Virus genome (UHGV): UHGV-0179428
Origin: a virus
Length of the DNA stretch: 64,000 nucleotides
Strand: one strand, 5' to 3'
Position numbers and translations under genes: made by a program. Positions 1-64,000 of this stretch are shown here, piece by piece (within the stretch, counting starts at the first letter, position 1; each line of letters starts with the position of its first letter). The notes under the pieces are model-generated. The model ran no database searches, had not been told where the DNA came from, and saw nothing but the letters and a program-made list of their open reading frames with translations.

Positions 1-25
1 AAAAGCACGTTATTTAGAAGACAAC

Positions 26-2713
26 TTGAAACCGTATATCTCTTATACAGAGAACGGTCAAGCGCAGCTGCGTGGTTTGTCCGGTGACGACGTGAAGAAA
101 CTGGCCGAAGGGTTTGGTACTAACGTAGAAGACAAAGGCGAAATGCTGGCGTTTACCGCATTTATGCTACAACGTTTTGTGCCGATCTATTTGCGTTGGA
201 TTACAGCGTTACGTTCAATGGATAACGATATCGCGTTAGCTGACGTCGGTAATCCGTCGAAGGTATCAAAAGCAGACATGCTTACCATCTTTAACAAAAT
301 GAAGATGACAAAAGATGCACCTGCTTTTAAATCGCTGACGGACCCCCGTAAAGTTAACCAAGGTTGGTTCTCTAAAGCGTGGGATTTCGTGACCTTCACA
401 CCGGCAGAATTTTTGTCAGGCGAAGAAGTTGTCGAAGCACAAGATCGTGTTTTCCGTTCGATCAACATGCGCCGGGATGATAAGCGTAAGGAAACAACTG
501 GAACCGGCGCTGTGCCTGAAGGACATAAGGTTGCTTCTGTGGCAGAATCTTCGCAGGTACTCGCGAAGAACGATACCGAACGTAACGAAACTGTTGCTAA
601 AGCTGAGGGTTGGGAAGACGGTACTGAACAGGTTCAAATTCAAGTTGACTGGAGAGTATTACCTGAGAAGAAAGATTTGGACGCGATGGAATCCGTCCGT
701 TGGAAATCTTACGGTGTGAAATCTGTTAATGAGACAACACGTACCCTCTTTAGATTGCTTGAGAAAGAAGTGCTGAAAGACACGGATATCAAAAATTGCA
801 TTTATAAGGGCGATTGGAAGAAAGCAATTTCTGCGATTGCGCCTGATGCAATTGGCGGTCCAAAAGAGGAACGTTACAAGAACTGGTTCTATAATCGATT
901 CTTACCTGTATTCATGACCTACGTTTATGGTGTAAAACGCTACGTACCTCATGCAGATCCGTTGGATTTGAAACTCACAGGGGGGTTCCTCTATGAGCTG
1001 GCACTGATGATGCGTGGTGCTTACAACATGAAAGGGGGTATCCGTCAGTCTGTGTGGGAAATCGCATTTAACCCGTTAGGAGGCGATGCGAATACTGACG
1101 CAGGTTCGGTGAAGGAAGAATTAGCAACGTTGAAAGAGTTGTCTAAAGAACCCGATCTGGCTGTAAGGAATATGCTCAAAGAAACACCGAGCACACCTAA
1201 GCGTATGACATGGAAATCACCAGCGACAAACTCCAGTGTCCATCAGACGAATGAAGATAGTAAAGAGCGTTATAAGGGAATTAACAGCTACGGCGAAGCT
1301 TCAAACGATGGATACTTACCAAAAGGTGGTCAGTCCTACGGTACGCCAGGTGACTTATCACAAGTTGTTGGCGATATGGGTATAGGGAACTACGCGAAGT
1401 ATTCCACTGGACAATCTGGTATCACCCTCGGTGAGTTACAAGACGGTGATTACAAATCGTTAGTGACTAAATACCCAAGGGAAATGCTCGGTAAACCGAT
1501 GCAGTCAAATACCGAAGCCATCAAGTCATTGATTATCGACGCGGCAAACATGGTGGGTGTTCCGCCATCCGTTGCGATTGCAATGGCACAAGCAGAATCC
1601 GGCTTACAGTATGGCAACTATCCTGGCGCATCCTCTGGTAGACCGAGAAGCAATAAGATGTCTGCCGCTGGCCTGTTCCAATTTACCAATGGCACTTGGA
1701 ACGGGGTTATGAAGCAATACGCACGAAGATACGGTATTCCACAAACCGATCAGTTCGACCCGTGGGCTAACGCAATCTTAGGCGTTAACTTCATTAGAGA
1801 CAACATCAAGACCGCACAAAAGGATCTTGGTGGAATTGCCCCACCTCCGGCAGTGGCGTACCTATACCACTTCTTAGGTCCAGGTGGTGGTGCTGAGTTC
1901 CTTAAAGCCTGGAAAACCAATCCTAACGGGTCGCCCGACAAAGTGAAGTACATTACACCTGCCGTTCTTAACGGTAATGAAGGTGTTTTCTATATCATGA
2001 ACGGGAAGAAACGCGTTAGGATGCGTACGATCGGTGAGGTTGTCGAGGAACTGAACCGCCGTATGGGCGCGGTTGGAACTAACGAGATTGCAGCAAATCC
2101 TGCGTCTGCGAAAAACATGACAAAAGGGTTATCGCCAGTTCCATCGTCCCCTGCAATTGCTGCTGGCGCAGCTAACGATCCGTCTATTGCTGGTCCGGCA
2201 GATAACCTGCCAGCCGCGAACGAGGCGAATCGTGACTCCGCTTTAGCAGACAAAGGAGCGATGGGCGCTGAAGATATTAAAGCTGCAACGGGTGGTGGTC
2301 CGGCTGTGCCGAGTCCTGGCGGTGATGTCACGCCAAGTGATGCGTCTGTCGTTGTTGAAACGGTGGGTCAAAATGCGCGTGCTGACGGCTTGGGAGAAGA
2401 GGAAGTTGCCAAAGTAAAAGAAGGTGCTAGACAGCAAATGGAGAAAACAGCTCGTCCTGCACCAACGGTAACGTCTGATGCACAGACCGCGCCAACGGTG
2501 AACAGCGGTGATCCGATTAACGTACAACAGCTGGCGGTTGCAAAAGAGTCTGCGGGTTATCTGAGAGAGATTGTTACAATTCTTCGTCAGCGGCCACAGG
2601 CTATGCAGTCCTCCCCAGCGAGTTCGGCAGCTTCTGCCCCGGGGTCAGCATCACGTAACATCGCGGTTGAACAACCTGCCCGCCAACTCGACGTTGGTCG
2701 TAAACGGGCGTAA
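26..2713 (+). CDS. Virion-associated protein with family-1 lytic transglycosylase (SLT) domain; probably 5'-truncated by the window edge
   Basis: 895-aa ORF; frame is open from position 2 so the gene likely starts upstream (track start is a TTG). Central motif AQAESGLQY...SAAGLFQFTNGTW...DPWANAILGVNFIRDNI matches the SLT catalytic Glu-Ser and GLxQ signatures. C-terminal ~250 aa is Ala/Pro/Ser/Gly-rich low complexity. Confidence 0.65.
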   Translation: MKPYISYTENGQAQLRGLSGDDVKKLAEGFGTNVEDKGEMLAFTAFMLQRFVPIYLRWITALRSMDNDIALADVGNPSKVSKADMLTIFNKMKMTKDAPAFKSLTDPRKVNQGWFSKAWDFVTFTPAEFLSGEEVVEAQDRVFRSINMRRDDKRKETTGTGAVPEGHKVASVAESSQVLAKNDTERNETVAKAEGWEDGTEQVQIQVDWRVLPEKKDLDAMESVRWKSYGVKSVNETTRTLFRLLEKEVLKDTDIKNCIYKGDWKKAISAIAPDAIGGPKEERYKNWFYNRFLPVFMTYVYGVKRYVPHADPLDLKLTGGFLYELALMMRGAYNMKGGIRQSVWEIAFNPLGGDANTDAGSVKEELATLKELSKEPDLAVRNMLKETPSTPKRMTWKSPATNSSVHQTNEDSKERYKGINSYGEASNDGYLPKGGQSYGTPGDLSQVVGDMGIGNYAKYSTGQSGITLGELQDGDYKSLVTKYPREMLGKPMQSNTEAIKSLIIDAANMVGVPPSVAIAMAQAESGLQYGNYPGASSGRPRSNKMSAAGLFQFTNGTWNGVMKQYARRYGIPQTDQFDPWANAILGVNFIRDNIKTAQKDLGGIAPPPAVAYLYHFLGPGGGAEFLKAWKTNPNGSPDKVKYITPAVLNGNEGVFYIMNGKKRVRMRTIGEVVEELNRRMGAVGTNEIAANPASAKNMTKGLSPVPSSPAIAAGAANDPSIAGPADNLPAANEANRDSALADKGAMGAEDIKAATGGGPAVPSPGGDVTPSDASVVVETVGQNARADGLGEEEVAKVKEGARQQMEKTARPAPTVTSDAQTAPTVNSGDPINVQQLAVAKESAGYLREIVTILRQRPQAMQSSPASSAASAPGSASRNIAVEQPARQLDVGRKRA

Positions 2714-2721
2714 CAGTAATC

Positions 2722-2750
2722 GGGGGTAGGTAACTACCCCCTACTTTTTT
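2722..2750 (+). terminator. Rho-independent terminator (GGGGGTAG / CTACCCCC stem plus T-run)
   Basis: 8-bp GC-rich stem with GTAA loop followed by TACTTTTTT, directly after the stop of the 26..2713 gene. Confidence 0.55.
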
Positions 2751-2761
2751 AGAGGTATAAA

Positions 2762-4933
2762 GTGGACGCTAGAACAGCTAACGACTCAAGCTGGGTCAAA
2801 AGCCTCTTTAACGGCGTGTTGGATGGCCGAGATGAACGTTTCCTGGCCTTGCGACGCTACTCCAACGGTATGTTATCGTTCGAGGACACCACGTTAGGTG
2901 GCAGTAAAGCGATTAACACACCACCCCAATTTACATGGTTTGCAGATCCGCCATCGACTGGCGCATTTGCACAACCTGACAACCCGAGAGCCGAAACTAA
3001 AACATTCTCCAATAACCGAGAAACGGGTTCGTATAAACTCGGTACTTATTTCTACGAAAGTATTAATCAGAATTCGTTTTATGTTCACTGTCGGTTCGGT
3101 AAACCGAAATATCTGGGTATGGCCGCATTCTTTGCGAACATGTACGACTCCAACCTAGCGTACTTGGCTCGTACTGGTGACTATCCAGGTATGATGAGAA
3201 CGATGGTTTCGTATTTAGGTGCAGCAGCAATATGGGCCACTGTAGGTACCGTTGCCTTTGCGGTTATTCTTATTACACCACGAATTCTAAAAGCGGTGTT
3301 GAATAAACAAACTTCGCGTTACTATTACGTCAAACCAACGATGCATTTGTATTTGCGCGCCGTGCAAAACATTCTAAACACGCAACTCATTTATCGTCGT
3401 TTGGTTCCCACAGGCGTGCTCGGTAATTTCAAACTACAAGAAAATACCGATGATGGTACAAATTCATACAGCAATGATAAACAAGACTGGTATGCTTCGT
3501 TGCCTACTATCTGGAAAGATAACGGGGAGTTTGACGTTTATCGAATGATAAACCGCTATCAAACATTAGCGAATTATCAGACCAAAGCCATAGAGCAAAT
3601 GCGCATTGAAAGCGGTGGAGATGAAGAAGCATTTGCAAGAAAACTACGTGCGTTTTATAACGAAGGGATGTACTCCAAACGCGTTATTAATGATGCGGGT
3701 AGTTTCGAAGTTTCGTTGCATGACTTAGAAACGGTTGCTCAAAAAGACAACGCTTATAAAGCGCCTTTTGAAAATATTAACGATCAAGAGTCTAAGTTGG
3801 TTGAAGGGATCACTGGCACACTAACCGCTGGCGGTACCGCAGATGAAATTGATGCGAACACAAAGAAACTTCGAGAATCGATGGCAGCAAACATGGCTGC
3901 TGCGGAGAAGGCTGAAAACGAAATCGGTGGTGAGGATGTCCCCGATATAGCTAAGATACAAGAATGGGCAGATACGGGTTCTAAAGAAAATGTAGGGACC
4001 TTCTTTAAAGATTTCGTCGAAATGGGTAAAAACTATATCGACGGTATTAAGGAAAATGCGCTTTCTGAAATCCGTAATGGTTCGCAATGGGTGTCGTGGC
4101 GCATCGACGCTAAAGACACGGTTTCTCGTTCGTTCTCTAACTCTACTAAAGAGCCAGAGATTTCGGGTACCGTTAACTCGTTAACCGCGAAAGCACGTTC
4201 GTTAGAAGTCAACTTATCCGGCGGTCAAACGGGTTTCAGCGCTGTAGATGCTTTAGTTTCCGGGATTAAGTCCGCGATGCGTGGCGTTGCCGACACCTTA
4301 CATTTGACAGGGATCATGTCGCTGTACAACTCTTCGGTAATTGACTTTCCAGAAGTGTGGGACAGTTCGGATGCGTCGGGTGATGACATTACGTTAACGA
4401 TACCGTTACGCTGTTGGTCTGGCAACGATTTGGATATCTTCCAAGACTTGCTCGTTCCACTGTCATTCTGGATCGCTGCGGTTTGTCCGCTGGCTACAGG
4501 TAAACAATCTTTTACTCACCCGTTCTATTTAGAGTGTTACTCACAAGGACGCTTTTCTTTCCGTAATGCGATGGTGACGTCAATGTCATTGCAATTCGGT
4601 GTGGGTGGTTTAGGTTGGCGGCCAGGCGATTCCGTTCCACTGTCTTGCGATATCTCTGTTACTATTCGTGATTTGACTCGCGTTATGTACATGCCCATTG
4701 TTACCGACACAGGTGTGTGGGATGACGATAATAAATTTAGTGAATTTATGGCGTGTTTAGGTGGTGCTACGTTGTACGAGCGTACTAACGGTATTGCGCG
4801 TGCCAAGATTAATGCGAGCATCTGGGCACAAAACTGGGCATCCGCGTGGTCACAGGGTAGTTTTATTAACTCTGCACTGGATGTTATCCCAGCACGCCAG
4901 ATCGCGAACATCTTCTTGCCGCAAGCACGTTAA
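2762..4933 (+). CDS. Hypothetical protein (723 aa), possibly virion/ejection-associated
   Basis: Long ORF with GTG start 6 nt after AGAGG; internal hydrophobic segment (AAIWATVGTVAFAVILITP); co-oriented immediately downstream of the SLT-domain gene. Confidence 0.55.
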   Translation: MDARTANDSSWVKSLFNGVLDGRDERFLALRRYSNGMLSFEDTTLGGSKAINTPPQFTWFADPPSTGAFAQPDNPRAETKTFSNNRETGSYKLGTYFYESINQNSFYVHCRFGKPKYLGMAAFFANMYDSNLAYLARTGDYPGMMRTMVSYLGAAAIWATVGTVAFAVILITPRILKAVLNKQTSRYYYVKPTMHLYLRAVQNILNTQLIYRRLVPTGVLGNFKLQENTDDGTNSYSNDKQDWYASLPTIWKDNGEFDVYRMINRYQTLANYQTKAIEQMRIESGGDEEAFARKLRAFYNEGMYSKRVINDAGSFEVSLHDLETVAQKDNAYKAPFENINDQESKLVEGITGTLTAGGTADEIDANTKKLRESMAANMAAAEKAENEIGGEDVPDIAKIQEWADTGSKENVGTFFKDFVEMGKNYIDGIKENALSEIRNGSQWVSWRIDAKDTVSRSFSNSTKEPEISGTVNSLTAKARSLEVNLSGGQTGFSAVDALVSGIKSAMRGVADTLHLTGIMSLYNSSVIDFPEVWDSSDASGDDITLTIPLRCWSGNDLDIFQDLLVPLSFWIAAVCPLATGKQSFTHPFYLECYSQGRFSFRNAMVTSMSLQFGVGGLGWRPGDSVPLSCDISVTIRDLTRVMYMPIVTDTGVWDDDNKFSEFMACLGGATLYERTNGIARAKINASIWAQNWASAWSQGSFINSALDVIPARQIANIFLPQAR

Positions 4934-4949
4934 TGTTTGAGAGGAAATA

Positions 4950-5513
4950 ATGGCTAATACGCTATTAGGTAAATCAGGAAAACAACTGGTTTATGAGTTA
5001 TTAGTAAAAAAGAATCCTGGTTTGGTAGAGAAAGGTATTACAATCGATAAGTTGAATTTTGGTACACCGTCACATATTCCTGCGGTAGAAACACCAGAAA
5101 CTCAATTTACGCGATTAAATACCCAACTTAGCGTCCAGGGAATTATTGAACAGAAAACGTTTGGTAAAATTGACGTTATTTATCGTCGGTTGGATTTAGA
5201 GCACCTCTTAGGTGATTTTGTAGTTTCTGTTGCGGGTGTTAATGCGGCTACGGTATCTGAGGTACTACAGCTTTTTCGCACTAAGTACAATTTGCAGATT
5301 ACCGACGATGAAGTCGAGAACCCAACAGCTGCACCAGACAGCAAAGATAAAACCATCATTAACATGAATGGGACATCTTTGGCGTGGACAGGGCGGCTGG
5401 AGGTGTACTTAACAGAGCTGCCGTCTGACGGTAAGGATATTTCGAAGTTGATTAAAGTCACTGAACTTGACGGTTTGACGTATATCTCTTCTGGGATTGT
5501 TCCAGGCGCTTAA
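4950..5513 (+). CDS. Hypothetical protein (187 aa)
   Basis: ORF with RBS GAGAGGAAATAATG; followed by bidirectional terminator. Confidence 0.55.
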   Translation: MANTLLGKSGKQLVYELLVKKNPGLVEKGITIDKLNFGTPSHIPAVETPETQFTRLNTQLSVQGIIEQKTFGKIDVIYRRLDLEHLLGDFVVSVAGVNAATVSEVLQLFRTKYNLQITDDEVENPTAAPDSKDKTIINMNGTSLAWTGRLEVYLTELPSDGKDISKLIKVTELDGLTYISSGIVPGA

Positions 5514-5575
5514 AAAAAGAAAAAAATAAGAAAGTTAACCTACCTCCGAAAGGAGGTAGGTACTTTTATTTATTT
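5514..5575. terminator. Bidirectional Rho-independent terminator (CCTACCTCC / GGAGGTAGG stem)
   Basis: A-run, 9-bp stem with GAAA loop, then T-rich run; sits between convergent genes 4950..5513 (+) and 5570..6427 (-). Confidence 0.6.
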
Positions 5576-6427
5576 CGCCAGGTCTGCTTCTTTTACAAAG
5601 ATACCGTCGGCGTTCAGGTAACCTTTACGGTCTTTGATTTCGTGCCAGGCCAAAGAGAAACAATGACGAATGTCCAGTTTGTAATACAAGGCGATACGAG
5701 CAAGATGAGCTAAACCCAGGCTAACGAAATCGAAACCATGATCTTTGCCTTCCATAAAGGTTGTGGCAAAACTTTCAATAGCGTGAAGGTATTGTTGATG
5801 TGGGTATCCAGCGTTGTTTAAATTTTCTTCAACCTCAGCTACATCTTCCACGTTTAAGCGTAGACCAGACTCGATGCAGTCTTCTGCCACTGTAAGGTGA
5901 CCAGAATACGCATCCCCTAATTCGATTATGTTTACCAGAACCACCAACGCATCACCAATACCATCCATGATCAAATCAGGTTTGTTTTTACTGATACCCG
6001 CCGCAATTTCACCTAACTCTTCAAAGAACTTCGTGATTTGGGTTTCCAGTTTACCGTTATCGAGAATACCACGTTCTTTAGACCAACCTTTAACGAGTTT
6101 TACACATTTTGCGATCGTGCAAACTAGAACAGATTCTGTATGCATTACCGTGCCGTTGTAAACAGCATCGGTAAGCTTAATAGGCGCTACAATTGTTTCG
6201 ATGTCCAGTTCTTGATTACCGGTGTGGCGTTTACCTTCTACACGAATACGGTTGGTACCGGGGTTTACACCAATTGTGTAAATAGCATCGAACTGTACTG
6301 CATTCTCATTCAAAGCGCGCAGTTGTGCGTTAACTTCTTCCAGGTGCTGACCAGGATTAACTACGATGTTGTAAATAGTGTTGATGTCAAAACGTTCGCC
6401 CATTTTAAACTCCATTAGATTAAACAA
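5570..6427 (-). CDS. MazG-like nucleoside triphosphate pyrophosphohydrolase with N-terminal extension
   Basis: Motif FFEELGEIAAGI...DGIGDALVVLVNIIELGDA resembles the MazG/HisE EExxE...D metal-binding helix pair; second helical half near the C-terminus. Track start is TTG; an in-frame ATG with GGAG lies a few codons downstream. Confidence 0.5.
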   Translation of the reverse strand: MFNLMEFKMGERFDINTIYNIVVNPGQHLEEVNAQLRALNENAVQFDAIYTIGVNPGTNRIRVEGKRHTGNQELDIETIVAPIKLTDAVYNGTVMHTESVLVCTIAKCVKLVKGWSKERGILDNGKLETQITKFFEELGEIAAGISKNKPDLIMDGIGDALVVLVNIIELGDAYSGHLTVAEDCIESGLRLNVEDVAEVEENLNNAGYPHQQYLHAIESFATTFMEGKDHGFDFVSLGLAHLARIALYYKLDIRHCFSLAWHEIKDRKGYLNADGIFVKEADLAK

Positions 6428-6471
6428 AAGGAATAATGATTAGGGGTGCTACATAAGCACCCCAGGAACTG

Positions 6472-6615
6472 TTAAATTTTGCAAGCCCCGCCTGAGCAGT
6501 TATCGTCTTCCGTGGTCGGGTCGGCTCCTTTCTCTACGGTCGCTTCCGGGTCTAAGCCAGGGATTGCAAATTCATCAGTTTCTTTAACGGCTTCTACTTT
6601 AACTTCTTCAGTCAT
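6472..6615 (-). CDS. Small acidic protein (47 aa), not in ORF track
   Basis: ATG-initiated ORF MTEEVKVEAVKETDEFAIPGLDPEATVEKGADPTTEDDNCSGGACKI on the strand shared by all neighbours; weak RBS. Preferred over the antisense + ORF 6479..6700. Confidence 0.3.
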   Translation of the reverse strand: MTEEVKVEAVKETDEFAIPGLDPEATVEKGADPTTEDDNCSGGACKI

Positions 6616-6658
6616 TTTAGTTTCCAAATTTCTTACAAAGGGGTTAACAGTTTTGATT

Positions 6659-6841
6659 TTAAGGTTGGCGAATGTGAGACAGAAGCAGGCCCATCCGTAA
6701 TGGAACTGACGCGGTCATTGCCCTTTTATATTGCACAGTGCGTACTTTCGATTTACCAGGTCCCTTACGTACACGGTTGTAGCCAATAAAATATAGAGTA
6801 CCTGTAAAGAATCTGAGGTTATGAAAATATGGCTTCTTCAT
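6659..6841 (-). CDS. Small basic protein (60 aa), member of R-x-x-K-G-P-x-K family
   Basis: ORF; motif YNRVRKGPGKSKVRTVQY shared with two neighbouring small ORFs. Confidence 0.45.
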   Translation of the reverse strand: MKKPYFHNLRFFTGTLYFIGYNRVRKGPGKSKVRTVQYKRAMTASVPLRMGLLLSHIRQP

Positions 6842-7023
6842 TGTTCCTCCTTCTCGAATGGGTTAGATTCAAGGAACTTGGAATAATCAAATTGAATTAC
6901 TTGGAAACGTTTACGTCCTTTACGTGGCCCTTTGCACCAGCGCGTAACAATGGTACGGAACTTCTTCGGCTCGAAATACGTTATCGTGAAATTAAGAACA
7001 TCGTCTAACATATTACCCCCCAT
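6838..7023 (-). CDS. Small basic protein (61 aa), member of R-x-x-K-G-P-x-K family
   Basis: ORF; motif VTRWCKGPRKGRKRFQVIQF; overlaps stop/start with the downstream paralog. Confidence 0.45.
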   Translation of the reverse strand: MGGNMLDDVLNFTITYFEPKKFRTIVTRWCKGPRKGRKRFQVIQFDYSKFLESNPFEKEEQ

Positions 7024-7031
7024 AGTTCACC

Positions 7032-7421
7032 TTAATCGGTGTGCAAAGTGAGATAATTACTTTCAAAATCGAAAGTTTCGATTAGTCTTTGCAATTTTTC
7101 CAACGTGCGCTGTTTCCAGTCGTCTCGTGGCGTAGGCTGATCCAATTCTTCAATATATTGTTTAAAGGCGGTAAGTTGTTCTTTATTGATTGCGAACTCA
7201 CTGCTACCGCATACCGTCGTTATATTGAATTCGGATTTAAGTTTGTTAAATGCGTTCCAACAAAACGACAGCCTTTCCGTCCACATTAATTCACCCTGAT
7301 CGAATATTTCTCCGAGTATGTCGTCAACATGATCGACGTAATATTGGTGCTCCCAAGCCTGACGCACGGATTCTTTTACAGCGGATTTTGAGTATGAATA
7401 AACGTAGATATCGATTGACAT
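7032..7421 (-). CDS. Hypothetical protein (129 aa)
   Basis: ORF in the leftward operon; no recognisable motif. Confidence 0.5.
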   Translation of the reverse strand: MSIDIYVYSYSKSAVKESVRQAWEHQYYVDHVDDILGEIFDQGELMWTERLSFCWNAFNKLKSEFNITTVCGSSEFAINKEQLTAFKQYIEELDQPTPRDDWKQRTLEKLQRLIETFDFESNYLTLHTD

Positions 7422-7449
7422 AATGAATTTACTCCCTGAGTTAATTTAA

Positions 7450-7620
7450 TCAGTAAGGTCGGATTATAACCTTTTCGAAGTATTTATAAATAAACACCTT
7501 CTTGGTTTGATGTTTTCTTGGACCTTTCTTGATACGAGAGATCAAGATACGATCGATGTAACATTCTTTTATAACACGTCTTCTAGGAATGTAACAGGGA
7601 ACCGCCTCTAATTCTTCCAT
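7450..7620 (-). CDS. Small basic protein (56 aa), third member of R-x-x-K-G-P-x-K family; not in ORF track
   Basis: ATG ORF MEELEAVPCYIPRRRVIKECYIDRILISRIKKGPRKHQTKKVFIYKYFEKVIIRPY; motif conservation with 6659..6841 and 6838..7023 supports it despite a weak RBS. Confidence 0.35.
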   Translation of the reverse strand: MEELEAVPCYIPRRRVIKECYIDRILISRIKKGPRKHQTKKVFIYKYFEKVIIRPY

Positions 7621-7637
7621 ACAACTAACCCCACTGA

Positions 7638-8084
7638 TTAACCCATTAAATGTATTACAACGTCTTTAGTTACTGAGTTTGCTAGTAAGCGGAAAAACTT
7701 CATGTAACGGAAAATGCTAAAGAAAACCCCAGCGTTATCTACAATAACAAGACTGTATTTTTCTTTTTCTGTACCCATTTGGTAACCGATGATTTGGGTG
7801 ATATTCTCAGGTAAGTCTTCGAGACCCAAACGGAATATCACGTCGTCTTCTAAGAACCCTTTTGGGTTAACGAATAATACTTTCCCTTTATGGTTCTTAG
7901 CTAACTCGACACCGAAGTCTGTAAGTCCTGTCTGCCTGCCTGTACCGTAGCGGATAGTACGAAATTCAGATAAAGCTTTGGCTCCATAACGATCAGTAAA
8001 CGGATTATCTTTAGAATCCAGATCAGTTAAACCTTTTGATAATTCTTCTACTACGATGTTATAGTTAACATGAGTTTTAGACAT
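7638..8084 (-). CDS. Hypothetical protein (148 aa)
   Basis: ORF in the leftward operon. Confidence 0.5.
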   Translation of the reverse strand: MSKTHVNYNIVVEELSKGLTDLDSKDNPFTDRYGAKALSEFRTIRYGTGRQTGLTDFGVELAKNHKGKVLFVNPKGFLEDDVIFRLGLEDLPENITQIIGYQMGTEKEKYSLVIVDNAGVFFSIFRYMKFFRLLANSVTKDVVIHLMG

Positions 8085-8118
8085 TTCATTGTTCCTTTTA
8101 ATTACAAGCGAAATAACT

Positions 8119-8415
8119 TTATTGAAAATCTCGTTTGGCCTTGCTGATGATTTGAGATATTCGGCTTGGCGACACTCCGTGTATTTCGGCCAATTTCTTG
8201 TTACTTAGGCCACCCAATTTACCAACAAGAATATTCAATACACGTAAGTCTTTTAACGTTGCCGAAATCTTTTCTAAGATTTCGATATCACCTTGATCAA
8301 ACTTACCTTTGGTCTGCAATGCTATCCCAGCACGCTCGGTAATAGTTTTTAGCTCAGCTAATCGACTAATGCCGAAAGAAGTTAACTCCGCGTACGATTT
8401 CTCATTAATCATCAT
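8119..8415 (-). CDS. Small HTH protein resembling sigma-70 region 4 (possible transcription regulator or sigma-like factor)
   Basis: C-terminal LSNKKLAEIHGVSPSRISQIISKAKRDF resembles the region 4.2 helix-turn-helix of sigma-70 family proteins (pattern G-V-S-x-x-R-I-S-Q-I-x-x-K-A). Confidence 0.4.
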   Translation of the reverse strand: MMINEKSYAELTSFGISRLAELKTITERAGIALQTKGKFDQGDIEILEKISATLKDLRVLNILVGKLGGLSNKKLAEIHGVSPSRISQIISKAKRDFQ

Positions 8416-8422
8416 GTACCCC

Positions 8423-9457
8423 TTAGACAGCTATGGGAGCTTTAATTGTGTCGTGCGATTGATATCCAACCAATTCGAAGTCTTCGTATTTGTAATCGAA
8501 GATAGAATCAGGTTTACGTTTGATAACCAGCTTAGGTAGCGGGTAAGGTTCGCGTGTAAGTTGAAGTTTTGCCTGCTCCAGATGGTTAGAGTAAAGATGA
8601 ACATCTACGCCACTATAAACCAACTCGTCTGGAACCATATTGAGTTGTTGAGCAATCATGTGAGTTAACAACGCGTAAGAAGCGACGTTAAACGGTGCGC
8701 CAAGTAGGTAATCGTTGCTCCGCATCATGTAAAAACATGAAAGCTTACGGCGTGGAATGCCCTCACGATCTAAAGTTTCATGAAGTCGTTCTTCATCATC
8801 AATATCTTCGTGATTAATAAGTGGTGCGTTCGCAAATTTTTCCGGTTCGTTTACTTCGTACCAATCCAGTCGCTCAAGCAGTGACATTTCCGTTGTGTAG
8901 AATTGGAAATAGTTGTGGCATGGGTTAAGTGCCATATCGTCTAGGTCTGCTACATTCCAGGCACTAACGATAATACGGCGGGAGTCAGGGTCTTCACGAA
9001 GTTGCTGGATAACTTTACTGATCTGGTCATGTGCTTTTTCATAAACCAAATACGTCGTACCATCTTCCTTCATATTCCCAATATACTTGTAACCCCGCTG
9101 CATTAGTTGTTGTGTACGTCTTACGTCATGACACTCCACAACTTTACAGTCGCGCCATTCACGCCACTGGTGCCCGTAAACCGGACCTAAATCCCCTTCG
9201 TTGTTTGCCCATTCGTTCCAAATTTTTACCCCATTCTCTTGCAGGTACTTCACGTTAGTGTCACCGTTTAAGAACCACAGCAGTTCATGAATGATACTTT
9301 TCAGGTGAACCTTTTTCGTAGTAACTAATGGGAAACCTTCTTTCAGATCAAAACGTAGTTGACGGCCAAATACAGAAAGTGTCCCTACGCCTGTACGGTC
9401 TTTCTTGACAACACCGTTATCCAGAATGTCTTGCATTAACGCTAAATACTGTTTCAT
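8423..9457 (-). CDS. thyA: Thymidylate synthase (ThyA family) with two in-frame insertions
   Basis: N-terminus [15 protein letters not shown]...[12 protein letters not shown], catalytic-Cys motif [24 protein letters not shown] and C-terminus IKAPIAV are near-colinear with enterobacterial ThyA as I recall it. 344 aa versus ~264 aa because of two ~40-aa insertions (after WREW and after FQFYTTE). Confidence 0.85.
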
Positions 9458-9774
9458 TTGTTATTATTCCCCATTCGTTTCGTTAAAATATCTAAATTGC
9501 GCTGCGCTTGTTCAGGACTAAAAATAATGTTTTCCTGGCTATACGTTACATGAAAATGTTTTTTGTTAACAATGTCAACCTTAAGGCCACGAACTTCGAA
9601 TTGCCGTTTAGCCTCTTCAACCTTTTTTGGTGAGATTCTAAGAAGACCTGGAAATAGTTCGTCTGCGGGAACGTAGTATTTGATTTCCTTAGTCTCGGGA
9701 ATTAACTCGATTCTATCTAAACTGACGCTTATAATCTCGTCAATCTTTTTCTTGATATTGTCGTTCGCAACCAT
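9454..9774 (-). CDS. Hypothetical protein (106 aa)
   Basis: ORF with 4-nt overlap to thyA. Confidence 0.5.
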
Positions 9775-10082
9775 CAGATTTTGTCCCTTTCGAGTTCAGT
9801 TAAAATTTCAAACAGGTCTGCGTTGGATTGGAGTACGACTTCACTGCCTTCTGCTACAACGGTAATTGTTGGTTTCTTACCACGTAGCAAGAACTCCCAA
9901 CGCATGGTTCTTACGTGGCTGTCGAGTAACTGCTTTAATTTGTGGTTAACTTCGACTTCCAATTTGCCCAGTAACTGTGGTGTAATAGCTTCGCCTGAGT
10001 TTTTGTTATAAAGTGTACGCACTAAAGAACGTAAAGAATAACCAATGCACTGCGAAATTGCCCAACCCGAATAGTTTTCCAT
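9774..10082 (-). CDS. Hypothetical protein (102 aa)
   Basis: ORF, translationally coupled to neighbours. Confidence 0.5.
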   Translation of the reverse strand: MENYSGWAISQCIGYSLRSLVRTLYNKNSGEAITPQLLGKLEVEVNHKLKQLLDSHVRTMRWEFLLRGKKPTITVVAEGSEVVLQSNADLFEILTELERDKI

Positions 10083-10083
10083 G

Positions 10084-10629
10084 TTAATCCTTCAAAATGT
10101 CTTTAAGCTTTAGTTTTGTATAGAACGGAGAACTACTTAGTTCTTCTGTCCAACTTATACGTCCGTTCTGTAGAACCCGGTCGAAGATTAGGCCGTTCAT
10201 CTTTACAATTCTAGCCAACTGATAAAAGAGCGTCGTGAGGTGTAGTCGGCGTTCCATTTGTGCGCGTGCGGTACAACTGCGTACCGCTTTGATAGCAAGT
10301 ACCGCTTCTGGCATCAACGTCACCGCGATTGTCTCAGGATGTTCGTTTTTCCATTTCTTAATGGCTAGTAGTCTGTGTAACGATTTTTCAAGGGGACGTA
10401 AATCCCCGTTATTCATCACGTAAACCAAAGCAGCAATATCCCACAAGGCAATACCTACTGCTTTAGCAACAAACAACCCGTCGTGTGCTGTCGTGGATTC
10501 ACAGACTTTGCCAATACTTCCATAAACACGTGCGGTCCATACGTCTGTCTGTTCGCCGGGTTTTATACCCGCGTTATCCAGAAAGTGTTTAAACGTATTA
10601 ACGTGATCAGTTAACTGTATTTGTTTCAT
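10084..10629 (-). CDS. Hypothetical protein (181 aa)
   Basis: ORF. Confidence 0.5.
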   Translation of the reverse strand: MKQIQLTDHVNTFKHFLDNAGIKPGEQTDVWTARVYGSIGKVCESTTAHDGLFVAKAVGIALWDIAALVYVMNNGDLRPLEKSLHRLLAIKKWKNEHPETIAVTLMPEAVLAIKAVRSCTARAQMERRLHLTTLFYQLARIVKMNGLIFDRVLQNGRISWTEELSSSPFYTKLKLKDILKD

Positions 10630-10643
10630 TTCCGATACCCGAT

Positions 10644-11108
10644 TTAGTCACGAGACTTTATTTTAAGGTACGCAACCGCAGCTCCCACGATTGCAATCCC
10701 GGCACCCCAACCTATCTTTTCTATTACACCCATATCGTCCCATCTTTTCTCTTCGTTACGTCGTTTGGCCTCTTCTGCCCGTTCTCTCCACATCGCTTCG
10801 CGTTCCAGACAGCTGGGATTTATTTCCTCTTCACAACGTCGTTTCCGTTCTTCTTCCCCAATCAGTTCTTCTAAATAGAGCCTCGTTTCTTCCACAGCTT
10901 GTTCATAGACGTCTATGCGATCGGGAAGAACTCTCCTGTGAGCGGCTTTGTTGCGAACGGAAGCAATCATGTGGAGTTTCCGTTCGTATTTTGGTTCGAG
11001 AAGATGAGCTATGCTTTTGGTCTTCCCATGAAGCCCATGACCGGTACCGCCGAGTTTTTCCACAAGTTCTTCTACAGAAATTGCAAGATCGAGAATATAT
11101 CCACGCAT
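10644..11108 (-). CDS. HEPN-like (R-x4-H motif) protein with charged coiled region and C-terminal transmembrane anchor
   Basis: Start moved to the ATG at 11108 (GGAG 8 nt upstream). Motif ASVRNKAAHRR fits the HEPN R-x(4-6)-H signature; Glu/Arg-rich helix; C-terminal hydrophobic GWGAGIAIVGAAVAYL. Confidence 0.4.
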   Translation of the reverse strand: MRGYILDLAISVEELVEKLGGTGHGLHGKTKSIAHLLEPKYERKLHMIASVRNKAAHRRVLPDRIDVYEQAVEETRLYLEELIGEEERKRRCEEEINPSCLEREAMWRERAEEAKRRNEEKRWDDMGVIEKIGWGAGIAIVGAAVAYLKIKSRD

Positions 11109-11168
11109 AATTGTTTCTCCGCTTAAACGCAGTCTTGGGAGACATAAGTCTGTTCCCAACTGTAAAAA

Positions 11169-11537
11169 TCATTTCAACAAAACAAGATGAATTTGGTATT
11201 CGTCATCCGCAGGAGAAGAATAATCGCCAGTTACAGGTAACGTTATATCTCCCAGTATAGCGTGGAAGGGTAATCCACGAGCAGCCTCAACTGTTCGTAC
11301 AAGCGGAAAACCTGTTCTTTTAATCCAATTGTAATCAACAAACATAACGCCGCCAGGACTTCCCGAACCTTCCCACACACGAATTTCCACAGTCTTTCCC
11401 GAAAAGTTGGCAAGTACAGTGCGCAGCCCTAATTGCACATAACGGGGGAAGGGTACTTCAATAACTTGTTTTGGTAAAACAAATTCAGGGAATTTAAAAC
11501 CGAAACCTTTGGGTGTACTAAAAAACTGAGCTTGCAT
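11169..11537 (-). CDS. Hypothetical protein (122 aa)
   Basis: ORF with AGGAG RBS. Confidence 0.5.
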   Translation of the reverse strand: MQAQFFSTPKGFGFKFPEFVLPKQVIEVPFPRYVQLGLRTVLANFSGKTVEIRVWEGSGSPGGVMFVDYNWIKRTGFPLVRTVEAARGLPFHAILGDITLPVTGDYSSPADDEYQIHLVLLK

Positions 11538-11555
11538 GGTAATTCTCCTTTAGGG

Positions 11556-11594
11556 TAAAAAATGAAAATACCCTACTCCTAGTCAGGAGTAGGG
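11556..11594 (-). terminator. Rho-independent terminator (CCCTACTCCT / AGGAGTAGGG stem)
   Basis: 10-bp stem, AGTC loop, T-run on the minus strand; lies just after the stop of 11601..12260. Confidence 0.6.
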
Positions 11595-11600
11595 TAGGTG

Positions 11601-12260
11601 TTACATACGAGTAACTGAATCCCAGTAATCACGAAGATATTCTTGGTCTTCAGGATCTTTCGGTGTAGCCGGAATGTGGCCGTCAAACTCAAACGGAATT
11701 ACAGACAGAACATCCGCAATCTCGTAACGCTCGACTTCCAGTTCAACTTTCACCCAGTCACCGACGCTGGTACTACTACGCATCTCGGTGAGGAGATCGT
11801 TAAAGTCAGCCGAAACTTCAATTGCAGGGTGTCCGGTGGTGATAGTGAAAATATCAATATCCCAATGCTTAGCGCCTTCATCGGCTAATTCACCCGGTTC
11901 TAAGTGGATACGTTTCACCAGGTGAGCCAAATAACCGTCCTTGTAAAAAGAGAGTGCAGAACTAATACCGATATCCGAATTCTCTTCAACCTTTCCGTCC
12001 AGGAATTTACGCTTAAGCGTTAGCTGTGCTGTACCGTCTTCTTTAATACGGATACGACGACGCCCACCTTCTATCGGCATGAGAATGTCCATGAACATCT
12101 TAGCGGACTGTGCGTGTAACCAATCCCATCCCGCTTGCGTAGGTTTTACCCAAACACAATATTCCTTTTCCACTTCATGTTTAATGGATTCGCCTGCAAC
12201 GCGAATAACCTCTTCTTCCTGCGCTTTTTCCAATTGCGCAAGGGTATCGAATAATCCCAT
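11601..12260 (-). CDS. Hypothetical protein (219 aa); weak CYTH/triphosphate-tunnel-like residue pattern
   Basis: ORF. E-x-E-K near the N-terminus, RRRIRIK...LTLKRK, and ELEVE near the C-terminus loosely resemble CYTH/TTM signature strands; inference only. Confidence 0.5.
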   Translation of the reverse strand: MGLFDTLAQLEKAQEEEVIRVAGESIKHEVEKEYCVWVKPTQAGWDWLHAQSAKMFMDILMPIEGGRRRIRIKEDGTAQLTLKRKFLDGKVEENSDIGISSALSFYKDGYLAHLVKRIHLEPGELADEGAKHWDIDIFTITTGHPAIEVSADFNDLLTEMRSSTSVGDWVKVELEVERYEIADVLSVIPFEFDGHIPATPKDPEDQEYLRDYWDSVTRM

Positions 12261-13102
12261 TAGATTAATCCCATACTTTCACTGACGCTCGTAATGTCGA
12301 ACGCTGTGTCGTTAAAGTCGATGTTTTCTACAATAGAAACCACCAGATTAGGAAGCCATTCCGAATGGGGTGGTGTAATAACCCGGCCGTTCATAACGTA
12401 GTAGTGCAAGAACGGTAATCCCATCGAATGGCAGTACGATAACACATTCCCTAAGCAGCTTCCGTCAAACTTCAAGAGTCGGAGCTTACGCAGTAATGCG
12501 TTTTGAAATGCACCGTTCGCGTAATCGCTAAACTCGCCAGGCCGATAATCCGTGCCCCCGTAAATACTCGCCTTTAATCGTCGACCGCGTTGTATACATT
12601 CAGCCCCAGTCAGGGTGCGTAATAAACGGATGTCAGGATATTCAGTTTCCAAACGACCCAAAGCGTTTATTCCGTAACCTTTGTAGAACAGATAGTCTAC
12701 GATCCTTAAATAATGATAGTAGCCTTCTAACGTTAAAAACTGACCGTGAATCGTGTCGAATTTCGCACCGTTAGGTTGCGCGTAGAAGTTACTGATCATT
12801 TTCCCTACGGTAGTACGACCGTTAGAGTAAAGGTTAAGATGGTTGATACCATCGGTAAAAGGGAGTTTTTCGGGTAACGCACAAACGTAGCCTAAACGAC
12901 GAAGGTATAGGACATAAACAAAGCGCTCATCAGGAGTAAGCACGATGTTTGACGCGTTAACGTATCCATTAGGATTATTTTGGCCAGGTTGATAACCCAG
13001 CGTTAATGCCAAAGCGTGATTGTCTTCGCCCTGACTTTTGATCTTCTTTAATACGGAACGCAGTAATTGTGGTTCGGACATAACCGGCCTCTTAAATTGC
13101 AA
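12260..13102 (-). CDS. Hypothetical protein (280 aa)
   Basis: ORF. Confidence 0.5.
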   Translation of the reverse strand: MQFKRPVMSEPQLLRSVLKKIKSQGEDNHALALTLGYQPGQNNPNGYVNASNIVLTPDERFVYVLYLRRLGYVCALPEKLPFTDGINHLNLYSNGRTTVGKMISNFYAQPNGAKFDTIHGQFLTLEGYYHYLRIVDYLFYKGYGINALGRLETEYPDIRLLRTLTGAECIQRGRRLKASIYGGTDYRPGEFSDYANGAFQNALLRKLRLLKFDGSCLGNVLSYCHSMGLPFLHYYVMNGRVITPPHSEWLPNLVVSIVENIDFNDTAFDITSVSESMGLI

Positions 13103-14393
13103 AATAGTCTTCCACGATTTTATCGGTAGACTGGTAACTTACACTGCCTGCAGCAATCACGTAATTACGTTTCTCGGTGGTCAGTAGCGCCTGAATCGCA
13201 TTTACGCCCGCATAGGTGTAAAGTTTAAGTTCAGTCATTTCTGGCGTGATGTTTTTCGCTTTGTCCCATTTTGCATCTAATCCTTTAAATAGCGTTAATA
13301 GACGAGTGCCATACGTTTTGAAACTGACACCGGGTTCAACCCGAAGGTTAGCCATAAGGTTCTGGATAACGGTGGTTGCGATCTGAGTCCCTTGCCCCGG
13401 TTGGAGTTTATCCAGATAGTATTCCGTTGAATCCAGATTACCTGTCGCTGCTGCCTGAATCATCAGCTCGCCGTACAGTACCTCTTTCGCTTGTGCATCA
13501 GTAATCGCTTGAAGCATCGGTTCGATTTTAGCCGGTAAACCATAACTGTTCAGTTTAGTAGACAGGCCATAAATCAGCGCTGAAGAGGTATTAATGTCTA
13601 ACGTGGAGAAACTGTTGCTGCCTTTAAAGCTGTTAATCAGGTTATCGATGGCTAGGAAGTCGTCTAAGTCTTTGTAGCTGTCGAAAGTATGCTGTACGTC
13701 ATCAACGATCGAGGTGATTTGATAACGCATACTGTTGACTTCAGACATAAACCCGTTGACTTCTTGACTAACTTCCGAGGGGAGTTTAGCCAGTTGCCCA
13801 GCAATGTTCATCGTTCCTTCGAGACGTTTTTTCACCGAGTTAAAGTCAGTACCGATACCTGATAAAACAGAGTCGGTTAAGCTGCCGATGCTGTCCCACC
13901 CTTTATTTAACAGTTTCCCCATCCCACCCGGACTTAGGTAGTCTAACGCCTTTAGACCATCTTCATCCTTTTTCTTAAAAGGTTCAGAAACGTCACGCTT
14001 TTGCGGATCGAGGACAGGAAGTGTTTCTTTGGTATTAGATGCAAAACCGGGAACCTTTTGTCCTGGAGATACACCGGAAGCCGAACTCCCCGCAGTCTTA
14101 CTTCCGCCAATACTGGCGGTATCGCTACCGCCAAAAAGGTTACCAATTTTGCTGGTCAGCTCGTTGCCGCCGCCAATCAGTTTGTTGAATGTTTCACCAG
14201 CACGTTCTGATAATCGGTTGACGCTATCGACCGTGCTTTTAATACCACGCTCCGCATTCTCCACCGTCGATTGTACGCGGTTTGCGGCGTTCTTTGCCGT
14301 ATTAACGGAATTATCGATTGCTGACTGACCTTTATTTATCTGACTGGTTATTTGGTCTATTTTCATTCTGGTCTCCAATTTGGTATTCGTCAA
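13092..14393 (-). CDS. Hypothetical protein (433 aa) with low-complexity Ser/Gly/Asn-rich N-terminal region
   Basis: ORF; N-terminal ~150 aa polar repeats, possibly coiled or disordered. Confidence 0.5.
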   Translation of the reverse strand: MTNTKLETRMKIDQITSQINKGQSAIDNSVNTAKNAANRVQSTVENAERGIKSTVDSVNRLSERAGETFNKLIGGGNELTSKIGNLFGGSDTASIGGSKTAGSSASGVSPGQKVPGFASNTKETLPVLDPQKRDVSEPFKKKDEDGLKALDYLSPGGMGKLLNKGWDSIGSLTDSVLSGIGTDFNSVKKRLEGTMNIAGQLAKLPSEVSQEVNGFMSEVNSMRYQITSIVDDVQHTFDSYKDLDDFLAIDNLINSFKGSNSFSTLDINTSSALIYGLSTKLNSYGLPAKIEPMLQAITDAQAKEVLYGELMIQAAATGNLDSTEYYLDKLQPGQGTQIATTVIQNLMANLRVEPGVSFKTYGTRLLTLFKGLDAKWDKAKNITPEMTELKLYTYAGVNAIQALLTTEKRNYVIAAGSVSYQSTDKIVEDYFAI

Positions 14394-15177
14394 GGTTTAC
14401 CGTGACCTGAACTTCGTAGATTTTATTGTCTTTCTGACGCCTTAAGGTCAGAAGGATTTCGAAACTACGAACATCAATTGCCTTGAGTACCCTCATAAAC
14501 CATTTCCAGGAAAACTTCTTTTTTAACCTTAGATTGTGCTGCATGTTGTGCCGCAAATCATTTCGTTTCGACGGCGTCTGTTCACAGTTAGCAGGATCGT
14601 TAACGAAGTTTGTGGAAAGACGATACCACCAGTCCGCATTCATTTTCATGTTTGCGAAGATAGTCCAAGTTAACCGAGATAACGGATGTACCATCATCTT
14701 TGCGGTCTCACCACAGTTCTGGAAATAACGGTTCAATTGCGCAGTTGCAGACTCTTTAGGTCGTTCGTCGTTATCTTCGAACAAATCCCGAGCGAGATCT
14801 TCACGCACGCGTGTGGTAATTTCAGATACGGTTTTTGTTTTGAAGTGTCCTCGGTAAGTGGTTACACAAATCCGCAGTGTCTCCACTCCGGTAATCACCA
14901 ACCCTTCTGTAAAACCTCGCCAGGTAAGATCGACAGGTAGTGCAGGGATGTTACCTGAACTCAGCTTCGTGGAGATACGTTGTATTCGATCGTCCATCGT
15001 TGCTTTTGAACGTGTTTTAAATTCTGGAGACAGAATATGTTTGGCGACGGCGAGTTTATAATCCGAAGGCTTCCATCCGATCAATTCTTTATAATTCCAA
15101 TATAGTGTTTGAAGTGGTCCGCCTGCACGTTCGTCTTCAGCGTCCACGACCACACTTACTTTTTTGCTATCCATCAC
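14332..15177 (-). CDS. Hypothetical protein (281 aa)
   Basis: ORF. Confidence 0.5.
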   Translation of the reverse strand: MMDSKKVSVVVDAEDERAGGPLQTLYWNYKELIGWKPSDYKLAVAKHILSPEFKTRSKATMDDRIQRISTKLSSGNIPALPVDLTWRGFTEGLVITGVETLRICVTTYRGHFKTKTVSEITTRVREDLARDLFEDNDERPKESATAQLNRYFQNCGETAKMMVHPLSRLTWTIFANMKMNADWWYRLSTNFVNDPANCEQTPSKRNDLRHNMQHNLRLKKKFSWKWFMRVLKAIDVRSFEILLTLRRQKDNKIYEVQVTVNLDEYQIGDQNENRPNNQSDK

Positions 15178-15207
15178 ATCACCTTGTTACAAGGGGTTAC
15201 TGGTTTA

Positions 15208-15756
15208 TTAAATAGGACGTTCTAAAAGGTAGTGCTCAATCAACGTTTCCAGTTCCCGGAATAAATGCGCAGTTTGATTTACCAGCGCTTTGTCTTCGTC
15301 GGACTCCGGTTTAAGGAACGCCGATTCATAAGGTTGAATTAGCGCGAGTAATTTACCCAGCTTATAAGCGGCAACCTCAGGACTGGACGTCCCAAAATAA
15401 GTGTCTAGCCATCGGTATTCCGCCAAGTCGTTTCGTTTATTTAAAGCGTCAGGTAATGGCAGCCATTCGATTGAACTCCTGTTAATAGCTCGTTGGTATT
15501 CATTAATGAGAAATGCCAAACGTTGATAAACGAGGTCAATGTTATTAATACGCAATTCGAGGAAACCGCGAAGGCTGGGACGAAAGGGTTCTTCATTTAT
15601 GTTTAAAGGCAACGTAAGCAATTGTAAGCCGGTAAAGACTCTGACATAGGGGTTGTGGGTGTTCTTATGGAACTCCTGCTTCAGAGACTCTCTGAGGGCT
15701 TTTAAACGATTATTCTCTAACCGTTGTTTAAAACGAGTTATTATTCCTGTTAACAT
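15208..15756 (-). CDS. Hypothetical protein (182 aa)
   Basis: ORF. Confidence 0.5.
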   Translation of the reverse strand: MLTGIITRFKQRLENNRLKALRESLKQEFHKNTHNPYVRVFTGLQLLTLPLNINEEPFRPSLRGFLELRINNIDLVYQRLAFLINEYQRAINRSSIEWLPLPDALNKRNDLAEYRWLDTYFGTSSPEVAAYKLGKLLALIQPYESAFLKPESDEDKALVNQTAHLFRELETLIEHYLLERPI

Positions 15757-15827
15757 AATTCACTCCTAAAGAATGTCTCACGTAGATAATATCTGTCTGA
15801 CTTCTTTTTGAAATTGAGGTAGTAAGA

Positions 15828-16292
15828 ATGGCTGACGAAGAAGTGAAATATCAGGCGTTTGATGGAGATGTGGACGACGAAGAATCGCTTCTCCGCCAAA
15901 CGCAACAAGCCCGTGTACGGATTGTGAATCTCATCTTAGACGATCCACAAGCACACAAAGACTTGAAAACGGTAGACCGGTTAGGGTCTTTGCTTAACGA
16001 CGTTGATAAACAAATCATTTCCAAACGTCGCGTCGCTGCTGCACAGAAAAACAGCGAAGCTAACCAAGATTTGGCGAATGCACTTAATAGCATCCTCATG
16101 CAACGTGGTAATATCAAAATACGTCGCCACGATGAGGAAGTCGAAGAAACCCAGGGCTACCAGCCCCCCGTTCCTGTTATTCCTGATGTTGAAGTAACAG
16201 AAGGGGAGCTGGCACCAGTAGGCGAACAAATCGATGTTAGATCCATTATGACGGCGGCGTTTGCACGTCCTGAGCAGGGCGAGCAAGACTAA
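15828..16292 (+). CDS. Hypothetical acidic protein (154 aa)
   Basis: Rightward ORF inside the leftward block; Asp/Glu-rich; GAGGTAGTAAGAATG RBS. Confidence 0.5.
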   Translation: MADEEVKYQAFDGDVDDEESLLRQTQQARVRIVNLILDDPQAHKDLKTVDRLGSLLNDVDKQIISKRRVAAAQKNSEANQDLANALNSILMQRGNIKIRRHDEEVEETQGYQPPVPVIPDVEVTEGELAPVGEQIDVRSIMTAAFARPEQGEQD

Positions 16293-16968
16293 ATAAAGCG
16301 GCATCTCGTGGGTCGACACCGACCCACTCTGCCATAAACCGGATATGTTCCTTAAACGGGTTAACCCCGTCTTGTTTGATTTGTTCAACCAATTCCCCGG
16401 TCAGTTCTGGTGTGAGCATGGCAGGGTGTGTGATGGTAAAGCTTGGAATCGGTTTTTTCAAGTGTGTGGCGTTAAGCTTAATCCACTCGAACCAATCGTA
16501 CATTATCCAGCAATCCCACGCCAATGACAATCTCCCTGGTGTGAGATCTTCTAACGACCAAGACACTAATTCAACTTGCACGTTATTGTAGTACATCCGA
16601 AACAGATTCAAAAAGGCTTGAAGTTCTTCGCCCGTTAAATCCGTATAAGGCCACGTATTGATGGTCAGAGTGGGTTTTTCAATTGGCGAATGCATTTCGA
16701 TTTCAAGCAACATACACTCGAATTCGTTTTTCATTGTTGCCAATAATTCAGTAGGCTGCGCATTAATCAACGCGCGCTTATCCCGCTTCCGCCACTCTTC
16801 ATCCCATTTTTCAAATCCAAGTACGCCAGCCCAAGCTTCTGTATAGCGACGACGATAAACATCGTAGTCTAGCAATGCTAAGCTTTCGGGCTTAACGGCT
16901 TTTACCCAACCTAAACGCGTATCAAATAACGTATCAATATCGATTAAGAAACGCCGAGATAATCTCAT
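16246..16968 (-). CDS. Hypothetical protein (240 aa); possible HAD-like D-x-D-x-T motif near N-terminus
   Basis: ORF; N-terminal FLIDIDTLFD resembles HAD motif I; weak. Confidence 0.45.
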   Translation of the reverse strand: MRLSRRFLIDIDTLFDTRLGWVKAVKPESLALLDYDVYRRRYTEAWAGVLGFEKWDEEWRKRDKRALINAQPTELLATMKNEFECMLLEIEMHSPIEKPTLTINTWPYTDLTGEELQAFLNLFRMYYNNVQVELVSWSLEDLTPGRLSLAWDCWIMYDWFEWIKLNATHLKKPIPSFTITHPAMLTPELTGELVEQIKQDGVNPFKEHIRFMAEWVGVDPRDAALFSLARPAQDVQTPPS

Positions 16969-17633
16969 GACGGATGGCCTATGTTGTTACCGATATGCAT
17001 CGCTTTTAGGTACGCCGACCACGTACGCGTTGCTTTAGAACTCGTTCGCTCCGCTCCAGGCAAATCAATACGCCCTTTACCGGTTTGGCGCAGCGATTGA
17101 TAGAAAGCACGTTGTAGTGCGTCGTTACCACCACGCGCCCACAAGAACTCTTTCAGTGTCCAATCGTGACCATCGGAGTACATGATGTATGCTTCTGGGA
17201 AGGACACCCCGGATGCTTTGGAAGGTCCGACGACTTGACCGGAGAGTTTATCGCGAACTTTGTCGTTTTTCGCAACCGCCATTTTCTTTTCTTGCATCTG
17301 TGTCTGACGACGGACAGGCAAGCGTAAGACTAAGTGAGGGTAACGAGTACGATGATAAACGCCCGTTTTTGGTTCTGTTAACCAGAGTCGTTGCTCCAGG
17401 TTTACCCCGAGAATTTTGCACACCTCGATATTGCGCAGGTGATCAATTTCGACTTTACTTCCCACCGGGTTGTAAATAGGTAAACCGTTACGAAGTCGGT
17501 TAAACTGTTCGTCGGTCATTCGTGCGAAGGCTTTCTTCGCGGCTTCAGCATTAATGCCAGAAGGGTCTACCAACTTTAAGATTTGTAAGGCGTAGGCTTC
17601 CGCCTTTTTACGCCGCGCTGGTTCGAGTTTCAT
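16965..17633 (-). CDS. Hypothetical protein (222 aa)
   Basis: ORF. Confidence 0.5.
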   Translation of the reverse strand: MKLEPARRKKAEAYALQILKLVDPSGINAEAAKKAFARMTDEQFNRLRNGLPIYNPVGSKVEIDHLRNIEVCKILGVNLEQRLWLTEPKTGVYHRTRYPHLVLRLPVRRQTQMQEKKMAVAKNDKVRDKLSGQVVGPSKASGVSFPEAYIMYSDGHDWTLKEFLWARGGNDALQRAFYQSLRQTGKGRIDLPGAERTSSKATRTWSAYLKAMHIGNNIGHPS

Positions 17634-17907
17634 TGTCTACCGCCTTACGTAAATTGGATAACGTTTCTGCTTCAAGCAGGTCAATCCAGTAGCTGATAGC
17701 TTCCGTGTTTTCAGGAAGTTCGGAACGTACTGGCGCATACCCGTAACGTACTAATAGATTCGAGTAATACTCAGCGACCTTTAAACAAAAGGATTCCAGA
17801 TCGGGAAACGGGTGAGTGAAGGCTTCACGAAATTCGGCCGCTGTTTCTAAATTAACACTTGCCAATCCTTCACTTAAGCGTTCCACAATCTCCGTTTGAT
17901 AACGCAT
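17608..17907 (-). CDS. Hypothetical protein (99 aa)
   Basis: ORF with AAGGAG RBS. Confidence 0.5.
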   Translation of the reverse strand: MRYQTEIVERLSEGLASVNLETAAEFREAFTHPFPDLESFCLKVAEYYSNLLVRYGYAPVRSELPENTEAISYWIDLLEAETLSNLRKAVDNETRTSAA

Positions 17908-17922
17908 GATGACTCCTTAGGT

Positions 17923-17944
17923 CGGGTAGGGTAAACCCTACCCG
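17923..17944 (-). other. Intergenic stem-loop (CGGGTAGGG / CCCTACCCG) without T-run
   Basis: 9-bp stem between the stop of 17952..19448 and the RBS of 17608..17907; possible RNA-processing or attenuation site. Confidence 0.4.
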
Positions 17945-17951
17945 AGCCTAT

Positions 17952-19448
17952 TTATTTCTTTTTCGTCAGGAACTTCGGTTCTAGTCCATCGACAGCCATA
18001 CCCAGAATGGTACGTGCAGTCAGTGTACGTTTACCGCCTTTGGTTTCCTGGTCTTTAAACATCCAGTATTCTACCGTGTTGTCCAGAATTTCATTCCAGT
18101 CCCACTTCTCGTCAATCAGTTTGTAAATCTCACCCATGCTGAGATGATACTTCATTTCAAGACGATGGTAGTTGTTTTGCATATACGCAATTGCCGCAGT
18201 GATTTCTAAAGCGCGACGTAAGCGGGCGTTATCAGAAATCATATCACGGATCGTCGTGCGTTGGAATTTCACACCAGGTAGAATATCCAGTTCTTTGATG
18301 GAACCGCCACTACCGCTTGATGTGAAACCAAAGTCTGACTTCTTCAGCGTGTCACTTAAATAGTGCCACAGGCTCAGGTGATATAGCAGACCCATTTCCT
18401 GAGAGAAGATCATCTGAAATTTCACACCGGTGTGACCACCCTTCGCACGATACTGGGTAAAGGTGATAATCTTCAAGTCGTTTACCGACGCATTCATCGC
18501 TTTAGAACGTGACGTCGGATAAAGTTCTTCGTTAACACCGGTCTGTGCGTTATAGCTCTGGTCTTTCTTCAGTTCCCCTGATTTCGTCGCGACGATAAAA
18601 GAGTTTGTTAAAAAGCTAAGCTGACGGCGAGGAATACCTGCGAATTTGAGGTCATCGTTGGCGTCGTCGAGAATTTTTGCATTTGCTTTTTGTGCCTGTC
18701 GGCCACCCGCCATCGCTTTCCCAGAGTCATCGGCCATCTGTGCCACGAAGCCCATGTAAAAACCACCGCGTGCAAACGCAGACGGCCAGCGGCTCATCAT
18801 ATTCGATTTCTGCAGCGCATCGTGAGCGTTCAGGATGTTCTGATCAGAATCCCCGATATCCGTTTTTGCGTGTTTGTCTTCCAGCGAACTAGAATGCCAC
18901 TCTGACAGGGAGTCGATAGAATAAAGCCAGGGGTCCAGGATTTCTTTTAACTTGCGACGAACCGGATCGGGGAACGGTGTTACGCGGGTCTTACCAGACA
19001 TATACTGTTTGAAGCGTTTTTCAACTTCATCACGAATATAATCACTGTAATACTGTTCCCCAGGCATTACGTCAGAACCGACCAGGTTATAACGACCTTC
19101 GTGGATAAGTTCCAGTACGGTTGTTCCGTCGTCGATACCGTTGGCGTTCATGGCAGAGATGTACCCAGTTTCTAAACGATCGAGGGCAGCGGACACTTCT
19201 GTATCGTACTTAGAACCCCACTCTGCTTTATAACGTTGCAGGATTTGGAAGATACAGAAATCTAACAAGGTGGATTTAAAGGTGTTACCGCGACCTGCGA
19301 AACCCATGATGTGGGCAAAACCACCGTTAAGGTAGTACAAACCATCTTCACCTTTTTCGTAGTTACCTAAGGCATGATCCATGATGGTGTAAACGTTAAA
19401 ACGTGGACGAATTACTTCACCGATAACTTGCTTAGTTGGGCCTGCCAT
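17952..19448 (-). CDS. Hypothetical protein (498 aa)
   Basis: Long ORF; no confident motif. Confidence 0.55.
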   Translation of the reverse strand: MAGPTKQVIGEVIRPRFNVYTIMDHALGNYEKGEDGLYYLNGGFAHIMGFAGRGNTFKSTLLDFCIFQILQRYKAEWGSKYDTEVSAALDRLETGYISAMNANGIDDGTTVLELIHEGRYNLVGSDVMPGEQYYSDYIRDEVEKRFKQYMSGKTRVTPFPDPVRRKLKEILDPWLYSIDSLSEWHSSSLEDKHAKTDIGDSDQNILNAHDALQKSNMMSRWPSAFARGGFYMGFVAQMADDSGKAMAGGRQAQKANAKILDDANDDLKFAGIPRRQLSFLTNSFIVATKSGELKKDQSYNAQTGVNEELYPTSRSKAMNASVNDLKIITFTQYRAKGGHTGVKFQMIFSQEMGLLYHLSLWHYLSDTLKKSDFGFTSSGSGGSIKELDILPGVKFQRTTIRDMISDNARLRRALEITAAIAYMQNNYHRLEMKYHLSMGEIYKLIDEKWDWNEILDNTVEYWMFKDQETKGGKRTLTARTILGMAVDGLEPKFLTKKK

Positions 19449-19463
19449 TTAGCGCTCCGATAA

Positions 19464-19763
19464 TTAACGATTCTTGGTCGGAAGAAGGAGACGGCGGTTG
19501 TGCCAGAATTCAAAGTAGGTCTCTACCCACTCAGTAACTTCTTCCGCATTTTCAGGATAAGGGTTTTCAATAGACTCGAAACGGCGTTTATTACGCTCGT
19601 CAATTTCCAGTTCCATAACACGTTTACCGCTCGGGCACGACGTTACGCTCAAGACTTTTCCAACTTGAATAGGTTTACCGTTCTGACCTTTTTTAACAGG
19701 CGTCAGATAAATTTCCGGTTCTAAACGCGGTGTGGTGTTTCGAGTCAGTAATTTGATTTTCAT
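19464..19763 (-). CDS. Hypothetical protein (99 aa)
   Basis: ORF. Confidence 0.5.
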   Translation of the reverse strand: MKIKLLTRNTTPRLEPEIYLTPVKKGQNGKPIQVGKVLSVTSCPSGKRVMELEIDERNKRRFESIENPYPENAEEVTEWVETYFEFWHNRRLLLPTKNR

Positions 19764-19861
19764 CGAGCTTTACCTTTATGGAAGAGTCTCGGTCATAAGG
19801 TTTGGGTGAACTGTAAAAAGACTTTACTATGTAACCCTGACTTATAATCCGAGGTTTTAGA

Positions 19862-20617
19862 ATGAATGTAAATCCACTTGCAGCGTTATCTAGCTTCGCC
19901 GCTAAAGCGTCTGCAATCTTACCGAAAGGGTTTAGTGGCCCTCAACAAGAGATTGCATTAACCACTTATGACGAGATGTCGGACGTTTCCAAGTGGATGC
20001 AACAAGAAAAATTCCTACACTTTGCGGGAATGTTGGTTATCGTCCCACCTGGGTTTAATACCTACGTGATGGATCACTTGAACCGCTTAGAATCCGTATG
20101 GAGTTCACTACAAAACATCTATACGGGTATTCTGCTGCCGGTCGATAAACAACTTTCGGCCCTTACACATGATGTGGGGGTACTGTCATTACCGATTGGT
20201 TTCCGTTACAAAAATGTTAATTTGCCGTTACGTAATGTTAACCCGAAAGACCTGGTTAACTTATTAGCGAAATCGTACACTAATAACGTTATTGACCAGC
20301 GACCAATTGAGAAGACGTACCACAGCGCGTCTGAGATTGACGTTGCGTTCAATCGTGCTAAGGCACTGAACGTTGAAATTACGAAACGTTTACGGACGAA
20401 CATCGACAAGTCAATCGAGTCCATTCGCACCACGTCAGAAATCTTGTCTGAACAAAACATTCATCCGAATGTAGCAAAAGAACTGACGATGATGTTAGAT
20501 TTTGCATCCGATTGGGTGGAGTTGTTTGGTCTGTTCATGAAACAGGTTAACGAGTTAATCGAATGCCTGAACGTTACTGCCGAACGCTTAAAAGCGCTTA
20601 AGGCAAACAAAAAATAA
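19862..20617 (+). CDS. Hypothetical protein (251 aa)
   Basis: Rightward ORF in a divergent/convergent pocket; GAGG RBS. Confidence 0.5.
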   Translation: MNVNPLAALSSFAAKASAILPKGFSGPQQEIALTTYDEMSDVSKWMQQEKFLHFAGMLVIVPPGFNTYVMDHLNRLESVWSSLQNIYTGILLPVDKQLSALTHDVGVLSLPIGFRYKNVNLPLRNVNPKDLVNLLAKSYTNNVIDQRPIEKTYHSASEIDVAFNRAKALNVEITKRLRTNIDKSIESIRTTSEILSEQNIHPNVAKELTMMLDFASDWVELFGLFMKQVNELIECLNVTAERLKALKANKK

Positions 20618-20668
20618 AAAAGTAAAGTTACCCCTAGACCACACGGTCTAGGGGTAAACTATTTATTT
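20606..20668. terminator. Bidirectional Rho-independent terminator (13-bp stem TTACCCCTAGACC / GGTCTAGGGGTAA)
   Basis: A-run, long perfect stem with ACAC loop, then T-rich run; between convergent genes. Confidence 0.65.
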
Positions 20669-21562
20669 CCCACGATAAAATCCAGAAATGTAACTCGGCG
20701 CTATCCATCGCCATTCGCGCCAGCGCATTTCTGACATTTTACCACACCATACACGCTTCCAATGCGCACGACGGATATGTGCGGCGCAATAAATCGCCAA
20801 ACAAACCTCGTGTCCTTCCTTGCGCTGCTGCTCTATATCTTCCCATTGTACCGGACTTACATCTAAAACGACAGCTTCACTACGTGGGCGAATTTCTGTA
20901 TCAGGAACATAACGAATGGACCTTCCGCGAAATTCTTTCTTCTCGCGCTCAGTTCGTTTAATTCGCGATGAAAGATATAGCCCGATGTAGACCGCGTCGA
21001 GTAGTCGTTGATTCTCCTTAACCGAAGTAAGGAGCGGCTTTAACTCCACGAAATCGTCATTACTTTTATCGATTGTGTAAATCTCAAACTCCATGTATAC
21101 CGTCTCGTCATGTTCTTCGCATGACATCACAAAGAGAACTTCTTCACCTTCGTAAAGACGTCTTCCGATAAATAACGTGATTGGACTTTCGTCGAGATTT
21201 ACAGTAACCGAGAAAGTAAATGAAGGGATGGTTTCTATCCAGAAGTACGGGATATTTTTTAGTCTCTCAGTTTTTGCTAAGAGCGCCATCAATTCTTCAT
21301 CCGAGATGATTTCAACAGCGGCGTATTGCCATCCTAGTCCCAGGGACTGCTTAATCAGTCTTGGAATCTGTTCGGTAACGCCATACTCACGATAGGTCGG
21401 ATCTTTAACTGGCATAAACGTTACGGGTATTTGACGTTTATGCTCGTTAATGAACCGAATAAAGCGACACTGATCTAATCCGTGAATTGTTTGGTGTGCC
21501 TTTTCTATTTGTTCGCTCATGCGTCTTAGCGCTTTCCCGTAAAGTCTATTATTCGTTGTCAT
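20663..21562 (-). CDS. Hypothetical protein, paralog B of a tandem pair with conserved basic C-terminal H-I-R-R-A-H-W motif
   Basis: Start moved to the ATG at 21562 (AGGAG upstream), removing the overlap with the upstream paralog. C-terminus AAHIRRAHWKRVWCG...WIAPSYISGFY aligns with the C-terminus of 21588..22514. Confidence 0.55.
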   Translation of the reverse strand: MTTNNRLYGKALRRMSEQIEKAHQTIHGLDQCRFIRFINEHKRQIPVTFMPVKDPTYREYGVTEQIPRLIKQSLGLGWQYAAVEIISDEELMALLAKTERLKNIPYFWIETIPSFTFSVTVNLDESPITLFIGRRLYEGEEVLFVMSCEEHDETVYMEFEIYTIDKSNDDFVELKPLLTSVKENQRLLDAVYIGLYLSSRIKRTEREKKEFRGRSIRYVPDTEIRPRSEAVVLDVSPVQWEDIEQQRKEGHEVCLAIYCAAHIRRAHWKRVWCGKMSEMRWREWRWIAPSYISGFYRGK

Positions 21563-21587
21563 TTTAATACTCCTAAACACTTTTAGC

Positions 21588-22514
21588 TTAATTGTGGGGT
21601 ACGTAGCCACGGACAAAGGTAGGTGGAATCCAACAAAGTTTTCTCTTTCTTTCACCATTTCTAGGGCCGACCCAATATCTGCGCCAGTGAGCGCGACGGA
21701 TGTGGGCAGCCTTAGCATGTTTGATACCCTGCATGGTTTTCAAGTCAGTGTTAAACCCTTTTAGATAATTCACTTGTCCTGGCGTGATATCTATCTTAAC
21801 ATCGCGTTCACGAGGTTTAACGTCGTAACTAATACTACCGTTCTTTTTGATTTCCTTGAACTTAATATCATTAAAAGACTCCCTGTAATTGGGCGGGATT
21901 AGCGTACACAGAAAAATCATCGAAGTAGCGGCTTTGGCCAGAGATAGCCATAGCATCTTTTCTTGTTCGGTCCGTACGCCAGTTGTATAATCGATTTCAA
22001 CAAGCCCGTTTCCAACACTACATATCTCTAACGAGCAGGTGGCGATTGTGGTAACGCCTTCTGTTAACCCGTAATCAGTATTTGTAGCAATTATAATAAA
22101 CCTTCTCTTCCCGTTTTTTCGATAGCCGAGAAAGAAAGTCTCATCCTCTTTACCTACGTCGATTGCTACAGTCCATGTGGGTATAAAGTCCAACCATTCT
22201 TCAGGGAATTTACTGGGCATCTCAGTCTCGAAAACAAGTTCTCTAAGTGCTTGGTTGGATATTAAGGAAGCGCCACCGTATAGCCATCCAATTGCCAATG
22301 TTTGAGCGTGAAGGGAACGGGGATCTTTGAGACCTAACTCGGCGTCGTAGGGTATAAAGGCATTAGTTAAATGCTTACGATTCTTTTTTATCCATTTCGA
22401 GACGGGATTTTCTTTTGTTTGATTTTCTTCCATGACATTTTCTAGATGCTGACACCCCATTTGTCTAAGGCAGTCTTTAATACCTTTTACTTTTTTACTT
22501 TTGTACAAATACAT
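21588..22514 (-). CDS. Hypothetical protein, paralog A of tandem pair with conserved basic C-terminal H-I-R-R-A-H-W motif
   Basis: C-terminus AAHIRRAHWRRYWVG...WIPPTFVRGYV; central similarity to paralog B. Confidence 0.55.
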   Translation of the reverse strand: MYLYKSKKVKGIKDCLRQMGCQHLENVMEENQTKENPVSKWIKKNRKHLTNAFIPYDAELGLKDPRSLHAQTLAIGWLYGGASLISNQALRELVFETEMPSKFPEEWLDFIPTWTVAIDVGKEDETFFLGYRKNGKRRFIIIATNTDYGLTEGVTTIATCSLEICSVGNGLVEIDYTTGVRTEQEKMLWLSLAKAATSMIFLCTLIPPNYRESFNDIKFKEIKKNGSISYDVKPRERDVKIDITPGQVNYLKGFNTDLKTMQGIKHAKAAHIRRAHWRRYWVGPRNGERKRKLCWIPPTFVRGYVPHN

Positions 22515-22534
22515 GGTTTATTCTCCTAAAATGG

Positions 22535-22566
22535 TTAAAAATAAAGTAACCCTAGCCGAAGCTAGG
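22535..22566 (-). terminator. Rho-independent terminator (CCCTAGC / GCTAGGG stem)
   Basis: Stem with CGAA loop and T-run on the minus strand after 22574..23062. Confidence 0.5.
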
Positions 22567-22573
22567 GCGTGTA

Positions 22574-23062
22574 TTAGTCGATTTTGACGTAATCTGGATA
22601 ATTGGCTTTTAACCACTCCCATAGTTGCAGAGCAAGTTGGTTTTCGTTACGCTTGATGATTTCTACGATTTCGTTCAAGAGAGAGTCTTCAACCCAAATC
22701 CGGGTATAAAATTTTTCCCATTCCGGTTCTGTATAAGGGACTAGCGGAGTAGGGAATCGACCCATGTGGTACGCATCAGAAACTTTCTTTAAGAACTCGT
22801 TGCGACCATGGCGTAGACGTTGCCGAACGTCTGTTTCTGTTATGCGCTTGCTTGATGGATCGAAGAAGTCAAGTATGATAAATATGTATCCAAATAAGCT
22901 CTGAGAAGAAAAGTAGGACGCGGCGTAGTCCGCCATCCAGGGAGTGTCTACAACCAACGGAGTCAACTTTTCTTCAATTTCTTTTCTTACACGTGTTTCG
23001 TTATTGAGAAATTCATGTACGAAATCGGTGTCACGAATATCGAAGATATGATTTAAGTTCAT
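22574..23062 (-). CDS. Hypothetical protein (162 aa)
   Basis: ORF. Confidence 0.5.
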   Translation of the reverse strand: MNLNHIFDIRDTDFVHEFLNNETRVRKEIEEKLTPLVVDTPWMADYAASYFSSQSLFGYIFIILDFFDPSSKRITETDVRQRLRHGRNEFLKKVSDAYHMGRFPTPLVPYTEPEWEKFYTRIWVEDSLLNEIVEIIKRNENQLALQLWEWLKANYPDYVKID

Positions 23063-23063
23063 T

Positions 23064-23588
23064 TTATTGTCCTAATATTGGGGAGAGCCTGTCTGCGGTG
23101 ACTAACAACGCTTTTGTAATTTCGTGGTTGGTCTCTTTTAGGATGGCGCAGCAGAGAGTGGTATAAACCTCGATTGCTAACGCGATTTCTTGTTCAGTCA
23201 GGCACGGTTCGGTACCGTCAATCCCGTAACGTTGCGCCGCATACTCAATTTCAAGTTTCAAACGTTTTCGTAGTGCTTCGTCATCAGTTAAACGCGTACA
23301 CGCCCGATCGAAACGTCTATTGTAAGCCTCGATCTTGTGGACAATTTCACGTCGCAGTTGGTCGACATTTACGTTATCATCAAGAGTGATGGTGACGTTG
23401 TCAACTAAACAGTAATGCACTGTGTGTCGTAAGTTGTGTAATGTGGCGACAGTAACGACCCGCTCCTGATGGTCGCTAAAGCCGTGAGCACCACAGAGCT
23501 TGCGTGCAACTGCGCCGGAGATTTTCTCCTCTAGCGCTATCGGTGTGGCAATGGTTGTTTTCTTACGAAGCTGAATTAAAATATCCAC
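23064..23588 (-). CDS. Hypothetical protein (174 aa)
   Basis: ORF. Confidence 0.5.
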   Translation of the reverse strand: MDILIQLRKKTTIATPIALEEKISGAVARKLCGAHGFSDHQERVVTVATLHNLRHTVHYCLVDNVTITLDDNVNVDQLRREIVHKIEAYNRRFDRACTRLTDDEALRKRLKLEIEYAAQRYGIDGTEPCLTEQEIALAIEVYTTLCCAILKETNHEITKALLVTADRLSPILGQ

Positions 23589-23590
23589 GT

Positions 23591-24163
23591 TTATACTCCT
23601 TTAGGTTGACCGTATTTTGATGACAGGTAGATGAGCTCAGCATGGCAGATTTTCTCAACTAACCCGAGTGACTCAAGGAAAATATCCCGGATACGAGACA
23701 TTGTTTCGTTGGTAAGAATATCGCTCCAACACGTTGTGTCTATTATATCCGTCGTTGAAGATTGTCGCTGCAATATGGCGACATACACTTCATCGAGGGT
23801 ATCTGGAGCATTATTCTGTAAGTAATGCGCGGCATGTAGAAAGGCTTTCTCAAGAATCAGGTGAATATCCGTATCGGGATCAGTTACCCGCACTAAATGT
23901 GGGTATGTCATGGCCGAATGGATTTTTCGTTCTAACTGTTCAATGAGATTATTCACCATCGCTTCTGAATCCAGGATAGTAATTTCAACCCCACTGTGTT
24001 CTTCAGAAATCTTGTTCTCATGTACTGCTATCGCGTCGTGCAGTTCAAACGCAACGCGGCTACGCATCTCACTTAACAGTTTGTTTAATTTGCCCCGTGA
24101 CTCACTGAGTGAGAAATCGATAAGTATTTTCATGTTAATAGCCCTGATAAATGATGTCGTCAC
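23591..24163 (-). CDS. Hypothetical protein (190 aa)
   Basis: ORF. Confidence 0.5.
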   Translation of the reverse strand: MTTSFIRAINMKILIDFSLSESRGKLNKLLSEMRSRVAFELHDAIAVHENKISEEHSGVEITILDSEAMVNNLIEQLERKIHSAMTYPHLVRVTDPDTDIHLILEKAFLHAAHYLQNNAPDTLDEVYVAILQRQSSTTDIIDTTCWSDILTNETMSRIRDIFLESLGLVEKICHAELIYLSSKYGQPKGV

Positions 24164-24872
24164 GGTCTTTACGTAACTGGCAGTATGTTACGTCAGCACC
24201 GTTAGGGATTTGTACGCCAGCGTCTTCAAGATAAATAACACCAGTCTGATTACAGAAATAAAAAGACCACAAGTACGGATTGCCTTGACAACTGTTTTCA
24301 CGATGATCGAAGGGCCAATAACCACGATACAATTCGTCGTAATCACCACGCTCGATACCAAAAGCAACCATTTCTTTTTCCCACAATCTGCTTTCGGCGT
24401 CGTAAATCGAAAACCAGAAACCGACGAGGTTCTTTGTCCGTTTAACGTTCATTAAGTCGTTATAAATGGGGAAGAGTGCTTTATTGAAACTTTCTAACAT
24501 CTCTGGAGAGAGTAGAAAGTTCACGTAGTATTCTAGCCATTGATAAACGGCTTCCCAGACATCTTCAGAAGAGAAATGCTCGAATACGGCGTCATCACAA
24601 TCGTAGTTATCGAAGACCCCTGAGAGATCTATTATGACGTCGCGAAGGTCAAAGTTTCGGTTGGTATTGACAGCCTCAATAACTTCGGAGATAAGACGAG
24701 TAAAGACGTTTGTGCAGGCAGTCTGTGCGGTATAAAAGAATTCTCCTTGTACGGTTGACCACTTTGGGTCCTTCAAATGTTCATTGAAGTATTGTGGCCA
24801 AATTTTATAAAAGATTCCCTCGAACAACGAGGGATTGATACGTTGTAATTGAGGGACATAAACTTTCAGCAT
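24135..24872 (-). CDS. Hypothetical protein (245 aa)
   Basis: ORF. Confidence 0.5.
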   Translation of the reverse strand: MLKVYVPQLQRINPSLFEGIFYKIWPQYFNEHLKDPKWSTVQGEFFYTAQTACTNVFTRLISEVIEAVNTNRNFDLRDVIIDLSGVFDNYDCDDAVFEHFSSEDVWEAVYQWLEYYVNFLLSPEMLESFNKALFPIYNDLMNVKRTKNLVGFWFSIYDAESRLWEKEMVAFGIERGDYDELYRGYWPFDHRENSCQGNPYLWSFYFCNQTGVIYLEDAGVQIPNGADVTYCQLRKDRDDIIYQGY

Positions 24873-24908
24873 TTTAATAACTCCAATGGTGTTACACCTG
24901 GATAATAT

Positions 24909-25577
24909 CTATCTAAGAATATTTTTAGCGAAAAAAGGATCGACTGTAAACTCCTTCACCTGTGAGTCATAACCCGAATGTATCTGATCGCTACTGAGCA
25001 AATACTGGTCTAAATCGTGCGGAAGAATCCAAGAATCACCTTGCTTAAAAATACCATAATCTGTTGTTCCAGAGGAAAAAACGATTTCCTCTGGAGACGA
25101 ATAGATGTGGCGTAAGGCAAGATCGGACGGCTTTAACACGATTAATCTAACGGGATGTTGACTGACTGCCTCTTTAATAAACTGTTCACGATTAAACCAA
25201 ATTATTTTTTCGGGGTAAGTTTCGAATTCAGCCCATGTCCGCGTGATAACTAATTTGGAAATCTTTCTCAATTCTTCAGAATGCTCTGCGTAGCCGATAC
25301 ACTCCTTGCGCACTTCATGATTTTCTACCGATGCTGTGAATTTTTGGAATAGGTGTTGTTGGAAAAAGCCGTTCTCCGGGATATCACAACCCGCGTTGTA
25401 TAGTGCAATGATCTCCCACAACAACGAAAGAGAAAACACAAATGCTAACTTTTCCACAACTTCCCAATCTTCGGAGTAAGGGGCTTTAAAGCCCCAATAC
25501 TGCCGTGCGTTATACATAAAGTGAGTTTGTAAAAACCGAGGGGCTTTTGACAAGACCTCACTATAAACGATCAGCAT
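24909..25577 (-). CDS. Hypothetical protein (222 aa)
   Basis: ORF. Confidence 0.5.
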   Translation of the reverse strand: MLIVYSEVLSKAPRFLQTHFMYNARQYWGFKAPYSEDWEVVEKLAFVFSLSLLWEIIALYNAGCDIPENGFFQQHLFQKFTASVENHEVRKECIGYAEHSEELRKISKLVITRTWAEFETYPEKIIWFNREQFIKEAVSQHPVRLIVLKPSDLALRHIYSSPEEIVFSSGTTDYGIFKQGDSWILPHDLDQYLLSSDQIHSGYDSQVKEFTVDPFFAKNILR

Positions 25578-27091
25578 TCAAGCTCCTTATCCGTCAATAT
25601 TCGTTTGTTTGAATAATAGCCACACCACAAGCCATGATATTTTTCCCCAATATAAACCAACGCGTACTCGATATACTGCCGTTCTGGACGCCGTACCGCC
25701 ACGTAGAAACGCCCTTCTGGTTCTTTCATACGGTTGATTTCTGTACGCGTCGGTATGTCGATACCTCGAGTAAGGATGGTTTTAACCTTGTTTTTGCTAC
25801 CAGGGATATGGATGGTTACGTCAAAACCTTTATCTACATTACGATAAAAGTCTTTCTTCGGCTTACCTTTCTCATCGTAAAGCAGGTCAGTAATGTCGTT
25901 CATTACGACTGAGTTTTTCCCCTCCATGGCATCACGTAACCAACCTGCAAGCTCATCACGAATCGTAATGCAGCGATAAGACAATAACGCGGGACGAAGA
26001 ATTCGTGTAATCGAAAGATCTTCAAACATCCACAGGTTTTTGTCTTCGCTAAAATGCATCCGATCGACAGGAATACCGTTAGCTGCGGCTTCTGCGAACT
26101 TCTTACGTTTTACGAATAAGTTAAAAACAACGGCGATGGGATCAAACTGACGTAAACGGGGCACCCCTTCCCACGCTTTCGCAGAGTGGGTATTTACCAA
26201 CTCGTATACGTTGTTCCATGGTTCTTTGGTAAACATTACGCAGAATTGTGCATCTGGAATGTACTTACCAACGAAGACGATATCGTCCTTCTGTTTTGCA
26301 TGGTTCCCACCGAACATGTAATAAAGTTTATTACCGTTAACTGTAACAGTGGGATGGGGTTCGTTCACCATCGGGTAACAGAACTTCGTAACACAGATAT
26401 CGGGAAAAGCGGACAAATTGACACCCTCACCAACAACTTCTGGTTGCTGATCTTCCTCAGGCATCTCGTCTTTTGACCAATACGGCGTATAGTCTAGCCC
26501 CTCCCCTCGACCAGAGATACTTGAACCCTTCCGTGCTAACTCGTCGGCACGCTCATTTCCATAACGCCCAGAATGACCTTTAATTTTAAGGACACGAACG
26601 CCTTTCCCTTCTTTCTTTAACCGCTGTTTAACCTCCCACATCCGTTGGATTAATTCCAAGTTCGCAATAGGCGTACCGTCCGCACGACGCCAACCGCGCG
26701 CAGCCCAACCATCAATCCAATCGTTATACGTGTTGACAACGTAAGATGCGTCGATGTAGATAACATAGTTTTTGGCAACGAAAGGTGCGTGTTCGAAGAC
26801 GGTCAGGAAAGCCACGAGTTCCGCAACATCAGAGTGTGACATTTTTGGTACAGGCACAACACCGTCGATAAACTCCACGGTTTCTGGTAAAGGTGGAAGT
26901 TTTTCATCCTTGTTTATCTGGCGGTATCCTGACGTCGTAATCCCCTCAGGAATAGAAGGATGGCGGTAAACCCGACCATCCTCAATCGTTTCACGATTAA
27001 ATAAGTATCCATGAATCCCCGCTCCTGTACCGAGCGGGGAGGTCAAATGGCTACCATCCGTGTAAATTACTGCAACATCAACGTTCTTCAT
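25571..27091 (-). CDS. RNase HI-domain protein fused to a ~310-aa C-terminal domain of unknown function
   Basis: N-terminal ~190 aa match RNase HI: VIYTDGS, SDVAEL, IYIDASYVVN, WxxRGWRRADGTPIANLEL, KIKGHSGRYGNERADELAR. The remainder has no recognisable motif. Confidence 0.75.
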   Translation of the reverse strand: MKNVDVAVIYTDGSHLTSPLGTGAGIHGYLFNRETIEDGRVYRHPSIPEGITTSGYRQINKDEKLPPLPETVEFIDGVVPVPKMSHSDVAELVAFLTVFEHAPFVAKNYVIYIDASYVVNTYNDWIDGWAARGWRRADGTPIANLELIQRMWEVKQRLKKEGKGVRVLKIKGHSGRYGNERADELARKGSSISGRGEGLDYTPYWSKDEMPEEDQQPEVVGEGVNLSAFPDICVTKFCYPMVNEPHPTVTVNGNKLYYMFGGNHAKQKDDIVFVGKYIPDAQFCVMFTKEPWNNVYELVNTHSAKAWEGVPRLRQFDPIAVVFNLFVKRKKFAEAAANGIPVDRMHFSEDKNLWMFEDLSITRILRPALLSYRCITIRDELAGWLRDAMEGKNSVVMNDITDLLYDEKGKPKKDFYRNVDKGFDVTIHIPGSKNKVKTILTRGIDIPTRTEINRMKEPEGRFYVAVRRPERQYIEYALVYIGEKYHGLWCGYYSNKRILTDKELEC

Positions 27092-27093
27092 TC

Positions 27094-27828
27094 TTAATCC
27101 CTGGTTAATTGATCACGAATCTGCGGCGCAACATACTCGCCCGTTTTCAGTTCTTCGTGACAGGCTTTGGCGCGTTCAAACCCGTATTGGCGAGTGACCA
27201 AAGCGAGGTGGTAAATACGTGCCGTGGTGTAGGCTTCTTTTGCTGCATCCCACATTGCGTGGTGCTCAAAAGCGGGCTTACCGCGTGTCCAGTAAATTTG
27301 CTCTACGGTTAGGTCAGGCTCGAAACCAAATGCAAAGGCTAAACGTTCTGCGGTACGATCGCTATCCAGTGCACTGAATTTACGGAACTTCCCTGGCGGA
27401 ATATCACACTGTGCGAACGCGTTCATGAAAATCGGTGCATCGAAGTCAGGACCACGCATGGTAATAACAAATTCATGTTTTGCGGTAATCTCCCCGAGCC
27501 ATTTTTGCATCGCCCACAGTGCGTCCGGCAATGCTGTCGTCCCACCCCATGCTTCCGCATAGGCTTCACGAGACGGTGCGTATTCGGGTTCGCCTTTACC
27601 TTCCCACCAACCAACGGTTTGTGGGTCTTCGTGGAAAATGGCTTTTGCTTTAGGATCGTTAGGATCAATACGGATGTATGAGGAACCGACCATTTTCAAT
27701 GTAGGGACGTCAAAAGCCACTAAACCTGCACTTAACAGATAAGCATCGGGACGTAATGATTTGGTTTCAGCATCGGCACCAATAACCAGTGTCGGCGTGT
27801 ACGGGGTGACAATTTTTGGGTAGGTCAT
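27094..27828 (-). CDS. DnaQ-like (DEDDh) 3'-5' exonuclease
   Basis: Exo I-like VIGADAET, Exo II-like DFDAPIF, Exo III-like HHAMWDAAKEAYTTARIY (H-x4-D); immediately downstream of the RNase H gene. Confidence 0.5.
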   Translation of the reverse strand: MTYPKIVTPYTPTLVIGADAETKSLRPDAYLLSAGLVAFDVPTLKMVGSSYIRIDPNDPKAKAIFHEDPQTVGWWEGKGEPEYAPSREAYAEAWGGTTALPDALWAMQKWLGEITAKHEFVITMRGPDFDAPIFMNAFAQCDIPPGKFRKFSALDSDRTAERLAFAFGFEPDLTVEQIYWTRGKPAFEHHAMWDAAKEAYTTARIYHLALVTRQYGFERAKACHEELKTGEYVAPQIRDQLTRD

Positions 27829-27865
27829 GTTGAATTCTCCTGTTAGTCTACATTAAAATAGTTGC

Positions 27866-27913
27866 AAACGTTAAAAAGAAAGACCCTCCTGTACCTCGAA
27901 GGGTACAGGAGGG
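27866..27913 (-). terminator. Rho-independent terminator (12-bp stem CCCTCCTGTACC / GGTACAGGAGGG)
   Basis: Long GC stem and T-run on the minus strand after the stop of 27918..28376. Confidence 0.6.
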
Positions 27914-27917
27914 GGTG

Positions 27918-28376
27918 TCAGTACAAACACGATGTCAAGTATTGGTTATACGAATCGAGCAGCGCCTGACGGTCGGAACGGTAATTCCACAACAAATTAT
28001 TGAGTTTACGCGATAAATCACGGCTAATCTCCTGGGCCGTTAAAGAGCTCTCATCAAGAGACAAGCGTTCAGGTACAACGTGTAATTTCGGTAACTCATA
28101 GCGTTCACAAAGTGGAGCCAACATTGGTGGACTCCAGCCACGTTTAACGGCTTGCTGGTTTAAATTTCGAGTGTAGACATAAACGTAATAAGCATAGGTG
28201 TTGACATCTGCAACATACTCACGCATTGCATTCTTGTCAATTTTCCAATTCACCATTATTGGTGGTTCAGGAGGAAGTTCCAGTGGTCTATAAGCTGGAC
28301 GTTTAACTTCGTCACCGTAGCTATTACTCACCAACCCCACGAACACTACCATGATGAATAATAGCATTTTCATCAA
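27918..28376 (-). CDS. Secreted proline-rich protein with signal peptide (152 aa)
   Basis: N-terminal MMKMLLFIMVVFVGLVSNSYG-DEV signal peptide; Pro-rich mature N-terminus; no lipobox Cys. Confidence 0.5.
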   Translation of the reverse strand: MMKMLLFIMVVFVGLVSNSYGDEVKRPAYRPLELPPEPPIMVNWKIDKNAMREYVADVNTYAYYVYVYTRNLNQQAVKRGWSPPMLAPLCERYELPKLHVVPERLSLDESSLTAQEISRDLSRKLNNLLWNYRSDRQALLDSYNQYLTSCLY

Positions 28377-28880
28377 TCACTCCTTAGAAGACGATAGCGT
28401 CTTTATGATCTCCTGTCGAAAACTGTTCGCGTTTAAATTACCAACAGGTCTCGCCGAAGCCTCTTTACGTTGTTCTGGTGTTGAAGCCGGATTAACAGGA
28501 GTTTCTGGTTTTGCCGAGGACAGATCCTTCGTCGTACCGCTCGCTTTCGATGAATTAAACGTGCTTTCATATGGCGGTTTCTGGCCGAGGCAAACGAAGA
28601 GTCTGTCGTATAACTTCCCATTATCTTCTTTTAGTTTATCTCGATCTTGTTTCATCTCTTGGTAAGACTGCGACATATAAGTGTCATGAGACTGCACTGC
28701 AACGAGCGCGTGAAACTGTTGTACATAGGCGTAGGAGACGAAGCCAGAATACGACAACAAGATCGTGATGATTAAAGTCATTATCTTGCTTGCTCTTGAT
28801 ACGTTTTCTCCTTCTCCTGGTTTAAATGCTTCCATTAACATCTGAAGGAAGAACGGAAGCACTTTAAAAAATGAACCCAT
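28377..28880 (-). CDS. Membrane-anchored protein (N-terminal TM, predicted periplasmic domain), 167 aa
   Basis: Single TM IMTLIITILLSYSGFVSYAYV after a short cytoplasmic N-terminus; charged helical region then Ser/Thr/Pro-rich tail; stop/start abuts the secreted-protein gene. Confidence 0.5.
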   Translation of the reverse strand: MGSFFKVLPFFLQMLMEAFKPGEGENVSRASKIMTLIITILLSYSGFVSYAYVQQFHALVAVQSHDTYMSQSYQEMKQDRDKLKEDNGKLYDRLFVCLGQKPPYESTFNSSKASGTTKDLSSAKPETPVNPASTPEQRKEASARPVGNLNANSFRQEIIKTLSSSKE

Positions 28881-28905
28881 TGCTCACCTCGGAGTATTTT
28901 TAATT

Positions 28906-30279
28906 ATGTTAGACTTACAAGGTTTTATTCAGATACCGGCACTGTTTGACAATCAGGACGGCGTCACCGCTCCGGTGGGCGAGCTGTCGGATTTGACACT
29001 CTCGTACGCGAAGAGTAAACAGACGTTTACCAAAACCAATTTGCAAGTTCAATTGGTGACTTTTACGTCTAAACGAGAAAAACAGACGGTTGTTGTACCA
29101 GCCGAATTTTCTGATCATATTCTAACCGTTTCTCAATGGATATACCAGCAAGCCATCTTGGGGAATCTGAGAAATGACGAACTTGAATTCCAGCGCCTGT
29201 TACTAGGACAATTCCAATCAACCATTTCTGGCGTTCAGTCCGGTGCGATGATTCAGACGAACAGTAATTGGTTCCCACGCTGGGTGAGCTGGAAATATGA
29301 AGCAACAGCAGATCAAGTACAAGATGACACTGATGTAGATAATCAGATCATTGTTTGGTTCTCGGATGAAGACTTCGATCAAGATTACACAGGGTTCGAA
29401 ATCGAAGTACAGATGCCGATTTCACCAATCGACACATTTTTGTCGACCAAGTCAGTCGTTGAAAAGGCGATGGAAGGGTTTAACCTTACCGAACACCATA
29501 AGAAAATCAATGAGTTAATGGCAGGATTTCCTTACACCGCTATCCAAACCAACTACTATACTTGGCACGATCAAGAAAACTACGAGTCCACCCTAGTTGT
29601 CCCAATGTCGGTTATTATTTACGGCCGTGCGGGAAAAAACCCAACGAAAATAAAGCAAGCGTTGCGTGAACATATTCTCGCTAATTCTAGCTTTACTGTC
29701 CCCGTCGGGGTAAAGGTATTTCCTGAAATTTTCACTACCACGAAATTTACAATTGTTCCTGGATGGAAAATTCGTGGAATACCTAATGAGGAAGACGTAG
29801 CGGCGCTTTATTCCCCTATCCTTCCATATGATTTCTGGGTCAAAGCTATCAGTCGGTTTGGAGAATGGGCAGACCTGACGGTAGCAGAAAGAAATACTAA
29901 AACGATCAGTAAGCCTACGACAGATGTAACTGACTTACCAACCGTTTATAAATCGTTAAACTGTGTTGTAATCAGTGGGCCGGAAAACGATACGCGGAAA
30001 GCGACCTTACACGAAACTATCCCGGATTATGCGTTAATTGCGACGACTAATCCTGATATTGCGCGTATGTCGAAAACAACGACCGAATGGTTGGCGTTAT
30101 TCTTCCAGGCACTTATTGCTGCGGAAGAATACCACCCGTATCAAACCAGCTTAGACATTGTAAAACTGGTCGATGAGGCAGACCCTGATAACTATTTCTG
30201 GGTATTTGAGTACGATAATGTGGAATATCGAATCCTGTCTCGGAAAGCGAAATGGTACAGCGAGTTAGACGAGGAGTAA
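28906..30279 (+). CDS. Hypothetical protein (457 aa), possibly structural
   Basis: Rightward ORF. Confidence 0.55.
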   Translation: MLDLQGFIQIPALFDNQDGVTAPVGELSDLTLSYAKSKQTFTKTNLQVQLVTFTSKREKQTVVVPAEFSDHILTVSQWIYQQAILGNLRNDELEFQRLLLGQFQSTISGVQSGAMIQTNSNWFPRWVSWKYEATADQVQDDTDVDNQIIVWFSDEDFDQDYTGFEIEVQMPISPIDTFLSTKSVVEKAMEGFNLTEHHKKINELMAGFPYTAIQTNYYTWHDQENYESTLVVPMSVIIYGRAGKNPTKIKQALREHILANSSFTVPVGVKVFPEIFTTTKFTIVPGWKIRGIPNEEDVAALYSPILPYDFWVKAISRFGEWADLTVAERNTKTISKPTTDVTDLPTVYKSLNCVVISGPENDTRKATLHETIPDYALIATTNPDIARMSKTTTEWLALFFQALIAAEEYHPYQTSLDIVKLVDEADPDNYFWVFEYDNVEYRILSRKAKWYSELDEE

Positions 30280-30282
30280 TGA

Positions 30283-30906
30283 ATGGCTACGCGTTTACCA
30301 CTACAGGTACCAGTCAACACCACGGGTCTGTTTAAAGTAAAAACACCATTTACTTTAGCCGAGACAGTCATTTATACGGTAGAGGCATCGCGTACCTTCC
30401 CAGATTTAGTACGTCAGAATATCGACGTTTATAATTCGTATTACCAGCCAGCAGGGCTAGGGCGTGAAGAATATTTAGCAGATGCGAATGTTAGTGCGTC
30501 GATTTTGACATTTAAATCTCGTGATGGTCAAGTTGTATACATACCTGACACCTACCTGGAATCATACCCAGGTTTATCCGGGATCACGTATCAACGAAAT
30601 GTGTTAGTGGTAGATTTGGCACTAGTACCGGATTACGTGAAAGTGTCGTCTATAACAAAAGACGTTTCAGATATTCTCACGCATACTCTGGGGATTGAAC
30701 CGAAAGTTGAAATTACAACTCTCGAGTATGAGGGGAAGGTAACGGAGGAACAACACTTGCAGATGGAAGCGGCACGAAAAAATAAAATTCGTGAATCTAT
30801 TCCATTAGGTGAGAAAGTTGCTGCGTTGACAGAAGAAAACAAAAAATTAAAAGAGTTAAACAACCAGATGTTAGAGATTCTTAAAGCTAACGGGTTAGTT
30901 AACTAA
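30283..30906 (+). CDS. Hypothetical protein (207 aa) with C-terminal coiled-coil
   Basis: ORF with GGAG RBS; C-terminal EENKKLKELNNQMLEILKANG heptad-like segment. Confidence 0.55.
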   Translation: MATRLPLQVPVNTTGLFKVKTPFTLAETVIYTVEASRTFPDLVRQNIDVYNSYYQPAGLGREEYLADANVSASILTFKSRDGQVVYIPDTYLESYPGLSGITYQRNVLVVDLALVPDYVKVSSITKDVSDILTHTLGIEPKVEITTLEYEGKVTEEQHLQMEAARKNKIRESIPLGEKVAALTEENKKLKELNNQMLEILKANGLVN

Positions 30907-30950
30907 AAAAGATTACCCTACTCCCGAAGGAGTAGGGTAGCTTTTATTTT
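30904..30950. terminator. Bidirectional Rho-independent terminator (CCCTACTCC / GGAGTAGGG stem)
   Basis: A-run, 9-bp stem with CGAA loop, T-run; between convergent genes. Confidence 0.65.
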
Positions 30951-31497
30951 AAATGTCGACTTCTAGTTTACGGTAATCGATGACACCTTGAGCAATCATA
31001 GCAGCAACATCGTTCCAAGTACGAAAAATGAAGTAAACGGTATCCCCGTTTAAATAGATGTTGGATTCTTTATCCGGGAAATCATCTTCGCTAAGGTAAT
31101 AGTAGGGTCTGTCGAATGGGAAGTCACGTTCATCAGAGGAGCCAAGTACCGCATAACGATTGCCACAATCAAACAGAATCTTCCAACCAGACATTTCACT
31201 ATTAATGTCAATACGATCGGCGATTTCAACGGTAATAGGGGAATGATCAAGAAAACTGATCGTAATGTCTCCGTTATAACGTTTGAATCGCCAAATATCT
31301 GTAGGTACGATTTCAGACGCCGCTATAAGGGAATAAAGTTGTGTTGAGGTGATCTTTTTGTAAACGTTAGTTCCATCTCCAAAGTGGTTATATAAGAAAT
31401 TAGCCAGGAAATTTATATCCTTTAAACGTGAGCGGAAAACAGAACCACGGCGAATACCGTAAGCCAGATGAGTTAAATATTCAGACGATGGAAACAT
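30949..31497 (-). CDS. Hypothetical protein (182 aa), short paralog of 31560..32492
   Basis: Shares N-terminal (FPSE...RR...FL.N.F) and C-terminal (GDTVYFIFRTWNDV vs GGVVYFILSNWAHV) segments with the upstream gene. Confidence 0.5.
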   Translation of the reverse strand: MFPSSEYLTHLAYGIRRGSVFRSRLKDINFLANFLYNHFGDGTNVYKKITSTQLYSLIAASEIVPTDIWRFKRYNGDITISFLDHSPITVEIADRIDINSEMSGWKILFDCGNRYAVLGSSDERDFPFDRPYYYLSEDDFPDKESNIYLNGDTVYFIFRTWNDVAAMIAQGVIDYRKLEVDI

Positions 31498-31513
31498 TTT
31501 AATACTCCTAAGA

Positions 31514-31551
31514 TGGAAAAAAGAATTAACCCTACTCCCGGAGGAGTAGGG
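31514..31551 (-). terminator. Rho-independent terminator (CCCTACTCC / GGAGTAGGG stem) between paralogs
   Basis: Same stem sequence as the 30904..30950 and 11556..11594 terminators; T-run on the minus strand. Confidence 0.6.
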
Positions 31552-31559
31552 GACTTAAA

Positions 31560-32492
31560 TTATTTTTTGGTTTGGCCCAGCTTTTCAAGAACCAGTTCAC
31601 GAATGTACTTTTGAGTACGTTTCTTCGGTGGTAAAGCCATAAGGGTGTCAACGATTTCCTGGCCGCTGATAACCTTGCTGACGAGTTGTTGAACTTGGAA
31701 GAGTTCCGCTTCTTCGTCGCTAATTTCGCTAGATTGATCTTTCTGACACAATGCTTCTACCAGGTCAGCTACGGATATTTCATTTTCGTCACCAGGGAAA
31801 TCCAGGTTTAACGATTCGAAAACATCACGCTTAACGAGCACAGATTTCAGATCGTCGTAGTTTTCACAAACGGCGACTTCTGTGCCAGGTACTGTTTCTT
31901 CTTCGTCTTGAACTTTATTCTCAGCGGAGAAGTAACTTACTTTTGTTGCATGGAATGTTGCGTCAGCTTTTCTCAGGACGTGGCTCACATGCGCCCAGTT
32001 GCTCAGGATGAAGTAGACAACACCCCCATTTAATCCGATGTTACCCTGTCGAAGTTCGAGAGCAATTTCCAGGGGACGTGAAATCTCCCCCAAACCAAAG
32101 AAAGATTCGTCGTGCGCCGCAACAACTTCGTACTTATTCACGCCTTGTTCTACAACAACGAACCAGTTATCCGACACTGGATACGGATTGCGCATGAAAG
32201 AATGTTCGATCCCCACGCTTGGGTCAACAGTAACGGTTGTATGGCGCATTCCCATGGCGAAGTTGAACGTATCCCCATTTTGAACCGCAATTGCACAGTC
32301 AATCGGAAGAATATCGGTGGTTCGATCGATAGAGAAAATCGTTTCCTGCGTAATTGAAGACTGATTGCTGCCTAGGAAATGGTTACGCAGAAAAGCAGCG
32401 GTTGGACCTACGCTGGTTTGCAGCATATGGTAGCTATAACGACGACGTAGAGTGTTAGCCAGTTCGTAAATTACTTCAGATGGAAAAGTCAT
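31560..32492 (-). CDS. Hypothetical protein (310 aa), long paralog of 30949..31497
   Basis: ORF; paralogy as above; acidic C-terminal tail. Confidence 0.5.
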   Translation of the reverse strand: MTFPSEVIYELANTLRRRYSYHMLQTSVGPTAAFLRNHFLGSNQSSITQETIFSIDRTTDILPIDCAIAVQNGDTFNFAMGMRHTTVTVDPSVGIEHSFMRNPYPVSDNWFVVVEQGVNKYEVVAAHDESFFGLGEISRPLEIALELRQGNIGLNGGVVYFILSNWAHVSHVLRKADATFHATKVSYFSAENKVQDEEETVPGTEVAVCENYDDLKSVLVKRDVFESLNLDFPGDENEISVADLVEALCQKDQSSEISDEEAELFQVQQLVSKVISGQEIVDTLMALPPKKRTQKYIRELVLEKLGQTKK

Positions 32493-32545
32493 TTTAATAG
32501 TCCTCTTTTAGGTTTGTTCAAATCAACTAAGGGTTATGTAAAAAG

Positions 32546-33025
32546 TTAAAACAGTGGTAAGTTACGCCATTGACCTACCGAGTAAAAAGCTTTTGGATGT
32601 TTACGGATATACGCTTTCGCTTCTTCTGGCAACCAACGATTGCCTACCAGTTTTTGTTGCGCAACAATTACCGCCAACAGCAAATACGGGTTTTTCGCGC
32701 CGGGGAACTTTGCATTGGTTTCTAGCGCAATATCTAACATTGACGACCAGCCCAGTAATTTACGTTGCGCCGGTAAACGTTCTTCAATAAACATTAACCA
32801 GTCCATGATTTGTCTAGGTTTATACGGACACGTATAATTCGCCCAACTTACCATCCCGAACTTAATAGCCTTCGCAATAACCCATACAGGAACTGCCACG
32901 AAAAGACAGAAAATGGTCAACTGTGAGGCAGGTGCATCGATAAAAGTAACCGCTACAAGAACCATACACAGTTCAAGCACCACAAACCAAAAACGTGTTG
33001 GATAACGCCAAATGAATTTTATCAT
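32546..33025 (-). CDS. Membrane protein (two N-terminal TM helices), 159 aa
   Basis: Hydrophobic FWFVVLELCMVLVAVTFI and TIFCLFVAVPVWVIA segments followed by a soluble domain. Confidence 0.5.
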   Translation of the reverse strand: MIKFIWRYPTRFWFVVLELCMVLVAVTFIDAPASQLTIFCLFVAVPVWVIAKAIKFGMVSWANYTCPYKPRQIMDWLMFIEERLPAQRKLLGWSSMLDIALETNAKFPGAKNPYLLLAVIVAQQKLVGNRWLPEEAKAYIRKHPKAFYSVGQWRNLPLF

Positions 33026-33043
33026 ATCTCTGTTCCTTTAGGG

Positions 33044-33086
33044 AATGAAAATAAAAGTACCCCTTACTCCGTAAAGGGTAAGGGGT
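33044..33086 (-). terminator. Rho-independent terminator (CCCCTTAC / GTAAGGGG stem)
   Basis: 8-bp stem and T-rich run on the minus strand after 33092..33601. Confidence 0.5.
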
Positions 33087-33091
33087 AGAGG

Positions 33092-33601
33092 TTAGAAGAA
33101 CGGCTGATTTGGAATGACAGCGTACTCTAAAATGAACATGTGCTCTGGGGCGTCTTCTTTACGCCAGACTTTGTGTGTTATCACAAGTTTTTCCAGAATC
33201 GTTAGAAAACTACGCTGGCAGTATGTGTTTTCGCCAAGTAGCAGTTTCTGAAGTTCTACAGTAGCGTCCATATACGCCTGTTTAAAGACTAAGCTACGGT
33301 TATACTGTCCAGTAAAATTCCAAAGCAAGACTTTCCCTTCTTCGGTTTCTTTTACCGTTGGTCGTAAACCACAAATCCACAGCAAGGCAAGGTTGACGTT
33401 CCAGTCAAACTCTAAACCTTCTTCTTCGTCATCACCGAATGCTGTAGGTAAAGCATCGTAAAATTCGTGCTTCTCTGCGAACTCTTCATCCGATTTAATC
33501 TCGTCTTCGATGCTGCTTCGGACGATACCGTAAATGTCTTTCGCGGTTAGCTGTGCGGCCTTTGTAATGCCTTTATACCAATCGGTTACAACGATGCTCA
33601 A
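33092..33601 (-). CDS. Hypothetical protein (169 aa)
   Basis: ORF. Confidence 0.5.
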   Translation of the reverse strand: MSIVVTDWYKGITKAAQLTAKDIYGIVRSSIEDEIKSDEEFAEKHEFYDALPTAFGDDEEEGLEFDWNVNLALLWICGLRPTVKETEEGKVLLWNFTGQYNRSLVFKQAYMDATVELQKLLLGENTYCQRSFLTILEKLVITHKVWRKEDAPEHMFILEYAVIPNQPFF

Positions 33602-34323
33602 AGGGTAACTCCTCTATCGGTTGGAAAACTCATGTTTATTGTATCCCAAATTTTACTAACTTCCGCCAATTGAATCTGACGTGATGTTTTCTTCGCAAAC
33701 GCAAGCTGACGTGGGGCCGAGCCCACAACAACAGGCACATCGATTTTCGCGCTATAGAACGCGGCATCTTTCATAAAGCCTGCCATTTCTCGTTGTGCTG
33801 CTCGAGATTTGCTTTTGATTCGCGTGTGAGCGCCACTTTCACCCCAGTGGTAAGCTAACGCAACTTCAGCCATGGTGGGCTTGCGTTTGAGTCGTTTGGT
33901 TAACCCCTTCTCAAGATGTTTAACATACGCGGTAGCCAGCAAAACAGCGTTACGCGGATTATACAAATCGGTGTTCTGACTAAGACCTAATTCTTTTCCA
34001 TAAAGCTTTAGCAGATTGCGCTTGGTACTTGGAAGCATCTGTACCAGGCTGTGCGCTCGTGTGCTTTTGTTGTAAGCCTTGGGATCAAAACGTGATTCGC
34101 GATAAATCAGCGTAATCATCAGTTTAGGATCAACGCCTTGTTTTCGTGAGATTTCCACAATTAACGGACTGACTTTTTCGAACCGATGTTGGATTTGTGT
34201 AAACTCACGCTGATGCTTAGAATGTGGCGTTGACGTTGACGCCTGTGCGTTAAACGCGAAAAGTGTTACCAGTAAAAGAAAGAAGATACGAAACATTTTG
34301 TTTCTCCAGTTGGATTTATACAT
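33598..34323 (-). CDS. Secreted lytic transglycosylase (SLT domain) with signal peptide; candidate endolysin
   Basis: Signal-like MFRIFFLLLVTLFAFNAQA; SLT motifs YRESRFDPKAY...AHSLVQMLPST and YNPRNAVLLATAYVKHL. Confidence 0.6.
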   Translation of the reverse strand: MYKSNWRNKMFRIFFLLLVTLFAFNAQASTSTPHSKHQREFTQIQHRFEKVSPLIVEISRKQGVDPKLMITLIYRESRFDPKAYNKSTRAHSLVQMLPSTKRNLLKLYGKELGLSQNTDLYNPRNAVLLATAYVKHLEKGLTKRLKRKPTMAEVALAYHWGESGAHTRIKSKSRAAQREMAGFMKDAAFYSAKIDVPVVVGSAPRQLAFAKKTSRQIQLAEVSKIWDTINMSFPTDRGVTL

Positions 34324-34396
34324 TTCCGTATTCCGTAAGACGAAATGACGGCGCGGACAGCTAATACTCCTTTGTTGTGTGCCCTAATGATAATAT

Positions 34397-34957
34397 CTAT
34401 TTAAAAGAGTTTGGAATTAATGACTCTGCTTCTCGATACAACCTATCGGGTAAGTATAACGTGTAGTGTTGCCTCCTCGGTTCAAGTTTTTTGTAAAGCC
34501 ACAAGAAGATTTCTTGTCTTTCCCAGGAATCTAACCACCCATTTGCCATTCCCAGTGGAGGGATAGCAACGCTGGTATCCAGCTCCTCAACACAATCTGC
34601 TAATGCGGTAATGCCCGCAGTAACATAAGAAACCTGGGACTTTAAACGCCAATGTGTTTTCGTTGGGAGCAAGATGCACTTTTCATCAGGGTAAACGTAA
34701 ACGCTTCCAATCTTAATTTCGTCTTCACGACACCGCTTACGGTAATCTTGATATAGGTTGGGGTAGCGTTCACGGCACGCCAGCGCAATACCGCGGCCCA
34801 TTGCTCCTACACAGTTAATGGTAACGACTTTATAGTCTTCGGGCGCATTAAAAAGATCGCTACCAATTTCAGATTCTTTACGTACCGTTAACATAACGAA
34901 TCGGCCGCAGTTGATGTGTAGTATTAAAACGTGTACCGCCGATTGATAACTCGACAA
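34397..34957 (-). CDS. Macrodomain protein of the TARG1/DarG-like type (ADP-ribose glycohydrolase candidate)
   Basis: Motif GSDLFNAPEDYKVVTINCVGAMGRGIALACRERYP resembles the DLF...MG-x-GIA core of TARG1/DarG macrodomains. Real start probably the internal MLTVRKE. Confidence 0.45.
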   Translation of the reverse strand: MSSYQSAVHVLILHINCGRFVMLTVRKESEIGSDLFNAPEDYKVVTINCVGAMGRGIALACRERYPNLYQDYRKRCREDEIKIGSVYVYPDEKCILLPTKTHWRLKSQVSYVTAGITALADCVEELDTSVAIPPLGMANGWLDSWERQEIFLWLYKKLEPRRQHYTLYLPDRLYREAESLIPNSFK

Positions 34958-34981
34958 GTATAGCGATATACGTTTTACCCA

Positions 34982-35350
34982 TTAGCGATTTTTTGTAATC
35001 CATTGTTTGACCGCCGTTTCTAAACCTTCGTGTTGTAAGCCCAGGCGTTGCATAGCCAGTGCCAAGTTGAGCGTGTGTACAACCTGTTCACGGAACTGAT
35101 GATCGTTCATGCGGTCCCAGACCTTCTCTACCGAAATATTGTGTTTCCAGAGCAAATAAGCTTCGCGACACGATGCGCGACGAACCAAGCTGGGTTTAAC
35201 AAAAGGCAGCTCGATTTCAGGTAAGTAACCTAAAAGCTTAACTAGCTGTGTTACCTGTGTCTTACCAAAGTCGTCACACTGATAACAAATTTGTAGAATG
35301 TCAAATTCATTCAACGGTATGCCGTAAATTGATGGGTTCTCTGTGAACAT
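34982..35350 (-). CDS. Hypothetical protein (122 aa)
   Basis: ORF. Confidence 0.5.
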   Translation of the reverse strand: MFTENPSIYGIPLNEFDILQICYQCDDFGKTQVTQLVKLLGYLPEIELPFVKPSLVRRASCREAYLLWKHNISVEKVWDRMNDHQFREQVVHTLNLALAMQRLGLQHEGLETAVKQWITKNR

Positions 35351-35552
35351 TCATATTCTCCTCAGGCTCGAAATGTGTTTCGGGTGGCAACGTTCCTAAA
35401 GCCCCTTGGATACAAGCCGTCAGTGAAGGTTTGCCGAAACATACCTTACCTATTGTCCCCATATTGGGATGCTGTAAGAACGCTTTCGCACGTTCGTATT
35501 CTTTCCAACAAATACTCGTATCCAAACCACCCACTCCGTACGATTTTAACAT
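35307..35552 (-). CDS. Hypothetical protein (81 aa)
   Basis: ORF overlapping the downstream gene by 44 nt; fills the gap before the GNAT gene. Confidence 0.35.
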   Translation of the reverse strand: MLKSYGVGGLDTSICWKEYERAKAFLQHPNMGTIGKVCFGKPSLTACIQGALGTLPPETHFEPEENMNVHREPINLRHTVE

Positions 35553-35618
35553 AATTAGCTCTCCTGACGTAAATTTCTCACACTCATAGTGAAGTACGCC
35601 AAGAGAGCTTTATTGTTT

Positions 35619-36068
35619 TTAGAATGTTTTGCTAAAATCGACCCACTCACGATCGTGTGAGTAAACCGCCTGATAGCCGCGTCGGATGAAATACTCTTTT
35701 GCTTCTTTACATTTCGCATACATGCCAGTAACAATCTCGCCGAAAACTTCATCAGCTGCAATTGCTTTGAAAATCTCTTTCATTACACCCCGTTGACGAT
35801 AGTCTGGGAGCACGTATACCGAACGTATCTTAAGTGAACCGTTACGATTCCGATAACTACAGTATCCTACCGCGACATCATCCTGATACACCAGAACTAT
35901 GCAGTTACCTTCGATCAGCTGTCGCGCATTTAACTTCGGCACCGACGTTTTGATTTTCAGTAACGTGGCCTGGTGGTCTAAGTAACGGTAGTGTAGTTTG
36001 AGTAAATCGGCAGCTTGTCGCTCACCGACTTTAGAAGATGCGTTCAACAAATAAATTTCCATTTGCAA
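35619..36068 (-). CDS. GNAT-family N-acetyltransferase
   Basis: Motif A-like SVYVLPDYRQRGVMKEIFKAI (R/Q-x-x-G-x-G/A acetyl-CoA binding loop); 149 aa, typical GNAT size. Confidence 0.55.
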   Translation of the reverse strand: MQMEIYLLNASSKVGERQAADLLKLHYRYLDHQATLLKIKTSVPKLNARQLIEGNCIVLVYQDDVAVGYCSYRNRNGSLKIRSVYVLPDYRQRGVMKEIFKAIAADEVFGEIVTGMYAKCKEAKEYFIRRGYQAVYSHDREWVDFSKTF

Positions 36069-36093
36069 ACCTTAGAGACGCAAAAAAGTAAAA

Positions 36094-36222
36094 TTAAAAC
36101 CAACGCGCGATGACGAAAGCCGCAGCGGCTAATATGGCTGTGGTGATTATCAATCCACCCCATGAAAGTTCCGCGTCGTATAGTGCGGATATCGCTACAT
36201 TCGTAGCGTTTATCGTGGTCAT
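36094..36222 (-). CDS. Small hydrophobic peptide (42 aa), not in ORF track
   Basis: ATG ORF with AGGAG 5 nt upstream: MTTINATNVAISALYDAELSWGGLIITTAILAAAAFVIARWF. Confidence 0.35.
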   Translation of the reverse strand: MTTINATNVAISALYDAELSWGGLIITTAILAAAAFVIARWF

Positions 36223-36388
36223 TTTCTGCTCCTGTCAATACCCTCACACCGGAGGGTATCTTCTGGACTATTTGGGTGGTTAATCTTCGAATGCCCAACG
36301 GTGACGTTTAATCAGCCAGTTTAAACCTTTACCAATTAACCACAACGAGCCAAGTGTTAACAGAACCCCTACAACCATATCCCCTCTC

Positions 36389-36574
36389 CTAATTCCGCCA
36401 TTCGCATTCGCGTTGACGCCAAATTGAACCCCACGATAGTTTAATCAGATAAGATGAAACTACCCATAAAATCATCACCACACAAAACATGACATAAAGA
36501 ACCGCTAGAATGGACATGAAGCCAAACCCTGCCGCATCCACAATACGACGGAACCAATCAGTTTGCATAAACAA
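36389..36574 (-). CDS. Small membrane protein (61 aa)
   Basis: Hydrophobic FGFMSILAVLYVMFCVVMILWVV; start overlaps the stop of the upstream ATPase gene. Confidence 0.4.
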   Translation of the reverse strand: MFMQTDWFRRIVDAAGFGFMSILAVLYVMFCVVMILWVVSSYLIKLSWGSIWRQRECEWRN

Positions 36575-39062
36575 TTTTTACTCCTTCGTTATACACCGCA
36601 GGCAATGTCACCCCTTCCGGTTCGATGACACAGTACGATGCTTCATTAAGTTTAGAATGAACCTCGGCTTCGTGGGAGACTACCAACAGTTGAGAAAATT
36701 CTCCCGAGTTTGCTAACGTTTTAATAAAGCCGACCAGGTTGTTACGGTGCTCCTCATCCATACCTTCCGAAGGCTCATCCAAAAGCAATGGAAACTGATG
36801 CAACTTCAGCGCTTTGTACGCGGTCAGCCTGAACATCAGATTAAATATCGCACGCTGCGCCTTAGACCCTTTACGCACGTCAGGAACAGGCTCAGGATGC
36901 GTTTTTAGCTGGACAGGAAAAGTATAATCCAAATCACCGTCAGTGAGATCGCAAGGCATGACGCGCATGGGGTACGTCCAGACCTGTTCGATATAACGCG
37001 TCATTAACTCTGTGATTCTAACGATAGCGTTGTAAAAATACTTTCTAAGCACACCCTTTTCTGGCGAGAAGGCTTGAATCATCAGTTTGTTATTGAACTG
37101 CTGGGCTTGCAAGTCAGCAAGTTCGCGTTCCAAACTGTTGAGCTGATTCAATTCATTTTCCATCTGACGATAACGTTCGCGTGCGGTTGTAAAAGCATCC
37201 AGCTTCCCTTCTCGTGCACGTAAGAGTTCCTCGACGACTGTATTTGTCAACGTAACCTTAACATCACTCTCTAACCGTTCGAATAACGCACTGAAATCAT
37301 CTACAGCACGTTTAACATTCACCAGATAGGTAAGTGTCGTGTTAGCCAGTTCGTGCTCTCTACGACGCATTGAGAGCATCTCTGTGGCTTTACCTAATCG
37401 CGACTGTTGGAAAGCGATTTTCTGTTGTAAAGCACCATCGACGTTACCAACGGCCGCTACGGCATCCTGCCATTCTTTTTCCGCTTTCACTAACCGTTGT
37501 CGGGTTTCATGGTACTCAATAGCAGAGTACAACTCACTGTCAAACGCTGCGCATAGGCTCCCGAACTGCTCGCGTGATTCTGTGAAAACGTTACGTTCTT
37601 GCAAACGCTTAAAGAACATGCTCAATACCGGGTCCTTTGAATACGTCAGTACAATCTCACGAACCTGTCGCATATAAGTTACATCGGATTCTAACTCAAC
37701 ACGATCGCGTAATAGGGCCTCTAACTGCGTTTGTAGTTCCGTGCGCTGCTGTTGTTGTCCGCGAATCGAAGACTCAAGTTCAGGTAAAGAACGTGTAACA
37801 CCAGGCCGAAACTTAAACCGACACTGCGGACAATCCACTTCTGCTGTTTCTAAGTAGTGATTACGCTCATGATTTAAATTCTGTAAAACGTTCTCCACTC
37901 GCTGGAGTCTATCCCGCAACCCTGCGGTTTTTTGATCCATCACCAGAAGCCGTTCTTCCAAAACATTGAGTTTTTCGGTTGAATGAATTGCGTCCAGTGT
38001 TGTTCCTAACCGTTGCCCCCAGACACGCGCATCGGTAGCCGCACGAAGTTGGTCTAAATTGACGTTGTCGTTAAATAGACCCGGAAAGAGATGCTCGGTG
38101 TCCCATTTGGTAAGTAACTCACGTAAACGTGCCAGCGTATTCTTGAGACCTTCGTGATTCCGCATCAGGTAGTCTTGTCGTGTCGACTCATCCATTAATA
38201 ACGACAAGTCTTTATTCAACATCGATACCTCTGTTTCAGTAGAAACAACAGCTTCGCGGGCGGTCGCTTCGTTTTGTCGCGCGACCAGTATCTGTTCATC
38301 AGTAGGCAATCCACCACGATGTTGTAATATTGCGTCGATGGTTGGACCCAAGCTGTTTAATAACGCTTGGATTGTTTCGATGGTGACGGCACGATTTAAT
38401 CCTGGCAACTGTTCGATTTCTCGGTTCAGTTCACGTAAATCCGATTCCAAACCTTTTAATCTCGTCGCTAACTGCTGCCGTTCTTCCTCGTTCTCAATAA
38501 CGCGCGTCCGTAATTCGGCGATCTTACGGCTGGTGATTTCAATACCCCCATTTAAAGCAGTAAGGTTTTTACGCAAACGTTGATAAAACCCTAACGCGTA
38601 AGTGAGGTCAGAGGTACTTAAACGGTAAAACCACTTGCGGCGTAGTTCGGTTCCCGCGTCAGTTAACAACACCTCACCATTTAATAGTTCTTTAATCTCT
38701 TTCGTAATACCCGTGATTTCTTCAACACGGGAGTTGTAGACTTTCGCATTACCTTGCTCGACGATCTTTGTCCCCGTGGTCAAGTTCTCAATATCACAAA
38801 CCAGTGAGTTGCCTTTACGGGCAACTTTGAATCGATAGCGTTGATCGCCAACTAAACAGTAGTTTGTGTAAGAACCTCCGTCCCTGAATTCGGTTTTAGC
38901 CGGTGCTAAGGGTAAGAACACAGACAGTAGACTGGTTTTCCCGCAGCCGTTCCCACCCAGGATAATTGTTGTCGGTGACTGGATAGTGAAATCGAAGGTT
39001 TCAATTTCATGTAACCCCATCCCCGTAAAACCTTTGAGTATAATGCGTTCAACTTTTAGCAT
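36558..39062 (-). CDS. Rad50/SbcC-like coiled-coil ABC ATPase with zinc-hook CxxC
   Basis: Start moved to the ATG at 39062 (GGAGGTGGGT upstream). Walker A GGNGCGKTSLL, long helical middle with CPQC, Walker B/D-loop LLLDEPSEGMDEE, H-loop VVSHE. Confidence 0.65.
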   Translation of the reverse strand: MLKVERIILKGFTGMGLHEIETFDFTIQSPTTIILGGNGCGKTSLLSVFLPLAPAKTEFRDGGSYTNYCLVGDQRYRFKVARKGNSLVCDIENLTTGTKIVEQGNAKVYNSRVEEITGITKEIKELLNGEVLLTDAGTELRRKWFYRLSTSDLTYALGFYQRLRKNLTALNGGIEITSRKIAELRTRVIENEEERQQLATRLKGLESDLRELNREIEQLPGLNRAVTIETIQALLNSLGPTIDAILQHRGGLPTDEQILVARQNEATAREAVVSTETEVSMLNKDLSLLMDESTRQDYLMRNHEGLKNTLARLRELLTKWDTEHLFPGLFNDNVNLDQLRAATDARVWGQRLGTTLDAIHSTEKLNVLEERLLVMDQKTAGLRDRLQRVENVLQNLNHERNHYLETAEVDCPQCRFKFRPGVTRSLPELESSIRGQQQQRTELQTQLEALLRDRVELESDVTYMRQVREIVLTYSKDPVLSMFFKRLQERNVFTESREQFGSLCAAFDSELYSAIEYHETRQRLVKAEKEWQDAVAAVGNVDGALQQKIAFQQSRLGKATEMLSMRRREHELANTTLTYLVNVKRAVDDFSALFERLESDVKVTLTNTVVEELLRAREGKLDAFTTARERYRQMENELNQLNSLERELADLQAQQFNNKLMIQAFSPEKGVLRKYFYNAIVRITELMTRYIEQVWTYPMRVMPCDLTDGDLDYTFPVQLKTHPEPVPDVRKGSKAQRAIFNLMFRLTAYKALKLHQFPLLLDEPSEGMDEEHRNNLVGFIKTLANSGEFSQLLVVSHEAEVHSKLNEASYCVIEPEGVTLPAVYNEGVKIVYAN

Positions 39063-39091
39063 ACCCACCTCCATAAAGACGGAGTGTGGTG

Positions 39092-39137
39092 TAAAAAGAA
39101 AAAAAAATAAAGAAAGGGAGAACCCGAAGGTTCTCCC
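39092..39137 (-). terminator. Rho-independent terminator (GGGAGAACC / GGTTCTCCC stem)
   Basis: 9-bp stem with CGAA loop and long T-run on the minus strand after 39143..39751. Confidence 0.6.
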
Positions 39138-39142
39138 AAACG

Positions 39143-39751
39143 TTATTTGGTGTAGAGGTGATAACCCATTGAAGTCCAATAATCGACGTTCTTCGTGTTT
39201 TCTACCCAAACCTGTCCCGCCTTTGTGGCTAAGACTTCCATTGTCAATGTACAGATCAGATTTGTTACCGGGATACAATTTCCAGGTGTAACATCATCCA
39301 GATAAACCGGGTATAAAAACGGCGATTTAATGGATTGGTACGGGTAAGAATAGTGGCTACCGACCTTCCACCCTTCTTCTACAGGACAGAGATTAAAAGT
39401 GCGTGTTTCAGGAACTGCGTTTTCAGAGATCCAGTTAACAACATCGGCTTTAATTCGATCGTGGTCGATATAGTAGAACACAACACGTTGTGGGATACTT
39501 GTGGTACCAGCCGGGTCTAAAGCCTCCAACGCCTTAAAAGGCGACGTTAACAATGTTGTACTGTTCTCAAGCGCGTAAACCAACTTTTCGTAAGCAGTCG
39601 GTGTTTTACGTTTAAAATATTCCCGTAAGCGAGGGTATGCCAGGAATCCCTCTACTTCTTCTTCCATTAAGTCAATGAATAAAGGCGTATGCGAAAAACG
39701 CTCTGCATTTTGCATCGCTTCAAGAAAACGAACTAATGTAATTTCGTTCAT
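39143..39751 (-). CDS. Hypothetical protein (202 aa)
   Basis: ORF. Confidence 0.5.
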   Translation of the reverse strand: MNEITLVRFLEAMQNAERFSHTPLFIDLMEEEVEGFLAYPRLREYFKRKTPTAYEKLVYALENSTTLLTSPFKALEALDPAGTTSIPQRVVFYYIDHDRIKADVVNWISENAVPETRTFNLCPVEEGWKVGSHYSYPYQSIKSPFLYPVYLDDVTPGNCIPVTNLICTLTMEVLATKAGQVWVENTKNVDYWTSMGYHLYTK

Positions 39752-39807
39752 CTGGTCTTTCCTTTTAGATCAAAAAAAGAAGCCCCGAGTAAACGGGGCC
39801 GGGCTAA

Positions 39808-40284
39808 TTACAGCCCTAAGTGCGTGAGTGATAAAATAGGTTGTGTTTCACCTTTAATCGTCGCGAAGGAACGATACATTTCTGCGTTACTTGAAAAAAC
39901 TTCGTTAGCAACGATACATTCACCCGTCTCTAAAGAAAGGAGATAAATGTAGTCGCTCCATACGCTTTGTACCAACACCCACTCAAGTGCGGTATCATTT
40001 TCGCGTGTTGTTCGCAGGTGGTGAAAGTAAGGACGGATTGCATCAACTGCCGCATTAAAACGACGGTGATAAATTCGGGTTAAATCAAAGGTCCAGATTG
40101 TTTCCAGGTCGACTGGATGTAGTGTGCGCACCGTTTCGATAATCGTCGACTGATCGTTAAGGCGCGAGGCTTCGGCGATACGTAGCAGTTTCCAGGCCAC
40201 CGTTAAGTTGTGGCGAATTTGTTCAGGTTTAGCCGACAGGTCATGATGAAATTGCGCAGCTTGGTAAACGTTAGATAATTGCAT
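39808..40284 (-). CDS. Hypothetical protein (158 aa)
   Basis: ORF. Confidence 0.5.
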   Translation of the reverse strand: MQLSNVYQAAQFHHDLSAKPEQIRHNLTVAWKLLRIAEASRLNDQSTIIETVRTLHPVDLETIWTFDLTRIYHRRFNAAVDAIRPYFHHLRTTRENDTALEWVLVQSVWSDYIYLLSLETGECIVANEVFSSNAEMYRSFATIKGETQPILSLTHLGL

Positions 40285-40310
40285 TTTAATACTCCTTTAG
40301 GTAAACATGT

Positions 40311-40340
40311 CGTAAAAAGGACCCCGGACGTACCGGGGTC
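40311..40340 (-). terminator. Candidate terminator hairpin (GACCCCGG / CCGGGGTC)
   Basis: 8-bp GC stem with short T-run on the minus strand after 40351..40740. Confidence 0.4.
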
Positions 40341-40350
40341 AAGACTACAC

Positions 40351-40740
40351 TCAATGATCTAATTCAATAGCACCAGCCATCTTGCCCCGTTCTTCGATAA
40401 CGATCAGATAACGGTCGCGAGATTTGCTTTTAGCGAGAGTTAAGACAACGGTAGGGTCGCACGTTTTCGTGGTGATAGGAAGAACCTCTCTTGCGACGGA
40501 ATCGAGCAGAAAGTAATAACCTGCGGGACACATTGTGCCACCGTCAGCTTTTACCAGAATATAGCGCCCGTCTGCGCCGACTTCTTGGCAGATTGTTTCA
40601 CCGACTTCGCAAACTTCAAACCCCGGAGGATTGTACTGATAATCGGTATTGTTGTTTGGGGTTAGCAGTAAATCGTTAACTTGGGTAGATGCTGCTACAC
40701 TCAGGGAGAAGAAGAATGCTAAAACGCAGACGAGACGCAT
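40351..40740 (-). CDS. Secreted small protein with signal peptide, Cys-containing (129 aa)
   Basis: MRLVCVLAFFFSLSVAAST signal-like N-terminus; four Cys in the mature part. Confidence 0.5.
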   Translation of the reverse strand: MRLVCVLAFFFSLSVAASTQVNDLLLTPNNNTDYQYNPPGFEVCEVGETICQEVGADGRYILVKADGGTMCPAGYYFLLDSVAREVLPITTKTCDPTVVLTLAKSKSRDRYLIVIEERGKMAGAIELDH

Positions 40741-40750
40741 GAGTTACTCC

Positions 40751-41161
40751 TTAAATTTTAAGTTTATCCATAGCTACAACGATAGGTTTTTCCGAAGTGT
40801 CTAATATCCCTACCATTGGCACACCATCTACGACTTCGAAGAATGGTTTGTTATTACCAGAGCACAGACGTTTGTCGTTGTATTCGAGACGCTGGGCCTT
40901 CCACGTTTCGAGGTTGAGTACGGACATTGGGCTGTCGTAGCACCAGGCACCACCCTGCTCAACGATGAATACGTATCTGCTACCTTTGTATTTAAACAGA
41001 CTCTTTGCCTGACAGTACAAGCCGTCGATTTCCGTACAATAGAAATCATCGGTGCTATTGACGTACTTAATATTGTCTGGCAACTGTATTGTTTTTGCTG
41101 TAGTGTTGACAGAGAATAGAACAGCCATTGCAATGAGGAGAGTATTAATGATAGTTTTCAT
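40751..41161 (-). CDS. Secreted small protein with signal peptide, Cys-containing (136 aa)
   Basis: MKTIINTLLIAMAVLFSVNTTA signal-like N-terminus; several Cys. Confidence 0.5.
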   Translation of the reverse strand: MKTIINTLLIAMAVLFSVNTTAKTIQLPDNIKYVNSTDDFYCTEIDGLYCQAKSLFKYKGSRYVFIVEQGGAWCYDSPMSVLNLETWKAQRLEYNDKRLCSGNNKPFFEVVDGVPMVGILDTSEKPIVVAMDKLKI

Positions 41162-41172
41162 GATAAAAGTCC

Positions 41173-41658
41173 TTAGTATTTAGATTGTTCTACGTACTTC
41201 TTAACCAGGTAAGCGAATTCGGCAACACCGATATCACCGAACCAAATCAGATAACCGGGGTCGATGTTGTAGTAATAGCCGACGAGTTTCTTGGTGTGTG
41301 GGTTGTATAGCGTTACGATGTATTCCCAACCACAAGCGTTAGCTTTACAACCGCCACTTTCAATCCAGATTTTGTTGTTGATGTTTACCGGATACATGTT
41401 ACCGCCAGGGCCATCCATGTAACCTTTAGAGCCGAACATACCATCCAGCCCCACAGGGTCTAATGTTTTATCAACAACGGCTTTAAACGACTTATCGGTA
41501 TCGTACAAGTCGTTGATGTTTGGGCACGCATTTGGCTGACCTTCCCAAGCGTTTCCATCACAGGTAAGCAGTTCGTCTACGGAGGCCGCATCTACACTTG
41601 GTGTGGCACCGATAAACAAGAAAACCAGAAAGAACATCAGTGTGTGTAAACGTTTCAT
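41173..41658 (-). CDS. Secreted small protein with signal peptide (161 aa)
   Basis: MKRLHTLMFFLVFLFIGATPSVDAA signal-like N-terminus; Cys pairs. Confidence 0.5.
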   Translation of the reverse strand: MKRLHTLMFFLVFLFIGATPSVDAASVDELLTCDGNAWEGQPNACPNINDLYDTDKSFKAVVDKTLDPVGLDGMFGSKGYMDGPGGNMYPVNINNKIWIESGGCKANACGWEYIVTLYNPHTKKLVGYYYNIDPGYLIWFGDIGVAEFAYLVKKYVEQSKY

Positions 41659-41676
41659 TGTAACTACTCCTTTAGA

Positions 41677-42069
41677 TTATTCGGCAGGACGATTTAAGGT
41701 AACGCGTCCGATTAATTCGGCGTTGTGAAAGAAGTCCACAGCGGTATAGTTACCAACTGATAGCGGATGGATACTAACTGACATTACCTTTGGTTGTTCG
41801 CAAGCGATATCCGTCAGACGTTGGTAGACTTGTGCACGGGTGTCAGCAATGAGTAATCCCGTACACGTTTCACCACGCACTAAACGATAAACTTGCAGTT
41901 TACCGAAACTGCGCATTAACGTAGGCGTCTCGTCCGGGTTGATAATCGGTGAGTCAGGAGCCGGTTCGTAATAGCGGACATCCGAATCACCGAAAGCATA
42001 AGTGCCAGTAATTCCGACTGCACAGAAAATAATGATAGTATAAAGTATAGTTCTGATATTCATTTTCAC
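41677..42069 (-). CDS. Secreted small protein with signal peptide (130 aa)
   Basis: MKMNIRTILYTIIIFCAVGITGTYAFG signal-like N-terminus. Confidence 0.5.
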   Translation of the reverse strand: MKMNIRTILYTIIIFCAVGITGTYAFGDSDVRYYEPAPDSPIINPDETPTLMRSFGKLQVYRLVRGETCTGLLIADTRAQVYQRLTDIACEQPKVMSVSIHPLSVGNYTAVDFFHNAELIGRVTLNRPAE

Positions 42070-42091
42070 GCACTCTAAAAAAGATTAATAG

Positions 42092-42553
42092 TTATTTGTT
42101 AGGACGGGTGTGTCCACAGTTCTGGAAGAAAGTTTCAGACAGACGTTCGCCTTCTACGGTAAAGTTAGCGGCATCGTTACCATTGATACTCACACTGAAA
42201 GTTTTGGCATTACCGATAGCATTAACGAAAGCAACCCAAGCGTGTTCTGCTTTGTCACTACCGTCCACGGTAGGGATGTTATAGGTTTTGCCGTTTACGA
42301 CAATATCCATCGTGTTATCTTCAGCGTTAGTTGCACCTACGGGTTCACCGTAATACCAGACCATGCGACCGTAAAATTTGCGATTCGCAGTTTCAGTGTC
42401 ACAGTTGATAGACAGTCCGTTTCCGGCGGTGTCTTCAATTTCGTAAACTGCCTGGCCAGGGTTTTGTATTTGTTCCCAGCTGTTGATAGCGGCGTGTGCA
42501 GTATTGAGGCCGAAAGTTAAAATGGTTATTAAGAAAGTGATAAAGGTTTTCAT
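42092..42553 (-). CDS. Secreted small protein with signal peptide (153 aa)
   Basis: MKTFITFLITILTFGLNTAHAA signal-like N-terminus. Confidence 0.5.
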   Translation of the reverse strand: MKTFITFLITILTFGLNTAHAAINSWEQIQNPGQAVYEIEDTAGNGLSINCDTETANRKFYGRMVWYYGEPVGATNAEDNTMDIVVNGKTYNIPTVDGSDKAEHAWVAFVNAIGNAKTFSVSINGNDAANFTVEGERLSETFFQNCGHTRPNK

Positions 42554-42599
42554 TGAAATGCTCCTTCGGGTTATGGGGAAATTCCCACAAATTATGAAA

Positions 42600-42971
42600 T
42601 TAAATAACTGTGTTGGGTAATGCTTTAATCTGTGTATAACTATCTCCGATACCTCTTATCATTTCCAGACGCTCTTCTGTAGAAAGGCTTTGGTTAATGT
42701 CTTTGTCAAGATTGAACAGTGTCAAGAGTTTTGCAATTGCAACCGTCAGGTTGTCGGACAGCTCGTTGTTTTTACGCCATTCTTCGTTACGGAAAATAGA
42801 GATAAGGTCTTTCGCCTGGCCTTCAGCGTGTGGTTTGGCTAACTGCGCGTCACGCTGTTCGATAAGGTATGCTTCGTTAGTAAGTAAACGTTTCAGGTTT
42901 TCTGGGTTAGTGGCAGCGCGAGTAACGATCATTAATACAACAAACGGGTCTTTAAATAATTCGTTTTTCAT
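42600..42971 (-). CDS. Hypothetical protein (123 aa)
   Basis: ORF with AGGAG RBS. Confidence 0.5.
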   Translation of the reverse strand: MKNELFKDPFVVLMIVTRAATNPENLKRLLTNEAYLIEQRDAQLAKPHAEGQAKDLISIFRNEEWRKNNELSDNLTVAIAKLLTLFNLDKDINQSLSTEERLEMIRGIGDSYTQIKALPNTVI

Positions 42972-43020
42972 CTTTAGTTCTCCTAAAATGGTTTTAGTTA
43001 AGTGAGTGCTTTTGTACTCT

Positions 43021-43045
43021 CACCTAAGTAATATATATCTGAAAT
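43021..43045. promoter_or_regulatory. Conserved 25-nt motif CACCTAAGTAATATATATCTGAAAT (copy 1 of 2); candidate phage promoter or regulatory site
   Basis: 23/25 identical to 47308..47332; lies ~50 nt upstream of the minus-strand gene starting at 42971 and next to the terminator of 43102..43680. Confidence 0.4.
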
Positions 43046-43063
43046 TATTTTTAATATTAACGA

Positions 43064-43097
43064 ACAAAAAAATAAAAGGTGGGGGTTTACCCCCACC
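43064..43097 (-). terminator. Rho-independent terminator (GGTGGGGG / CCCCCACC stem)
   Basis: 8-bp stem with TTTA loop and T-run on the minus strand after the stop of 43102..43680. Confidence 0.6.
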
Positions 43098-43101
43098 GAT
43101 G

Positions 43102-43680
43102 TTATACATCGAACCGGTACTGCCGGGAGTTAATGAGGAATTCGGTATTCAGCTCAATCCATTCGAGTAAATCACCCAACGGTAATCGGTTTGGGTTTTC
43201 TAACTCAATAGACGCTACCGGATAAGAGTTTACTAATTCCGTAATTGCCTCAATACCCTCTTGCGTTCCGTCGTCTTCTAAGGTGATTGTAAACGGCATA
43301 TCGGTACGTCCCGCATTAGGATTGTACAAACTGACTTTCGTTGCTTGCACAAACGCAGTCAGGTCGTCTCGCATAATGCGAATATCCGGCGCTAGAACCA
43401 CCCAGAGATGTTGCCCTGGCTGGAGTTTACGTTTTGCGTAATTTAAGAAAGGACTTGCCGTCAAGTTCTCTAAACTACAACAGATGTTACGTAAATGGAT
43501 TCCGCGTGGATCTTTGTAATCCACGTCGAAAATCCCCACAGGTTCATTCGCTGCCTGTTTTATCAGAAAGGCTAATACCGTGTCCGCTCTTTCTGGTAAG
43601 GAAAGCTCTATTCCCTCAAGCTCCCCATCGACGAGATTTTCTAACCAAACGTCTTTTCGCATTTCTATTAATCGGTACAC
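43102..43680 (-). CDS. Hypothetical protein (192 aa)
   Basis: ORF. Confidence 0.5.
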   Translation of the reverse strand: MYRLIEMRKDVWLENLVDGELEGIELSLPERADTVLAFLIKQAANEPVGIFDVDYKDPRGIHLRNICCSLENLTASPFLNYAKRKLQPGQHLWVVLAPDIRIMRDDLTAFVQATKVSLYNPNAGRTDMPFTITLEDDGTQEGIEAITELVNSYPVASIELENPNRLPLGDLLEWIELNTEFLINSRQYRFDV

Positions 43681-43692
43681 GGTTCCACCTCA

Positions 43693-44466
43693 CTAATAAT
43701 TAAGTTTTACATCGGCAATAAACAGCAACTGTTTACCGTGTTGCTGCACTTCTTTCCAACCTAGCTTCATAGCAGCGTCAACAACATCTATCATGCTGTA
43801 ACGAGACATCAACGCGGTTGATTTTGTTCCTGACATTAAGTAAAGCGGCTCGTTGGGGCAACGGTCGCGTGCATCAGGAAGTTCCCGAGAGACTGCTGAG
43901 CCTTCGGGTACGGTAACAACATGAATCACGGTAAATGGTCTTTTGTGGGTTAAATAAATACGAAACCCAACGTGTTCAGACTCATGAAAGACTTTTTTCA
44001 CAACCACATCTTTTAGTGTCGTCTGAACATCAATCCCAGGTAATATCATGGATTCGCGAGAAACAAAACAACGACTATTTTCAACCGTGGAGAAATAATT
44101 ACGTATCGGCAAACTGGCGTTATGATCGTGCAGTTTTTTGCTCAGTAGATCGAAGTTCAGTTCTTTAACTTTCTCTAGCCATTCTTTGGCTTGTTGTATG
44201 TAATAACTACCAACGGTGCGATAAGTCAATACCTTACCTGTGCTTACTTTCCAAAGTTTAACGCTTAGTGAATTCGGCTTATAGCGACGATACTCACCCC
44301 GCGTATAGTTGATGCGCTCGTAACGCTCTACATCGTCAACGGGCGCAGATTCGATCGATTGTAATTGCAACGTACGATCTAATCTATCGGCGAATAGTAG
44401 TGATGTTAGCGGACCTTCGATCAAATACGGTTCGGTTTTAAAGATATCATCTAGATGGATTTTCAT
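43693..44466 (-). CDS. Member 4 of a tandem paralog family with conserved C-terminal G-W...G-x-Q-L-L-F-x-A module
   Basis: C-terminus ALMSRYSMIDVVDAAMKLGWKEVQQHGKQLLFIADVKLNY. Confidence 0.55.
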   Translation of the reverse strand: MKIHLDDIFKTEPYLIEGPLTSLLFADRLDRTLQLQSIESAPVDDVERYERINYTRGEYRRYKPNSLSVKLWKVSTGKVLTYRTVGSYYIQQAKEWLEKVKELNFDLLSKKLHDHNASLPIRNYFSTVENSRCFVSRESMILPGIDVQTTLKDVVVKKVFHESEHVGFRIYLTHKRPFTVIHVVTVPEGSAVSRELPDARDRCPNEPLYLMSGTKSTALMSRYSMIDVVDAAMKLGWKEVQQHGKQLLFIADVKLNY

Positions 44467-44533
44467 TTCTATTTCCTTCTTAACAAAAGCCGCGACTAAA
44501 GCGCGGCAGTTAGAGAAAGTGTATTTTCACTTA

Positions 44534-45685
44534 TTAGAGGTCAGCAACAAACAACAGCTGACTGCCGTATTTTTGCACGTCAGCCCAACCGTAGTCTTTC
44601 CCGATTATAGGTAGATGTAAAGCATCCAGCTTCTCGTCTTTCGCCTTCAGTTTCGCCATTAACGCATTGGACTCCTCAGCACTGAGCAGTAATGCGGGTT
44701 CTTTTTCAGTACGTCCTTCTGCGGTCGGGAAGAAATCGTAATAGCTGCGAGTAGGTAAATCGACAGAAAAACTACGATTGCCTATTGTGATGAAGAACGC
44801 AACTCCTTCACAGTTAGCGTCTACACTACACGACCACCCCGCCTCTGTTAAAAGGTCTTTTAACAGACACCACACTTTAAGTTGGTTCTTAGAAAGTGTA
44901 CGGTAAATAGCAAGATGGTCAGGAAGTAAATGCACACCCATAACCACGTTTTCAGATTTCTCGTCAAGCAACTCTGGATGTTGAATCGGGAATAATAATT
45001 CACTGATACCCACGCTATCAATTTTGTTAACAAAATCAGTTAATTCATCTTTTAAGGTACGCACGGATTTTTCTCCTTCGACTTCAATAATCTGGTGGGG
45101 TTCGCCGCTAATTAAAATGTGGTAAACGATATCGTCGGTAGAACGGTAAGTGAGTTTGATAGCTTTATCACTTAACATTTCGTAGCGGAAGAAACTTTCG
45201 TACCAAGTTGACCCGAAATCGTTTCGTGTAAGTTCCTGCTCAACTTTGATGGTTTTTGCTTCAAAGCCGATTAACCCGCTTAATAACGCGAGTTCTGGTT
45301 TAGTTAAAATGTCCGCGCCGTGAAAGGGCACTTTCTCAAGCTGAAGACATAAATTACTGACTTTACCACTTGGGAAGACCTTAAACATAATCTTCCGGCT
45401 GCTACTCTTTTCCCTAACAACGAGTTTACGGTAATTTAGTCCACAATTTGTGTAAACCGCGAACTTGTAACCTTCAATTTCTTCATCGTAAGTACAGACA
45501 TCGACAGGCGCGATAATCTCATTGTATTCAGTAAGTACACAGCAGCCCAAGTTATAACCAAACAACTCACGTTGTAATGAAGACTCGATGGTTAAGCTTG
45601 GTAGCGACCAAGTCCGATTATAGCATCTGTCCATCAGTTCTTTTAGGATTTTGACATGTCCCGGTTTAGAAATAATATTTCGCAT
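44534..45685 (-). CDS. Member 3 of the tandem paralog family (383 aa)
   Basis: C-terminus ALMAKLKAKDEKLDALHLPIIGKDYGWADVQKYGSQLLFVADL. Confidence 0.55.
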   Translation of the reverse strand: MRNIISKPGHVKILKELMDRCYNRTWSLPSLTIESSLQRELFGYNLGCCVLTEYNEIIAPVDVCTYDEEIEGYKFAVYTNCGLNYRKLVVREKSSSRKIMFKVFPSGKVSNLCLQLEKVPFHGADILTKPELALLSGLIGFEAKTIKVEQELTRNDFGSTWYESFFRYEMLSDKAIKLTYRSTDDIVYHILISGEPHQIIEVEGEKSVRTLKDELTDFVNKIDSVGISELLFPIQHPELLDEKSENVVMGVHLLPDHLAIYRTLSKNQLKVWCLLKDLLTEAGWSCSVDANCEGVAFFITIGNRSFSVDLPTRSYYDFFPTAEGRTEKEPALLLSAEESNALMAKLKAKDEKLDALHLPIIGKDYGWADVQKYGSQLLFVADL

Positions 45686-45714
45686 TTTTACTCTCCTTTA
45701 GGTTTTTTCGTTAC

Positions 45715-46269
45715 TTAAGCAGGGTAAGCTAAGAACAACAGCTGCTGGCCGATTTTACGTACGGTATACCAACCGTGGGCTTTAGCGACCGCGATCAACG
45801 TTTCCCAGTCGTCAACATCGCACTGTTCATTCCGAAGTCTCGTAAAGAGTGCTTCGGCTTCGCTTTGGTTTAATAACTTACCTGGGTTGTCTGGGGTACA
45901 GTCAGTAGGGGTTGGAAAGAAAGCATACTGACGCGCTAAGAGAAAATCGACCAGATACTTGGTGTTCTCTTTATAAACCAGCGTGGAAGTCTTCCCTTCG
46001 TGGAAGAAGCTGCCTGTTTTCCAAACGCTATCTTTCAGTAGGCTTTGAAAGTAATCTGTAAAACCCGTTCTAAACGGGATATGGGCTTTACGTGTGATGT
46101 TGCGACGCAGTGGGGTTTCCTCCACAGCTTGTACACTTACCCCTACTATCATCGCACCTGGCTGAATAATGGTATTGGTCAGTACGGTATAAGGACGGAC
46201 AAAGAAATGTTCGCCTACGCCCTTTTCAAGGGTTTGGATAATTTCATTTTTCAGTTCAGTTTGAAACAT
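45715..46269 (-). CDS. Member 2 of the tandem paralog family (184 aa)
   Basis: C-terminus EALFTRLRNEQCDVDDWETLIAVAKAHGWYTVRKIGQQLLFLAYPA. Confidence 0.55.
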   Translation of the reverse strand: MFQTELKNEIIQTLEKGVGEHFFVRPYTVLTNTIIQPGAMIVGVSVQAVEETPLRRNITRKAHIPFRTGFTDYFQSLLKDSVWKTGSFFHEGKTSTLVYKENTKYLVDFLLARQYAFFPTPTDCTPDNPGKLLNQSEAEALFTRLRNEQCDVDDWETLIAVAKAHGWYTVRKIGQQLLFLAYPA

Positions 46270-46298
46270 GGTATATTCTCCTTTTTCGGTTTTCTTAA

Positions 46299-47036
46299 TT
46301 ACGCGGTTTTAATTAACAGCAGATAGTCCTTCGTAATCTCAGCACAACCCCACCCTCTCATCGCGGCGATTTTACGAAGATCAATTTTCTCGTGATATTT
46401 CAATAAGGGATCATCTGAGTTAATCTCAACCAGGTGGGTGGCTTTAGAAATCGTTTCTACATCAGGGATCTGTTTTGCTAAGTCTGATGCAATTAACTCG
46501 ATGATACGGTATCCCTCTAACACAGAAACATAAATGCGTAAACCATATAGCGTGCCCTCGTCTTCTAATGGACAAAGATCGATGCCGGGTCCAAGCAGTG
46601 ATAACTCGACGTTATCGGGAAGGTTTTCCGCATTTCGGAGTAACCCTATCCCATTTCTAAACAGAGGGAAGTAAGAGAATAGTGGTGGTAAAGCCCAACC
46701 GTTCCCAATAAGCACATCGGCGATACTAGTAGGTGTGTTCGCAAGGAGACGAATGTGGTCAGCCACAACTTCAAGTTCGGCGTCACTGATCAACTTATAG
46801 ATTAACATGACACTGGTTTCGGTATTAATAACAAAGAAGACGCGGTTGGCGTAACTGCCTATCACGTATTCGTCAATCATACAGTCGATAACGTCACTGT
46901 CTGGATAATCTTCAGGTTTAATTGTTCCAGCATCGATTAACTTAGCAGGTTGCGATTGTTTTATTAGTTCGTTAACCACCGTAGAAGAAAGTTCTAAACT
47001 GGTGTTGGTAAAGATATCGTCTAGTAATTCTCTCAT
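46299..47036 (-). CDS. Member 1 of the tandem paralog family (245 aa), divergent C-terminal module
   Basis: C-terminus DLRKIAAMRGWGCAEITKDYLLLIKTA retains G-W and LLL-x-x-A; first gene of the leftward block. Confidence 0.5.
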   Translation of the reverse strand: MRELLDDIFTNTSLELSSTVVNELIKQSQPAKLIDAGTIKPEDYPDSDVIDCMIDEYVIGSYANRVFFVINTETSVMLIYKLISDAELEVVADHIRLLANTPTSIADVLIGNGWALPPLFSYFPLFRNGIGLLRNAENLPDNVELSLLGPGIDLCPLEDEGTLYGLRIYVSVLEGYRIIELIASDLAKQIPDVETISKATHLVEINSDDPLLKYHEKIDLRKIAAMRGWGCAEITKDYLLLIKTA

Positions 47037-47357
47037 GATTTACTCGCTAATCCCAAAGAAGGGAAGGCTATTATTATGGATTGTAAAGGAGGTATAAGGA
47101 AGTCACTACGTTCCTCTGGGAAGAGTATGTCGGTATACTCCGTATACCTCCGCTATTTATATCCGTATACATAATGCCCCCTACCCCCTACCGGTATCCC
47201 GAGTAGCAGAATAAAGGGTCATAATGTAATTTTTTAGTAACCTTTAACGAAAGGTACTAAAAGGGTAACGTGTCCGTAGGGACTGAAGTACCAGTTCAGT
47301 CCCTATTCACTTAAGTAAAATATATCTGAAATCAATTCCGATCTAAGGAACGTCCCG
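47037..47357. promoter_or_regulatory. 320-bp divergent intergenic control region with inverted repeats, direct repeats and a strong hairpin
   Basis: Separates the leftward block (start 47036) from the rightward tail-fibre module (start 47358). Contains GGAGGTATA / TATACCTCC inverted repeat (47088-47096 and 47152-47160), TCCGTATAC direct repeats, an 11-bp perfect stem TAGGGACTGAA / TTCAGTCCCTA (47277-47305) and the conserved 25-nt motif (47308-47332). Confidence 0.5.
47308..47332. promoter_or_regulatory. Conserved 25-nt motif CACTTAAGTAAAATATATCTGAAAT (copy 2 of 2)
   Basis: 23/25 identical to 43021..43045; ends 25 nt upstream of the ATG at 47358. Confidence 0.4.
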
Positions 47358-48323
47358 ATGGAGAAATCCAGTGTTGATTTTTTCTCAATTGGTATCGTCG
47401 CGGAAGACAAACCCCGTGGTACAGATCGGGTAAAAGTGATACCAATTGAAACCAACTTTGCTAACCCTACCGTGGTGCAATCTGTTTCTTCAGCAACTGA
47501 AAAGACGCATGAAACATCCGGTGCAACAGATAACCTAACCATTAAGACGGGAAACACGATAACAGCAAAGTGGTGGAAGTTTAACTCCAACCGAATTAAT
47601 TCCCCTGACGTTAAACGAGAAGACTACGTTATCTTGTTACGTTTGGGGAAAACCGATATTTATTTTTGGATTGATCTGAACTTCGCTAACGTTAAGCGAT
47701 TAGAAGATGCGGTTTATGCGTGGTCGGCTGACCCTGAAAACCAAATGGCGGATGACTTGTCCAATGCGTATGTGTTGAACGTTTCGACGATTGACAAACA
47801 TATCACGCTAAGAACGAGTATGGTGAATGGCGAGAAAGCGGCGTGGTTGTTTCAGTTTGATAATGCAAACGGTACGTGGCAGTGCGTTGACCATAAAGGA
47901 AACAAGTATTACATTAACTCGGTTGAAGATGATCTCGGGTTTGAGAATGCGATGCTTTCAAAAGTGAACATCAACAAAGAAGATGCGTTCATTTATTCAA
48001 AGCGTTCTATTAACCTGGAAACGAAAACGATTAATGAAAAATGCGAAGTCCGCAATACGGAAGCAGCGAGTTCCGTTACGTTTAAAACACAAACCTGGTT
48101 AACAGAAGCGGGCAGTTCGACAACGTTTAAAACGCCGAACTTTAAACAGGAAGGGAAGGAAGCGATGTTCACCGGTAATTTGGAAGTCGCTAAGAACTTC
48201 AAATACGGTGGTACGGGTGAGGGTGTGGGTGTCTTTACGGTTAAAGATGCCATTATTTCCGGTATTACCTTTAGCGTTCACATTCACCAAGGTAAACATG
48301 GCCCGACATCACCTCCGCAATAA
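47358..48323 (+). CDS. Hypothetical protein (321 aa) at the head of the tail-fibre module
   Basis: ORF with AAGGAA RBS; Thr/Asn/Lys-rich, beta-rich composition. Confidence 0.55.
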   Translation: MEKSSVDFFSIGIVAEDKPRGTDRVKVIPIETNFANPTVVQSVSSATEKTHETSGATDNLTIKTGNTITAKWWKFNSNRINSPDVKREDYVILLRLGKTDIYFWIDLNFANVKRLEDAVYAWSADPENQMADDLSNAYVLNVSTIDKHITLRTSMVNGEKAAWLFQFDNANGTWQCVDHKGNKYYINSVEDDLGFENAMLSKVNINKEDAFIYSKRSINLETKTINEKCEVRNTEAASSVTFKTQTWLTEAGSSTTFKTPNFKQEGKEAMFTGNLEVAKNFKYGGTGEGVGVFTVKDAIISGITFSVHIHQGKHGPTSPPQ

Positions 48324-48511
48324 TTCCCCTTTTTCTTACGTTGTGTTTATATATTGTGACCTGACGTTGGTAAAGCTTTTTTATCAACACTTTTCTTAAA
48401 CCCATCGTTTAGTTAAGCAGGCCACTTTTTCGCGCACTCTACTCCTCCCTACGGGGAGGAGCTATCTTATGCTTCGGTTGTAACACACGTCGGTCTTAGA
48501 CCACCTTCCTT

Positions 48512-48739
48512 TTGAAATGGAGAGCTGTTATGTCTATTAAAGAGTTCTCTTCTGCTGAGCATATTCCAGAAGAGTTTAAGAAAATCGGTAACGTTAGCGC
48601 CTTCGGCGACACCGTTGATCATGTAACGGGTAAGCTGGCTGCTGAAGCTGAAAAAATTGGCGGCGACGCATTCAAAGTTATCGGTATTTCCGGCAACAAC
48701 AAACTGCACGGTAACGCAATTGTCTACAAAAAAGACTAA
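48512..48739 (+). CDS. Small protein (75 aa) bracketed by an upstream hairpin and a strong downstream terminator
   Basis: ORF with GGAGAG RBS; preceded by a 188-bp leader containing CTCCTCCC / GGGAGGAG stem (48440-48460). Confidence 0.5.
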   Translation: MKWRAVMSIKEFSSAEHIPEEFKKIGNVSAFGDTVDHVTGKLAAEAEKIGGDAFKVIGISGNNKLHGNAIVYKKD

Positions 48740-48741
48740 GC

Positions 48742-48800
48742 GAAAAAAAAAACGTGCTACTCCTACCCTCTAAGAGGGTAGGAGGTTACTTTATTTTTTT
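48742..48800. terminator. Bidirectional Rho-independent terminator (CTCCTACCCT / AGGGTAGGAG stem)
   Basis: A10 run, 10-bp stem, T-run; between the + gene ending at 48739 and the - gene ending at 48791. Confidence 0.65.
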
Positions 48801-50053
48801 CGTGCTCTAAAGCGATGCATTTCTAAATACACTTTTTCCCAGGGACCGAATGGACCGACGATTGCTTGCGCGTCGTTAATCTTCTTCTGATTATACCACC
48901 GGGCTTCACGAAAGACGTAGTTTTGACTGTCGAATTCGGTGGTGTTAAATACCCACTCACCCTCCTCCCATGTAGGCCAATAGCCCACCGTCTTTCCGAA
49001 ACGATTATTTAAGTACCCTAATGGTTTTTCAGAATCAGGATCGCTAGGGTCCTTGAGATAACAACGTCCCCAAACTGCGTTATGCGATACACCCACAACC
49101 TCTTCTTCTAAATACGGATTATCTACCGTAAAGATAAACGAAGACTCGTGGAGTAAAAGCGCCTTTAATGTTTCGGGGTTGCGAATACGTTGGACATTAG
49201 TAGGTGTTGATAAATCCCCTACACCGATGGCGTCCCAGTCGTAATAGCGGCGGGTTTCCAGAACGGTCCGCGCAAGATCAAAATTCGGTAAAGAAATCAT
49301 GATCGCACGGTCGGAGAAATAACCGCCCGGAGGCAACCAACGTAACAGTCCACCGATGACGAAACCCACCGTTTTTCCCGTGATAGATTCTGGCAGCGAA
49401 ATCATTAGCGTGGAGTAATAGTCACGTGTAGTGTCGAGCTTGTTTAGGGTAAGGTTGGCAATGGGGTAAGTTTTAACATTCCCTAACTGACCAAAAACCA
49501 TACAGCCGATATCTGGCGTACAGGCTCTTCGTACGATTTTACCGGCTCCAGGTAATCGCACACCTACGGTATCTGTCTGATGCGGTACCCATTGACCGTT
49601 AATGTTGTACAGTACACTATTACGGTATTTGTCCTTCCACTTGTCCTCACAAACGATGACAACGTCATCAGCATCGTCTAAGCTGAAATCTTGACTGTGG
49701 TGGTACCCAGGCGGACACAGATATGTTTCAACGGGTACGTCGGCATTAATCGATTGGTAATGTGCCCAACTGAATTCGAGTTTCGGCAATCCGGCCCTTA
49801 GAGTGGGGATGACGTTTCCGGCTTTTTCATTTAACCAATCTTGTAAAGTGTCTGTTCGGTTTTGTAGTTCGGCAAGATGGTATTGGCTGACTAACGTATA
49901 GTCTTTACCAAGTGCACTTAAACCGATCTCAAAGGTGTGGTAGTCTGAACACAACGTATTTAAGGGTTGCGTGACATCGATGGCTCCCCAGGTACGGGAC
50001 TCTCGAGAGAAGCCAAAAGCGCTGTCGGGCCGCACTTGATAAGCAGTAGTCAC
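48791..50053 (-). CDS. Hypothetical protein (420 aa), opposite strand within the tail-fibre module
   Basis: Long ORF. Confidence 0.55.
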   Translation of the reverse strand: MTTAYQVRPDSAFGFSRESRTWGAIDVTQPLNTLCSDYHTFEIGLSALGKDYTLVSQYHLAELQNRTDTLQDWLNEKAGNVIPTLRAGLPKLEFSWAHYQSINADVPVETYLCPPGYHHSQDFSLDDADDVVIVCEDKWKDKYRNSVLYNINGQWVPHQTDTVGVRLPGAGKIVRRACTPDIGCMVFGQLGNVKTYPIANLTLNKLDTTRDYYSTLMISLPESITGKTVGFVIGGLLRWLPPGGYFSDRAIMISLPNFDLARTVLETRRYYDWDAIGVGDLSTPTNVQRIRNPETLKALLLHESSFIFTVDNPYLEEEVVGVSHNAVWGRCYLKDPSDPDSEKPLGYLNNRFGKTVGYWPTWEEGEWVFNTTEFDSQNYVFREARWYNQKKINDAQAIVGPFGPWEKVYLEMHRFRARKK

Positions 50054-50121
50054 AGCTCTTTTCCTCTATAGATTCAAGTCATAGTATGAACTTCGACGCC
50101 CACGGACTATAGGAGTAGAGA

Positions 50122-53100
50122 ATGGCTGTCGTCCTAGACCCACACTTCAAAAAACCGGGGAATAAAATAACCGGTGAAGCGGTCGCCGTCATTGGTACGA
50201 AATACCGAATGTTGGTACCTGCCCACGCCCCTTTTTTCACCACATCCCTGGTGGTCAAGAGCGGCGGCAAAACACTGACCTTAGGCGACGATTACATTAT
50301 TACACACCCGTACGAGACCGGTATGTTGCGCACAGCCTATCTCATTCACGGGATGATTTGGATTGTTAATGACAAATACAAATCGAATTTTACGGTAGAT
50401 TACCACGCCGTTGGTTGTGGTCAGGCTACCCAACAACAGATTACCGCAGAACGCGAACTCAATAAAGATAAATACCCGACTACGTGTCAGTGGGACACCG
50501 TCATCGGGGACGTTTACTTTCCGCCGGTCGATATCCAGTTCGATTGGGAGAATTGGAAAGGCGAACTGGAGTTAATGCAGGCTATTGCTGGATTAGGCGA
50601 TTCGTTAGGGGAAGTCGTGAGTCGACTTAACCCCATCGCACGCAATACCCTGGATTTAGAATACCGTGCTAACAGCAAGGTTATCACTTCCGAGCAGTAT
50701 GCCGTATACGACAATAAAGGTGGTTTCACCTACAACACTACCCGTCATCGTTATAGCTTGAGTTATAAAACTGCAACCTTTAACGACTACGTCCTGTCCG
50801 TGAAACACAGAATTCCTGCTATTCTGCCAGACATGACGAAATTGAATCCAAACGAACAGATCGATTGGATGCTCTGTTATGCTAACGGCGGTGCAAGCAT
50901 TCTACGGTTGCAGCTAAAACAGCGCAAAATCTCACTGGTCTTAACGGTCGCTATTGGCAGCGGTTCAACAAACTACGATTATACGTTAATCAACGGTTTA
51001 ACTGACGATGAGTTAAAAAACGATATCGATTTTAGTGTAACCCGTCAACCCGGAAACGGTGTTTACGTCATCGTAGTAAAAACAAATAAACAGACCATGG
51101 ATTACACATTCAACGTCGATACGCCGCCTGATGAGTTCTCGGCAGGGTATTCGAAAACGGATGTTGCTAAATGGTTGAAGTTTAAAACGAACATTAATCT
51201 AAACTGGTATGCGGCCGAAAACGATTATATTCAAATTCGTTCTTTACCCGGCGCACCAGAACCTGACGTCGATAATGATGTTTACCAGTTAATAGTCAAA
51301 TACCATCAGTTAGTTGAGCAGCTGTATCGTAACGCGCCTGCACACGAACACGTTACACGTAAGGACAACCCGCACACCGATACGTGGGGACCGATCCGTG
51401 CGTTAGAGCTGAATGGTATTGCGTCGGATGCCGCGTTAGCTTACGGGAAAACGAAACAGCAGTTAACGGATTACGTTAATGCTAAGTACCCAACACAAGC
51501 AACGTTAACCGCACAGAAAAAACTGCTTCGTGAATCGGCGAGCAAGAACGTTAACGGCACGATTACCACACTTCCGGGTTTTACTTCGTTCACGACGGAA
51601 GTTGATCCGGTTTCGATGTCGAAATACGTGAGTCCTTATTTTAGCGAAAGCTATGTTAGTAGTGGTCACAGATATCACGGCGCGCTTCGTTACACAGGAA
51701 CGAAAAGCGGTTTCAGTGCTAACTTTAATGCGGTGCCTGCCAACCTGCAAGATATTGACTTTATTGTTACTGGACGTAAAACAGCGTCTGGTAATGAAGC
51801 GGTCGGTAGGGTTGGTTTACGTTTCTACCAAAATCCTGGTAGTAACTCCGGTAAGTACGTAGAGATTACCGGTGAAATCTGGTCCGGTACTCTTACTATC
51901 GAACTGGCGTTGCACGGTTACGGTAGTCCGGTACCGGCAGTTCGGTATATTTCACAAGCTCCTAACCCGGCAATACCGGATGGGGATTTTACGCTACGTT
52001 TTCAACTGAAGCGTACAGGGAATGTGTTTGACGTCGTTATTACCGTAAACAGTAAAACGTATAGCGGTCGGATTAACTTCAATAACATGGACGCTGCGTT
52101 AGAAGCATTAGAGAATCAGCACCACTTTAAATCGCTGATTAATAATGTTGCCGACGCCGTTACCATTAGTTCGCAAAACAAAGGTAACACAGTTACCATT
52201 AAGAAAGCACCGGATGTTGTTGACGAGACACGTTTAGGCGCTCAGTTTGTCGTTGATCCGAAATCCATTAAGTTCATCGGTCAAGGTTCTACTGATGTTA
52301 ACGTGGGTAACAACCCCGTAACGTTCCAAGCAGGTACTAACCAGCTTGTGCTATACCCCGATGACCGAGGATTGTTGTGGCGTGGTAAAAAACTCTTAGA
52401 CCCCACCACCGTAGCCCCGTATCTGCCAGGCAATACCGCAGGTGGTACAGGTTTATTCTACGCAAACTCGACAACAACGGTTACGATCACCGGTAGCGGG
52501 ATAAAAGCCTCGCCGTTCGTAGCGACCTTTATTCTTCCTACCGCGACCGATACAACAGCTCTGGCGGCTTGGCAGTTGACCGATGAGTTTGGTACCGCTG
52601 AAAACCTTGCAGCAACGCCAGCACTGATTGAAAAACTCGATGCGGAGTTCACCGGTAAGTTAGTTGCAGTTAAATCGTACATTAACGACATGCAACTTAC
52701 CAGCTCGGTTACTATCGATAAGATTACCTTTGGTTTAGGTAATGTTGCGAATACGCCTGATGTTGATTTACCGATTTCTACAGCACAACGTGCGGAGTTA
52801 GATAAATACTCGCCTAAAGTTCACCAACACCCGTTTACCGCTTTTGGTACAGGGAACGCAACCACAGCGAAACGTGGTCTGATTAAATTTGGTCTGGATG
52901 TGGATGATGCGACTTTAGCACTCGATGGGAGTGTGGTAATGGCGCAGACTTCCCAGATTGAAAAATTGGAGCGCGCTGTCAGCGGTGTTGACTCGGAGGC
53001 ACGTCTTGACATTATACGTTTTGGTGAGTCTGGTAACGACTTAATAGACCTTACGGTCAAAGACAAAATTCTGGTCACGCTTCCAGCTTCAACGTATTTT

Positions 53101-54444
53101 ATCGGTGGTGAAACATACGACGTTCCGTTGATGACGATTAACGTCAGTGAACGTTTTCCGAAATTGAATACAGAAATCTACGCAGGGATTTTTGTTGATA
53201 TTGTTGACAACAAAGCGAAGTATATTGTCCATGACAGCTACAGTCAGGCTGAAACGGATACCATGACGCGTGTAGGGTTGATTGGTGTTAACGACATTTC
53301 TGAGGTGTTCGTTACGGAGATGCGTAATGTCACACGGTTGGGTGATTTCCGTGAACTGAAAGATCATAAAGCCGATGACAACGCACACATTCAGCGCTCC
53401 GCGTCACGTGCAGCGCTTGGGTTAGCTAACTTAACCGTAGGCGCGCCTTGCTGGGCTTCTGGACTCCAGGCAGTAGTACGCGGTGAAGCAGATTGGCGTT
53501 ATGTTGCCGGTGGGCAGTATAAAGCTTTAGACGGGGTGAAATACGACCAACTCGCATCAAAGTGGATTTTTGACGCGAAAGGGGTAAGCGATAACCTACA
53601 CGGGTTTATCCACAACATGTTCCCAGCTTTTAAGAACGCAGGAATGCGGGTAAGTTGGGAAACAGAAAGCAACGCAAAAACCGGCACGGTGTTAGAAACT
53701 GTTTTAGGTTGTTGGAAAAACACCGACGGCGAGTTTATGCGGTTGTCGTTACTTATCACTCGTGGTTATCGTTTAACTGACAGCAATGGTGAATATTGTT
53801 ACGCAGGGTTCGGTTTGAACTTCGGTAGCGGGAAATCGGTAGTGGTAGGTTTCACACCAACGAAGCGTGTTACGCCTGCACCGTGGAATACGTTACAACC
53901 TGACGTAACGTTTACCCACACCCGTGCTGCAAACAACGCAATAACGTTTAACGCAACACTGACCTTAGCGGGCACTACGTATACCATCGTGGTGTTTTTA
54001 TCTGCGACAGATAAATACGTAAGCTGCACGGCAGCAGGGGGAGCTACGCAGAAAATCCCTCTAACTGACCGTTTAACAGGGTTCAATATCGCACCTATCG
54101 TTAACGATCCGTATACCCCTATTTACTACGGTTTAGGGGGACTTTATGAGGATGAGGTTCGTGCCAACATCCGTTCTACGGCAGACAGCGCAACCTCGAA
54201 TAAAGTCTATGGTACGTTGTTAGACTATATTAGCAACTATTCCTCATTAAATCGTGTGCGCGTTATGGAATTGACCGGTGTCAGTTCAGACCCCGAAACG
54301 CTTAATGCGTTAGTGGCAACTGAATTTAATAACAACCTGGCGGATTACGCTGCGTTACCGATACCTCCTTATCTTAACAAGGAGCGCGTAATGTCGTTTA
54401 TCGACACCAACAATAAAGTGCAGGCGGTAATCATTCGCGATTAA
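50122..54444 (+). CDS. Long tail fibre protein (1440 aa) with phage tail-fibre repeat motif
   Basis: AGGAG RBS; internal FGLGNVANTPDVDLPISTAQRAELDKYSPKVHQH resembles the conserved phage tail-fibre repeat (G-x-x-N-V-x-N-T-x-D-x-D-x-P-x-S) followed by a His cluster; Thr/Gly/Asn-rich. Confidence 0.7.
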   Translation: MAVVLDPHFKKPGNKITGEAVAVIGTKYRMLVPAHAPFFTTSLVVKSGGKTLTLGDDYIITHPYETGMLRTAYLIHGMIWIVNDKYKSNFTVDYHAVGCGQATQQQITAERELNKDKYPTTCQWDTVIGDVYFPPVDIQFDWENWKGELELMQAIAGLGDSLGEVVSRLNPIARNTLDLEYRANSKVITSEQYAVYDNKGGFTYNTTRHRYSLSYKTATFNDYVLSVKHRIPAILPDMTKLNPNEQIDWMLCYANGGASILRLQLKQRKISLVLTVAIGSGSTNYDYTLINGLTDDELKNDIDFSVTRQPGNGVYVIVVKTNKQTMDYTFNVDTPPDEFSAGYSKTDVAKWLKFKTNINLNWYAAENDYIQIRSLPGAPEPDVDNDVYQLIVKYHQLVEQLYRNAPAHEHVTRKDNPHTDTWGPIRALELNGIASDAALAYGKTKQQLTDYVNAKYPTQATLTAQKKLLRESASKNVNGTITTLPGFTSFTTEVDPVSMSKYVSPYFSESYVSSGHRYHGALRYTGTKSGFSANFNAVPANLQDIDFIVTGRKTASGNEAVGRVGLRFYQNPGSNSGKYVEITGEIWSGTLTIELALHGYGSPVPAVRYISQAPNPAIPDGDFTLRFQLKRTGNVFDVVITVNSKTYSGRINFNNMDAALEALENQHHFKSLINNVADAVTISSQNKGNTVTIKKAPDVVDETRLGAQFVVDPKSIKFIGQGSTDVNVGNNPVTFQAGTNQLVLYPDDRGLLWRGKKLLDPTTVAPYLPGNTAGGTGLFYANSTTTVTITGSGIKASPFVATFILPTATDTTALAAWQLTDEFGTAENLAATPALIEKLDAEFTGKLVAVKSYINDMQLTSSVTIDKITFGLGNVANTPDVDLPISTAQRAELDKYSPKVHQHPFTAFGTGNATTAKRGLIKFGLDVDDATLALDGSVVMAQTSQIEKLERAVSGVDSEARLDIIRFGESGNDLIDLTVKDKILVTLPASTYFIGGETYDVPLMTINVSERFPKLNTEIYAGIFVDIVDNKAKYIVHDSYSQAETDTMTRVGLIGVNDISEVFVTEMRNVTRLGDFRELKDHKADDNAHIQRSASRAALGLANLTVGAPCWASGLQAVVRGEADWRYVAGGQYKALDGVKYDQLASKWIFDAKGVSDNLHGFIHNMFPAFKNAGMRVSWETESNAKTGTVLETVLGCWKNTDGEFMRLSLLITRGYRLTDSNGEYCYAGFGLNFGSGKSVVVGFTPTKRVTPAPWNTLQPDVTFTHTRAANNAITFNATLTLAGTTYTIVVFLSATDKYVSCTAAGGATQKIPLTDRLTGFNIAPIVNDPYTPIYYGLGGLYEDEVRANIRSTADSATSNKVYGTLLDYISNYSSLNRVRVMELTGVSSDPETLNALVATEFNNNLADYAALPIPPYLNKERVMSFIDTNNKVQAVIIRD

Positions 54445-54454
54445 GGAGAATTTT

Positions 54455-57400
54455 TTGATGAAAGCGTATCCTTACGATCCTCGGGGGACGAAAGCCGAGA
54501 ATCACTTCTTAGAGGAGCGTATCATCGGGTCAGAGAACAACAACGATCGGGTGGTGATTTTAGACCACCGCCCGTTCTTTGAAGATTTGGTCGTCAGACA
54601 ACCAGGTTCAACCACCCCACTGAGTCGTGGGGTGGACTACGAACTGCAATATCAGCTGACGGAACTGGATGACTCGGTAGCAGCCAACGTGTATTGTGGG
54701 GTACACCTTATCAACCCATCCATCAAGGGTATCGTAACCTTTGAAGGACAAATGCTCGGCGGTACGTTCTACGACCCGTTTGTTGATATTCTCGATGAAC
54801 TGGTGAAATATTTGAATAACCCAGTCAGTGCTGACTGGTTGTTATTAGACGGTAGACCATCGTTATATCCAGCGACGCCAGCAGCAACGTCCTGGGCGGA
54901 TTTGCTGAACAAAAAATATTTAGCGTCGGCAGTTCACGACATTGAATTGAAAACCGACGACGCTAACCAATTAATTAAAGACAAATTAGCTGAAGTTAAA
55001 GCGTTAGTGACTGCGTTGGGTAAAGAAATCGAAGCATTTAACTACCCAGCACATATCGCAGCGAAGAACCCGCACGAAACCACATCCGCGCAGATTAACG
55101 CGCATCCTGTTAACTTGAAAACCCCCGACACCTTTATGGCGTACGGGTTAAAGTTGAAAGCACTGACGGATGAGCTGAAAGCGTTTCGTTTACCCCAGTC
55201 AGTTATCGACACGTATATCTCTCACTGGATTTCTTCGGAAGTACGGGGCGTGTTTAACTGTACGGTGTCAGGAAACCGCGCACAGTTCCGTTCGAAAAAC
55301 GGTGAGTCAGAAATCATTTTTGCCAACGATGGCTTTACGTTAAAATCCAACGGTTCTGTGGTATTAGCGGTAGGACATCTGGAAGGCACAGGTGCAGGAC
55401 GTTACATTAATTGGCGTGCTGGTAAAAACACCTTACGTATCGAGTCAACCGGCGATGCTTTAGGGATGAACAAACTCACCCTGAATGGTAACCCGTTACT
55501 GACTACCACAGCTTTGATGGAATACCAACAAGATCCTGATGCTGGCGGGAGCGGCGGCGGTGATCCTGATGACTCGAAGGTGTACATCGAAGGCCGTAAT
55601 GGGATTAGCTTCACCGGTAAAGGCTCTCGGACCGATCCTATCGTGGGTACTATCGACCCGACGAAAGCGACAACCGCTGAAAAAGGTGTTGTTAAGCTTA
55701 AAACTGGTAAAGGTACAGAAACGGTTGGGGTTGCAGCAACGCCAGCGTCATTAACACCTTATTCGACCGACCTATCAGGGTATGTGGCTAAAACGACCAT
55801 GATTAACGGTAAGCCAATGAATGACGGCTCCAGGACAATCACGAAAGCTGACCTGGGGTTAGGGCAAGCGGATAACACCGCAGACCTTGACAAACCGTTG
55901 TCAACCGAGTTAACTAAGGCGGTTAGCGGTCTAGCAGATGTAGGCCATCATCACGATTGGTCGGAGTTAGGCATTTATAAAGCTTCTCAATCTGTTTACG
56001 GTATTGGTCGTTATGCAACTAACCAGAACGGTTTGGTTGAAAACCGTGCAGTGGTACCGAACATCTTAAAAGAGCTTTCGGCACGTTTAAGTGTGGTCGC
56101 TGCGGCAATTGCAAATGCGAAAGAAGGAACAGTCACGGATTTCGCTGCTGTAAAAGGCGCAGACTGGCGATTTAATAGCCAGGGTACGGCAATCTCCGTT
56201 CAGGATTTGAAATATTTCTATTTGCTGGACGGCACGAAAGGTGACAGTACCGTTACCGGTGCGATTGACCTGCAAACCACCCCGATGTTTAACTGGTTCT
56301 CACCGAACAACCAACTTGAGCTGACTTGGGCTACGGGTAAGGTGAGTAACGGTACGGGAATCAACTGGACGGGTATTGAAGAACCGCCATTGATGGGGTT
56401 CCAGTCTGTCCCGGTAGGTAAGACTGCTACACAGATGGGTGACCAGTCAGTTGTTACTGTATTGGCAAAAACGCGTGTAAAAGCATACCAACCGAAGCTC
56501 TGGGTTTATGCTGCTGGGGGTGGTCCGGTTACGGTTTACATTAACGGTATCCAGGCAGCCACAGGCCAGTCTCCACTCGTCGCGGTGTATGAAACGTCGT
56601 CAGACGTTGAAAATTACACAGTGGCGGTTAAAGCCGAGTGTAGCGACACGACTAAATCCGCAGCGGTACAGTTCGAAGTTTACGATGGTGACTACCCCGT
56701 TTATTTCAGTGGCCCTGAAACGCGCGTAGAGCTTCTCCAGGAGTTTGTTACAACGCACGTAGGGGTTCGTCACTATTTGTACGTTAACATGCTCACAGGC
56801 TCTCTGTATTCGCGTGCTGAACCGATTCAGAGTATTGCCGTCGACCCAGAACGCGGTTATATCGGTTATGTTGATATCGTTCCTGGTCAGTCTTACGCGA
56901 ATAAAACTGTGGGATTTGAAACCACGTTTGATTTCGGGAAAAGTGCGGAAGTTAGCGAGCACATCAGCACTCGTAAGGCACACGGTCTCAGCGCTGTTGA
57001 CTGGGCGTTAACGGATAACCCACGGTTGCCGTTATTAAACCGTGCTATTGCTGAACCAAGAGCGTGTATCTTTAGGAAACCGTTAGCAACCGCTACAGGG
57101 GATGTTTTCCATCTTGTCAGTCGTGGCCTTTATACCTACGCACACAACCAAAACGTGAAGTCGAGTCTTCAATACGTTGTGATACCTGAAGGTGCTACGC
57201 CGTATTGTTGGTTTACACCATTTAACCCGAAAGAAAACAACGCACCGACATTCGAAGGCTCGTTTGCGTTCGATGTTGACGATGTTGGTGGAACGCAAGC
57301 CCTTGCTGCTGCGCCGGATTTGGTTCTATGCACGTCAACGCAAGGTAGCAGCGTTAAACGTCGCTATCTGCGCATTGACCTAACTACCAAAACCTGTAAG

Positions 57401-58639
57401 TTGGGGATTGGTTCCCGTTCAGATTCTGCTGTTACGGATATTCCGTTAGTGATGGAGGAGTCTGGGGAAACGGCAGTGGCCGCAACGTTTAAGGATGTGT
57501 TGTTCAACGGTGAGGAAACCAACGCGGCGACGCTCGACTTGATAGGTTGGGGTGCCAGCCGAGATAAAATTCCTGCAAACCATGCACCTCGTGGCATGAT
57601 TCGCTATCGTTACAACGTAAACAGTCGGGTATTACGTTTAGCACTGACGTTCTCACAGTTCGGAACGACAACAGTTAAACATCGACAGCTGGAGATTCAA
57701 TTCCCGTTCGATTTAGTGGATTATTTCACTGGCGACGGTGTGGGATTGTCGTTTAAAGAACTGTCTGCGAAATGTCGTGTAACGATTAGTCACGCGCTGA
57801 TTGATCCGGCTACGAGTAACGTCGACATTGATAAGTACCATTACTTACGTTCGTTGTTCGAATCGTATCTGGATTCGTCCGTTGGGTATTTGGCTGATAC
57901 CAAAGACGTTGATTTTAGTCAGTCTGTGATTGACCCTGCGACTTATGAGGTTAGTCAAAAATACCGCGTTACAGAAAGCATCGCGCTGCCAACCGGCCAG
58001 GGAAGTGTTGCTGTTTCCCATGACGGTCAGTTGCCTGCGCAGTTCTTTGACCGTAAGCTGTCTCGTGGTGCCTTGATGGCCAAGAAAGGTGAACTCAACG
58101 CTTCCTGGAATAATGAGTGGAGCACGACTAAAGCTGCTGCGAGTCGTTATCGCCATAAACTCATTCTACGCTTTGCACAAGGTGCTGATAAACAGCAGTA
58201 TCGCGTTGCAAAAGTGGCCGGGACGGTGAAGTCTAACTGGCCGGGTAAAGTGATTATCGGTGATGCCGGGAAGGACCCGTATGTATCGGCTATTGATAGC
58301 GTATCTTTTGCGCTTTCGACCGCCTCTGATACAGGTAAAGCGATTACTCTTACGCCAAAGGACTTACGTGTAGGTCAAGACATTTATATTGTCTTAGAAC
58401 CGCCCGGCAATAATCCAGAAGGTTATGAACTTAACTTCACTTGTTCGTTAGATGTCACTGACGAGAAAAGTGTCCGTCAAGATCAACTCAATGCACAGAG
58501 TTTCGAACTCCGTAGCGGCGAAAGTCAGTTCTTAATGGAGAAACGCAACCCGTACCACATCACGAGTAAAGCGTGGAAGTGGATTCTGGCTGTACTGAAA
58601 CGAGAACTTAACGGGAAGCAGTTAGGGGATCGTACTTAG
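54455..58639 (+). CDS. Long tail fibre protein (1394 aa) with phage tail-fibre repeat motif
   Basis: ADLGLGQADNTADLDKPLSTELTKAVSGLADVGHHHDW motif; abuts the upstream fibre gene. Confidence 0.7.
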   Translation: MMKAYPYDPRGTKAENHFLEERIIGSENNNDRVVILDHRPFFEDLVVRQPGSTTPLSRGVDYELQYQLTELDDSVAANVYCGVHLINPSIKGIVTFEGQMLGGTFYDPFVDILDELVKYLNNPVSADWLLLDGRPSLYPATPAATSWADLLNKKYLASAVHDIELKTDDANQLIKDKLAEVKALVTALGKEIEAFNYPAHIAAKNPHETTSAQINAHPVNLKTPDTFMAYGLKLKALTDELKAFRLPQSVIDTYISHWISSEVRGVFNCTVSGNRAQFRSKNGESEIIFANDGFTLKSNGSVVLAVGHLEGTGAGRYINWRAGKNTLRIESTGDALGMNKLTLNGNPLLTTTALMEYQQDPDAGGSGGGDPDDSKVYIEGRNGISFTGKGSRTDPIVGTIDPTKATTAEKGVVKLKTGKGTETVGVAATPASLTPYSTDLSGYVAKTTMINGKPMNDGSRTITKADLGLGQADNTADLDKPLSTELTKAVSGLADVGHHHDWSELGIYKASQSVYGIGRYATNQNGLVENRAVVPNILKELSARLSVVAAAIANAKEGTVTDFAAVKGADWRFNSQGTAISVQDLKYFYLLDGTKGDSTVTGAIDLQTTPMFNWFSPNNQLELTWATGKVSNGTGINWTGIEEPPLMGFQSVPVGKTATQMGDQSVVTVLAKTRVKAYQPKLWVYAAGGGPVTVYINGIQAATGQSPLVAVYETSSDVENYTVAVKAECSDTTKSAAVQFEVYDGDYPVYFSGPETRVELLQEFVTTHVGVRHYLYVNMLTGSLYSRAEPIQSIAVDPERGYIGYVDIVPGQSYANKTVGFETTFDFGKSAEVSEHISTRKAHGLSAVDWALTDNPRLPLLNRAIAEPRACIFRKPLATATGDVFHLVSRGLYTYAHNQNVKSSLQYVVIPEGATPYCWFTPFNPKENNAPTFEGSFAFDVDDVGGTQALAAAPDLVLCTSTQGSSVKRRYLRIDLTTKTCKLGIGSRSDSAVTDIPLVMEESGETAVAATFKDVLFNGEETNAATLDLIGWGASRDKIPANHAPRGMIRYRYNVNSRVLRLALTFSQFGTTTVKHRQLEIQFPFDLVDYFTGDGVGLSFKELSAKCRVTISHALIDPATSNVDIDKYHYLRSLFESYLDSSVGYLADTKDVDFSQSVIDPATYEVSQKYRVTESIALPTGQGSVAVSHDGQLPAQFFDRKLSRGALMAKKGELNASWNNEWSTTKAAASRYRHKLILRFAQGADKQQYRVAKVAGTVKSNWPGKVIIGDAGKDPYVSAIDSVSFALSTASDTGKAITLTPKDLRVGQDIYIVLEPPGNNPEGYELNFTCSLDVTDEKSVRQDQLNAQSFELRSGESQFLMEKRNPYHITSKAWKWILAVLKRELNGKQLGDRT

Positions 58640-58676
58640 GACAGACTGCCTGCGGGCAGTTGTGTGTCCGTAGGTA

Positions 58677-58713
58677 ACCCCTCCCTGTAATGGGGAGGGG
58701 TATCCATTTTATT
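58677..58713 (+). terminator. Rho-independent terminator (ACCCCTCCC / GGGAGGGGT stem plus T-run)
   Basis: 9-bp stem with TGTAATG loop followed by TCCATTTTATTT; between the second and third fibre genes. Confidence 0.55.
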
Positions 58714-58733
58714 TAAAAGTAGGAGTCTTTACG

Positions 58734-61700
58734 ATGCCGAGAGAAGACGCGGCGCAGTTTAACGGTACGCTAAGCACAGTGACGTACCCTAACCGATTTA
58801 ACGTGGTCATTCCGCCTGAAGGACCTTTTTATCGTATCGGATTAAAACTCACAGTAGCCGACGATACCGCGCCTAACGGACGTCGTACTCTGATTGAGGG
58901 GTTGGACTACTATTTAGGCTATTACTTTAAAGAACTCGCAGAAGCTGAACAAGATCAGATTTATGGCGGGTTTATGTTGCTTACTGCAACAGAAATCGAA
59001 TATGAGATTTTAGGGGTAGCACGGCAGTATCGTGTACCGCAATCTGAAATCGGGAAGTTCTTAGTTCGTACTGACCTGAAAGACCCACGTAACGTGGACT
59101 GGTCGGAGTTAATGGCGTACGCGCCGGTTATTCAACCAATCGACCCCCCTGCTAACTTAGAAGAAGCTATTCTGAGGGACGAGGTCGTTAAAGCGTTGAA
59201 CGATATCCGCAAGAAAATCATTCAGCGTTCAACAGAGTTAGATGCGGCCTTCACCGAAGTCACTAACCTGATTTACGAGAACGGTAAAAAGATTTTCGAT
59301 GAAGAACTATACCAACACCACCTTAATCCTAACGCTCACCAGTATACGACCAATGACGTTGGGGCCCTTCCGGTTTTAGGACGTGCTGTTGACGCTACAA
59401 AAGCGTTTGGGTTGACAATTGACCAACTGGCTACGCTGATGGGTTCGGCGGGCATTGAGCAATCAGACGTTGAACAGTTAATGGGCGAAGCCCTCGGTAC
59501 CGTTTACGGTCGTTGGGGTACCACGAACGGTAATGAACTAACGTTTAAAACACCGGGTGGACACATCATCAGCATCCGTGGTGATAAGTGGTTAATTACT
59601 TCACCACAACCGTTAGTGATTAAAGCAGACCAAGACAACAACGAATCCGGTTTGGCGGTTGAGTTTAGTGCGGGGCTGAATACGCTTTGGGTACACTCTG
59701 GGTCAGAACAGGATGTATTAGCACCGGTCTATAACTCTGTGTATTTGGTTACACCAGAAATGGTGAACATGTACCTGACGTCTGTAACGTTACTTGAAGC
59801 GAACGCCTATTTCAAATCGTCTGACACCGTAAAACCGTACGGTACAGCGAAGCAGTCTAACCCACTAACGTTGAATGCGAATATTCCCACAGCAACCGAG
59901 TCGGTTTATGGGGTGTTTTCGATTACGAATATCGCAACCTCTGTAGCGCTAGGCACTGCTATTTCCCAAAAGGCTGTGACCGAGTTAAAAAACCGGTTGG
60001 ACTTGTACGTTGATGATAGCTACACGGTTAACGGTAAAGGGTTTGTTAAGACAGGCGACAACATGGTGTTAACCTTAACGAAGGCCGATTTCGGTATCGA
60101 TAAGATGAATAACACCACACCCATCGCTAAACCGGTAACAAAAGCATTAGCGAACGTGCTGAAAAATAAAAGTTTGAAGGTACACACGCACACTACCGCT
60201 GATTTGGATAATGTCCCGATTGGTAGCGCAACAGTGGACGGTATCTTACAGCTGTGGGATGCGATTGATACCACGAATGATAAAGCCGTTACATCACGCC
60301 AAGGGTGGTTGTTCGCAAAAGAGATTAAGAAGGTCTCTGATAAACTGAATACCCTCTTGCCCGCATGGACAACGGCCGGGAGCAAATATACCAACAATTC
60401 GATATTGCCGATCTTGTCGATGGGTAATTACGAAGGTTATGGTAAAAACATGGATGCGCTCCAGATGGTTATAGGGGTACAACAAGGTAAGCTTTACGCT
60501 TTAATTAGTTCTAAATCTGCCCTTCCGGGAACTGAGGGTATTTATTACGCTGTTGCTGGGTTAAAAAACGACAAAAGTCTCGGTGAAATTTACAAAACAA
60601 CTTTCCGTTATAAGCCGAAAGGGTTAGAGACGAATTATCCGGGGGTGGAACTAAAAGAAATTACCGTTACTGGTACCGAAGCATTTATAGCGAAGGGCAG
60701 CGACGATAATTATTATTTAGTTAAACTGAACGGTTCAATGGATTACACCAAACATACCGATGTCAGGTTGGTAACTTTCTCAGAATTTGTTTCAGAAACA
60801 ACATGGGAATTTGTGCCGAATATGTTCATGGATCGTGTGGTCATAGCCGATAACGGCGTCTATGTTTTGCGTACGATGCTAATGGCCGATCTGAAAAACA
60901 ATAGTCTGGTGGACTACATTAAGGATACTCCGCAACCTATGTTCCGTGTTGGGTTATTGCGGCTTAATAAAACCGATCGGTTTGAACAGGTTGATTTAAG
61001 CTCTACACGAAAAATCGGTAAGTGTGCCGATTTGGTTGAACCTGGCGCGTTCGATGTAGATAATCCGAATACGAAGCGTCTTGCCTACTTCACTGCGGAA
61101 GGCAAAGCGTTGTGGACAGTGAATTTACAATTAACTAGAGGGGTGTCAAGATGGATAACGCCCGTTGTTAAGGACGGTCACTTGTTAACCGTCGGCGTGT
61201 CTGGCGTTTGTCTTGGTTTTTCTTCAACGAAAGGTACCACATTCGGGCCATGGAATGGTGCTTATCGTCTCGACCTATTAACCGGGGAGGTTGGGTTAGA
61301 GACAACTAACATCTTCCCAATCAAAATCGATACTACAGGTTGCTACTTAAAAGACGGAACAAAAATAGAGCTGAAATGGAAATGGGCTACTCGAAGTTCT
61401 GGCTATATGACCGACAATAGAATCTGTGTCGGTGATATGGTTTATTCTTGCTGCTGTTCGACAGAAAAACAACTTGCACCATCTCTCCATTACCAGAAAC
61501 TCCCAGAAGGAGTTAGTTATCTGGACTATGTTAAGTTGAGTGCGGGGTATGAGGGGCAATCTACGTTTGAAAATCGGATAAACCCTGTGGTGGGTTCGGT
61601 GTGGAAACCGTCTATGACCTTCCCATTGTTCTTCCCAGGAACAAACAAAGTATGGCTTAAACATCAAAAAACGGCTTATTTCATTGAAGCCGAATATGAT

Positions 61701-63920
61701 AAAGATACGACTTATGGTTATCCTGGATACGGCGGGTTTGGACCAACATCCCGCCGTGTTGAAAAAAAAGCGAACGAATACGGCGTATTGACAAATATAC
61801 CGCTGGTTGTTACGCCAGACATACCGAAAGGTCTACTAGATGGGGCTTACTTTATCGGTGCTGAAAGTAAACCATGTAAAGTTGTTTACGGTACCACTAC
61901 GGTGGCTAGTGATCGGTTGTCTATCGATGCGGCAGAATGGGCGAAGTTGACTAATATTGTTCAGTCCAGCCAGTTCTCTGGGGCTTCTAACGGCAACGCC
62001 TATGAGCGGATTAGCGTAGCTAAGACCAAAAAGAACAACTACAGTTTGTCCTTTTGGGTGCTTGGTCAAACGATGTCTGGTGGTCCGCTTTGTATCGCGA
62101 TAGTGAGTCTTATCTATAAAGACACTGACGGGGTAAATAAGTTTGCTTTTTACTTCTTTCAGGTAAAACCGACTATAACCAACGGGGTCATAAGGTTCGT
62201 TAGTTCGGAAGCGAGAATGATGACGTTCAGGGAAAAAGTGGCCAGTAACGCCATTAATCTCTCACCCACAGCTTTTAATGGTGAACTTAAACAACGCTCC
62301 GGTCAAGTTTTCCTTTATTCGCAAGACGGACAAAAGTTCAGATTCTCAATACATAACCTGGTTGGCGGGAATCTTGTAGGATCAGAGATTTCTTTTGCTT
62401 TTGGGATAAACTTGACTAAAAAAGGAGAATGGTTTACCGGCGAAATTCATCGGGCGTGGGGCTATACGTATACGCTGAATAATACATCTGAAGTCTATAT
62501 ACCCGATCTCTCGGGCATCGCGCTATTGACTTGTAACTCGGAAGATTTAAACGAGTTGTATCTCGGTGGCGAACAGTATAGAATCTCTGATTTGTTTAAC
62601 AAAAAATATACTGTTATCGATAAGATTATTATTGGCGGCGTACAAACACAGAGCGGTTGGAATTTCTATCTGACGGAGGAAACCGAGTTAAGTTTTGGAA
62701 ATAAAAGATATACCGTTCCAAGATGGTCCGTTGATTTAAGCGATGAATTCCCGACTAATCACGCTAACCAGACATTCTACGTTTATGCTGAAGTGGTCGG
62801 TTCTACTGCCCAATACCGCATCGGTTTAGAGCAGTTAGCTGATACCTCGTCGAGACTGTTTGTTGGGACAGTAACCACTGATTCGAACCGTATTACGGAT
62901 ATCAGTATCGATAAAGTAAAACGGTTAGGTCGTGTAAAAGAGCTGGAAAATCATGCCTCGGTTGTTGATCAGCACGATGTGGCGCAGGCGTTCGACAGGA
63001 AAACTGGTCCACTATTAACAGTGGTTAATAAACCCGTTAAAGCCATTACAGCATCTGCGAGCAAGGGTGCTGGGTATGTCGATGGTCAGAAATGGAATAC
63101 GTTGTCCGGGATTGCAACGCGGCCCAGGTTGCCGGTACAGGAAACCTATTCAGGTTATAAAAGTATCAGCAGGGTGGCGTATGAGAACTGCGCTGACCAG
63201 TTCTGGCAGAAAGCGGTTGCTGCGAACGTTGCAGCGGCTACTGCTTCTGAGAACAAACAAGCAGCAACCGCGAACATGAAGTGGTTGGGTGCGTATACGA
63301 AACCGACTACCGGCGAGTATGCATATCTGGCATTGAGTCTGCGTGTTAAAGTACCTGGCGATCCTGGTACTACTAATCGTCGACTGAAAATCAGGCTTGC
63401 GGCCCCGACAGGTATAACTCAAGTTCGTTACGGGCTAAATCAGTCTGGCGGTACGATGACTGAACAGACAGTAACATTAACTGCTAACAGCTATCTGGAA
63501 AAAGAACACGCCGGATTTAAGCCAGCCGAAGAAGTCCGTGTACATGCTACGTTTGTCATTCCAAAAAATGAATACGATAGCTACCGTACGAAGTTCGGTG
63601 CTGTTCAGCTGATTGACGTTGAGTCGAACACTGTCATTAAACAGACAGATATCGACACACCGTTTATCGTGTATACCGACACGGAGTTAGCAGCACAATC
63701 TGGTTTGGTGTATAAAGCGGTTAAGGGTCAGTTCCATCAACTCCCGTCTCAACCTGTCGTCATTGTAACTGATGGACAGACAGGGACTACGCCACCGGTG
63801 AAAACCTCGTTTGCTGACGGGACATTAACGGTCTACGTGGCAACCACGTACGACGCGGTGAATCCAGCACAAACGCGCGATATCGATAAGCTCCAGTTCA
63901 ATCTTATGTTTACATCTTAA
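58734..63920 (+). CDS. Long tail fibre protein (1728 aa) with phage tail-fibre repeat motif
   Basis: AGGAG RBS; motif ADFGIDKMNNTTPIAKPVTKALANVLKNKSLKVHTH; largest ORF in the window. Confidence 0.7.
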   Translation: MPREDAAQFNGTLSTVTYPNRFNVVIPPEGPFYRIGLKLTVADDTAPNGRRTLIEGLDYYLGYYFKELAEAEQDQIYGGFMLLTATEIEYEILGVARQYRVPQSEIGKFLVRTDLKDPRNVDWSELMAYAPVIQPIDPPANLEEAILRDEVVKALNDIRKKIIQRSTELDAAFTEVTNLIYENGKKIFDEELYQHHLNPNAHQYTTNDVGALPVLGRAVDATKAFGLTIDQLATLMGSAGIEQSDVEQLMGEALGTVYGRWGTTNGNELTFKTPGGHIISIRGDKWLITSPQPLVIKADQDNNESGLAVEFSAGLNTLWVHSGSEQDVLAPVYNSVYLVTPEMVNMYLTSVTLLEANAYFKSSDTVKPYGTAKQSNPLTLNANIPTATESVYGVFSITNIATSVALGTAISQKAVTELKNRLDLYVDDSYTVNGKGFVKTGDNMVLTLTKADFGIDKMNNTTPIAKPVTKALANVLKNKSLKVHTHTTADLDNVPIGSATVDGILQLWDAIDTTNDKAVTSRQGWLFAKEIKKVSDKLNTLLPAWTTAGSKYTNNSILPILSMGNYEGYGKNMDALQMVIGVQQGKLYALISSKSALPGTEGIYYAVAGLKNDKSLGEIYKTTFRYKPKGLETNYPGVELKEITVTGTEAFIAKGSDDNYYLVKLNGSMDYTKHTDVRLVTFSEFVSETTWEFVPNMFMDRVVIADNGVYVLRTMLMADLKNNSLVDYIKDTPQPMFRVGLLRLNKTDRFEQVDLSSTRKIGKCADLVEPGAFDVDNPNTKRLAYFTAEGKALWTVNLQLTRGVSRWITPVVKDGHLLTVGVSGVCLGFSSTKGTTFGPWNGAYRLDLLTGEVGLETTNIFPIKIDTTGCYLKDGTKIELKWKWATRSSGYMTDNRICVGDMVYSCCCSTEKQLAPSLHYQKLPEGVSYLDYVKLSAGYEGQSTFENRINPVVGSVWKPSMTFPLFFPGTNKVWLKHQKTAYFIEAEYDKDTTYGYPGYGGFGPTSRRVEKKANEYGVLTNIPLVVTPDIPKGLLDGAYFIGAESKPCKVVYGTTTVASDRLSIDAAEWAKLTNIVQSSQFSGASNGNAYERISVAKTKKNNYSLSFWVLGQTMSGGPLCIAIVSLIYKDTDGVNKFAFYFFQVKPTITNGVIRFVSSEARMMTFREKVASNAINLSPTAFNGELKQRSGQVFLYSQDGQKFRFSIHNLVGGNLVGSEISFAFGINLTKKGEWFTGEIHRAWGYTYTLNNTSEVYIPDLSGIALLTCNSEDLNELYLGGEQYRISDLFNKKYTVIDKIIIGGVQTQSGWNFYLTEETELSFGNKRYTVPRWSVDLSDEFPTNHANQTFYVYAEVVGSTAQYRIGLEQLADTSSRLFVGTVTTDSNRITDISIDKVKRLGRVKELENHASVVDQHDVAQAFDRKTGPLLTVVNKPVKAITASASKGAGYVDGQKWNTLSGIATRPRLPVQETYSGYKSISRVAYENCADQFWQKAVAANVAAATASENKQAATANMKWLGAYTKPTTGEYAYLALSLRVKVPGDPGTTNRRLKIRLAAPTGITQVRYGLNQSGGTMTEQTVTLTANSYLEKEHAGFKPAEEVRVHATFVIPKNEYDSYRTKFGAVQLIDVESNTVIKQTDIDTPFIVYTDTELAAQSGLVYKAVKGQFHQLPSQPVVIVTDGQTGTTPPVKTSFADGTLTVYVATTYDAVNPAQTRDIDKLQFNLMFTS

Positions 63921-63960
63921 CGCCACGAGACAAGGACGTCTCGGATTAAGGAGAGTGGCC

Positions 63961-64000
63961 ATGGCCTCCATTGTATACCAATACCCTTTAGATTTAACGG
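63961..64000 (+). CDS. 5' end of a further rightward gene (truncated by window edge)
   Basis: ATG at 63961 preceded by AGGAGAG; reading MASIVYQYPLDLT continues out of the window. Confidence 0.35.
   Translation, partial: MASIVYQYPLDLT

What the first reader, a model, noticed from the sequence alone, without database searches (positions are those of the whole stretch)
34397..36068. TARG1/DarG-like macrodomain next to a GNAT acetyltransferase: candidate anti-defence module
The 34397..34957 product carries DLF...INCVGAMGRGIALA, which resembles the core of TARG1/DarG-type macrodomains. DarG macrodomains remove ADP-ribose that DarT toxins place on ssDNA thymidines, so a phage copy could reverse ADP-ribosylation-based host defences or hydrolyse ADP-ribose-derived signals. 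Two small unknown genes and a GNAT acetyltransferase follow in the same operon, making a possible small-molecule or protein-modification module.
Basis: partly seen in the sequence, partly recalled or inferred. Interest (0 to 1): 0.7.

Follow-up and report, generated by a model that had tools for sequence, protein, structure and literature searches.

The report
Jumbo-phage AdfM: orphan DarG-type macrodomain

Summary
Window 34397..34894 (minus strand, 165 aa from the conserved ATG) encodes a macrodomain. Its best matches by sequence and by predicted structure are the macrodomains of bacterial DarG antitoxins. The DarG active-site residues are kept: Asn27, Thr78-Lys79 and His81-Trp82. The protein lacks DarG's C-terminal DarT-binding half, and I found no darT gene near it.

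The window is a SPN3US/Asesino-like jumbo phage. The protein is 61.6% identical to Asesino gp217 and syntenic with it, and 37% identical to PhiKZ gp104. Morgan et al. (Cell Rep 2026) named both AdfM. For PhiKZ gp104 they showed removal of DarT2-placed ADP-ribose from DNA and protection against DarTG2. PhiKZ, PhiPA3 and Asesino AdfM all localise to the phage nucleus. This is therefore a new member of a known family.

The proposed macro–GNAT module is not supported. The GNAT travels with the macro gene only within this phage clade, and only 1 of 24 other stand-alone macro lineages has a GNAT nearby.

The GNAT's constant partner is instead the 81-aa gene directly downstream. That gene is a mimic of residues about 4-38 of elongation factor Tu. 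Its function is unknown, and it is the most interesting leftover from this work.

The parts
34397..34894 (-). AdfM-like orphan DarG2-type macrodomain CDS (165 aa). Asn27 is codon 34816..34814 and catalytic Lys79 is codon 34660..34658. The G30-x-M-G-x-G35 and P112-P-L-G-M-A-N-G119 ADP-ribose loops are present.
   Evidence: It is 61.6% identical to Asesino gp217 and 37% identical to PhiKZ gp104, E 1e-29.
34895..34957 (-). In-frame 21-codon extension up to a TTG, which the mechanical ORF list included. It is probably untranslated leader and not part of the gene.
   Evidence: Homologues are 161-166 aa and their alignments start at the ATG. The sequence was read.
34982..35350 (-). Conserved 122-aa protein of unknown function (phrog_11720). 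It is the orthologue of SPN3US gp072 and Asesino gp214.
   Evidence: No Pfam, NCBIfam or PADLOC match.
35307..35552 (-). 81-aa protein whose residues about 17-54 mimic EF-Tu residues about 4-38 (beta1, P-loop, start of helix A; the P-loop is degenerate, GKVCFGKP). It is always the gene directly downstream of the GNAT.
35619..36062 (-). GNAT-family N-acetyltransferase (147 aa from the ATG; the mechanical ORF starts at TTG 36068). Substrate unknown.
   Evidence: Pfam PF00583, PF13508 and PF13673 above cutoff; phrog_3810. NCBIfam gives only weak ArsN2 and RimI similarity. Clade-restricted distribution.
33598..34323 (-). Downstream synteny anchor, not part of the module: an SLT lytic transglycosylase with an N-terminal signal-like segment.
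   Evidence: It occupies the same position in SPN3US (gp068) and Asesino (gp218).
36558..39278 (-). Upstream synteny anchor, not part of the module: an SMC/SbcC-like ATPase. Its true start is probably an internal ATG.
   Evidence: It occupies the same position in SPN3US (gp080) and Asesino (gp207).

Best explanation
The 165-aa protein is an orthologue of AdfM (anti-DarT factor macro), an orphan antitoxin domain carried by nucleus-forming jumbo phages. Host DarT2 toxins attach ADP-ribose to thymidines in single-stranded DNA at TNTC-type motifs. In PhiKZ this reduces phage DNA replication about 4-fold and, more importantly, blocks genome packaging. The phage macrodomain binds the ADP-ribosyl-thymidine and cleaves the ribose-base bond, using the DarG-type Lys (Lys79 here) with Asn27 positioning the substrate, and so restores unmodified DNA. 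It has no DarT-binding domain, so it acts only by erasing the mark and not by sequestering the toxin. By analogy with the Asesino, PhiKZ and PhiPA3 proteins, it is probably imported into the phage nucleus, where the DNA is. What is shown here: the fold, family membership, conserved active-site residues, absence of the C-terminal domain and of a nearby darT gene, and orthology and synteny with Asesino gp217. What is inferred by homology: the enzymatic activity, the DarTG2 target and the nuclear localisation. The upstream GNAT and the two small genes are most likely independent accessory genes in the same variable region between the SMC-like and SLT genes.
For: The closest solved sequences are the DarG macrodomains 5M3I (E 3e-26) and 5M31 (E 5e-21). 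The AlphaFold model has pLDDT 93.9. Its top Foldseek PDB hits are 5M3E, 5M3I and 5M31 (E about 1e-12, TM 0.78/0.85, rmsd about 2 Å), ahead of DarTG 7OMU and TARG1 4J5Q. PADLOC DarG gives E 5e-37 and NCBIfam antitoxin_DarG gives E 4e-36, both over the N-terminal half of the model only. T. aquaticus DarG residues N22, T79-K80 and H82-W83 correspond to N27, T78-K79 and H81-W82 here. N27 and K79 are invariant in 21 homologues, and Jankevicius 2016 (PMC5179494) gives the functional meaning of these residues. The loop reads G-M-A-N-G here, and the experimentally active PhiKZ AdfM has the same A-N-G. BLASTP against PhiKZ gp104 gives 37% identity and E 1e-29 (the gp104 sequence was verified). tblastn gives 61.6% identity to Asesino gp217, which Morgan et al. 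list as AdfM and show in the phage nucleus. The order SMC ... GNAT ... macro, SLT is shared with SPN3US and Asesino. The AdfM biochemistry and genetics are in PMC13309987. No ART or DarT Pfam family was found among the other 61 window ORFs or the neighbours. TNTC motifs are abundant and not depleted: 1138 and 1136 observed on the two strands against 1115 and 1040 expected.
Against: Nothing was tested biochemically for this protein. Identity to the only enzymatically characterised AdfM (PhiKZ gp104) is 37%. Some residues that hydrogen-bond ADP-ribose in T. aquaticus DarG differ here (Q34 to Ala39, N8 to Asp13, G119 to Ala117). I found no shared neighbourhood with the PhiKZ-type AdfM locus, so common descent with gp104 rests on sequence alone. 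The window does not contain the nuclear-shell or import genes, so the nucleus-forming lifestyle is inferred from relatives. In Agricanvirus phages the homologous macro gene lies next to a gene with a weak, sub-threshold match to the SLOG-type YAcAr family (22.1 bits against a cutoff of 28.2). If that match is real, some family members could also act on small ADP-ribose derivatives.
Confidence: 0.8

Rival explanations
1. The protein is a general ADP-ribose-processing macrodomain, as older annotations imply (Appr-1''-p phosphatase, O-acetyl-ADP-ribose deacetylase, TARG1-like protein de-ADP-ribosylase, or a hydrolase of ADP-ribose-derived immune signals). On this view it clears protein or small-molecule ADP-ribose conjugates rather than DNA adducts.
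For: GenBank relatives are labelled 'Appr-1-p processing protein' or 'phosphatase', and phrog_335 is labelled 'phosphatase'. TARG1 and viral macrodomains are also significant structural matches. A Poa1p-like chain appears weakly in the PDB sequence search (6LFT, E 0.02). In Erwinia phage Desertfox the homologue sits next to a gene with a weak, sub-threshold SLOG-type YAcAr match.
Against: DarG macrodomains are much the best match by sequence and structure: E 1e-26 against 0.02 for the Poa1p-type, and Foldseek E 1e-12 against 2e-7 for TARG1. TARG1's Asp125 is not conserved. The DarG-specific Trp, proposed to stack on the thymine, is conserved. Homologues were shown to act on T-ADPr DNA and to determine the DarTG2 phenotype.
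Confidence: 0.08
2. This is the first reader's module idea: the GNAT, the two small proteins and the macrodomain act together as one small-molecule or protein-modification pathway, for example acetylation coupled to ADP-ribose processing.
For: All four genes are on the same strand with short gaps. The GNAT lies 0.7-2.3 kb upstream of the macro gene in every SPN3US/Erwinia-clade genome examined. In the distant Serratia phage Totoro, an unrelated GNAT overlaps the start of the macro gene.
Against: The macro gene occurs in 281 phage records and this GNAT family in only 50. The number and identity of the intervening genes vary: two here, four in SPN3US and Asesino. Of 76 neighbour ORFs within 1.5 kb in 24 other stand-alone macro lineages, only one is a GNAT. 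PhiKZ AdfM works alone in vitro and in E. coli. The GNAT's strict partner is the EF-Tu-like gene, not the macro gene.
Confidence: 0.07
3. The macrodomain reverses ADP-ribosylation carried out by a phage-encoded transferase, or RNA ADP-ribosylation. That would make it a self-regulation or RNA-repair enzyme rather than a counter to host DarT2.
For: ARTs are common in jumbo phages: more than 40% according to PMC9503650. Some actinophage homologues of the macro region lie within genes annotated as ADP-ribosyltransferase (rows H142 and H163).
Against: No ART or DarT family was detected among the ORFs scanned in this 64-kb window. Only about a quarter of the genome was visible, so this is weak evidence. 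The AdfM deletion phenotype in PhiKZ and PhiPA3 appears only on DarTG2 hosts.
Confidence: 0.04

Closest known systems
AdfM (anti-DarT factor macro): PhiKZ gp104, PhiPA3 gp108, Goslar gp83, Asesino gp217 (Morgan et al., Cell Rep 2026, PMC13309987)
   Same: It is a stand-alone DarG2-like macrodomain of about 160 aa in a jumbo phage of the chimallivirus group. It has the same active-site Asn and Lys and the same A-N-G loop variant. It is 61.6% identical to and syntenic with Asesino gp217, and 37% identical to PhiKZ gp104.
   Different: It comes from a different phage: the closest record in the phage collection is only 66% identical at protein level, and there is no near-identical DNA. Its genomic neighbourhood differs from the PhiKZ/201phi2-1 locus. 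Its activity, target and localisation are untested.
DarG2 antitoxin of the DarTG2 toxin-antitoxin system (T. aquaticus, M. tuberculosis; PDB 5M3E, 5M3I)
   Same: It has the same macrodomain subfamily and the same catalytic residues. It is 40-43% identical over the macrodomain, and the predicted structure superposes at about 2 Å.
   Different: It lacks the DarT-binding C-terminal half of about 170-190 aa. It scores 124.9 bits against the NCBIfam equivalog cutoff of 250. There is no adjacent darT gene, and it is encoded by a lytic phage rather than a toxin-antitoxin operon.
TARG1/OARD1 (human terminal ADP-ribose glycohydrolase; PDB 4J5Q/4J5S)
   Same: It belongs to the same macrodomain class, and the catalytic Lys (TARG1 K84) aligns with Lys79.
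   Different: Identity is only 19%. TARG1's Asp125 aligns with Gly119. TARG1 acts on protein Glu/Asp-ADP-ribose.
AdfN (orphan NADAR antitoxin-like enzymes of T-even phages against DarTG1), and AdfA/AdfB (small DarT inhibitors)
   Same: The strategy is the same: a phage carries a counter to DarT, and for AdfN it is an orphan copy of the antitoxin's eraser domain.
   Different: AdfN has a different fold (NADAR) and acts on guanosine-ADPr. AdfA and AdfB are non-enzymatic binders.
AcrVA5 (a GNAT acetyltransferase anti-CRISPR) and RimI (acetylates the S18 and EF-Tu N-termini), as comparators for the neighbouring GNAT
   Same: The neighbouring protein has the GNAT fold and sits in a phage accessory region. 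There is a weak RimI-model match (17.4 bits), and it lies next to an EF-Tu N-terminus-like gene.
   Different: No family-level membership was found: the RimI cutoff is 86.4 bits and the ArsN2 cutoff is 125 bits. The substrate is unknown. The AcrVA5 comparison rests on my own knowledge and was not tested here.

Membership tests
AdfM (chimallivirus anti-DarT factor macro) | Significant homology to named AdfM proteins (PhiKZ gp104, Asesino gp217) | tested here: met
   BLASTP against gp104 gives 37% identity over 127 aa, E 1e-29. tblastn gives 61.6% identity over 96% of the length to Asesino gp217.
AdfM (chimallivirus anti-DarT factor macro) | Stand-alone macrodomain with the active-site Asn (PhiKZ N23) and Lys (PhiKZ K78) | tested here: met
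   N27 and K79 align with these residues and are invariant in 21 homologues. The protein is 165 aa, and the confident model (pLDDT 93.9) aligns to the roughly 152-residue DarG macrodomain over 157 columns, so there is no extra domain.
AdfM (chimallivirus anti-DarT factor macro) | Encoded by a nucleus-forming (chimallivirus) jumbo phage | tested here: inconclusive
   The window is syntenic with SPN3US and Asesino, and Asesino is a published nucleus-forming phage (reference cited). The shell and import genes themselves were not identified in the window.
AdfM (chimallivirus anti-DarT factor macro) | Removes DarT2-placed ADP-ribose from thymidine in ssDNA and protects against DarTG2 | not testable with these tools
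   This needs an in vitro gel-shift assay and plaque assays. It has been shown for PhiKZ gp104 (and, for protection, PhiPA3) only.
AdfM (chimallivirus anti-DarT factor macro) | PicA-dependent import into the phage nucleus | not testable with these tools
   No import signal is defined at sequence level. Nuclear localisation was shown for the Asesino, PhiKZ and PhiPA3 proteins.
DarG2 antitoxin (type II TA, NCBIfam NF048014) | DarG-type macrodomain with catalytic Lys80 and Asn22 | tested here: met
DarG2 antitoxin (type II TA, NCBIfam NF048014) | C-terminal DarT-binding domain (full length about 330-360 aa) | tested here: not met
   The match covers model positions 7-154 of 338. The score is 124.9 bits against the equivalog cutoff of 250. 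The PADLOC match covers 7-151 of 329. The protein ends at residue 165.
DarG2 antitoxin (type II TA, NCBIfam NF048014) | Adjacent darT toxin gene | tested here: not met
   The neighbours are a 122-aa unknown protein and an SLT. No DarT or ART Pfam family was found in the neighbours or in 61 other window ORFs.
TARG1/OARD1 | Catalytic dyad Lys84 plus Asp125 | tested here: not met
   The Lys is conserved (K79), but Asp125 aligns with Gly119, as it does with a Gly in DarG (the TARG1 sequence was verified).
GNAT acetyltransferase superfamily (neighbouring gene 35619..36062) | Pfam GNAT domain above the gathering threshold | tested here: met
   PF00583 scores 33.0 bits (cutoff 20.7), PF13508 scores 32.9 (cutoff 27) and PF13673 scores 27.0 (cutoff 23.6).
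RimI (S18/EF-Tu N-alpha-acetyltransferase) | Equivalog-level match to TIGR01575 | tested here: not met
   The score is 17.4 bits against a cutoff of 86.4. The AlphaFold model was too poor (pLDDT 54.8) for a fold comparison.

The most novel reading that the evidence does not exclude
The novel element may not be the macrodomain but the conserved two-gene pair just upstream: a GNAT acetyltransferase plus an 81-110-aa protein derived from the 5' end of the host tuf gene, which mimics EF-Tu residues about 4-38. The pair could target or imitate the N-terminal region of EF-Tu. For example, the fragment could be a decoy or pseudo-substrate for a host enzyme or defence that reads the EF-Tu N-terminus. 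Alternatively, it could act as a regulator or adaptor for a phage acetyltransferase that acts on EF-Tu. Either way, the region between the SMC-like and SLT genes would be a small counter-defence or host-takeover islet that also holds AdfM.
Probability: 0.2. Interest if true: 0.6.

Novelty: new member of a known kind. Interest (0 to 1): 0.3.

Why it matters
The result confirms that orphan DarG-type macrodomains extend into a further Salmonella/Enterobacteriaceae-associated jumbo-phage lineage. Phages like this would be expected to resist DarTG2-carrying hosts, which is relevant to choosing therapeutic jumbo phages and predicting host range. It does not open a new question, because the mechanism, localisation and phenotype were published for AdfM in 2026. 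The leftover worth pursuing is the strictly co-inherited pair of a GNAT and an EF-Tu N-terminus mimic. Some GenBank records label the small gene 'putative elongation factor Tu', but I found no study of it.

Tried and rejected
1. A near-identical DNA search of 33000-38000 against the phage collection found nothing.

2. I tested the GNAT as a general partner of phage DarG-like macrodomains and rejected the idea. The GNAT family is limited to the SPN3US/Erwinia clade. A Pfam scan of 76 neighbour ORFs in 24 other lineages found one GNAT, in Serratia phage Totoro.

3. I asked whether the Totoro GNAT is homologous to the window GNAT. No relationship beyond the fold was detectable: BLASTP found nothing, and the family HMM gave E > 10.

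4. I tested for shared synteny with the PhiKZ/201phi2-1 AdfM locus through gp100/gp101-like genes of matching length. BLASTP found no similarity, so this was rejected.

5. I looked for a phage-borne DarT or other ART in the window and found none among the ORFs scanned with Pfam.

6. I tested for depletion of the DarT2 target motif TNTC and found none. A simulation-based version of this test timed out.

7. The AlphaFold model of the GNAT, built from a shallow alignment of close homologues, gave pLDDT 54.8. That is too poor for a fold search, so none was run.

8. The sigma-70 promoter scan found no more sites than shuffled sequence. The terminator scan found 8 sites against 3.9 ± 2.1 expected, but none marks an obvious operon boundary within the four genes. 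These phages also use their own RNA polymerases, so the scans say little.

9. I looked for Rosetta-stone fusions of the EF-Tu-like protein to a GNAT. All 21 family members are stand-alone proteins of 66-112 aa.

10. No tRNA genes were found in the window.
Full report
**1. What is in the sequence**

All genes between about 31.5 and 47 kb of the window run on the minus strand. The flagged ORF, 34397..34957, is 186 aa from a TTG. Every homologue is 161-166 aa and aligns from the internal Met (MLT...), so the CDS is 34397..34894, 165 aa. In transcription order the region reads as follows:

| Order | Coordinates (minus strand) | Product |
|---|---|---|
| 1 | 39278..36558 | SMC/SbcC-like ATPase |
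| 2 | 36574..36094 | Three tiny predicted membrane ORFs |
| 3 | 36062..35619 | GNAT acetyltransferase, 147 aa |
| 4 | 35552..35307 | 81-aa protein |
| 5 | 35350..34982 | 122-aa protein, overlapping the previous gene by 44 nt |
| 6 | 34894..34397 | Macrodomain protein |
| 7 | 34323..33598 | SLT lytic transglycosylase |

In transcription the GNAT and the small genes precede the macro gene rather than follow it.

**2. Is it a macrodomain, and of which kind?**

Several independent searches agree:

- Pfam Macro is above threshold, at 26.8 bits against a cutoff of 22.
- The PADLOC DarG model gives E 5e-37. NCBIfam antitoxin_DarG gives E 4e-36. Both cover only the N-terminal half of the model (positions 7-151 of 329 and 7-154 of 338). 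The NCBIfam score of 124.9 bits is below the equivalog cutoff of 250.
- phmmer against all PDB sequences puts the DarG macrodomains first: 5M3I, M. tuberculosis, E 3e-26, and 5M31/5M3E, T. aquaticus, E 5e-21. The DarTG fusion 7OMU follows, and Poa1p-type phosphatases appear only at E about 0.02.
- An AlphaFold model built from 21 homologues is confident, with pLDDT 93.9 and pTM 0.90.
- Foldseek against the PDB again ranks 5M3E, 5M3I and 5M31 first (E about 1e-12, TM 0.78/0.85, rmsd about 2 Å over 157 columns). 7OMU follows at 3e-9 and TARG1 4J5Q at 2e-7.

**3. Active site**

Jankevicius et al. 2016 (PMC5179494) show that K80A inactivates T. aquaticus DarG. N22A is the next most damaging mutation, and W83 is proposed to stack on the modified thymine. 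Alignment A2 and the 21-sequence family alignment give these correspondences:

| T. aquaticus DarG | This protein | Note |
|---|---|---|
| N22 | N27 | Invariant in 21 homologues |
| T79-K80 | T78-K79 | Invariant in 21 homologues |
| H82-W83 | H81-W82 | Conserved |
| G25-x-M-G-x-G30 | G30-x-M-G-x-G35 | ADP-ribose loop |
| P-P-L-G117-A-G-N-G121 | P-P-L-G115-M-A-N-G119 | The active PhiKZ AdfM also has A-N-G |

TARG1's K84 aligns with K79. Its D125 aligns with a Gly here and in DarG. I verified my remembered TARG1 sequence against PDB 2LGR. The protein is therefore DarG-type, not TARG1-type.

**4. What the window is**

The 1440-aa ORF and the local gene order match Salmonella phage SPN3US and its relatives at about 52-54% protein identity. 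No near-identical DNA exists in the phage collection. Two IMG/VR contigs of 221-225 kb encode a macro protein 97-98% identical to the window's, with the same local gene order. Homologues at 90% identity sit on contigs of about 226 kb in Salmonella enterica assemblies. The window is therefore an undescribed SPN3US/Asesino-like jumbo phage, probably of Salmonella or a related host.

**5. It belongs to a family that is already characterised**

A literature search found Morgan et al., Cell Rep 2026 (PMC13309987). They report the following:

- About half of chimalliviruses encode a DarG2-like macrodomain, which they name AdfM.
- PhiKZ gp104 removes DarT2-placed ADP-ribose from a TNTC oligonucleotide, and the N23A mutant is impaired.
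- PhiKZ gp104 rescues DarT2 toxicity in E. coli.
- AdfM deletion costs PhiKZ and PhiPA3 three to six logs of titre on DarTG2 hosts.
- The unprotected DNA becomes ADP-ribosylated and fails to be packaged.
- AdfM from PhiKZ, PhiPA3 and Erwinia phage Asesino localises to the phage nucleus.

Their figure legend names Asesino gp217 (YP_009290835.1) as AdfM. The window protein is 61.6% identical to that gene over 96% of its length. It lies in the same SMC ... GNAT ... macro, SLT arrangement. It is 37% identical (E 1e-29) to PhiKZ gp104 (my translation of the paper's construct was checked). It is thus a new member of AdfM.

**6. Supporting checks**

- No DarT or other ART family was detected among the neighbours or the other 61 window ORFs. 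This is not a phage-borne DarTG system.
- TNTC motifs are not depleted: 1138 and 1136 observed on the two strands against 1115 and 1040 expected. The genome therefore offers abundant DarT2 targets, which fits reliance on an eraser enzyme.
- Many of the IMG/VR relatives retrieved are ORFs of about 320-360 aa, the length of full-length DarG. Their C-terminal halves and neighbours were not examined. The short orphan form seen here is a distinct architecture.

**7. The GNAT and the module idea**

The GNAT is real (Pfam; phrog_3810). NCBIfam offers only weak ArsN2 and RimI similarity, far below the cutoffs.

Its family occurs in 50 phage records, against 281 for the macro gene. In 49 of those 50, all jumbo phages of the SPN3US/Erwinia clade, it lies 0.7-2.3 kb upstream of the macro gene. 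The intervening genes vary: two here, four in SPN3US and Asesino. Some genomes have a tandem GNAT duplicate.

Outside that clade, PhiKZ-like phages, 201phi2-1, Goslar and Desertfox have no GNAT beside the macro gene. A Pfam scan of 76 neighbour ORFs within 1.5 kb, covering 24 other stand-alone macro lineages, found a single GNAT. That one is in Serratia phage Totoro. It overlaps the macro gene's start but shows no detectable relationship to the window GNAT.

PhiKZ AdfM also works alone in vitro and in E. coli. I conclude that the GNAT is a syntenic neighbour in a variable accessory region and not a required partner. I keep about 7% for a functional link, because of the independent Totoro adjacency.

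**8. What the GNAT really travels with**

The 81-aa gene directly downstream (35552..35307) gave weak NCBIfam hits to EF-Tu (E 6e-4, residues 17-54 against EF-Tu 4-38). Its orthologues make the resemblance plain. The Asesino, ChrisDB and Huxley versions contain [12 protein letters not shown] (preceded by P-K in the latter two), followed by a SACISGALGTLP-like segment. EF-Tu has [28 protein letters not shown]. The evidence for this likeness is as follows:

- BLASTP of Asesino gp213 against E. coli EF-Tu gives 19 of 37 identities, pairwise E 2e-8.
- A profile of eight family members searched against the PDB gave EF-Tu chains for 59 of the 60 listed hits; the sixtieth was the related GTPase eIF2 gamma at E 0.004. 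The best E-value is 9e-8, and profile positions 32-61 align with EF-Tu residues 8-37.
- Seven of eight members hit NCBIfam EF-Tu models individually.
- At DNA level, 32 of 36 nt of Asesino gp213 match tuf in all 5,426 E. coli genomes.

The P-loop Lys/Thr is degenerate in these proteins (GKVCFGKP in the window). The proteins are only 66-112 aa and always stand alone. They are therefore fragments that mimic EF-Tu, not GTPases.

The gene is present in 48 of the 49 jumbo-phage records that carry the GNAT, and in every case examined it is the next gene downstream. Several GenBank records already call it 'putative elongation factor Tu', but I found no paper that discusses it. RimI, a GNAT, acetylates the EF-Tu N-terminus (PMC9079301). 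This makes a GNAT and EF-Tu-mimic pairing suggestive, but the function is unknown and I tested nothing further.

**9. Verdict**

It is not correct about the module. In novelty terms this is a new member of a known kind (AdfM), so interest is modest. The most novel reading not excluded concerns the GNAT and EF-Tu-mimic pair, not the macrodomain.

Noticed in passing
window 35307..35552 (-), with the GNAT at 35619..36062 (-): The 81-aa gene directly downstream of the GNAT mimics EF-Tu residues about 4-38 (beta1, degenerate P-loop, start of helix A). Orthologues in Erwinia phages contain an exact [12 protein letters not shown] and match tuf even at DNA level. The gene co-occurs with the GNAT in 48 of 49 jumbo-phage records and is the adjacent downstream gene in every case examined. 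No study of it was found.
   Followed up: partly
L002 (Serratia phage Totoro ON287372.1) 2090-3432: In this distant jumbo phage the order is a 143-aa protein with an N-terminal Walker-A segment (LLGRVGSGKTS), then an unrelated GNAT, then the DarG-like macro gene with overlapping ends. This loosely parallels the P-loop-fragment, GNAT and macro arrangement in the window.
   Followed up: partly
L026, L030, L035, L047, L062, L064 and others (IMG/VR viral contigs), match at about 4001-5060: Many viral-contig relatives are ORFs of about 320-360 aa, the length of full-length DarG (macro plus C-terminal domain). This suggests complete DarG, and possibly DarTG, systems carried on phage or prophage contigs. 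The neighbouring genes were not examined.
   Followed up: no
L007 (Erwinia phage Desertfox NC_042098.1) 3468-4349: The gene downstream of the Agricanvirus macro homologue has a weak match to the SLOG-type YAcAr family (E 1e-4, 22.1 bits, below the gathering score of 28.2). If real, this would hint at an NAD/ADP-ribose context different from that of the window.
   Followed up: no
window 36094..36574 (-): Three tiny ORFs (61, 32 and 42 aa) with hydrophobic, membrane-like sequences lie between the SMC-like gene and the GNAT. SPN3US and Asesino have similar tiny genes there. An 8-bp hairpin (ATACCCTC-CGGTGT-GAGGGTAT) sits at about 36263..36242.
   Followed up: no
window 36558..39278 (-): The SMC/SbcC-like ATPase (phrog_77) also matches PADLOC LmuB models (E 2e-18). 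It is conserved at this position in SPN3US (gp080) and Asesino (gp207). The mechanical TTG start is probably too far upstream.
   Followed up: no
window 34982..35350 (-) and 35307..35552 (-): The 122-aa gene overlaps the 81-aa gene by 44 nt in a different frame. Close relatives (L010/L011) show a shorter overlap of about 23 nt. The 122-aa protein (phrog_11720) has a conserved C-terminal ...HEGLE..W..RN(R/K) segment and no known family.
   Followed up: no
window 26..2713 (+) and 33598..34323 (-): The window holds two SLT lytic-transglycosylase domains: one inside an 895-aa protein and one in a 241-aa protein with a signal-like N-terminus next to the macro gene. Elsewhere the window encodes thymidylate synthase, RNase H and an Rv2179c-like exoribonuclease.
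   Followed up: no
window 1..64000, both strands: The DarT2 target motif TNTC is not depleted: 1138 and 1136 sites against 1115 and 1040 expected from a first-order Markov model.
   Followed up: yes

Follow-up and report, generated by a model that had tools for sequence, protein, structure and literature searches.

A zinc-hook ATPase of the SbcC/Rad50 type in a phiKZ-like jumbo phage and the small membrane-protein genes downstream of it

SbcC and SbcD are near-universal among the jumbo phages (PMC7824862). In the Salmonella phage SPN3US the product gp186 was named as the SbcC subunit and was found to be essential by amber mutation, and SbcD was assigned to gp27; the sbcC and sbcD genes are "drastically separated" in SPN3US, phiKZ and their relatives, and a small transmembrane protein, gp187, encoded downstream of gp186, was also remarked on (PMC5105663). 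The same study gives a mass of 95.7 kDa for gp186 vs 63.6 kDa for the T4 protein, and a length of 1048 aa for the SbcC of E. coli (PMC5105663). In phiKZ, gp165 is listed as a core-genome SbcC-like nuclease, the knock-down of which is deleterious (PMC12571901), and zero transposon insertions were obtained in orf165 (PMC12676376). The 2016 description of SPN3US thus already covered the gene and its essential nature, as well as the distance from SbcD and the transmembrane ORF downstream, and these features are treated as part of the core genome of the Chimalliviridae.

The DNA analysed here is a stretch of 64,000 nucleotides, hereafter the window, from the virus genome UHGV-0179428. A preliminary description, made from the letters of the sequence, had reported an orphan zinc-hook ATPase of the Rad50/SbcC type, followed by tiny hydrophobic peptides and lacking an adjacent Mre11/SbcD gene, and had offered two alternatives: either the nuclease partner is encoded elsewhere in the genome, or the ATPase belongs to a non-canonical SMC-like system. 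The window derives from a phiKZ-like (Chimalliviridae) jumbo phage, kin to the Erwinia phage Asesino and to SPN3US. No DNA match to the locus was obtained by megablast against 50,697 phage records; the kinship to known phages is visible at the protein level only. Gene order around the ATPase gene is conserved relative to Asesino gp205-218 and to SPN3US, and no tRNAs were found in the 64 kb. The window represents a lineage distinct from SPN3US and phiKZ that was recognised recently; its contigs measure approx. 220-228 kb and were found in assemblies of Salmonella, E. coli and Shigella.

The ATPase gene and its product

The ATPase gene occupies positions 36558..39062 of the minus strand and encodes a protein of 834 aa. 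Its ATG is at 39062, preceded by the SD sequence GGAGGTG (39066-39072), and its TGA is at 36558-36560. Initiation at an alternative ATG, in frame and 12 nt further upstream (39074), would yield 838 aa, yet the homologs all begin with MLKVERI. The Walker A motif, the CPQC and the Walker B/H-loop region which the preliminary description had ascribed to this protein were all recovered, and a D-loop could be added. Both halves of a bipartite ABC head are present, the Walker A in the N-terminal part and the Walker B, D-loop and H-loop in the C-terminal part. In the Walker A/P-loop GGNGCGKT (residues 36-43; 38934..38957, minus strand) G36, N38, G39, G41 and K42 are invariant as far as phiKZ gp165. 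The Walker B and D-loop segment PLLLDEPSEGMD (residues 758-769; 36756..36791, minus strand) holds P758, L759, D762, E763 and D769, and the H-loop VVSHE (residues 794-798; 36669..36683, minus strand) holds S796 and H797, and all these residues are invariant in 33 homologs and in phiKZ gp165. The signature-like GSKAQ (residues 732-736; 36855..36869, minus strand) departs from the LSGGQ/E form of the ABC motif: its Ser (S733) and Gln (Q736) do not vary, but the Gly-Gly pair is absent, and phiKZ reads GSDSQ at this position.

Between the head halves lies the hook apex VDCPQCRFKFRPG (residues 409-421; 37800..37838, minus strand), the CPQC of which (residues 411-414 of 834; 37821..37832) falls nearly exactly in the middle of the protein. 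C411, P412, C414, F418, P420 and G421 did not vary among 7 sequences with identities as low as 22%, and the same residues were invariant in the 33 homologs except P412, which was conserved in at least 90% of them. In the AF2 model (pLDDT 83) head lobe I (residues 1-135) and head lobe II (672-834) are joined by a long antiparallel coiled coil made of up-helices (138-405) and down-helices (426-664), and the hook (406-425) is a short beta-hairpin linking the two long helical arms. No SMC-type globular hinge was seen at the coiled-coil apex either in the model or in the alignment, its place being taken by the 20-residue CPxC hairpin. Motif and model agree in predicting a CxxC zinc hook there.

The assignment of the protein to the Rad50/SbcC type, as had been proposed from the motifs, was supported by several comparisons. 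It matched PHROG_77, the "SbcC-like subunit", with an E value of 5e-91, and its homologs were found in 290 phage records, all of them jumbo phages (of Pseudomonas, Erwinia, Salmonella, Vibrio and other hosts). The amino acid identity was 71% to Asesino gp207, 58% to the ortholog SPN3US gp186 and 22% to the ortholog phiKZ gp165; the ATPase motifs and the CPxC hook of the latter two all align with those of the window protein, and the lengths are the same (approx. 830-836 aa). In the profile search against the PDB the best match was the Rad50 of P. furiosus (E 2e-7, both head halves matched), and Foldseek placed the Chaetomium Rad50 (7zr1) first for the model (E 8e-19), followed by lower matches to Smc5/6, condensin, MukB, Lamassu and JetC (E 1e-16 to 1e-9). 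The archaeal and eukaryotic Rad50 proteins (P. furiosus 3qkt and Chaetomium 7zr1) were thus the best matches among solved structures and are alike in overall architecture, although the identity is only about 12%, the setting here is a phage and a third subunit of the Nbs1 type is lacking. The curated models scored under their cut-offs (34.6 bits vs 40 for Pfam SMC_N, 40 vs 847 for NCBIfam Rad50). With E. coli SbcCD and T4 gp46/gp47 the window protein shares the bipartite ABC head, the antiparallel coiled coil and the CxxC hook, but it is highly divergent from them, with scores under the curated cut-offs and GSKAQ as its signature, and it is shorter than E. coli SbcC, 834 vs 1048 aa (PMC5105663). 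On this evidence the protein is very probably the SbcC (Rad50-type) subunit of a nuclease of the SbcCD/Mre11-Rad50 kind, which processes DNA ends, in a jumbo phage that is phiKZ-like and nucleus-forming.

A probable remote SbcD/Mre11 partner

The canonical arrangement of sbcDC and of the T4 genes 46 and 47, in which the two genes are adjacent and co-transcribed, was not found, and there is no SbcD in the 64 kb. Five SbcD proteins of the clade were compared with the window by tblastn and gave nothing below E 0.79, and an HMM of the clade SbcD family gave no match at E<=10 in the six frames, while the positive controls of this search reached 1e-147. The lack of an adjacent Mre11/SbcD gene, noted earlier for the immediate surroundings, therefore holds for the entire window. 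Two of the tblastn matches (E approx. 0.8) fell on the gene upstream of the ATPase, which encodes a product of 202 aa (39143..39751, minus strand); the profile comparison indicated that they were due to chance.

This gene and the next one upstream, which encodes 158 aa (39808..40284, minus strand), had been put forward for profile comparison as well. The 202-aa product matched only PHROG_9964 and the 158-aa product only PHROG_8115, both of unknown function, and for neither of them was a Pfam, NCBIfam or PDB profile match obtained. The invariant residues were limited to F36, P51, L151 and P156 across the clade in the former and to F12, I143 and P149 in the latter, and hhalign against the SbcD family returned probabilities of 0.1% and 0.2%, respectively. 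With no conserved acidic or His residues and no nuclease signature, both genes were rejected as hidden nuclease partners.

The relatives of the window phage do encode an SbcD, at a distance. With SPN3US gp27 as the query the clade SbcD was found in 290 phage records, the same total as for SbcC and with an essentially similar host breakdown; it is also encoded in Asesino and SPN3US themselves. In two IMG/VR genomes, approx. 95% identical to the window in DNA, SbcD and SbcC are on the same contig. Their distance is 86.9 kb in the contig of 225 kb; in that of 220.8 kb it is 130.6 kb in one direction and 86.5 kb in the other. In Asesino SbcD is at 21.8 kb and SbcC at 170.9 kb. The separation ranges from 87 to 148 kb among the relatives and is approx. 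87-95 kb on the circular map in the close ones; since SbcD is normally about 90 kb from SbcC, it would fall outside a 64-kb window. The partner was located in the genomes approx. 95% identical to the window rather than in the window's own molecule, and the contig from which the window itself derives (ENA ERZ1034818 NODE_4, 144.9 kb; identity 100% over 22.5 kb) is too short to reach SbcD if the synteny holds.

The motifs with which Mre11 binds metal are retained in the SbcD family, as DxH, GDxxD, G-T-P-S-H-D, H and GHxH. Across 36 sequences D22/H24, G57, G97-T-(P)-S-H-D102, H180 and H212/H214 were invariant, and D58 was conserved in at least 90%. The single-sequence Pfam and NCBIfam matches were weak; the family profile, on the other hand, aligned with the T. 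maritima Mre11/SbcD over approx. 300 residues (10-305) with an E value of 7e-12. Judged by these motifs and this match, the remote SbcD is an Mre11/SbcD calcineurin-like phosphoesterase with motifs I-V, a nuclease domain and a capping domain. An Mre11-type phosphoesterase with motifs I-V is also the partner in E. coli SbcCD and T4 gp46/gp47; there motif III reads GNHD/E vs G-T-P-S-H-D in the window clade, and the genes form one operon, unlike those of SbcC and SbcD in this clade.

The second alternative of the preliminary description, a non-canonical SMC-like system, would make the ATPase a stand-alone protein without a nuclease, such as an organiser of the phage-nucleus chromosome or a conflict system resembling Lamassu, Wadjet or RloC. 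The missing neighbour and the lower Foldseek matches mentioned above are in keeping with such a role. However, the apex is a zinc hook and not an SMC hinge, Rad50 is the best match both by sequence and by fold, a dedicated Mre11-type protein co-occurs with the ATPase (290 vs 290 records), and a core gene that is essential for lytic growth is ill-suited to an accessory defence function. We regard the stand-alone SMC-like protein as highly improbable. The SMC-like alternative is not supported, and the first one, a nuclease partner elsewhere in the genome, is favoured by the evidence.

The designation of the ATPase as an orphan has to be withdrawn, since in each relative examined a dedicated homolog of SbcD/Mre11 is encoded, at a great distance from SbcC. 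The gene is the ordinary, previously described SbcC/Rad50 subunit of the phiKZ-like jumbo phages; as in SPN3US and phiKZ, where the gene is essential, its SbcD counterpart is encoded far away. Its discovery value is therefore little and the practical lesson is methodological: phiKZ-like genomes scatter functionally linked genes, and the lack of a partner within 64 kb does not make a gene an orphan.

By analogy with E. coli SbcCD, archaeal and eukaryotic Mre11-Rad50 and T4 gp46/gp47, two ATPase chains would dimerise via the Cys-Pro-x-Cys zinc hook at the tips of their coiled coils, and ATP would bring about the engagement of both head domains on DNA. The separately encoded SbcD/Mre11 phosphoesterase, as a dimer at the base of the coiled coil, would then cleave DNA ends and hairpins, and this cleavage may feed the recombination-dependent replication and the repair of the phage genome.

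The small ORFs downstream of the ATPase gene

Hydrophobic ORFs of 61, 42 and possibly 31 aa had been noted downstream of the ATPase gene. All three are present and the first overlaps the ATPase stop, but the smallest has 32 aa, not 31. Each of them has one strongly hydrophobic stretch (Kyte-Doolittle maxima of 1.8-2.95 over 17-19 residues) and an AGGAG-type SD sequence at 6-7 nt. Such short ORFs often arise by chance, 125 with a length of 30 aa or more being present in 15 kb, so that the case for these three as real genes rests on conservation and not on their existence. The first one, ORF-a, with a single transmembrane helix, extends over 36389..36568 of the minus strand when read from an ATG (59 aa) or to 36574 when read from a TTG (61 aa), which gives an overlap with the ATPase gene of 11 or 17 nt, respectively. 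It matched PHROG_16515 (E 9e-5), its dN/dS was 0.10-0.45, and it is the counterpart of SPN3US gp187, which likewise lies over the stop codon of its SbcC gene. ORF-b (36280..36378, minus strand; 32 aa, N-terminal hydrophobic helix) matched PHROG_13448 with an E value of 7e-14; its SPN3US counterpart has 34 aa. The third ORF (36094..36222, minus strand; 42 aa, C-terminal transmembrane helix) gave no PHROG match; it is the ortholog of the 43-aa gp189 of SPN3US, its dN/dS was 0.10-0.16, and its identity was 64% in the lineage with 87% ATPase identity and 42% in SPN3US. We conclude that the three are genuine co-oriented genes. They are probably co-transcribed, and the first may be translationally coupled to SbcC.

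Failure of the small peptides to be conserved in related phages had been named beforehand as evidence against the proposal; they are conserved within the SPN3US/Erwinia clade. A transmembrane ORF of 49-66 aa overlaps or abuts the SbcC stop in 10 of the 10 genomes examined there. No small ORF of this type is next to SbcC in phiKZ and the other distant relatives examined. The three ORFs belong to a cassette of variable make-up which encodes tiny membrane proteins and is confined to this clade, and they are judged dispensable for the SbcCD chemistry itself.

The position of ORF-a raises the question whether the small transmembrane proteins, and ORF-a in particular, are partners of SbcC which would tether or regulate SbcCD at a membrane, as has been suggested for T4 gp47.1; for SPN3US gp187 the notion was already raised (PMC5105663). 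Besides the constant overlap or abutment of the ORF-a start with the SbcC stop in the ten genomes, the transmembrane helix and a C-terminal CEWR-like motif are retained from the window lineage to SPN3US. A terminator-like hairpin, GGGAGAACC-TTCG-GGTTCTCCC followed by a long T-run (39116..39137, minus strand), is situated between the 202-aa gene and the ATPase gene, which points to a transcription unit that comprises the ATPase gene and the small ORFs and is distinct from the upstream gene. However, SbcC is not followed by an ORF of this kind in phiKZ, Eowyn, RP31, the Mortimer/RAY-type phages or pAEv1810, so that the association, unlike the core gene SbcC, is confined to the clade. ORFs are both gained and lost in the cassette; the window lineage is without three ORFs of SPN3US, Asesino and Huxley. 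ORF-a also evolves fast, with 27-34% identity where SbcC keeps 58-71%. In this phage family, moreover, DNA metabolism takes place inside a protein-shelled nucleus and not at the cell membrane. A role of the small proteins as membrane partners of SbcC therefore seems unlikely to us. Its most far-reaching version, in which the ORF-a-type protein of the SPN3US/Erwinia/"Bapsvirus" clade would be a true accessory subunit coupling SbcCD to a membrane of lipid, that of the cell or that of the early vesicle round the injected genome, is very unlikely; if it were true, this clade would have a membrane-linked DNA-processing step which phiKZ lacks.

The explanation we consider the likelier one is that the small ORFs encode accessory membrane proteins with no relation to SbcC, acting for instance in lysis timing, envelope modification or superinfection exclusion, and simply fill a stretch of variable content that separates the SbcC gene from the genes of a GNAT, a macro-domain and a secreted-transglycosylase protein. 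The make-up of the cassette differs between genera (three small ORFs in the window vs five or six in SPN3US), and in CR5 a different transmembrane protein of 113 aa is found at the same spot. An SLT transglycosylase with a signal peptide, annotated as "putative endolysin" in Asesino, is encoded 2 kb downstream, and in the Aeromonas phage pAEv1810 the transglycosylase comes straight after SbcC. In the window, however, the small ORFs do not adjoin the transglycosylase gene, from which they are separated by four genes, and the conserved tight overlap with the SbcC stop does not favour unrelated functions. The small ORFs matched no known holin, antiholin or spanin family, nor any other functional family (no Pfam, and at most PHROGs of unknown function), and nothing relevant on a holin function or any other role of these ORFs, nor experimental support, was found in the literature.

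Two minor additions to the published picture were obtained. The small membrane-protein cassette following SbcC could be mapped across genera, and the 32-aa ORF-b, which is without annotation in the SPN3US and Asesino records, was found at the same position in all SPN3US/Erwinia-clade genomes examined, with 39-100% identity.

Identity and family of the ATPase

The ATPase gene on the minus strand starts with an ATG at 39062, just after a ribosome-binding site (GGAGGTG, 39066-39072), ends with a TGA stop at 36558 and codes for 834 aa. Every motif named in the preliminary description was found in the sequence, namely the Walker A GGNGCGKT (residues 36-43), the CPQC (residues 411-414, almost exactly in the middle of the protein), the Walker B/D-loop PLLLDEPSEGMD (residues 758-769) and the H-loop VVSHE (residues 794-798). 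A signature-like GSKAQ is located at residues 732-736; the GS[KD][AS]Q of this family in place of the LSGGQ/E of the textbook ABC signature is the sole departure from the textbook ABC pattern.

The protein matched PHROG_77 ("SbcC-like subunit of palindrome specific endonuclease") at E 5e-91. When a profile of seven homologs was compared with all PDB sequences, P. furiosus Rad50 was the best match (E 2e-7), in both the N- and the C-terminal head halves. Rad50 was also the top NCBIfam model, with a score far under its cut-off, and the Pfam SMC_N score was slightly under the threshold. In the AlphaFold2 model (33 homologs as input, mean pLDDT 83), a beta-rich head lobe (1-135) leads into a helical arm (138-405); a short hairpin with the CPQC (406-425) joins this arm to another that runs back (426-664), and residues 672-834 make up the second head lobe. 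The top PDB match of this model in Foldseek was Rad50 of the Chaetomium MRN complex (E 8e-19), followed by Smc5/6, condensin, MukB, Lamassu and JetC. The apex of the SMC proteins proper is a hinge, whereas that of the window ATPase is a predicted zinc hook, which sets it apart from them. C411, P412, C414, F418, P420 and G421 are unchanged in the homologs compared, from the window ATPase out to phiKZ gp165, the overall identity of which is only 22%.

Comparison of the locus by megablast with 50,697 deposited phage genomes gave no match. Homologs of the ATPase were present in 290 phage records, every one of them a jumbo phage of phiKZ type; the closest, at about 71% identity, were those of the Erwinia phages Asesino, Stratton and phiEaH2, and the Salmonella phage SPN3US homolog was 58% identical. 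The gene order is the same as in Asesino gp205-218 and in the equivalent part of SPN3US: two genes of unknown function precede the ATPase gene, which is followed by the small ORFs and then by genes for a GNAT acetyltransferase, a macro-domain protein and an SLT transglycosylase with signal peptide. Elsewhere the window codes for a UvsX-like recombinase, an RNase H-like ribonuclease and the tail-associated transglycosylase, and for three giant virion proteins, paralogs of one another, of the kind usual in the phiKZ-like family.

SPN3US gp186, a homolog of phiKZ ORF165, has previously been recognised as the SbcC subunit and demonstrated with an amber mutant to be essential (Thomas et al. 2016, PMC5105663). 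In phiKZ, gp165 is a core "SbcC-like nuclease", the knock-down of which gives a phenotype (PMC12571901), and zero transposon insertions were obtained in its gene (PMC12676376). The window ATPase is this same SbcC subunit, already known and essential, in a Chimalliviridae phage. The SbcC and SbcD protein clusters of the window phage have 285 and 248 members, respectively, largely on contigs of about 220-228 kb from Salmonella, E. coli and Shigella isolate assemblies. "Bapsvirus" is a recently proposed Chimalliviridae genus of lytic jumbo phages occurring in bacterial assemblies (PMC12768965); the window phage fits this genus, and its assignment is what we infer.

Location of the SbcD partner

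No SbcD/Mre11 was detected in the window by tblastn with five SbcD proteins of the clade (nothing better than E 0.79), or by a clade SbcD-family HMM against the six-frame translation (no match at E<=10, the controls being about 1e-147). Thus the reported lack of a nuclease gene adjoining the ATPase is true for the entire 64 kb. The view that the ATPase is orphan or non-canonical could not be maintained, since the relatives examined all encode SbcD, and both of the IMG/VR contigs that share about 95% identity with the window (220.8 and 225 kb) carry SbcD and SbcC on one contig. The two genes are separated by 86.9 kb in the 225-kb contig and by 130.6 kb in the 220.8-kb contig, or by 86.5 kb the opposite way on a circular map.

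SPN3US gp27, annotated as "nuclease SbcCD D subunit", had homologs in 290 phage records, as did the ATPase, with an essentially identical host breakdown. The Mre11 metal-ligand motifs (DxH, GDxxD, G-T-P-S-H-D, H, GHxH) are kept in this family (36 sequences), the profile of which aligned with about 300 residues of Thermotoga maritima Mre11/SbcD (E 7e-12) and also matched Mre11 of P. furiosus and SbcD of E. coli. SbcD and SbcC lie at 21.8 and 170.9 kb in Asesino, and at 21.0 and 168.9 kb in SPN3US. SbcC and SbcD together are practically universal among jumbo phages (Iyer et al. 2021, PMC7824862). The partner is probably encoded about 87-95 kb from SbcC, as is usual in this family; the wide separation of the two genes in SPN3US, phiKZ and their relatives had been described before (PMC5105663), so that both this separation and the identity of the ATPase were already known.

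Over 22.5 kb, the window shows 100% identity to the ENA metagenome contig ERZ1034818 NODE_4 (144,860 bp), of which it was calculated to be positions 32001-96000. If synteny holds, SbcD is expected about 18 kb past the end of this contig, and therefore the partner is seen in the approximately 95% identical genomes and not on the same molecule. In the SbcD loci (L031-L040) the gene (3001-4149) overlaps a 222-aa upstream gene by 17 nt and a 278-aa downstream gene by 4 nt, the three genes making up a tight block equivalent to SPN3US gp26-gp28.

Small membrane ORFs downstream of SbcC

The small ORFs described downstream of the ATPase were present, with slightly corrected lengths. All are on the minus strand: ORF-a (36389..36568 or 36574; 59 aa from an ATG or 61 aa from a TTG) overlaps the ATPase stop by 11 or 17 nt and is followed by ORF-b (36280..36378, 32 aa) and a 42-aa ORF (36094..36222). 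Each codes for a single strongly hydrophobic stretch and has a ribosome-binding site of AGGAG type at 6-7 nt. On their own, ORFs of 32-61 aa are nothing unusual: in 15 kb there were 125 of 30 aa or more. A perfect 8-bp hairpin without T-tail, ATACCCTC-CGGTGT-GAGGGTAT (36238..36259, minus), lies in the 57-nt gap between ORF-b and the 42-aa ORF.

The small ORFs proved to be conserved in related phages. In 10/10 SPN3US/Erwinia-clade genomes examined, ORF-a is a single-pass transmembrane protein of 49-66 aa overlapping or abutting the SbcC stop, and its C-terminal CEWR-like motif is common to the window lineage through SPN3US. ORF-b (32-46 aa; PHROG_13448, E 7e-14) occupies the same position in all ten. 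The 42-aa ORF has orthologs in the lineage with 87% ATPase identity and in SPN3US (gp189). The pairwise dN/dS of the small ORFs was 0.10-0.45 versus 0.014 for the ATPase, which indicates coding constraint, weaker than that on the ATPase. ORF-b, as a conserved hydrophobic ORF of 32-36 aa, is left out of the GenBank/RefSeq annotation of SPN3US (NC_027402.1, locus L002, 8689-8793) and Asesino (KX397364.2, locus L001, 8695-8805), where it sits between annotated small genes after SbcC.

The cassette of small ORFs is not the same in all genera (window 36094..36574 compared with about 8500-9500 of the SbcC loci L001, L002 and L011-L013). Up to three extra small ORFs, none of them in the window lineage, were found in SPN3US, Asesino, Huxley, ChrisDB and Caitlin: one of 65-75 aa, one of 34-35 aa whose C-terminus reads "...TQGWF" or nearly so, and a third, of about 58-83 aa, that contains a GEDWRG motif. 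No small-ORF counterpart was found after SbcC in phiKZ, Eowyn, RP31, Mortimer and pAEv1810, and in Cronobacter phage CR5 this position is taken by another membrane protein, of 113 aa. SbcC is core to the whole family, whereas the small ORFs vary and are particular to one clade; we therefore consider them to be probable accessory membrane proteins co-transcribed with SbcC, and not subunits needed for SbcC chemistry. SPN3US gp187, a 63-aa transmembrane protein directly downstream of gp186, was likened to T4 gp47.1 in 2016, when the idea was floated that such proteins may tether SbcC (PMC5105663); for the small ORFs of the window this role is unlikely but conceivable.

A macro-domain protein gene (34397..34957, minus) and a GNAT acetyltransferase gene (35619..36068, minus) separate the small ORFs from the SLT transglycosylase gene (33598..34323, minus), about 2 kb downstream. 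The transglycosylase has an N-terminal signal peptide, and its Asesino ortholog is annotated "putative endolysin". In Aeromonas phage pAEv1810 a transglycosylase gene directly follows SbcC.

Upstream genes

The genes at 39143..39751 (202 aa) and 39808..40284 (158 aa) matched only PHROGs of unknown function and no Pfam or NCBIfam models. Their invariant positions across the clade are a few hydrophobic or proline residues only, with no candidate catalytic residues among them. A remote-homology check gave no nuclease signature by profile or PDB search, the PDB profile search returning no match for either protein. As SbcD candidates both were rejected, the profile-profile probability against the SbcD family being only 0.1-0.2%.

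GC-rich hairpins with T-runs (minus) stand in three successive intergenic gaps, upstream of the 158-aa gene (40320..40340), after it (39781..39800) and after the 202-aa gene (39116..39137), the last being a strong terminator-like hairpin before the ATPase. Terminator-like hairpins were not in excess in the whole region (5 found, 5.4 expected from shuffled sequence).

Five tandem ORFs of 129-161 aa at 40351..42553 (minus), each with a signal-peptide-like hydrophobic N-terminus (40351..40740, 40751..41161, 41173..41658, 41677..42069 and 42092..42553, the last with a precomputed Pfam YfjT match), form a block of apparently secreted small proteins that is unexpected in a nucleus-forming lytic phage. 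At 43693..46269 (minus), three successive ORFs of 257, 383 and 184 aa have a like C-terminal end (...GW..V...G.QLLF.A..), which suggests a local paralog family.

Follow-up and report, generated by a model that had tools for sequence, protein, structure and literature searches.

Ivy proteins carry a loop that is closed by a disulfide bridge, canonically with the sequence CKPHDC, and the central histidine of this canonical loop is the residue that enters the active site of lysozyme. To our knowledge, few cases of protein-based periplasmic blocks to phage entry are known, e.g. Spackle and Imm from phage T4 and Llp from phage T5. Canonical Ivy gives protection against C-type lysozyme, and Ivy proteins have also been reported to inhibit lytic transglycosylases in vitro, although the E. 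coli protein does so only weakly (PMC10139938). T4 Spackle, a small protein of the periplasm, inhibits the gp5 lysozyme and brings about superinfection exclusion (PMC7677548). In E. coli O121, the protein Hypo_04657 has been described as Ivy-like with the loop sequence CKANTC, and its knock-down by CRISPRi raised both the fitness and the plating efficiency of phage T7 (bioRxiv 10.1101/2024.04.20.590424). The phage locus described here ties together the conserved secreted-protein operon of SPN3US-like phages, the Ivy inhibitors, and an uncharacterized 'y-gene' slot (yfjS/yfjT and their relatives) of genomic islands that are found in a large fraction of E. coli, O157:H7 among them.

Organization of the locus

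The locus is located in a 64,000-nt stretch of the virus genome UHGV-0179428 (the whole stretch analyzed is referred to as the window), and the genome is that of an uncultivated, lytic enterobacterial jumbo phage of ~225 kb from the SPN3US/Erskinevirus lineage. The clade of this phage is known solely as metagenomic contigs, and the region comprising genes A–E gave no nucleotide matches among GenBank phages. The first-pass annotation had described five consecutive genes in the same direction, encoding products of 129–161 aa, and the corresponding ORFs were found on the minus strand: gene A at 40351–40740 (129 aa, with a conserved CPAGYYF motif), gene B at 40751–41161 (136 aa), gene C at 41173–41658 (161 aa), gene D at 41677–42069 (130 aa), and gene E at 42092–42553 (153 aa). 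The intergenic gaps are 10–22 nt. Four of the five genes (A, B, C and E) have an ATG start and a ribosome-binding site of the AGGAG/AAGGA type; the start of gene D is a GTG, and an ATG is found two codons downstream (codon 3).

Two terminator-like hairpins on the same strand flank a putative transcription unit comprising a gene for a 123-aa product followed by E, D, C, B and A. The hairpin at 40320–40340 (GACCCCGG-loop-CCGGGGTC followed by CTTTTT; a consensus match only) lies 10 nt past the stop codon of gene A, and the one at 43078–43097 (GGTGGGGG-TAAA-CCCCCACC followed by TTTTATTTTT) is situated upstream of the unit. The tight co-directional spacing, the ribosome-binding sites and the flanking terminator-like hairpins support an operon-like arrangement. 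The gene for the 123-aa product (42600–42971, minus strand) encodes no signal sequence and gave no Pfam matches, and among close relatives it is present in one locus (L008) and missing from three others (L009–L011); it is doubtful that this gene is a functional part of the A–E group. A scan for sigma-70 promoters did not return more sites than a shuffled sequence, and none on the coding strand. SPN3US-like phages use their own RNA polymerases.

Export signals and conserved cysteines

All five products are predicted by rule-based checks to be Sec-exported, soluble periplasmic proteins. Each N-terminus has a net charge of +1 or +2 and a hydrophobic core with a best 11-residue Kyte-Doolittle mean of 2.5–3.0, and the h-region is followed at a typical distance by a small-x-small site (VAA/AAS in A, TTA in B, VDA in C, TYA in D and AHA in E, where cleavage is predicted between NTAHA and AINS). 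These features are conserved in orthologues, and the hydrophobic N-terminus is retained in all orthologues over 11 related loci. No membrane helix was found beyond the N-terminus in any of the five (best 19-residue mean at most 1.1). One crude signal-peptide rule, tried on 72 greedy ORF calls from the window, gave eight positives, of which five were A–E. The mature parts contain four cysteines each in A, B and C (in the latter Cys33, Cys45, Cys104 and Cys109) and two each in D (Cys69 and Cys90) and E (Cys51 and Cys146), and these are invariant or near-invariant among orthologues. A lipobox is missing from all five, and the h-region cysteines of A and D are preceded by Val or Phe. The first-pass annotation had pointed out Sec-type signal sequences, multiple cysteines and the lack of a lipobox, and on all three points our observations agree with it.

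If the N-termini were instead uncleaved anchors, the products would be tethered to the inner membrane and take part in a phage infection structure, or else be minor components of the virion. The product of gene D, which is predicted to be exported or signal-anchored, fits this best, having a long, Cys-containing h-region and the weakest cleavage context of the five, and the K-12 protein YfjS, to which A may be remotely related (hhalign probability 55%), has an annotation as a lipoprotein of the inner membrane. We nevertheless regard such anchoring as very unlikely, given that the small-x-small site of each product is found where it is expected relative to the h-region, that the conserved Cys pairs fit an oxidizing compartment, and that gp180–183 of SPN3US were not detected in virions. 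In the mass-spectrometry table of SPN3US virions, gp173 is followed by gp193, without gp180–183 (PMC5105663 Table S4); these orthologues are thus missing from a list of 83 virion proteins which, although compiled for another phage, speaks against A, B and D being virion components, the identity by which the first-pass annotation would have been refuted.

An orphan phage family formed by genes A, B and probably D

The five products belong to three unrelated families and do not represent five separate novelties: D, B and A make up a conserved phage core from what is probably one orphan all-beta family, and C and E are clade-specific accessory genes. Sequence comparison identifies A and B as paralogues, and D is probably, or at least possibly, a further paralogue of these two. 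A was matched to phrog_5248 (5e-31), and D to phrog_9424 (1.4e-40) with a weak cross-match to phrog_5248, the family of A. Aligning the profile of D with that of A/B/G gave a co-linear alignment with both cysteines aligned, but at a non-significant score (probability 2.9%). A shares 51% sequence identity with Asesino gp204 and 47% with SPFM4_00170, and D shares 44–50% with Asesino gp201 and SPFM4_00167. The orthologous pairs are D and SPN3US gp180/Asesino gp201, B and gp182/gp203, and A and gp183/gp204. A was found in 53 records of enterobacterial SPN3US-like jumbo phages, as was D, and the A/B/D block is present throughout the enterobacterial SPN3US-like phages. B is found at the position of SPN3US gp182, yet it is 63–65% identical to an E. 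coli island gene that follows an Ivy-like gene. No A-type or D-type genes were found in 185,579 species-representative bacterial genomes, a weak negative as the search patterns were short and degenerate.

Neither Pfam nor NCBIfam returned anything usable for A, B, D or E, and none of the four matched anything with known function. Weak matches to AlgF, ATP-grasp and DUF5114 in searches with these four proteins were judged to be due to chance, and the same applies to the PDB profile matches for A/B/G, D and E (VNAR, spike and ribosomal matches, all with E>0.09); a ThreeFoil match in the PDB profile search had no single stretch above the threshold. Membership of A, B and D in the YfjS/YafY family (Pfam PF20494) was considered but is not supported, as none of 18 A/B/G members and none of eight D members match it at E≤10 and a lipobox is lacking; the sole link to YfjS is the comparison of the A profile with the K-12 protein mentioned above. 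One common fold or family for all five products was rejected, since C and E have no profile similarity to A, B and D or to each other. The remark in the first-pass annotation that five such genes in a row are unusual was overstated, as A, B and probably D are paralogues from a block found lineage-wide and C and E are specific to the clade.

Gene C as a divergent member of the Ivy family

By sequence and profile comparison, gene C encodes a divergent Ivy-family protein. Its membership falls short of the curated thresholds, whereas homology is found transitively via profiles. C has no Pfam match at E≤1 and scores 18.6 bits (E=1.3e-3) against the NCBIfam Ivy model NF007443, below the cut-off of 180, and its E. 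coli homologue scores 16.8 bits (E=7.7e-3) against the Pfam Ivy family PF08816, below Pfam's cut-off of 21. The profile of the C family retrieved 56 proteins at E≤1e-3 among 1.84 billion, and among the relatives found with it, 26 of 30 aligned sequences match PF08816 at E≤0.01 (best 7.6e-12).

In the predicted structure, C has the Ivy fold, with an antiparallel sheet and flanking helices, although the model is of modest quality (pLDDT 63, and below 50 in the loop itself). The C-x4-C loop is flanked by the two strands that also flank it in Ivy and would be closed by a disulfide bridge between Cys104 and Cys109. Its sequence is CKANAC, and C104-K-A-N-A-C109-G aligns with C-K-P-H-D-C-G of 1GPQ/1XS0. 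Both cysteines are kept in at least 90% of the sequences among remote homologues. The loops of close relatives read CKAHAC, CKSNAC, CKSDAC and CKANTC, with only three variable residues at the tip (A/S, N/H/D and A/T) within an invariant C-K...C-G-W frame, and remote homologues mostly have CE[AP]HNC. The inhibitory motif with its central histidine is not found in C, where an asparagine replaces the histidine, and classical lysozyme inhibition may therefore have been lost.

Gene E as a member of the YfjT family

Gene E was assigned to the YfjT family through its homologues, which are 75–97% identical to it and carry a precomputed match to Pfam PF27224 (YfjT). When compared to E. coli K-12 YfjT itself, E shows 25% sequence identity (blastp, E=1.8e-14) and an hhalign probability of 96.9%, and both of its cysteines are invariant in the alignment of the YfjT family. 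A tblastn search with E against 50,697 phage genomes gave no matches.

Counterparts in genomic islands

CP4-type islands contain two adjacent genes that share 59–66% sequence identity with C and B, and islands with such a C/B-like pair are present in ~35–43% of complete E. coli genomes. In O157:H7, WP_000775497.1 shares 59.5% sequence identity with C and has the loop CKANTC, and right after it, in an island of the CP4-44 type, comes WP_000846711.1 (136 aa, 63% identical to B). The C–B region and the E. coli cassette are co-linear with 68.5% nucleotide identity over 957 nt. The annotated form of WP_000775497.1 is 227 aa long and includes an N-terminal 63-residue remnant of an upstream secreted-protein gene. 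In a Yersinia island, a gene of the gp202 type, with 68% identity to gp202 of Asesino, adjoins a YfjT gene, and in CP4-57 of K-12 yfjS adjoins yfjT. The variable members, i.e. C, the B allele, E and the Asesino gp202-type gene, thus have counterparts in one slot of the CP4-type islands of E. coli and Yersinia. Hypo_04657 from O121 may be the same gene as the O157:H7 homologue of C, to which it is linked by the loop motif CKANTC; as CRISPRi is polar, the T7 phenotype could be due to the B-like gene downstream, alone or together with the Ivy-like gene.

The neighbours of the B, C, E and gp202-type families in the islands include DUF932, antirestriction, RadC and CbeA/CbtA genes, which are typical of transfer-associated regions. 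This gene context, as well as the protection that canonical Ivy gives against C-type lysozyme, would be consistent with a housekeeping role for the mobile element, where the B, C, E and gp202-type proteins serve in entry or surface exclusion of conjugative or mobilizable DNA, or in protection from animal lysozyme, and are carried by the phage as passenger 'moron' genes. Excluding conjugation or resisting vertebrate lysozyme would however be of little use to a strictly lytic jumbo phage, the loop histidine is not conserved in the C subfamily, and the one recorded phenotype concerns phage T7, and we find this explanation quite improbable.

Proposed role of the locus

The reading that we favor, though tentatively and at slightly less than an even chance, is a periplasmic accessory operon guarding the envelope of the infected cell, where C, by analogy with Spackle, blocks the peptidoglycan-cleaving enzymes of rival phages. 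The products of A–E would form an operon-like array of Sec-exported, disulfide-stabilized periplasmic proteins, and once exported they would guard the envelope of the cell in which the phage replicates. The disulfide-locked CKANAC loop of C would obstruct the active site of an enzyme that cleaves peptidoglycan, most likely the lytic transglycosylase or lysozyme with which a competing phage crosses the cell wall, and the secondary infection would be aborted, as when T4 Spackle acts on gp5. A, B, D and E may likewise bind targets in the periplasm and have the same kind of function as C, and the island counterparts in E. coli and Yersinia may be host-side anti-phage factors. Superinfection exclusion had already been suggested in the first-pass annotation, next to receptor masking and envelope remodelling; exclusion or protection of the envelope stands as the best available reading, with indirect support from the Ivy-family gene C and the T7 knock-down, whereas A, B, D and E offer no mechanistic clue.

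Since A and D have no detected bacterial counterpart, the core may be of use in the cycle of the phage itself and not in competition. Being phage-only and conserved lineage-wide, these two genes would also fit a self-directed control of lysis, where the exported proteins, chiefly C, restrain the phage's own SLT-type endolysin or the lytic transglycosylases of the host, so that the wall would hold during the long cycle of a jumbo phage up to the onset of lysis. The endolysin encoded in the window (33598–34323) contains a transglycosylase domain of the SLT type (Pfam E=3e-15), and its N-terminus has a hydrophobic segment that resembles a signal or SAR sequence; it would therefore meet periplasmic inhibitors, and inhibition of lytic transglycosylases in vitro has been reported for Ivy proteins. 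On the other hand, C is missing from the related phages examined (L012–L018) and gave no match in 50,697 GenBank phage genomes, while Asesino and SPFM4 have annotated endolysins, and C is thus not a necessary endolysin partner. Furthermore, the E. coli homologues are found in islands without a phage endolysin, and lytic transglycosylases are reportedly inhibited only weakly by E. coli Ivy (PMC10139938). We consider lysis control unlikely as the role of these proteins.

The guarding of the envelope against rival phages could also be more extensive than in the favored reading, with A–E being a diversifying battery of decoys or inhibitors, each directed against a different device by which rival phages breach the wall or enter, and with cassettes traded with the YfjS/YfjT slot of CP4-type islands; this we also judge to be rather improbable. 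If true, the YfjS/YfjT slot would be an unrecognized and widespread locus for envelope-level anti-phage immunity, carried by ~35–43% of complete E. coli genomes, and the orphan A/B/D family would represent a new class of anti-phage effectors that act in the periplasm. If Ivy-like proteins with a hypervariable loop tip do inhibit the wall-cutting enzymes of phages, the existence of Ivy types on mobile elements would be explained, as would the published T7-restriction phenotype. Such a function would yield testable candidates for phage-phage competition and for host-range barriers in phage therapy, and would give part of the E. coli y-ome its first function.

Comparison with known systems

No match was found in PADLOC-DB 2.0 at E≤0.01 for A–E, YfjS or YfjT. 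When compared to characterized Ivy proteins (E. coli YkfE, PDB 1GPQ/1XS0; P. aeruginosa Ivyp1, PDB 1UUZ; PF08816), C differs in the loop, with His replaced by Asn and Asp by Ala, has an additional N-terminal Cys pair in a C...CP motif, and scores below the curated family cut-offs. Ivy is encoded by a core chromosomal gene, whereas C is found in a lytic jumbo phage and its homologues in genomic islands. The similarity to T4 Spackle is a functional analogy only, as no sequence or fold relation was detected between the two and Spackle was missing from the structure-search matches.

The closest counterparts of C and B, WP_000775497.1 and WP_000846711.1 from O157:H7, have a gene order like that of C–B and a gap of ~12 nt. 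Unlike the phage genes, the O157:H7 pair and Hypo_04657 from O121 are chromosomal island genes, and the third residue of the loop tip is Thr instead of the Ala found in C. E belongs to the same family as YfjT from CP4-57 of K-12 (PF27224). A possible remote similarity was seen between A and K-12 YfjS (PF20494), with aligned cysteines and a G-G-x-Y-Y-x-L-x-D strand; by annotation, however, YfjS is a lipoprotein, and A, B and D have neither a lipobox nor a match to PF20494. In K-12, yfjS and yfjT are found in the slot where other islands have homologues of B, C and the gp202-type gene. The most similar phage loci are SPN3US gp180–gp183 and Asesino gp201–gp204, where the block has the same position, two genes upstream of an SbcC/SMC gene. 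In these two phages, both of which lack E, a fourth paralogue (gp181/gp202) takes the place that is held by the Ivy-like gene C in the window.

Organization of the predicted secreted-protein operon

Five consecutive open reading frames are encoded on the minus strand between positions 40351 and 42553, in the order E (42092-42553, 153 aa), D (41677-42069, 130 aa), C (41173-41658, 161 aa), B (40751-41161, 136 aa) and A (40351-40740, 129 aa), with gaps of only 10-22 nt. All except D combine an AGGAG/AAGGA-type ribosome-binding site with an ATG start; D starts with GTG, followed two codons later by an ATG. The predicted proteins all open with one or two basic residues, ahead of a hydrophobic core (Kyte-Doolittle mean of 2.5-3.0 over the best 11 residues) and a small-x-small site (A SVAAS/TQ, B NTTA/KT, C SVDA/AS, D GTYA/FG, E TAHA/AI; the slash marks the predicted cleavage position). 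After the signal sequence, A, B and C contain four cysteines each, and D and E two each. A lipobox is absent from all five proteins, and a hydropathy check found no later stretch in any of them sufficiently hydrophobic for a membrane helix beyond the N-terminus. The hydrophobic N-termini and cysteines are kept in every orthologue examined. The first-pass annotation, which had described this run as secreted, Cys-containing proteins without a lipobox, is thus borne out down to the exact coordinates, the signal-peptide assignment being rule-based and the cleavage predicted; that the N-termini instead remain as uncleaved membrane anchors is less likely. By one crude rule, signal-peptide-like N-termini were found in eight of 72 greedy ORF calls within the window, five of the eight being the A-E run. 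Outside the cluster, a 152-aa ORF (27918-28376, minus strand) has a strongly hydrophobic signal-like N-terminus, MMKMLLFIMVVFVGLVS, and gave no match in a Pfam search.

On the coding strand of A-E, terminator-like hairpins at 43097-43078 (upstream) and 40340-40320 (downstream) bracket a unit comprising a 123-aa gene lacking a signal sequence (42600-42971, minus strand), directly upstream of E, followed by E, D, C, B and A. The 123-aa gene is present in one close phage relative (L008) and missing from three others (L009-L011), and appears to be a recent insertion or deletion. The best-supported reading of the cluster is an operon of exported periplasmic proteins acting at the envelope of the infected cell.

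Conservation and family relations among related jumbo phages

The neighbouring 833-aa SbcC/SMC-type protein shares 71% identity with gp207 of Erwinia phage Asesino and ~59% with its counterparts in SPN3US-type Salmonella phages. A nucleotide search of 50,697 GenBank phage genomes gave no match to the window, and IMG/VR yielded a 225-kb contig with an identical A protein and, on three more related contigs (107-225 kb), A proteins at 80-98% identity. These comparisons place the source in the SPN3US/Erskinevirus lineage, as an enterobacterial jumbo phage that is uncultivated. When the SMC/SbcC gene is called as the longest ORF (906 aa, TTG at 39278), it overlaps the upstream 202-aa gene in the region 39143-39278 (minus strand); homology begins at an internal Met near 39059 (MLKVERIILKG…), and the real protein is therefore ~833 aa.

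All 11 related loci have the block in the same place, two genes upstream of SMC, and always include D-, B- and A-type genes. Their counterparts are gp180, gp182 and gp183 in SPN3US, and gp201, gp203 and gp204 in Asesino, with 44-50% (D), 29-31% (B) and 47-51% (A) identity between the window proteins and SPN3US/Asesino-type orthologues. The slot between D and B holds a fourth four-cysteine gene, G (gp181/gp202), in Erskinevirus and Seoulvirus phages, C in the window's clade, and no gene in the most distant loci; among the related loci compared, E is restricted to the window's clade. A and D each matched 53 GenBank phage records with the same genus breakdown (27 Erwinia, 22 Salmonella, 2 Escherichia, 1 Proteus and 1 Enterobacteria), the matches listed being genomes of ~197-251 kb, and C and E gave zero matches among the 50,697 phage genomes. 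Homologues of E and B (P0021 and P0044) are deposited in Salmonella enterica assemblies on contigs of 223-226 kb, that is, whole jumbo-phage genomes inside bacterial assemblies, which hints at Salmonella as a host of the uncultivated clade or at carrier-state contamination.

Profile comparison linked A to B (94% probability) and B to G (96%), which shows A, B and G to be paralogues; the four cysteines of all three fall in register in one alignment. D is probably a distant paralogue: it aligns co-linearly with A/B/G, placing both its cysteines on the third and fourth of the family, and it cross-matches the PHROG family of A, neither result being significant. C and E showed no relation in profile comparison to A/B/D/G or to each other. 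A possible remote similarity of the A profile to YfjS (hhalign probability 55%) was also seen; the YfjS_YafY Pfam model was unmatched by every A, B, G and D member tested.

C is a divergent Ivy homologue and E belongs to the YfjT family

The C stretch …IWIESGGCKANACGWEYIVTLYN…VGYYYNID resembles the loop region of Ivy, the inhibitor of vertebrate lysozyme, …YQVMSACKPHDCGSQRIAVMWS…TGLFSTID. When a profile of C and its close homologues was compared to the PDB, the Ivy structures 1GPQ and 1XS0 ranked second and third, aligned on this loop, with an E-value of only 1.3. The NCBIfam Ivy model matched C (E=1.3e-3) and the Pfam model matched its E. coli homologue (E=7.7e-3), both under the curated cut-offs, so that C falls outside the family at curated Pfam/NCBIfam thresholds. 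An exhaustive search of 1.84 billion representative proteins with the C profile gave 56 matches, and 26 of the 30 aligned sequences matched Pfam Ivy at E<=0.01 (best 7.6e-12). Together, these matches make homology of C to Ivy well supported. In contrast to the canonical inhibitory motif CKPHDC, the loop of C reads CKANAC; close relatives carry CKAHAC, CKSNAC, CKSDAC or CKANTC, and remote homologues mostly CE[AP]HNC. Variation in the close subfamily is confined to the three residues at the tip of the loop, set in an invariant C-K…C-G-W frame, a pattern that would be expected of a contact surface under diversifying pressure.

Close homologues of E carry the precomputed Pfam family PF27224 (YfjT). 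E shares 25% identity with E. coli K-12 YfjT (blastp E=1.8e-14; hhalign probability 96.9%), and both its cysteines are invariant. By sequence, E is thus classed as a YfjT-family protein, YfjT itself being an uncharacterised y-gene.

Counterparts in CP4-type genomic islands

Beyond the phage clade of the window, C has its closest relatives among chromosomal proteins of E. coli (59-66% identity), the commonest found on 864 contigs. They sit in CP4-type integrative islands. Dynamin-like, YjcZ/RdcB and patatin genes form one flank, and the other consists of DUF932, antirestriction, RadC and CbeA/CbtA genes. In many strains the Ivy-like gene is followed by one for a 136-aa protein with 63-65% identity to B, far closer to B than are B's positional orthologues in SPN3US/Asesino, and the C-B region aligns to this cassette as a single co-linear segment (68.5% nucleotide identity over 957 nt). 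Among 5426 complete E. coli genomes, 2331 match the cassette (L020 6300-7420), nearly always on the chromosome, with >=80% of its length covered in 1877 of the 2331. The G+C content of its genes is 48% and 41%; the island genes on either side have 55-57%, and the phage window has 44.6%. This suggests that the cassette has a phage-like composition and is foreign to its island surroundings; transfer may have run in either direction.

In Yersinia rohdei (CP009787.1; L023 8001-9014), a chromosomal-island gene 68% identical to Asesino gp202 is directly followed by a YfjT-family gene, the island order being GTPase, WYL regulator, G-type gene, YfjT, DUF932, RadC, CbeA, CbtA. It provides a second, independent instance in which a CP4-type island and jumbo phages have a secreted-protein gene in common. 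Taken with the order yfjR, ypjK, yfjS, yfjT in K-12 CP4-57 and with the E. coli cassette, this means that one island slot holds counterparts of every variable cluster member (C, the B allele, E and G). Searches of bacterial genomes turned up neither of the constant members A and D, a negative that is weak because it depends in part on short patterns. Passenger or island-housekeeping roles for the shared genes are less likely.

Predicted role at the envelope of the infected cell

CRISPRi knock-down of Hypo_04657 in E. coli O121, described as Ivy-like with CKANTC in place of CKPHDC, was reported in a preprint to give higher T7 fitness and plating efficiency (10.1101/2024.04.20.590424). Because CRISPRi is polar, part of the phenotype may come from the B-like gene downstream. 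The same loop is found in a 227-aa protein of E. coli O157:H7 (WP_000775497.1; L027 6017-6700) that is 59.5% identical to C and annotated as a hypothetical protein in many E. coli genomes; Hypo_04657 is likened to it through this common motif, not the full sequence. The 227-aa form looks like an in-frame fusion of a 63-residue secreted-protein remnant with a complete Ivy-like gene: its first 63 residues share 48% identity with the start of a separate 180-aa secreted protein of other strains (L003 7098-7640), and the Ivy-like part keeps its own signal sequence. The true start codon is therefore uncertain, which bears on the reading of the published two-domain model.

C would be an Ivy-type inhibitor of a peptidoglycan-cleaving enzyme, with A, B, D and E as putative binders that share its functional class. 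In view of the T7 phenotype seen with the E. coli homologue and the precedent of T4 Spackle, a periplasmic inhibitor of the gp5 tail lysozyme that causes superinfection exclusion (PMC7677548), our tentative preference is that competing phages are excluded as they cross the wall. The first-pass annotation had regarded identification as virion components as evidence against its reading; the SPN3US mass-spectrometry table passes from gp173 to gp193 (PMC5105663), so the orthologous gp180-183 were undetected in virions, which answers this objection.

The main alternative is that the proteins prevent premature lysis by controlling host transglycosylases or the phage's own exported endolysin. A candidate for the latter (33598-34323, minus strand, 241 aa) carries a lytic-transglycosylase domain of the SLT type (Pfam E=3e-15) and, judging by its signal- or SAR-like N-terminus MYKSNWRNKMFRIFFLLLVTLFAFNAQAS, probably needs no holin for export. 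C may have this enzyme as its target; in vitro inhibition of lytic transglycosylases has been reported for Ivy proteins, E. coli Ivy being a weak inhibitor (PMC10139938). Lysis control is consistent with A and D being conserved throughout the lineage and only in phages, yet C is absent from the related phages examined although Asesino and Salmonella phage SPFM4 carry annotated endolysins, and we consider it unlikely. Adjoining the endolysin candidate is a Macro-domain protein (34397-34957, minus strand, Pfam E=5e-6), the positional counterpart of the Asesino 'Appr-1-p processing protein' gp217.

Three features appear undescribed in the literature searched: an Ivy-type protein that is encoded by a phage and has an altered, hypervariable loop; a secreted core of paralogues in SPN3US-like phages; and cassettes that the YfjS/YfjT slot of CP4-type islands has in common with the phage operon. 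Ivy, YfjT and the SPN3US gp180-183 block are already known as sequences.
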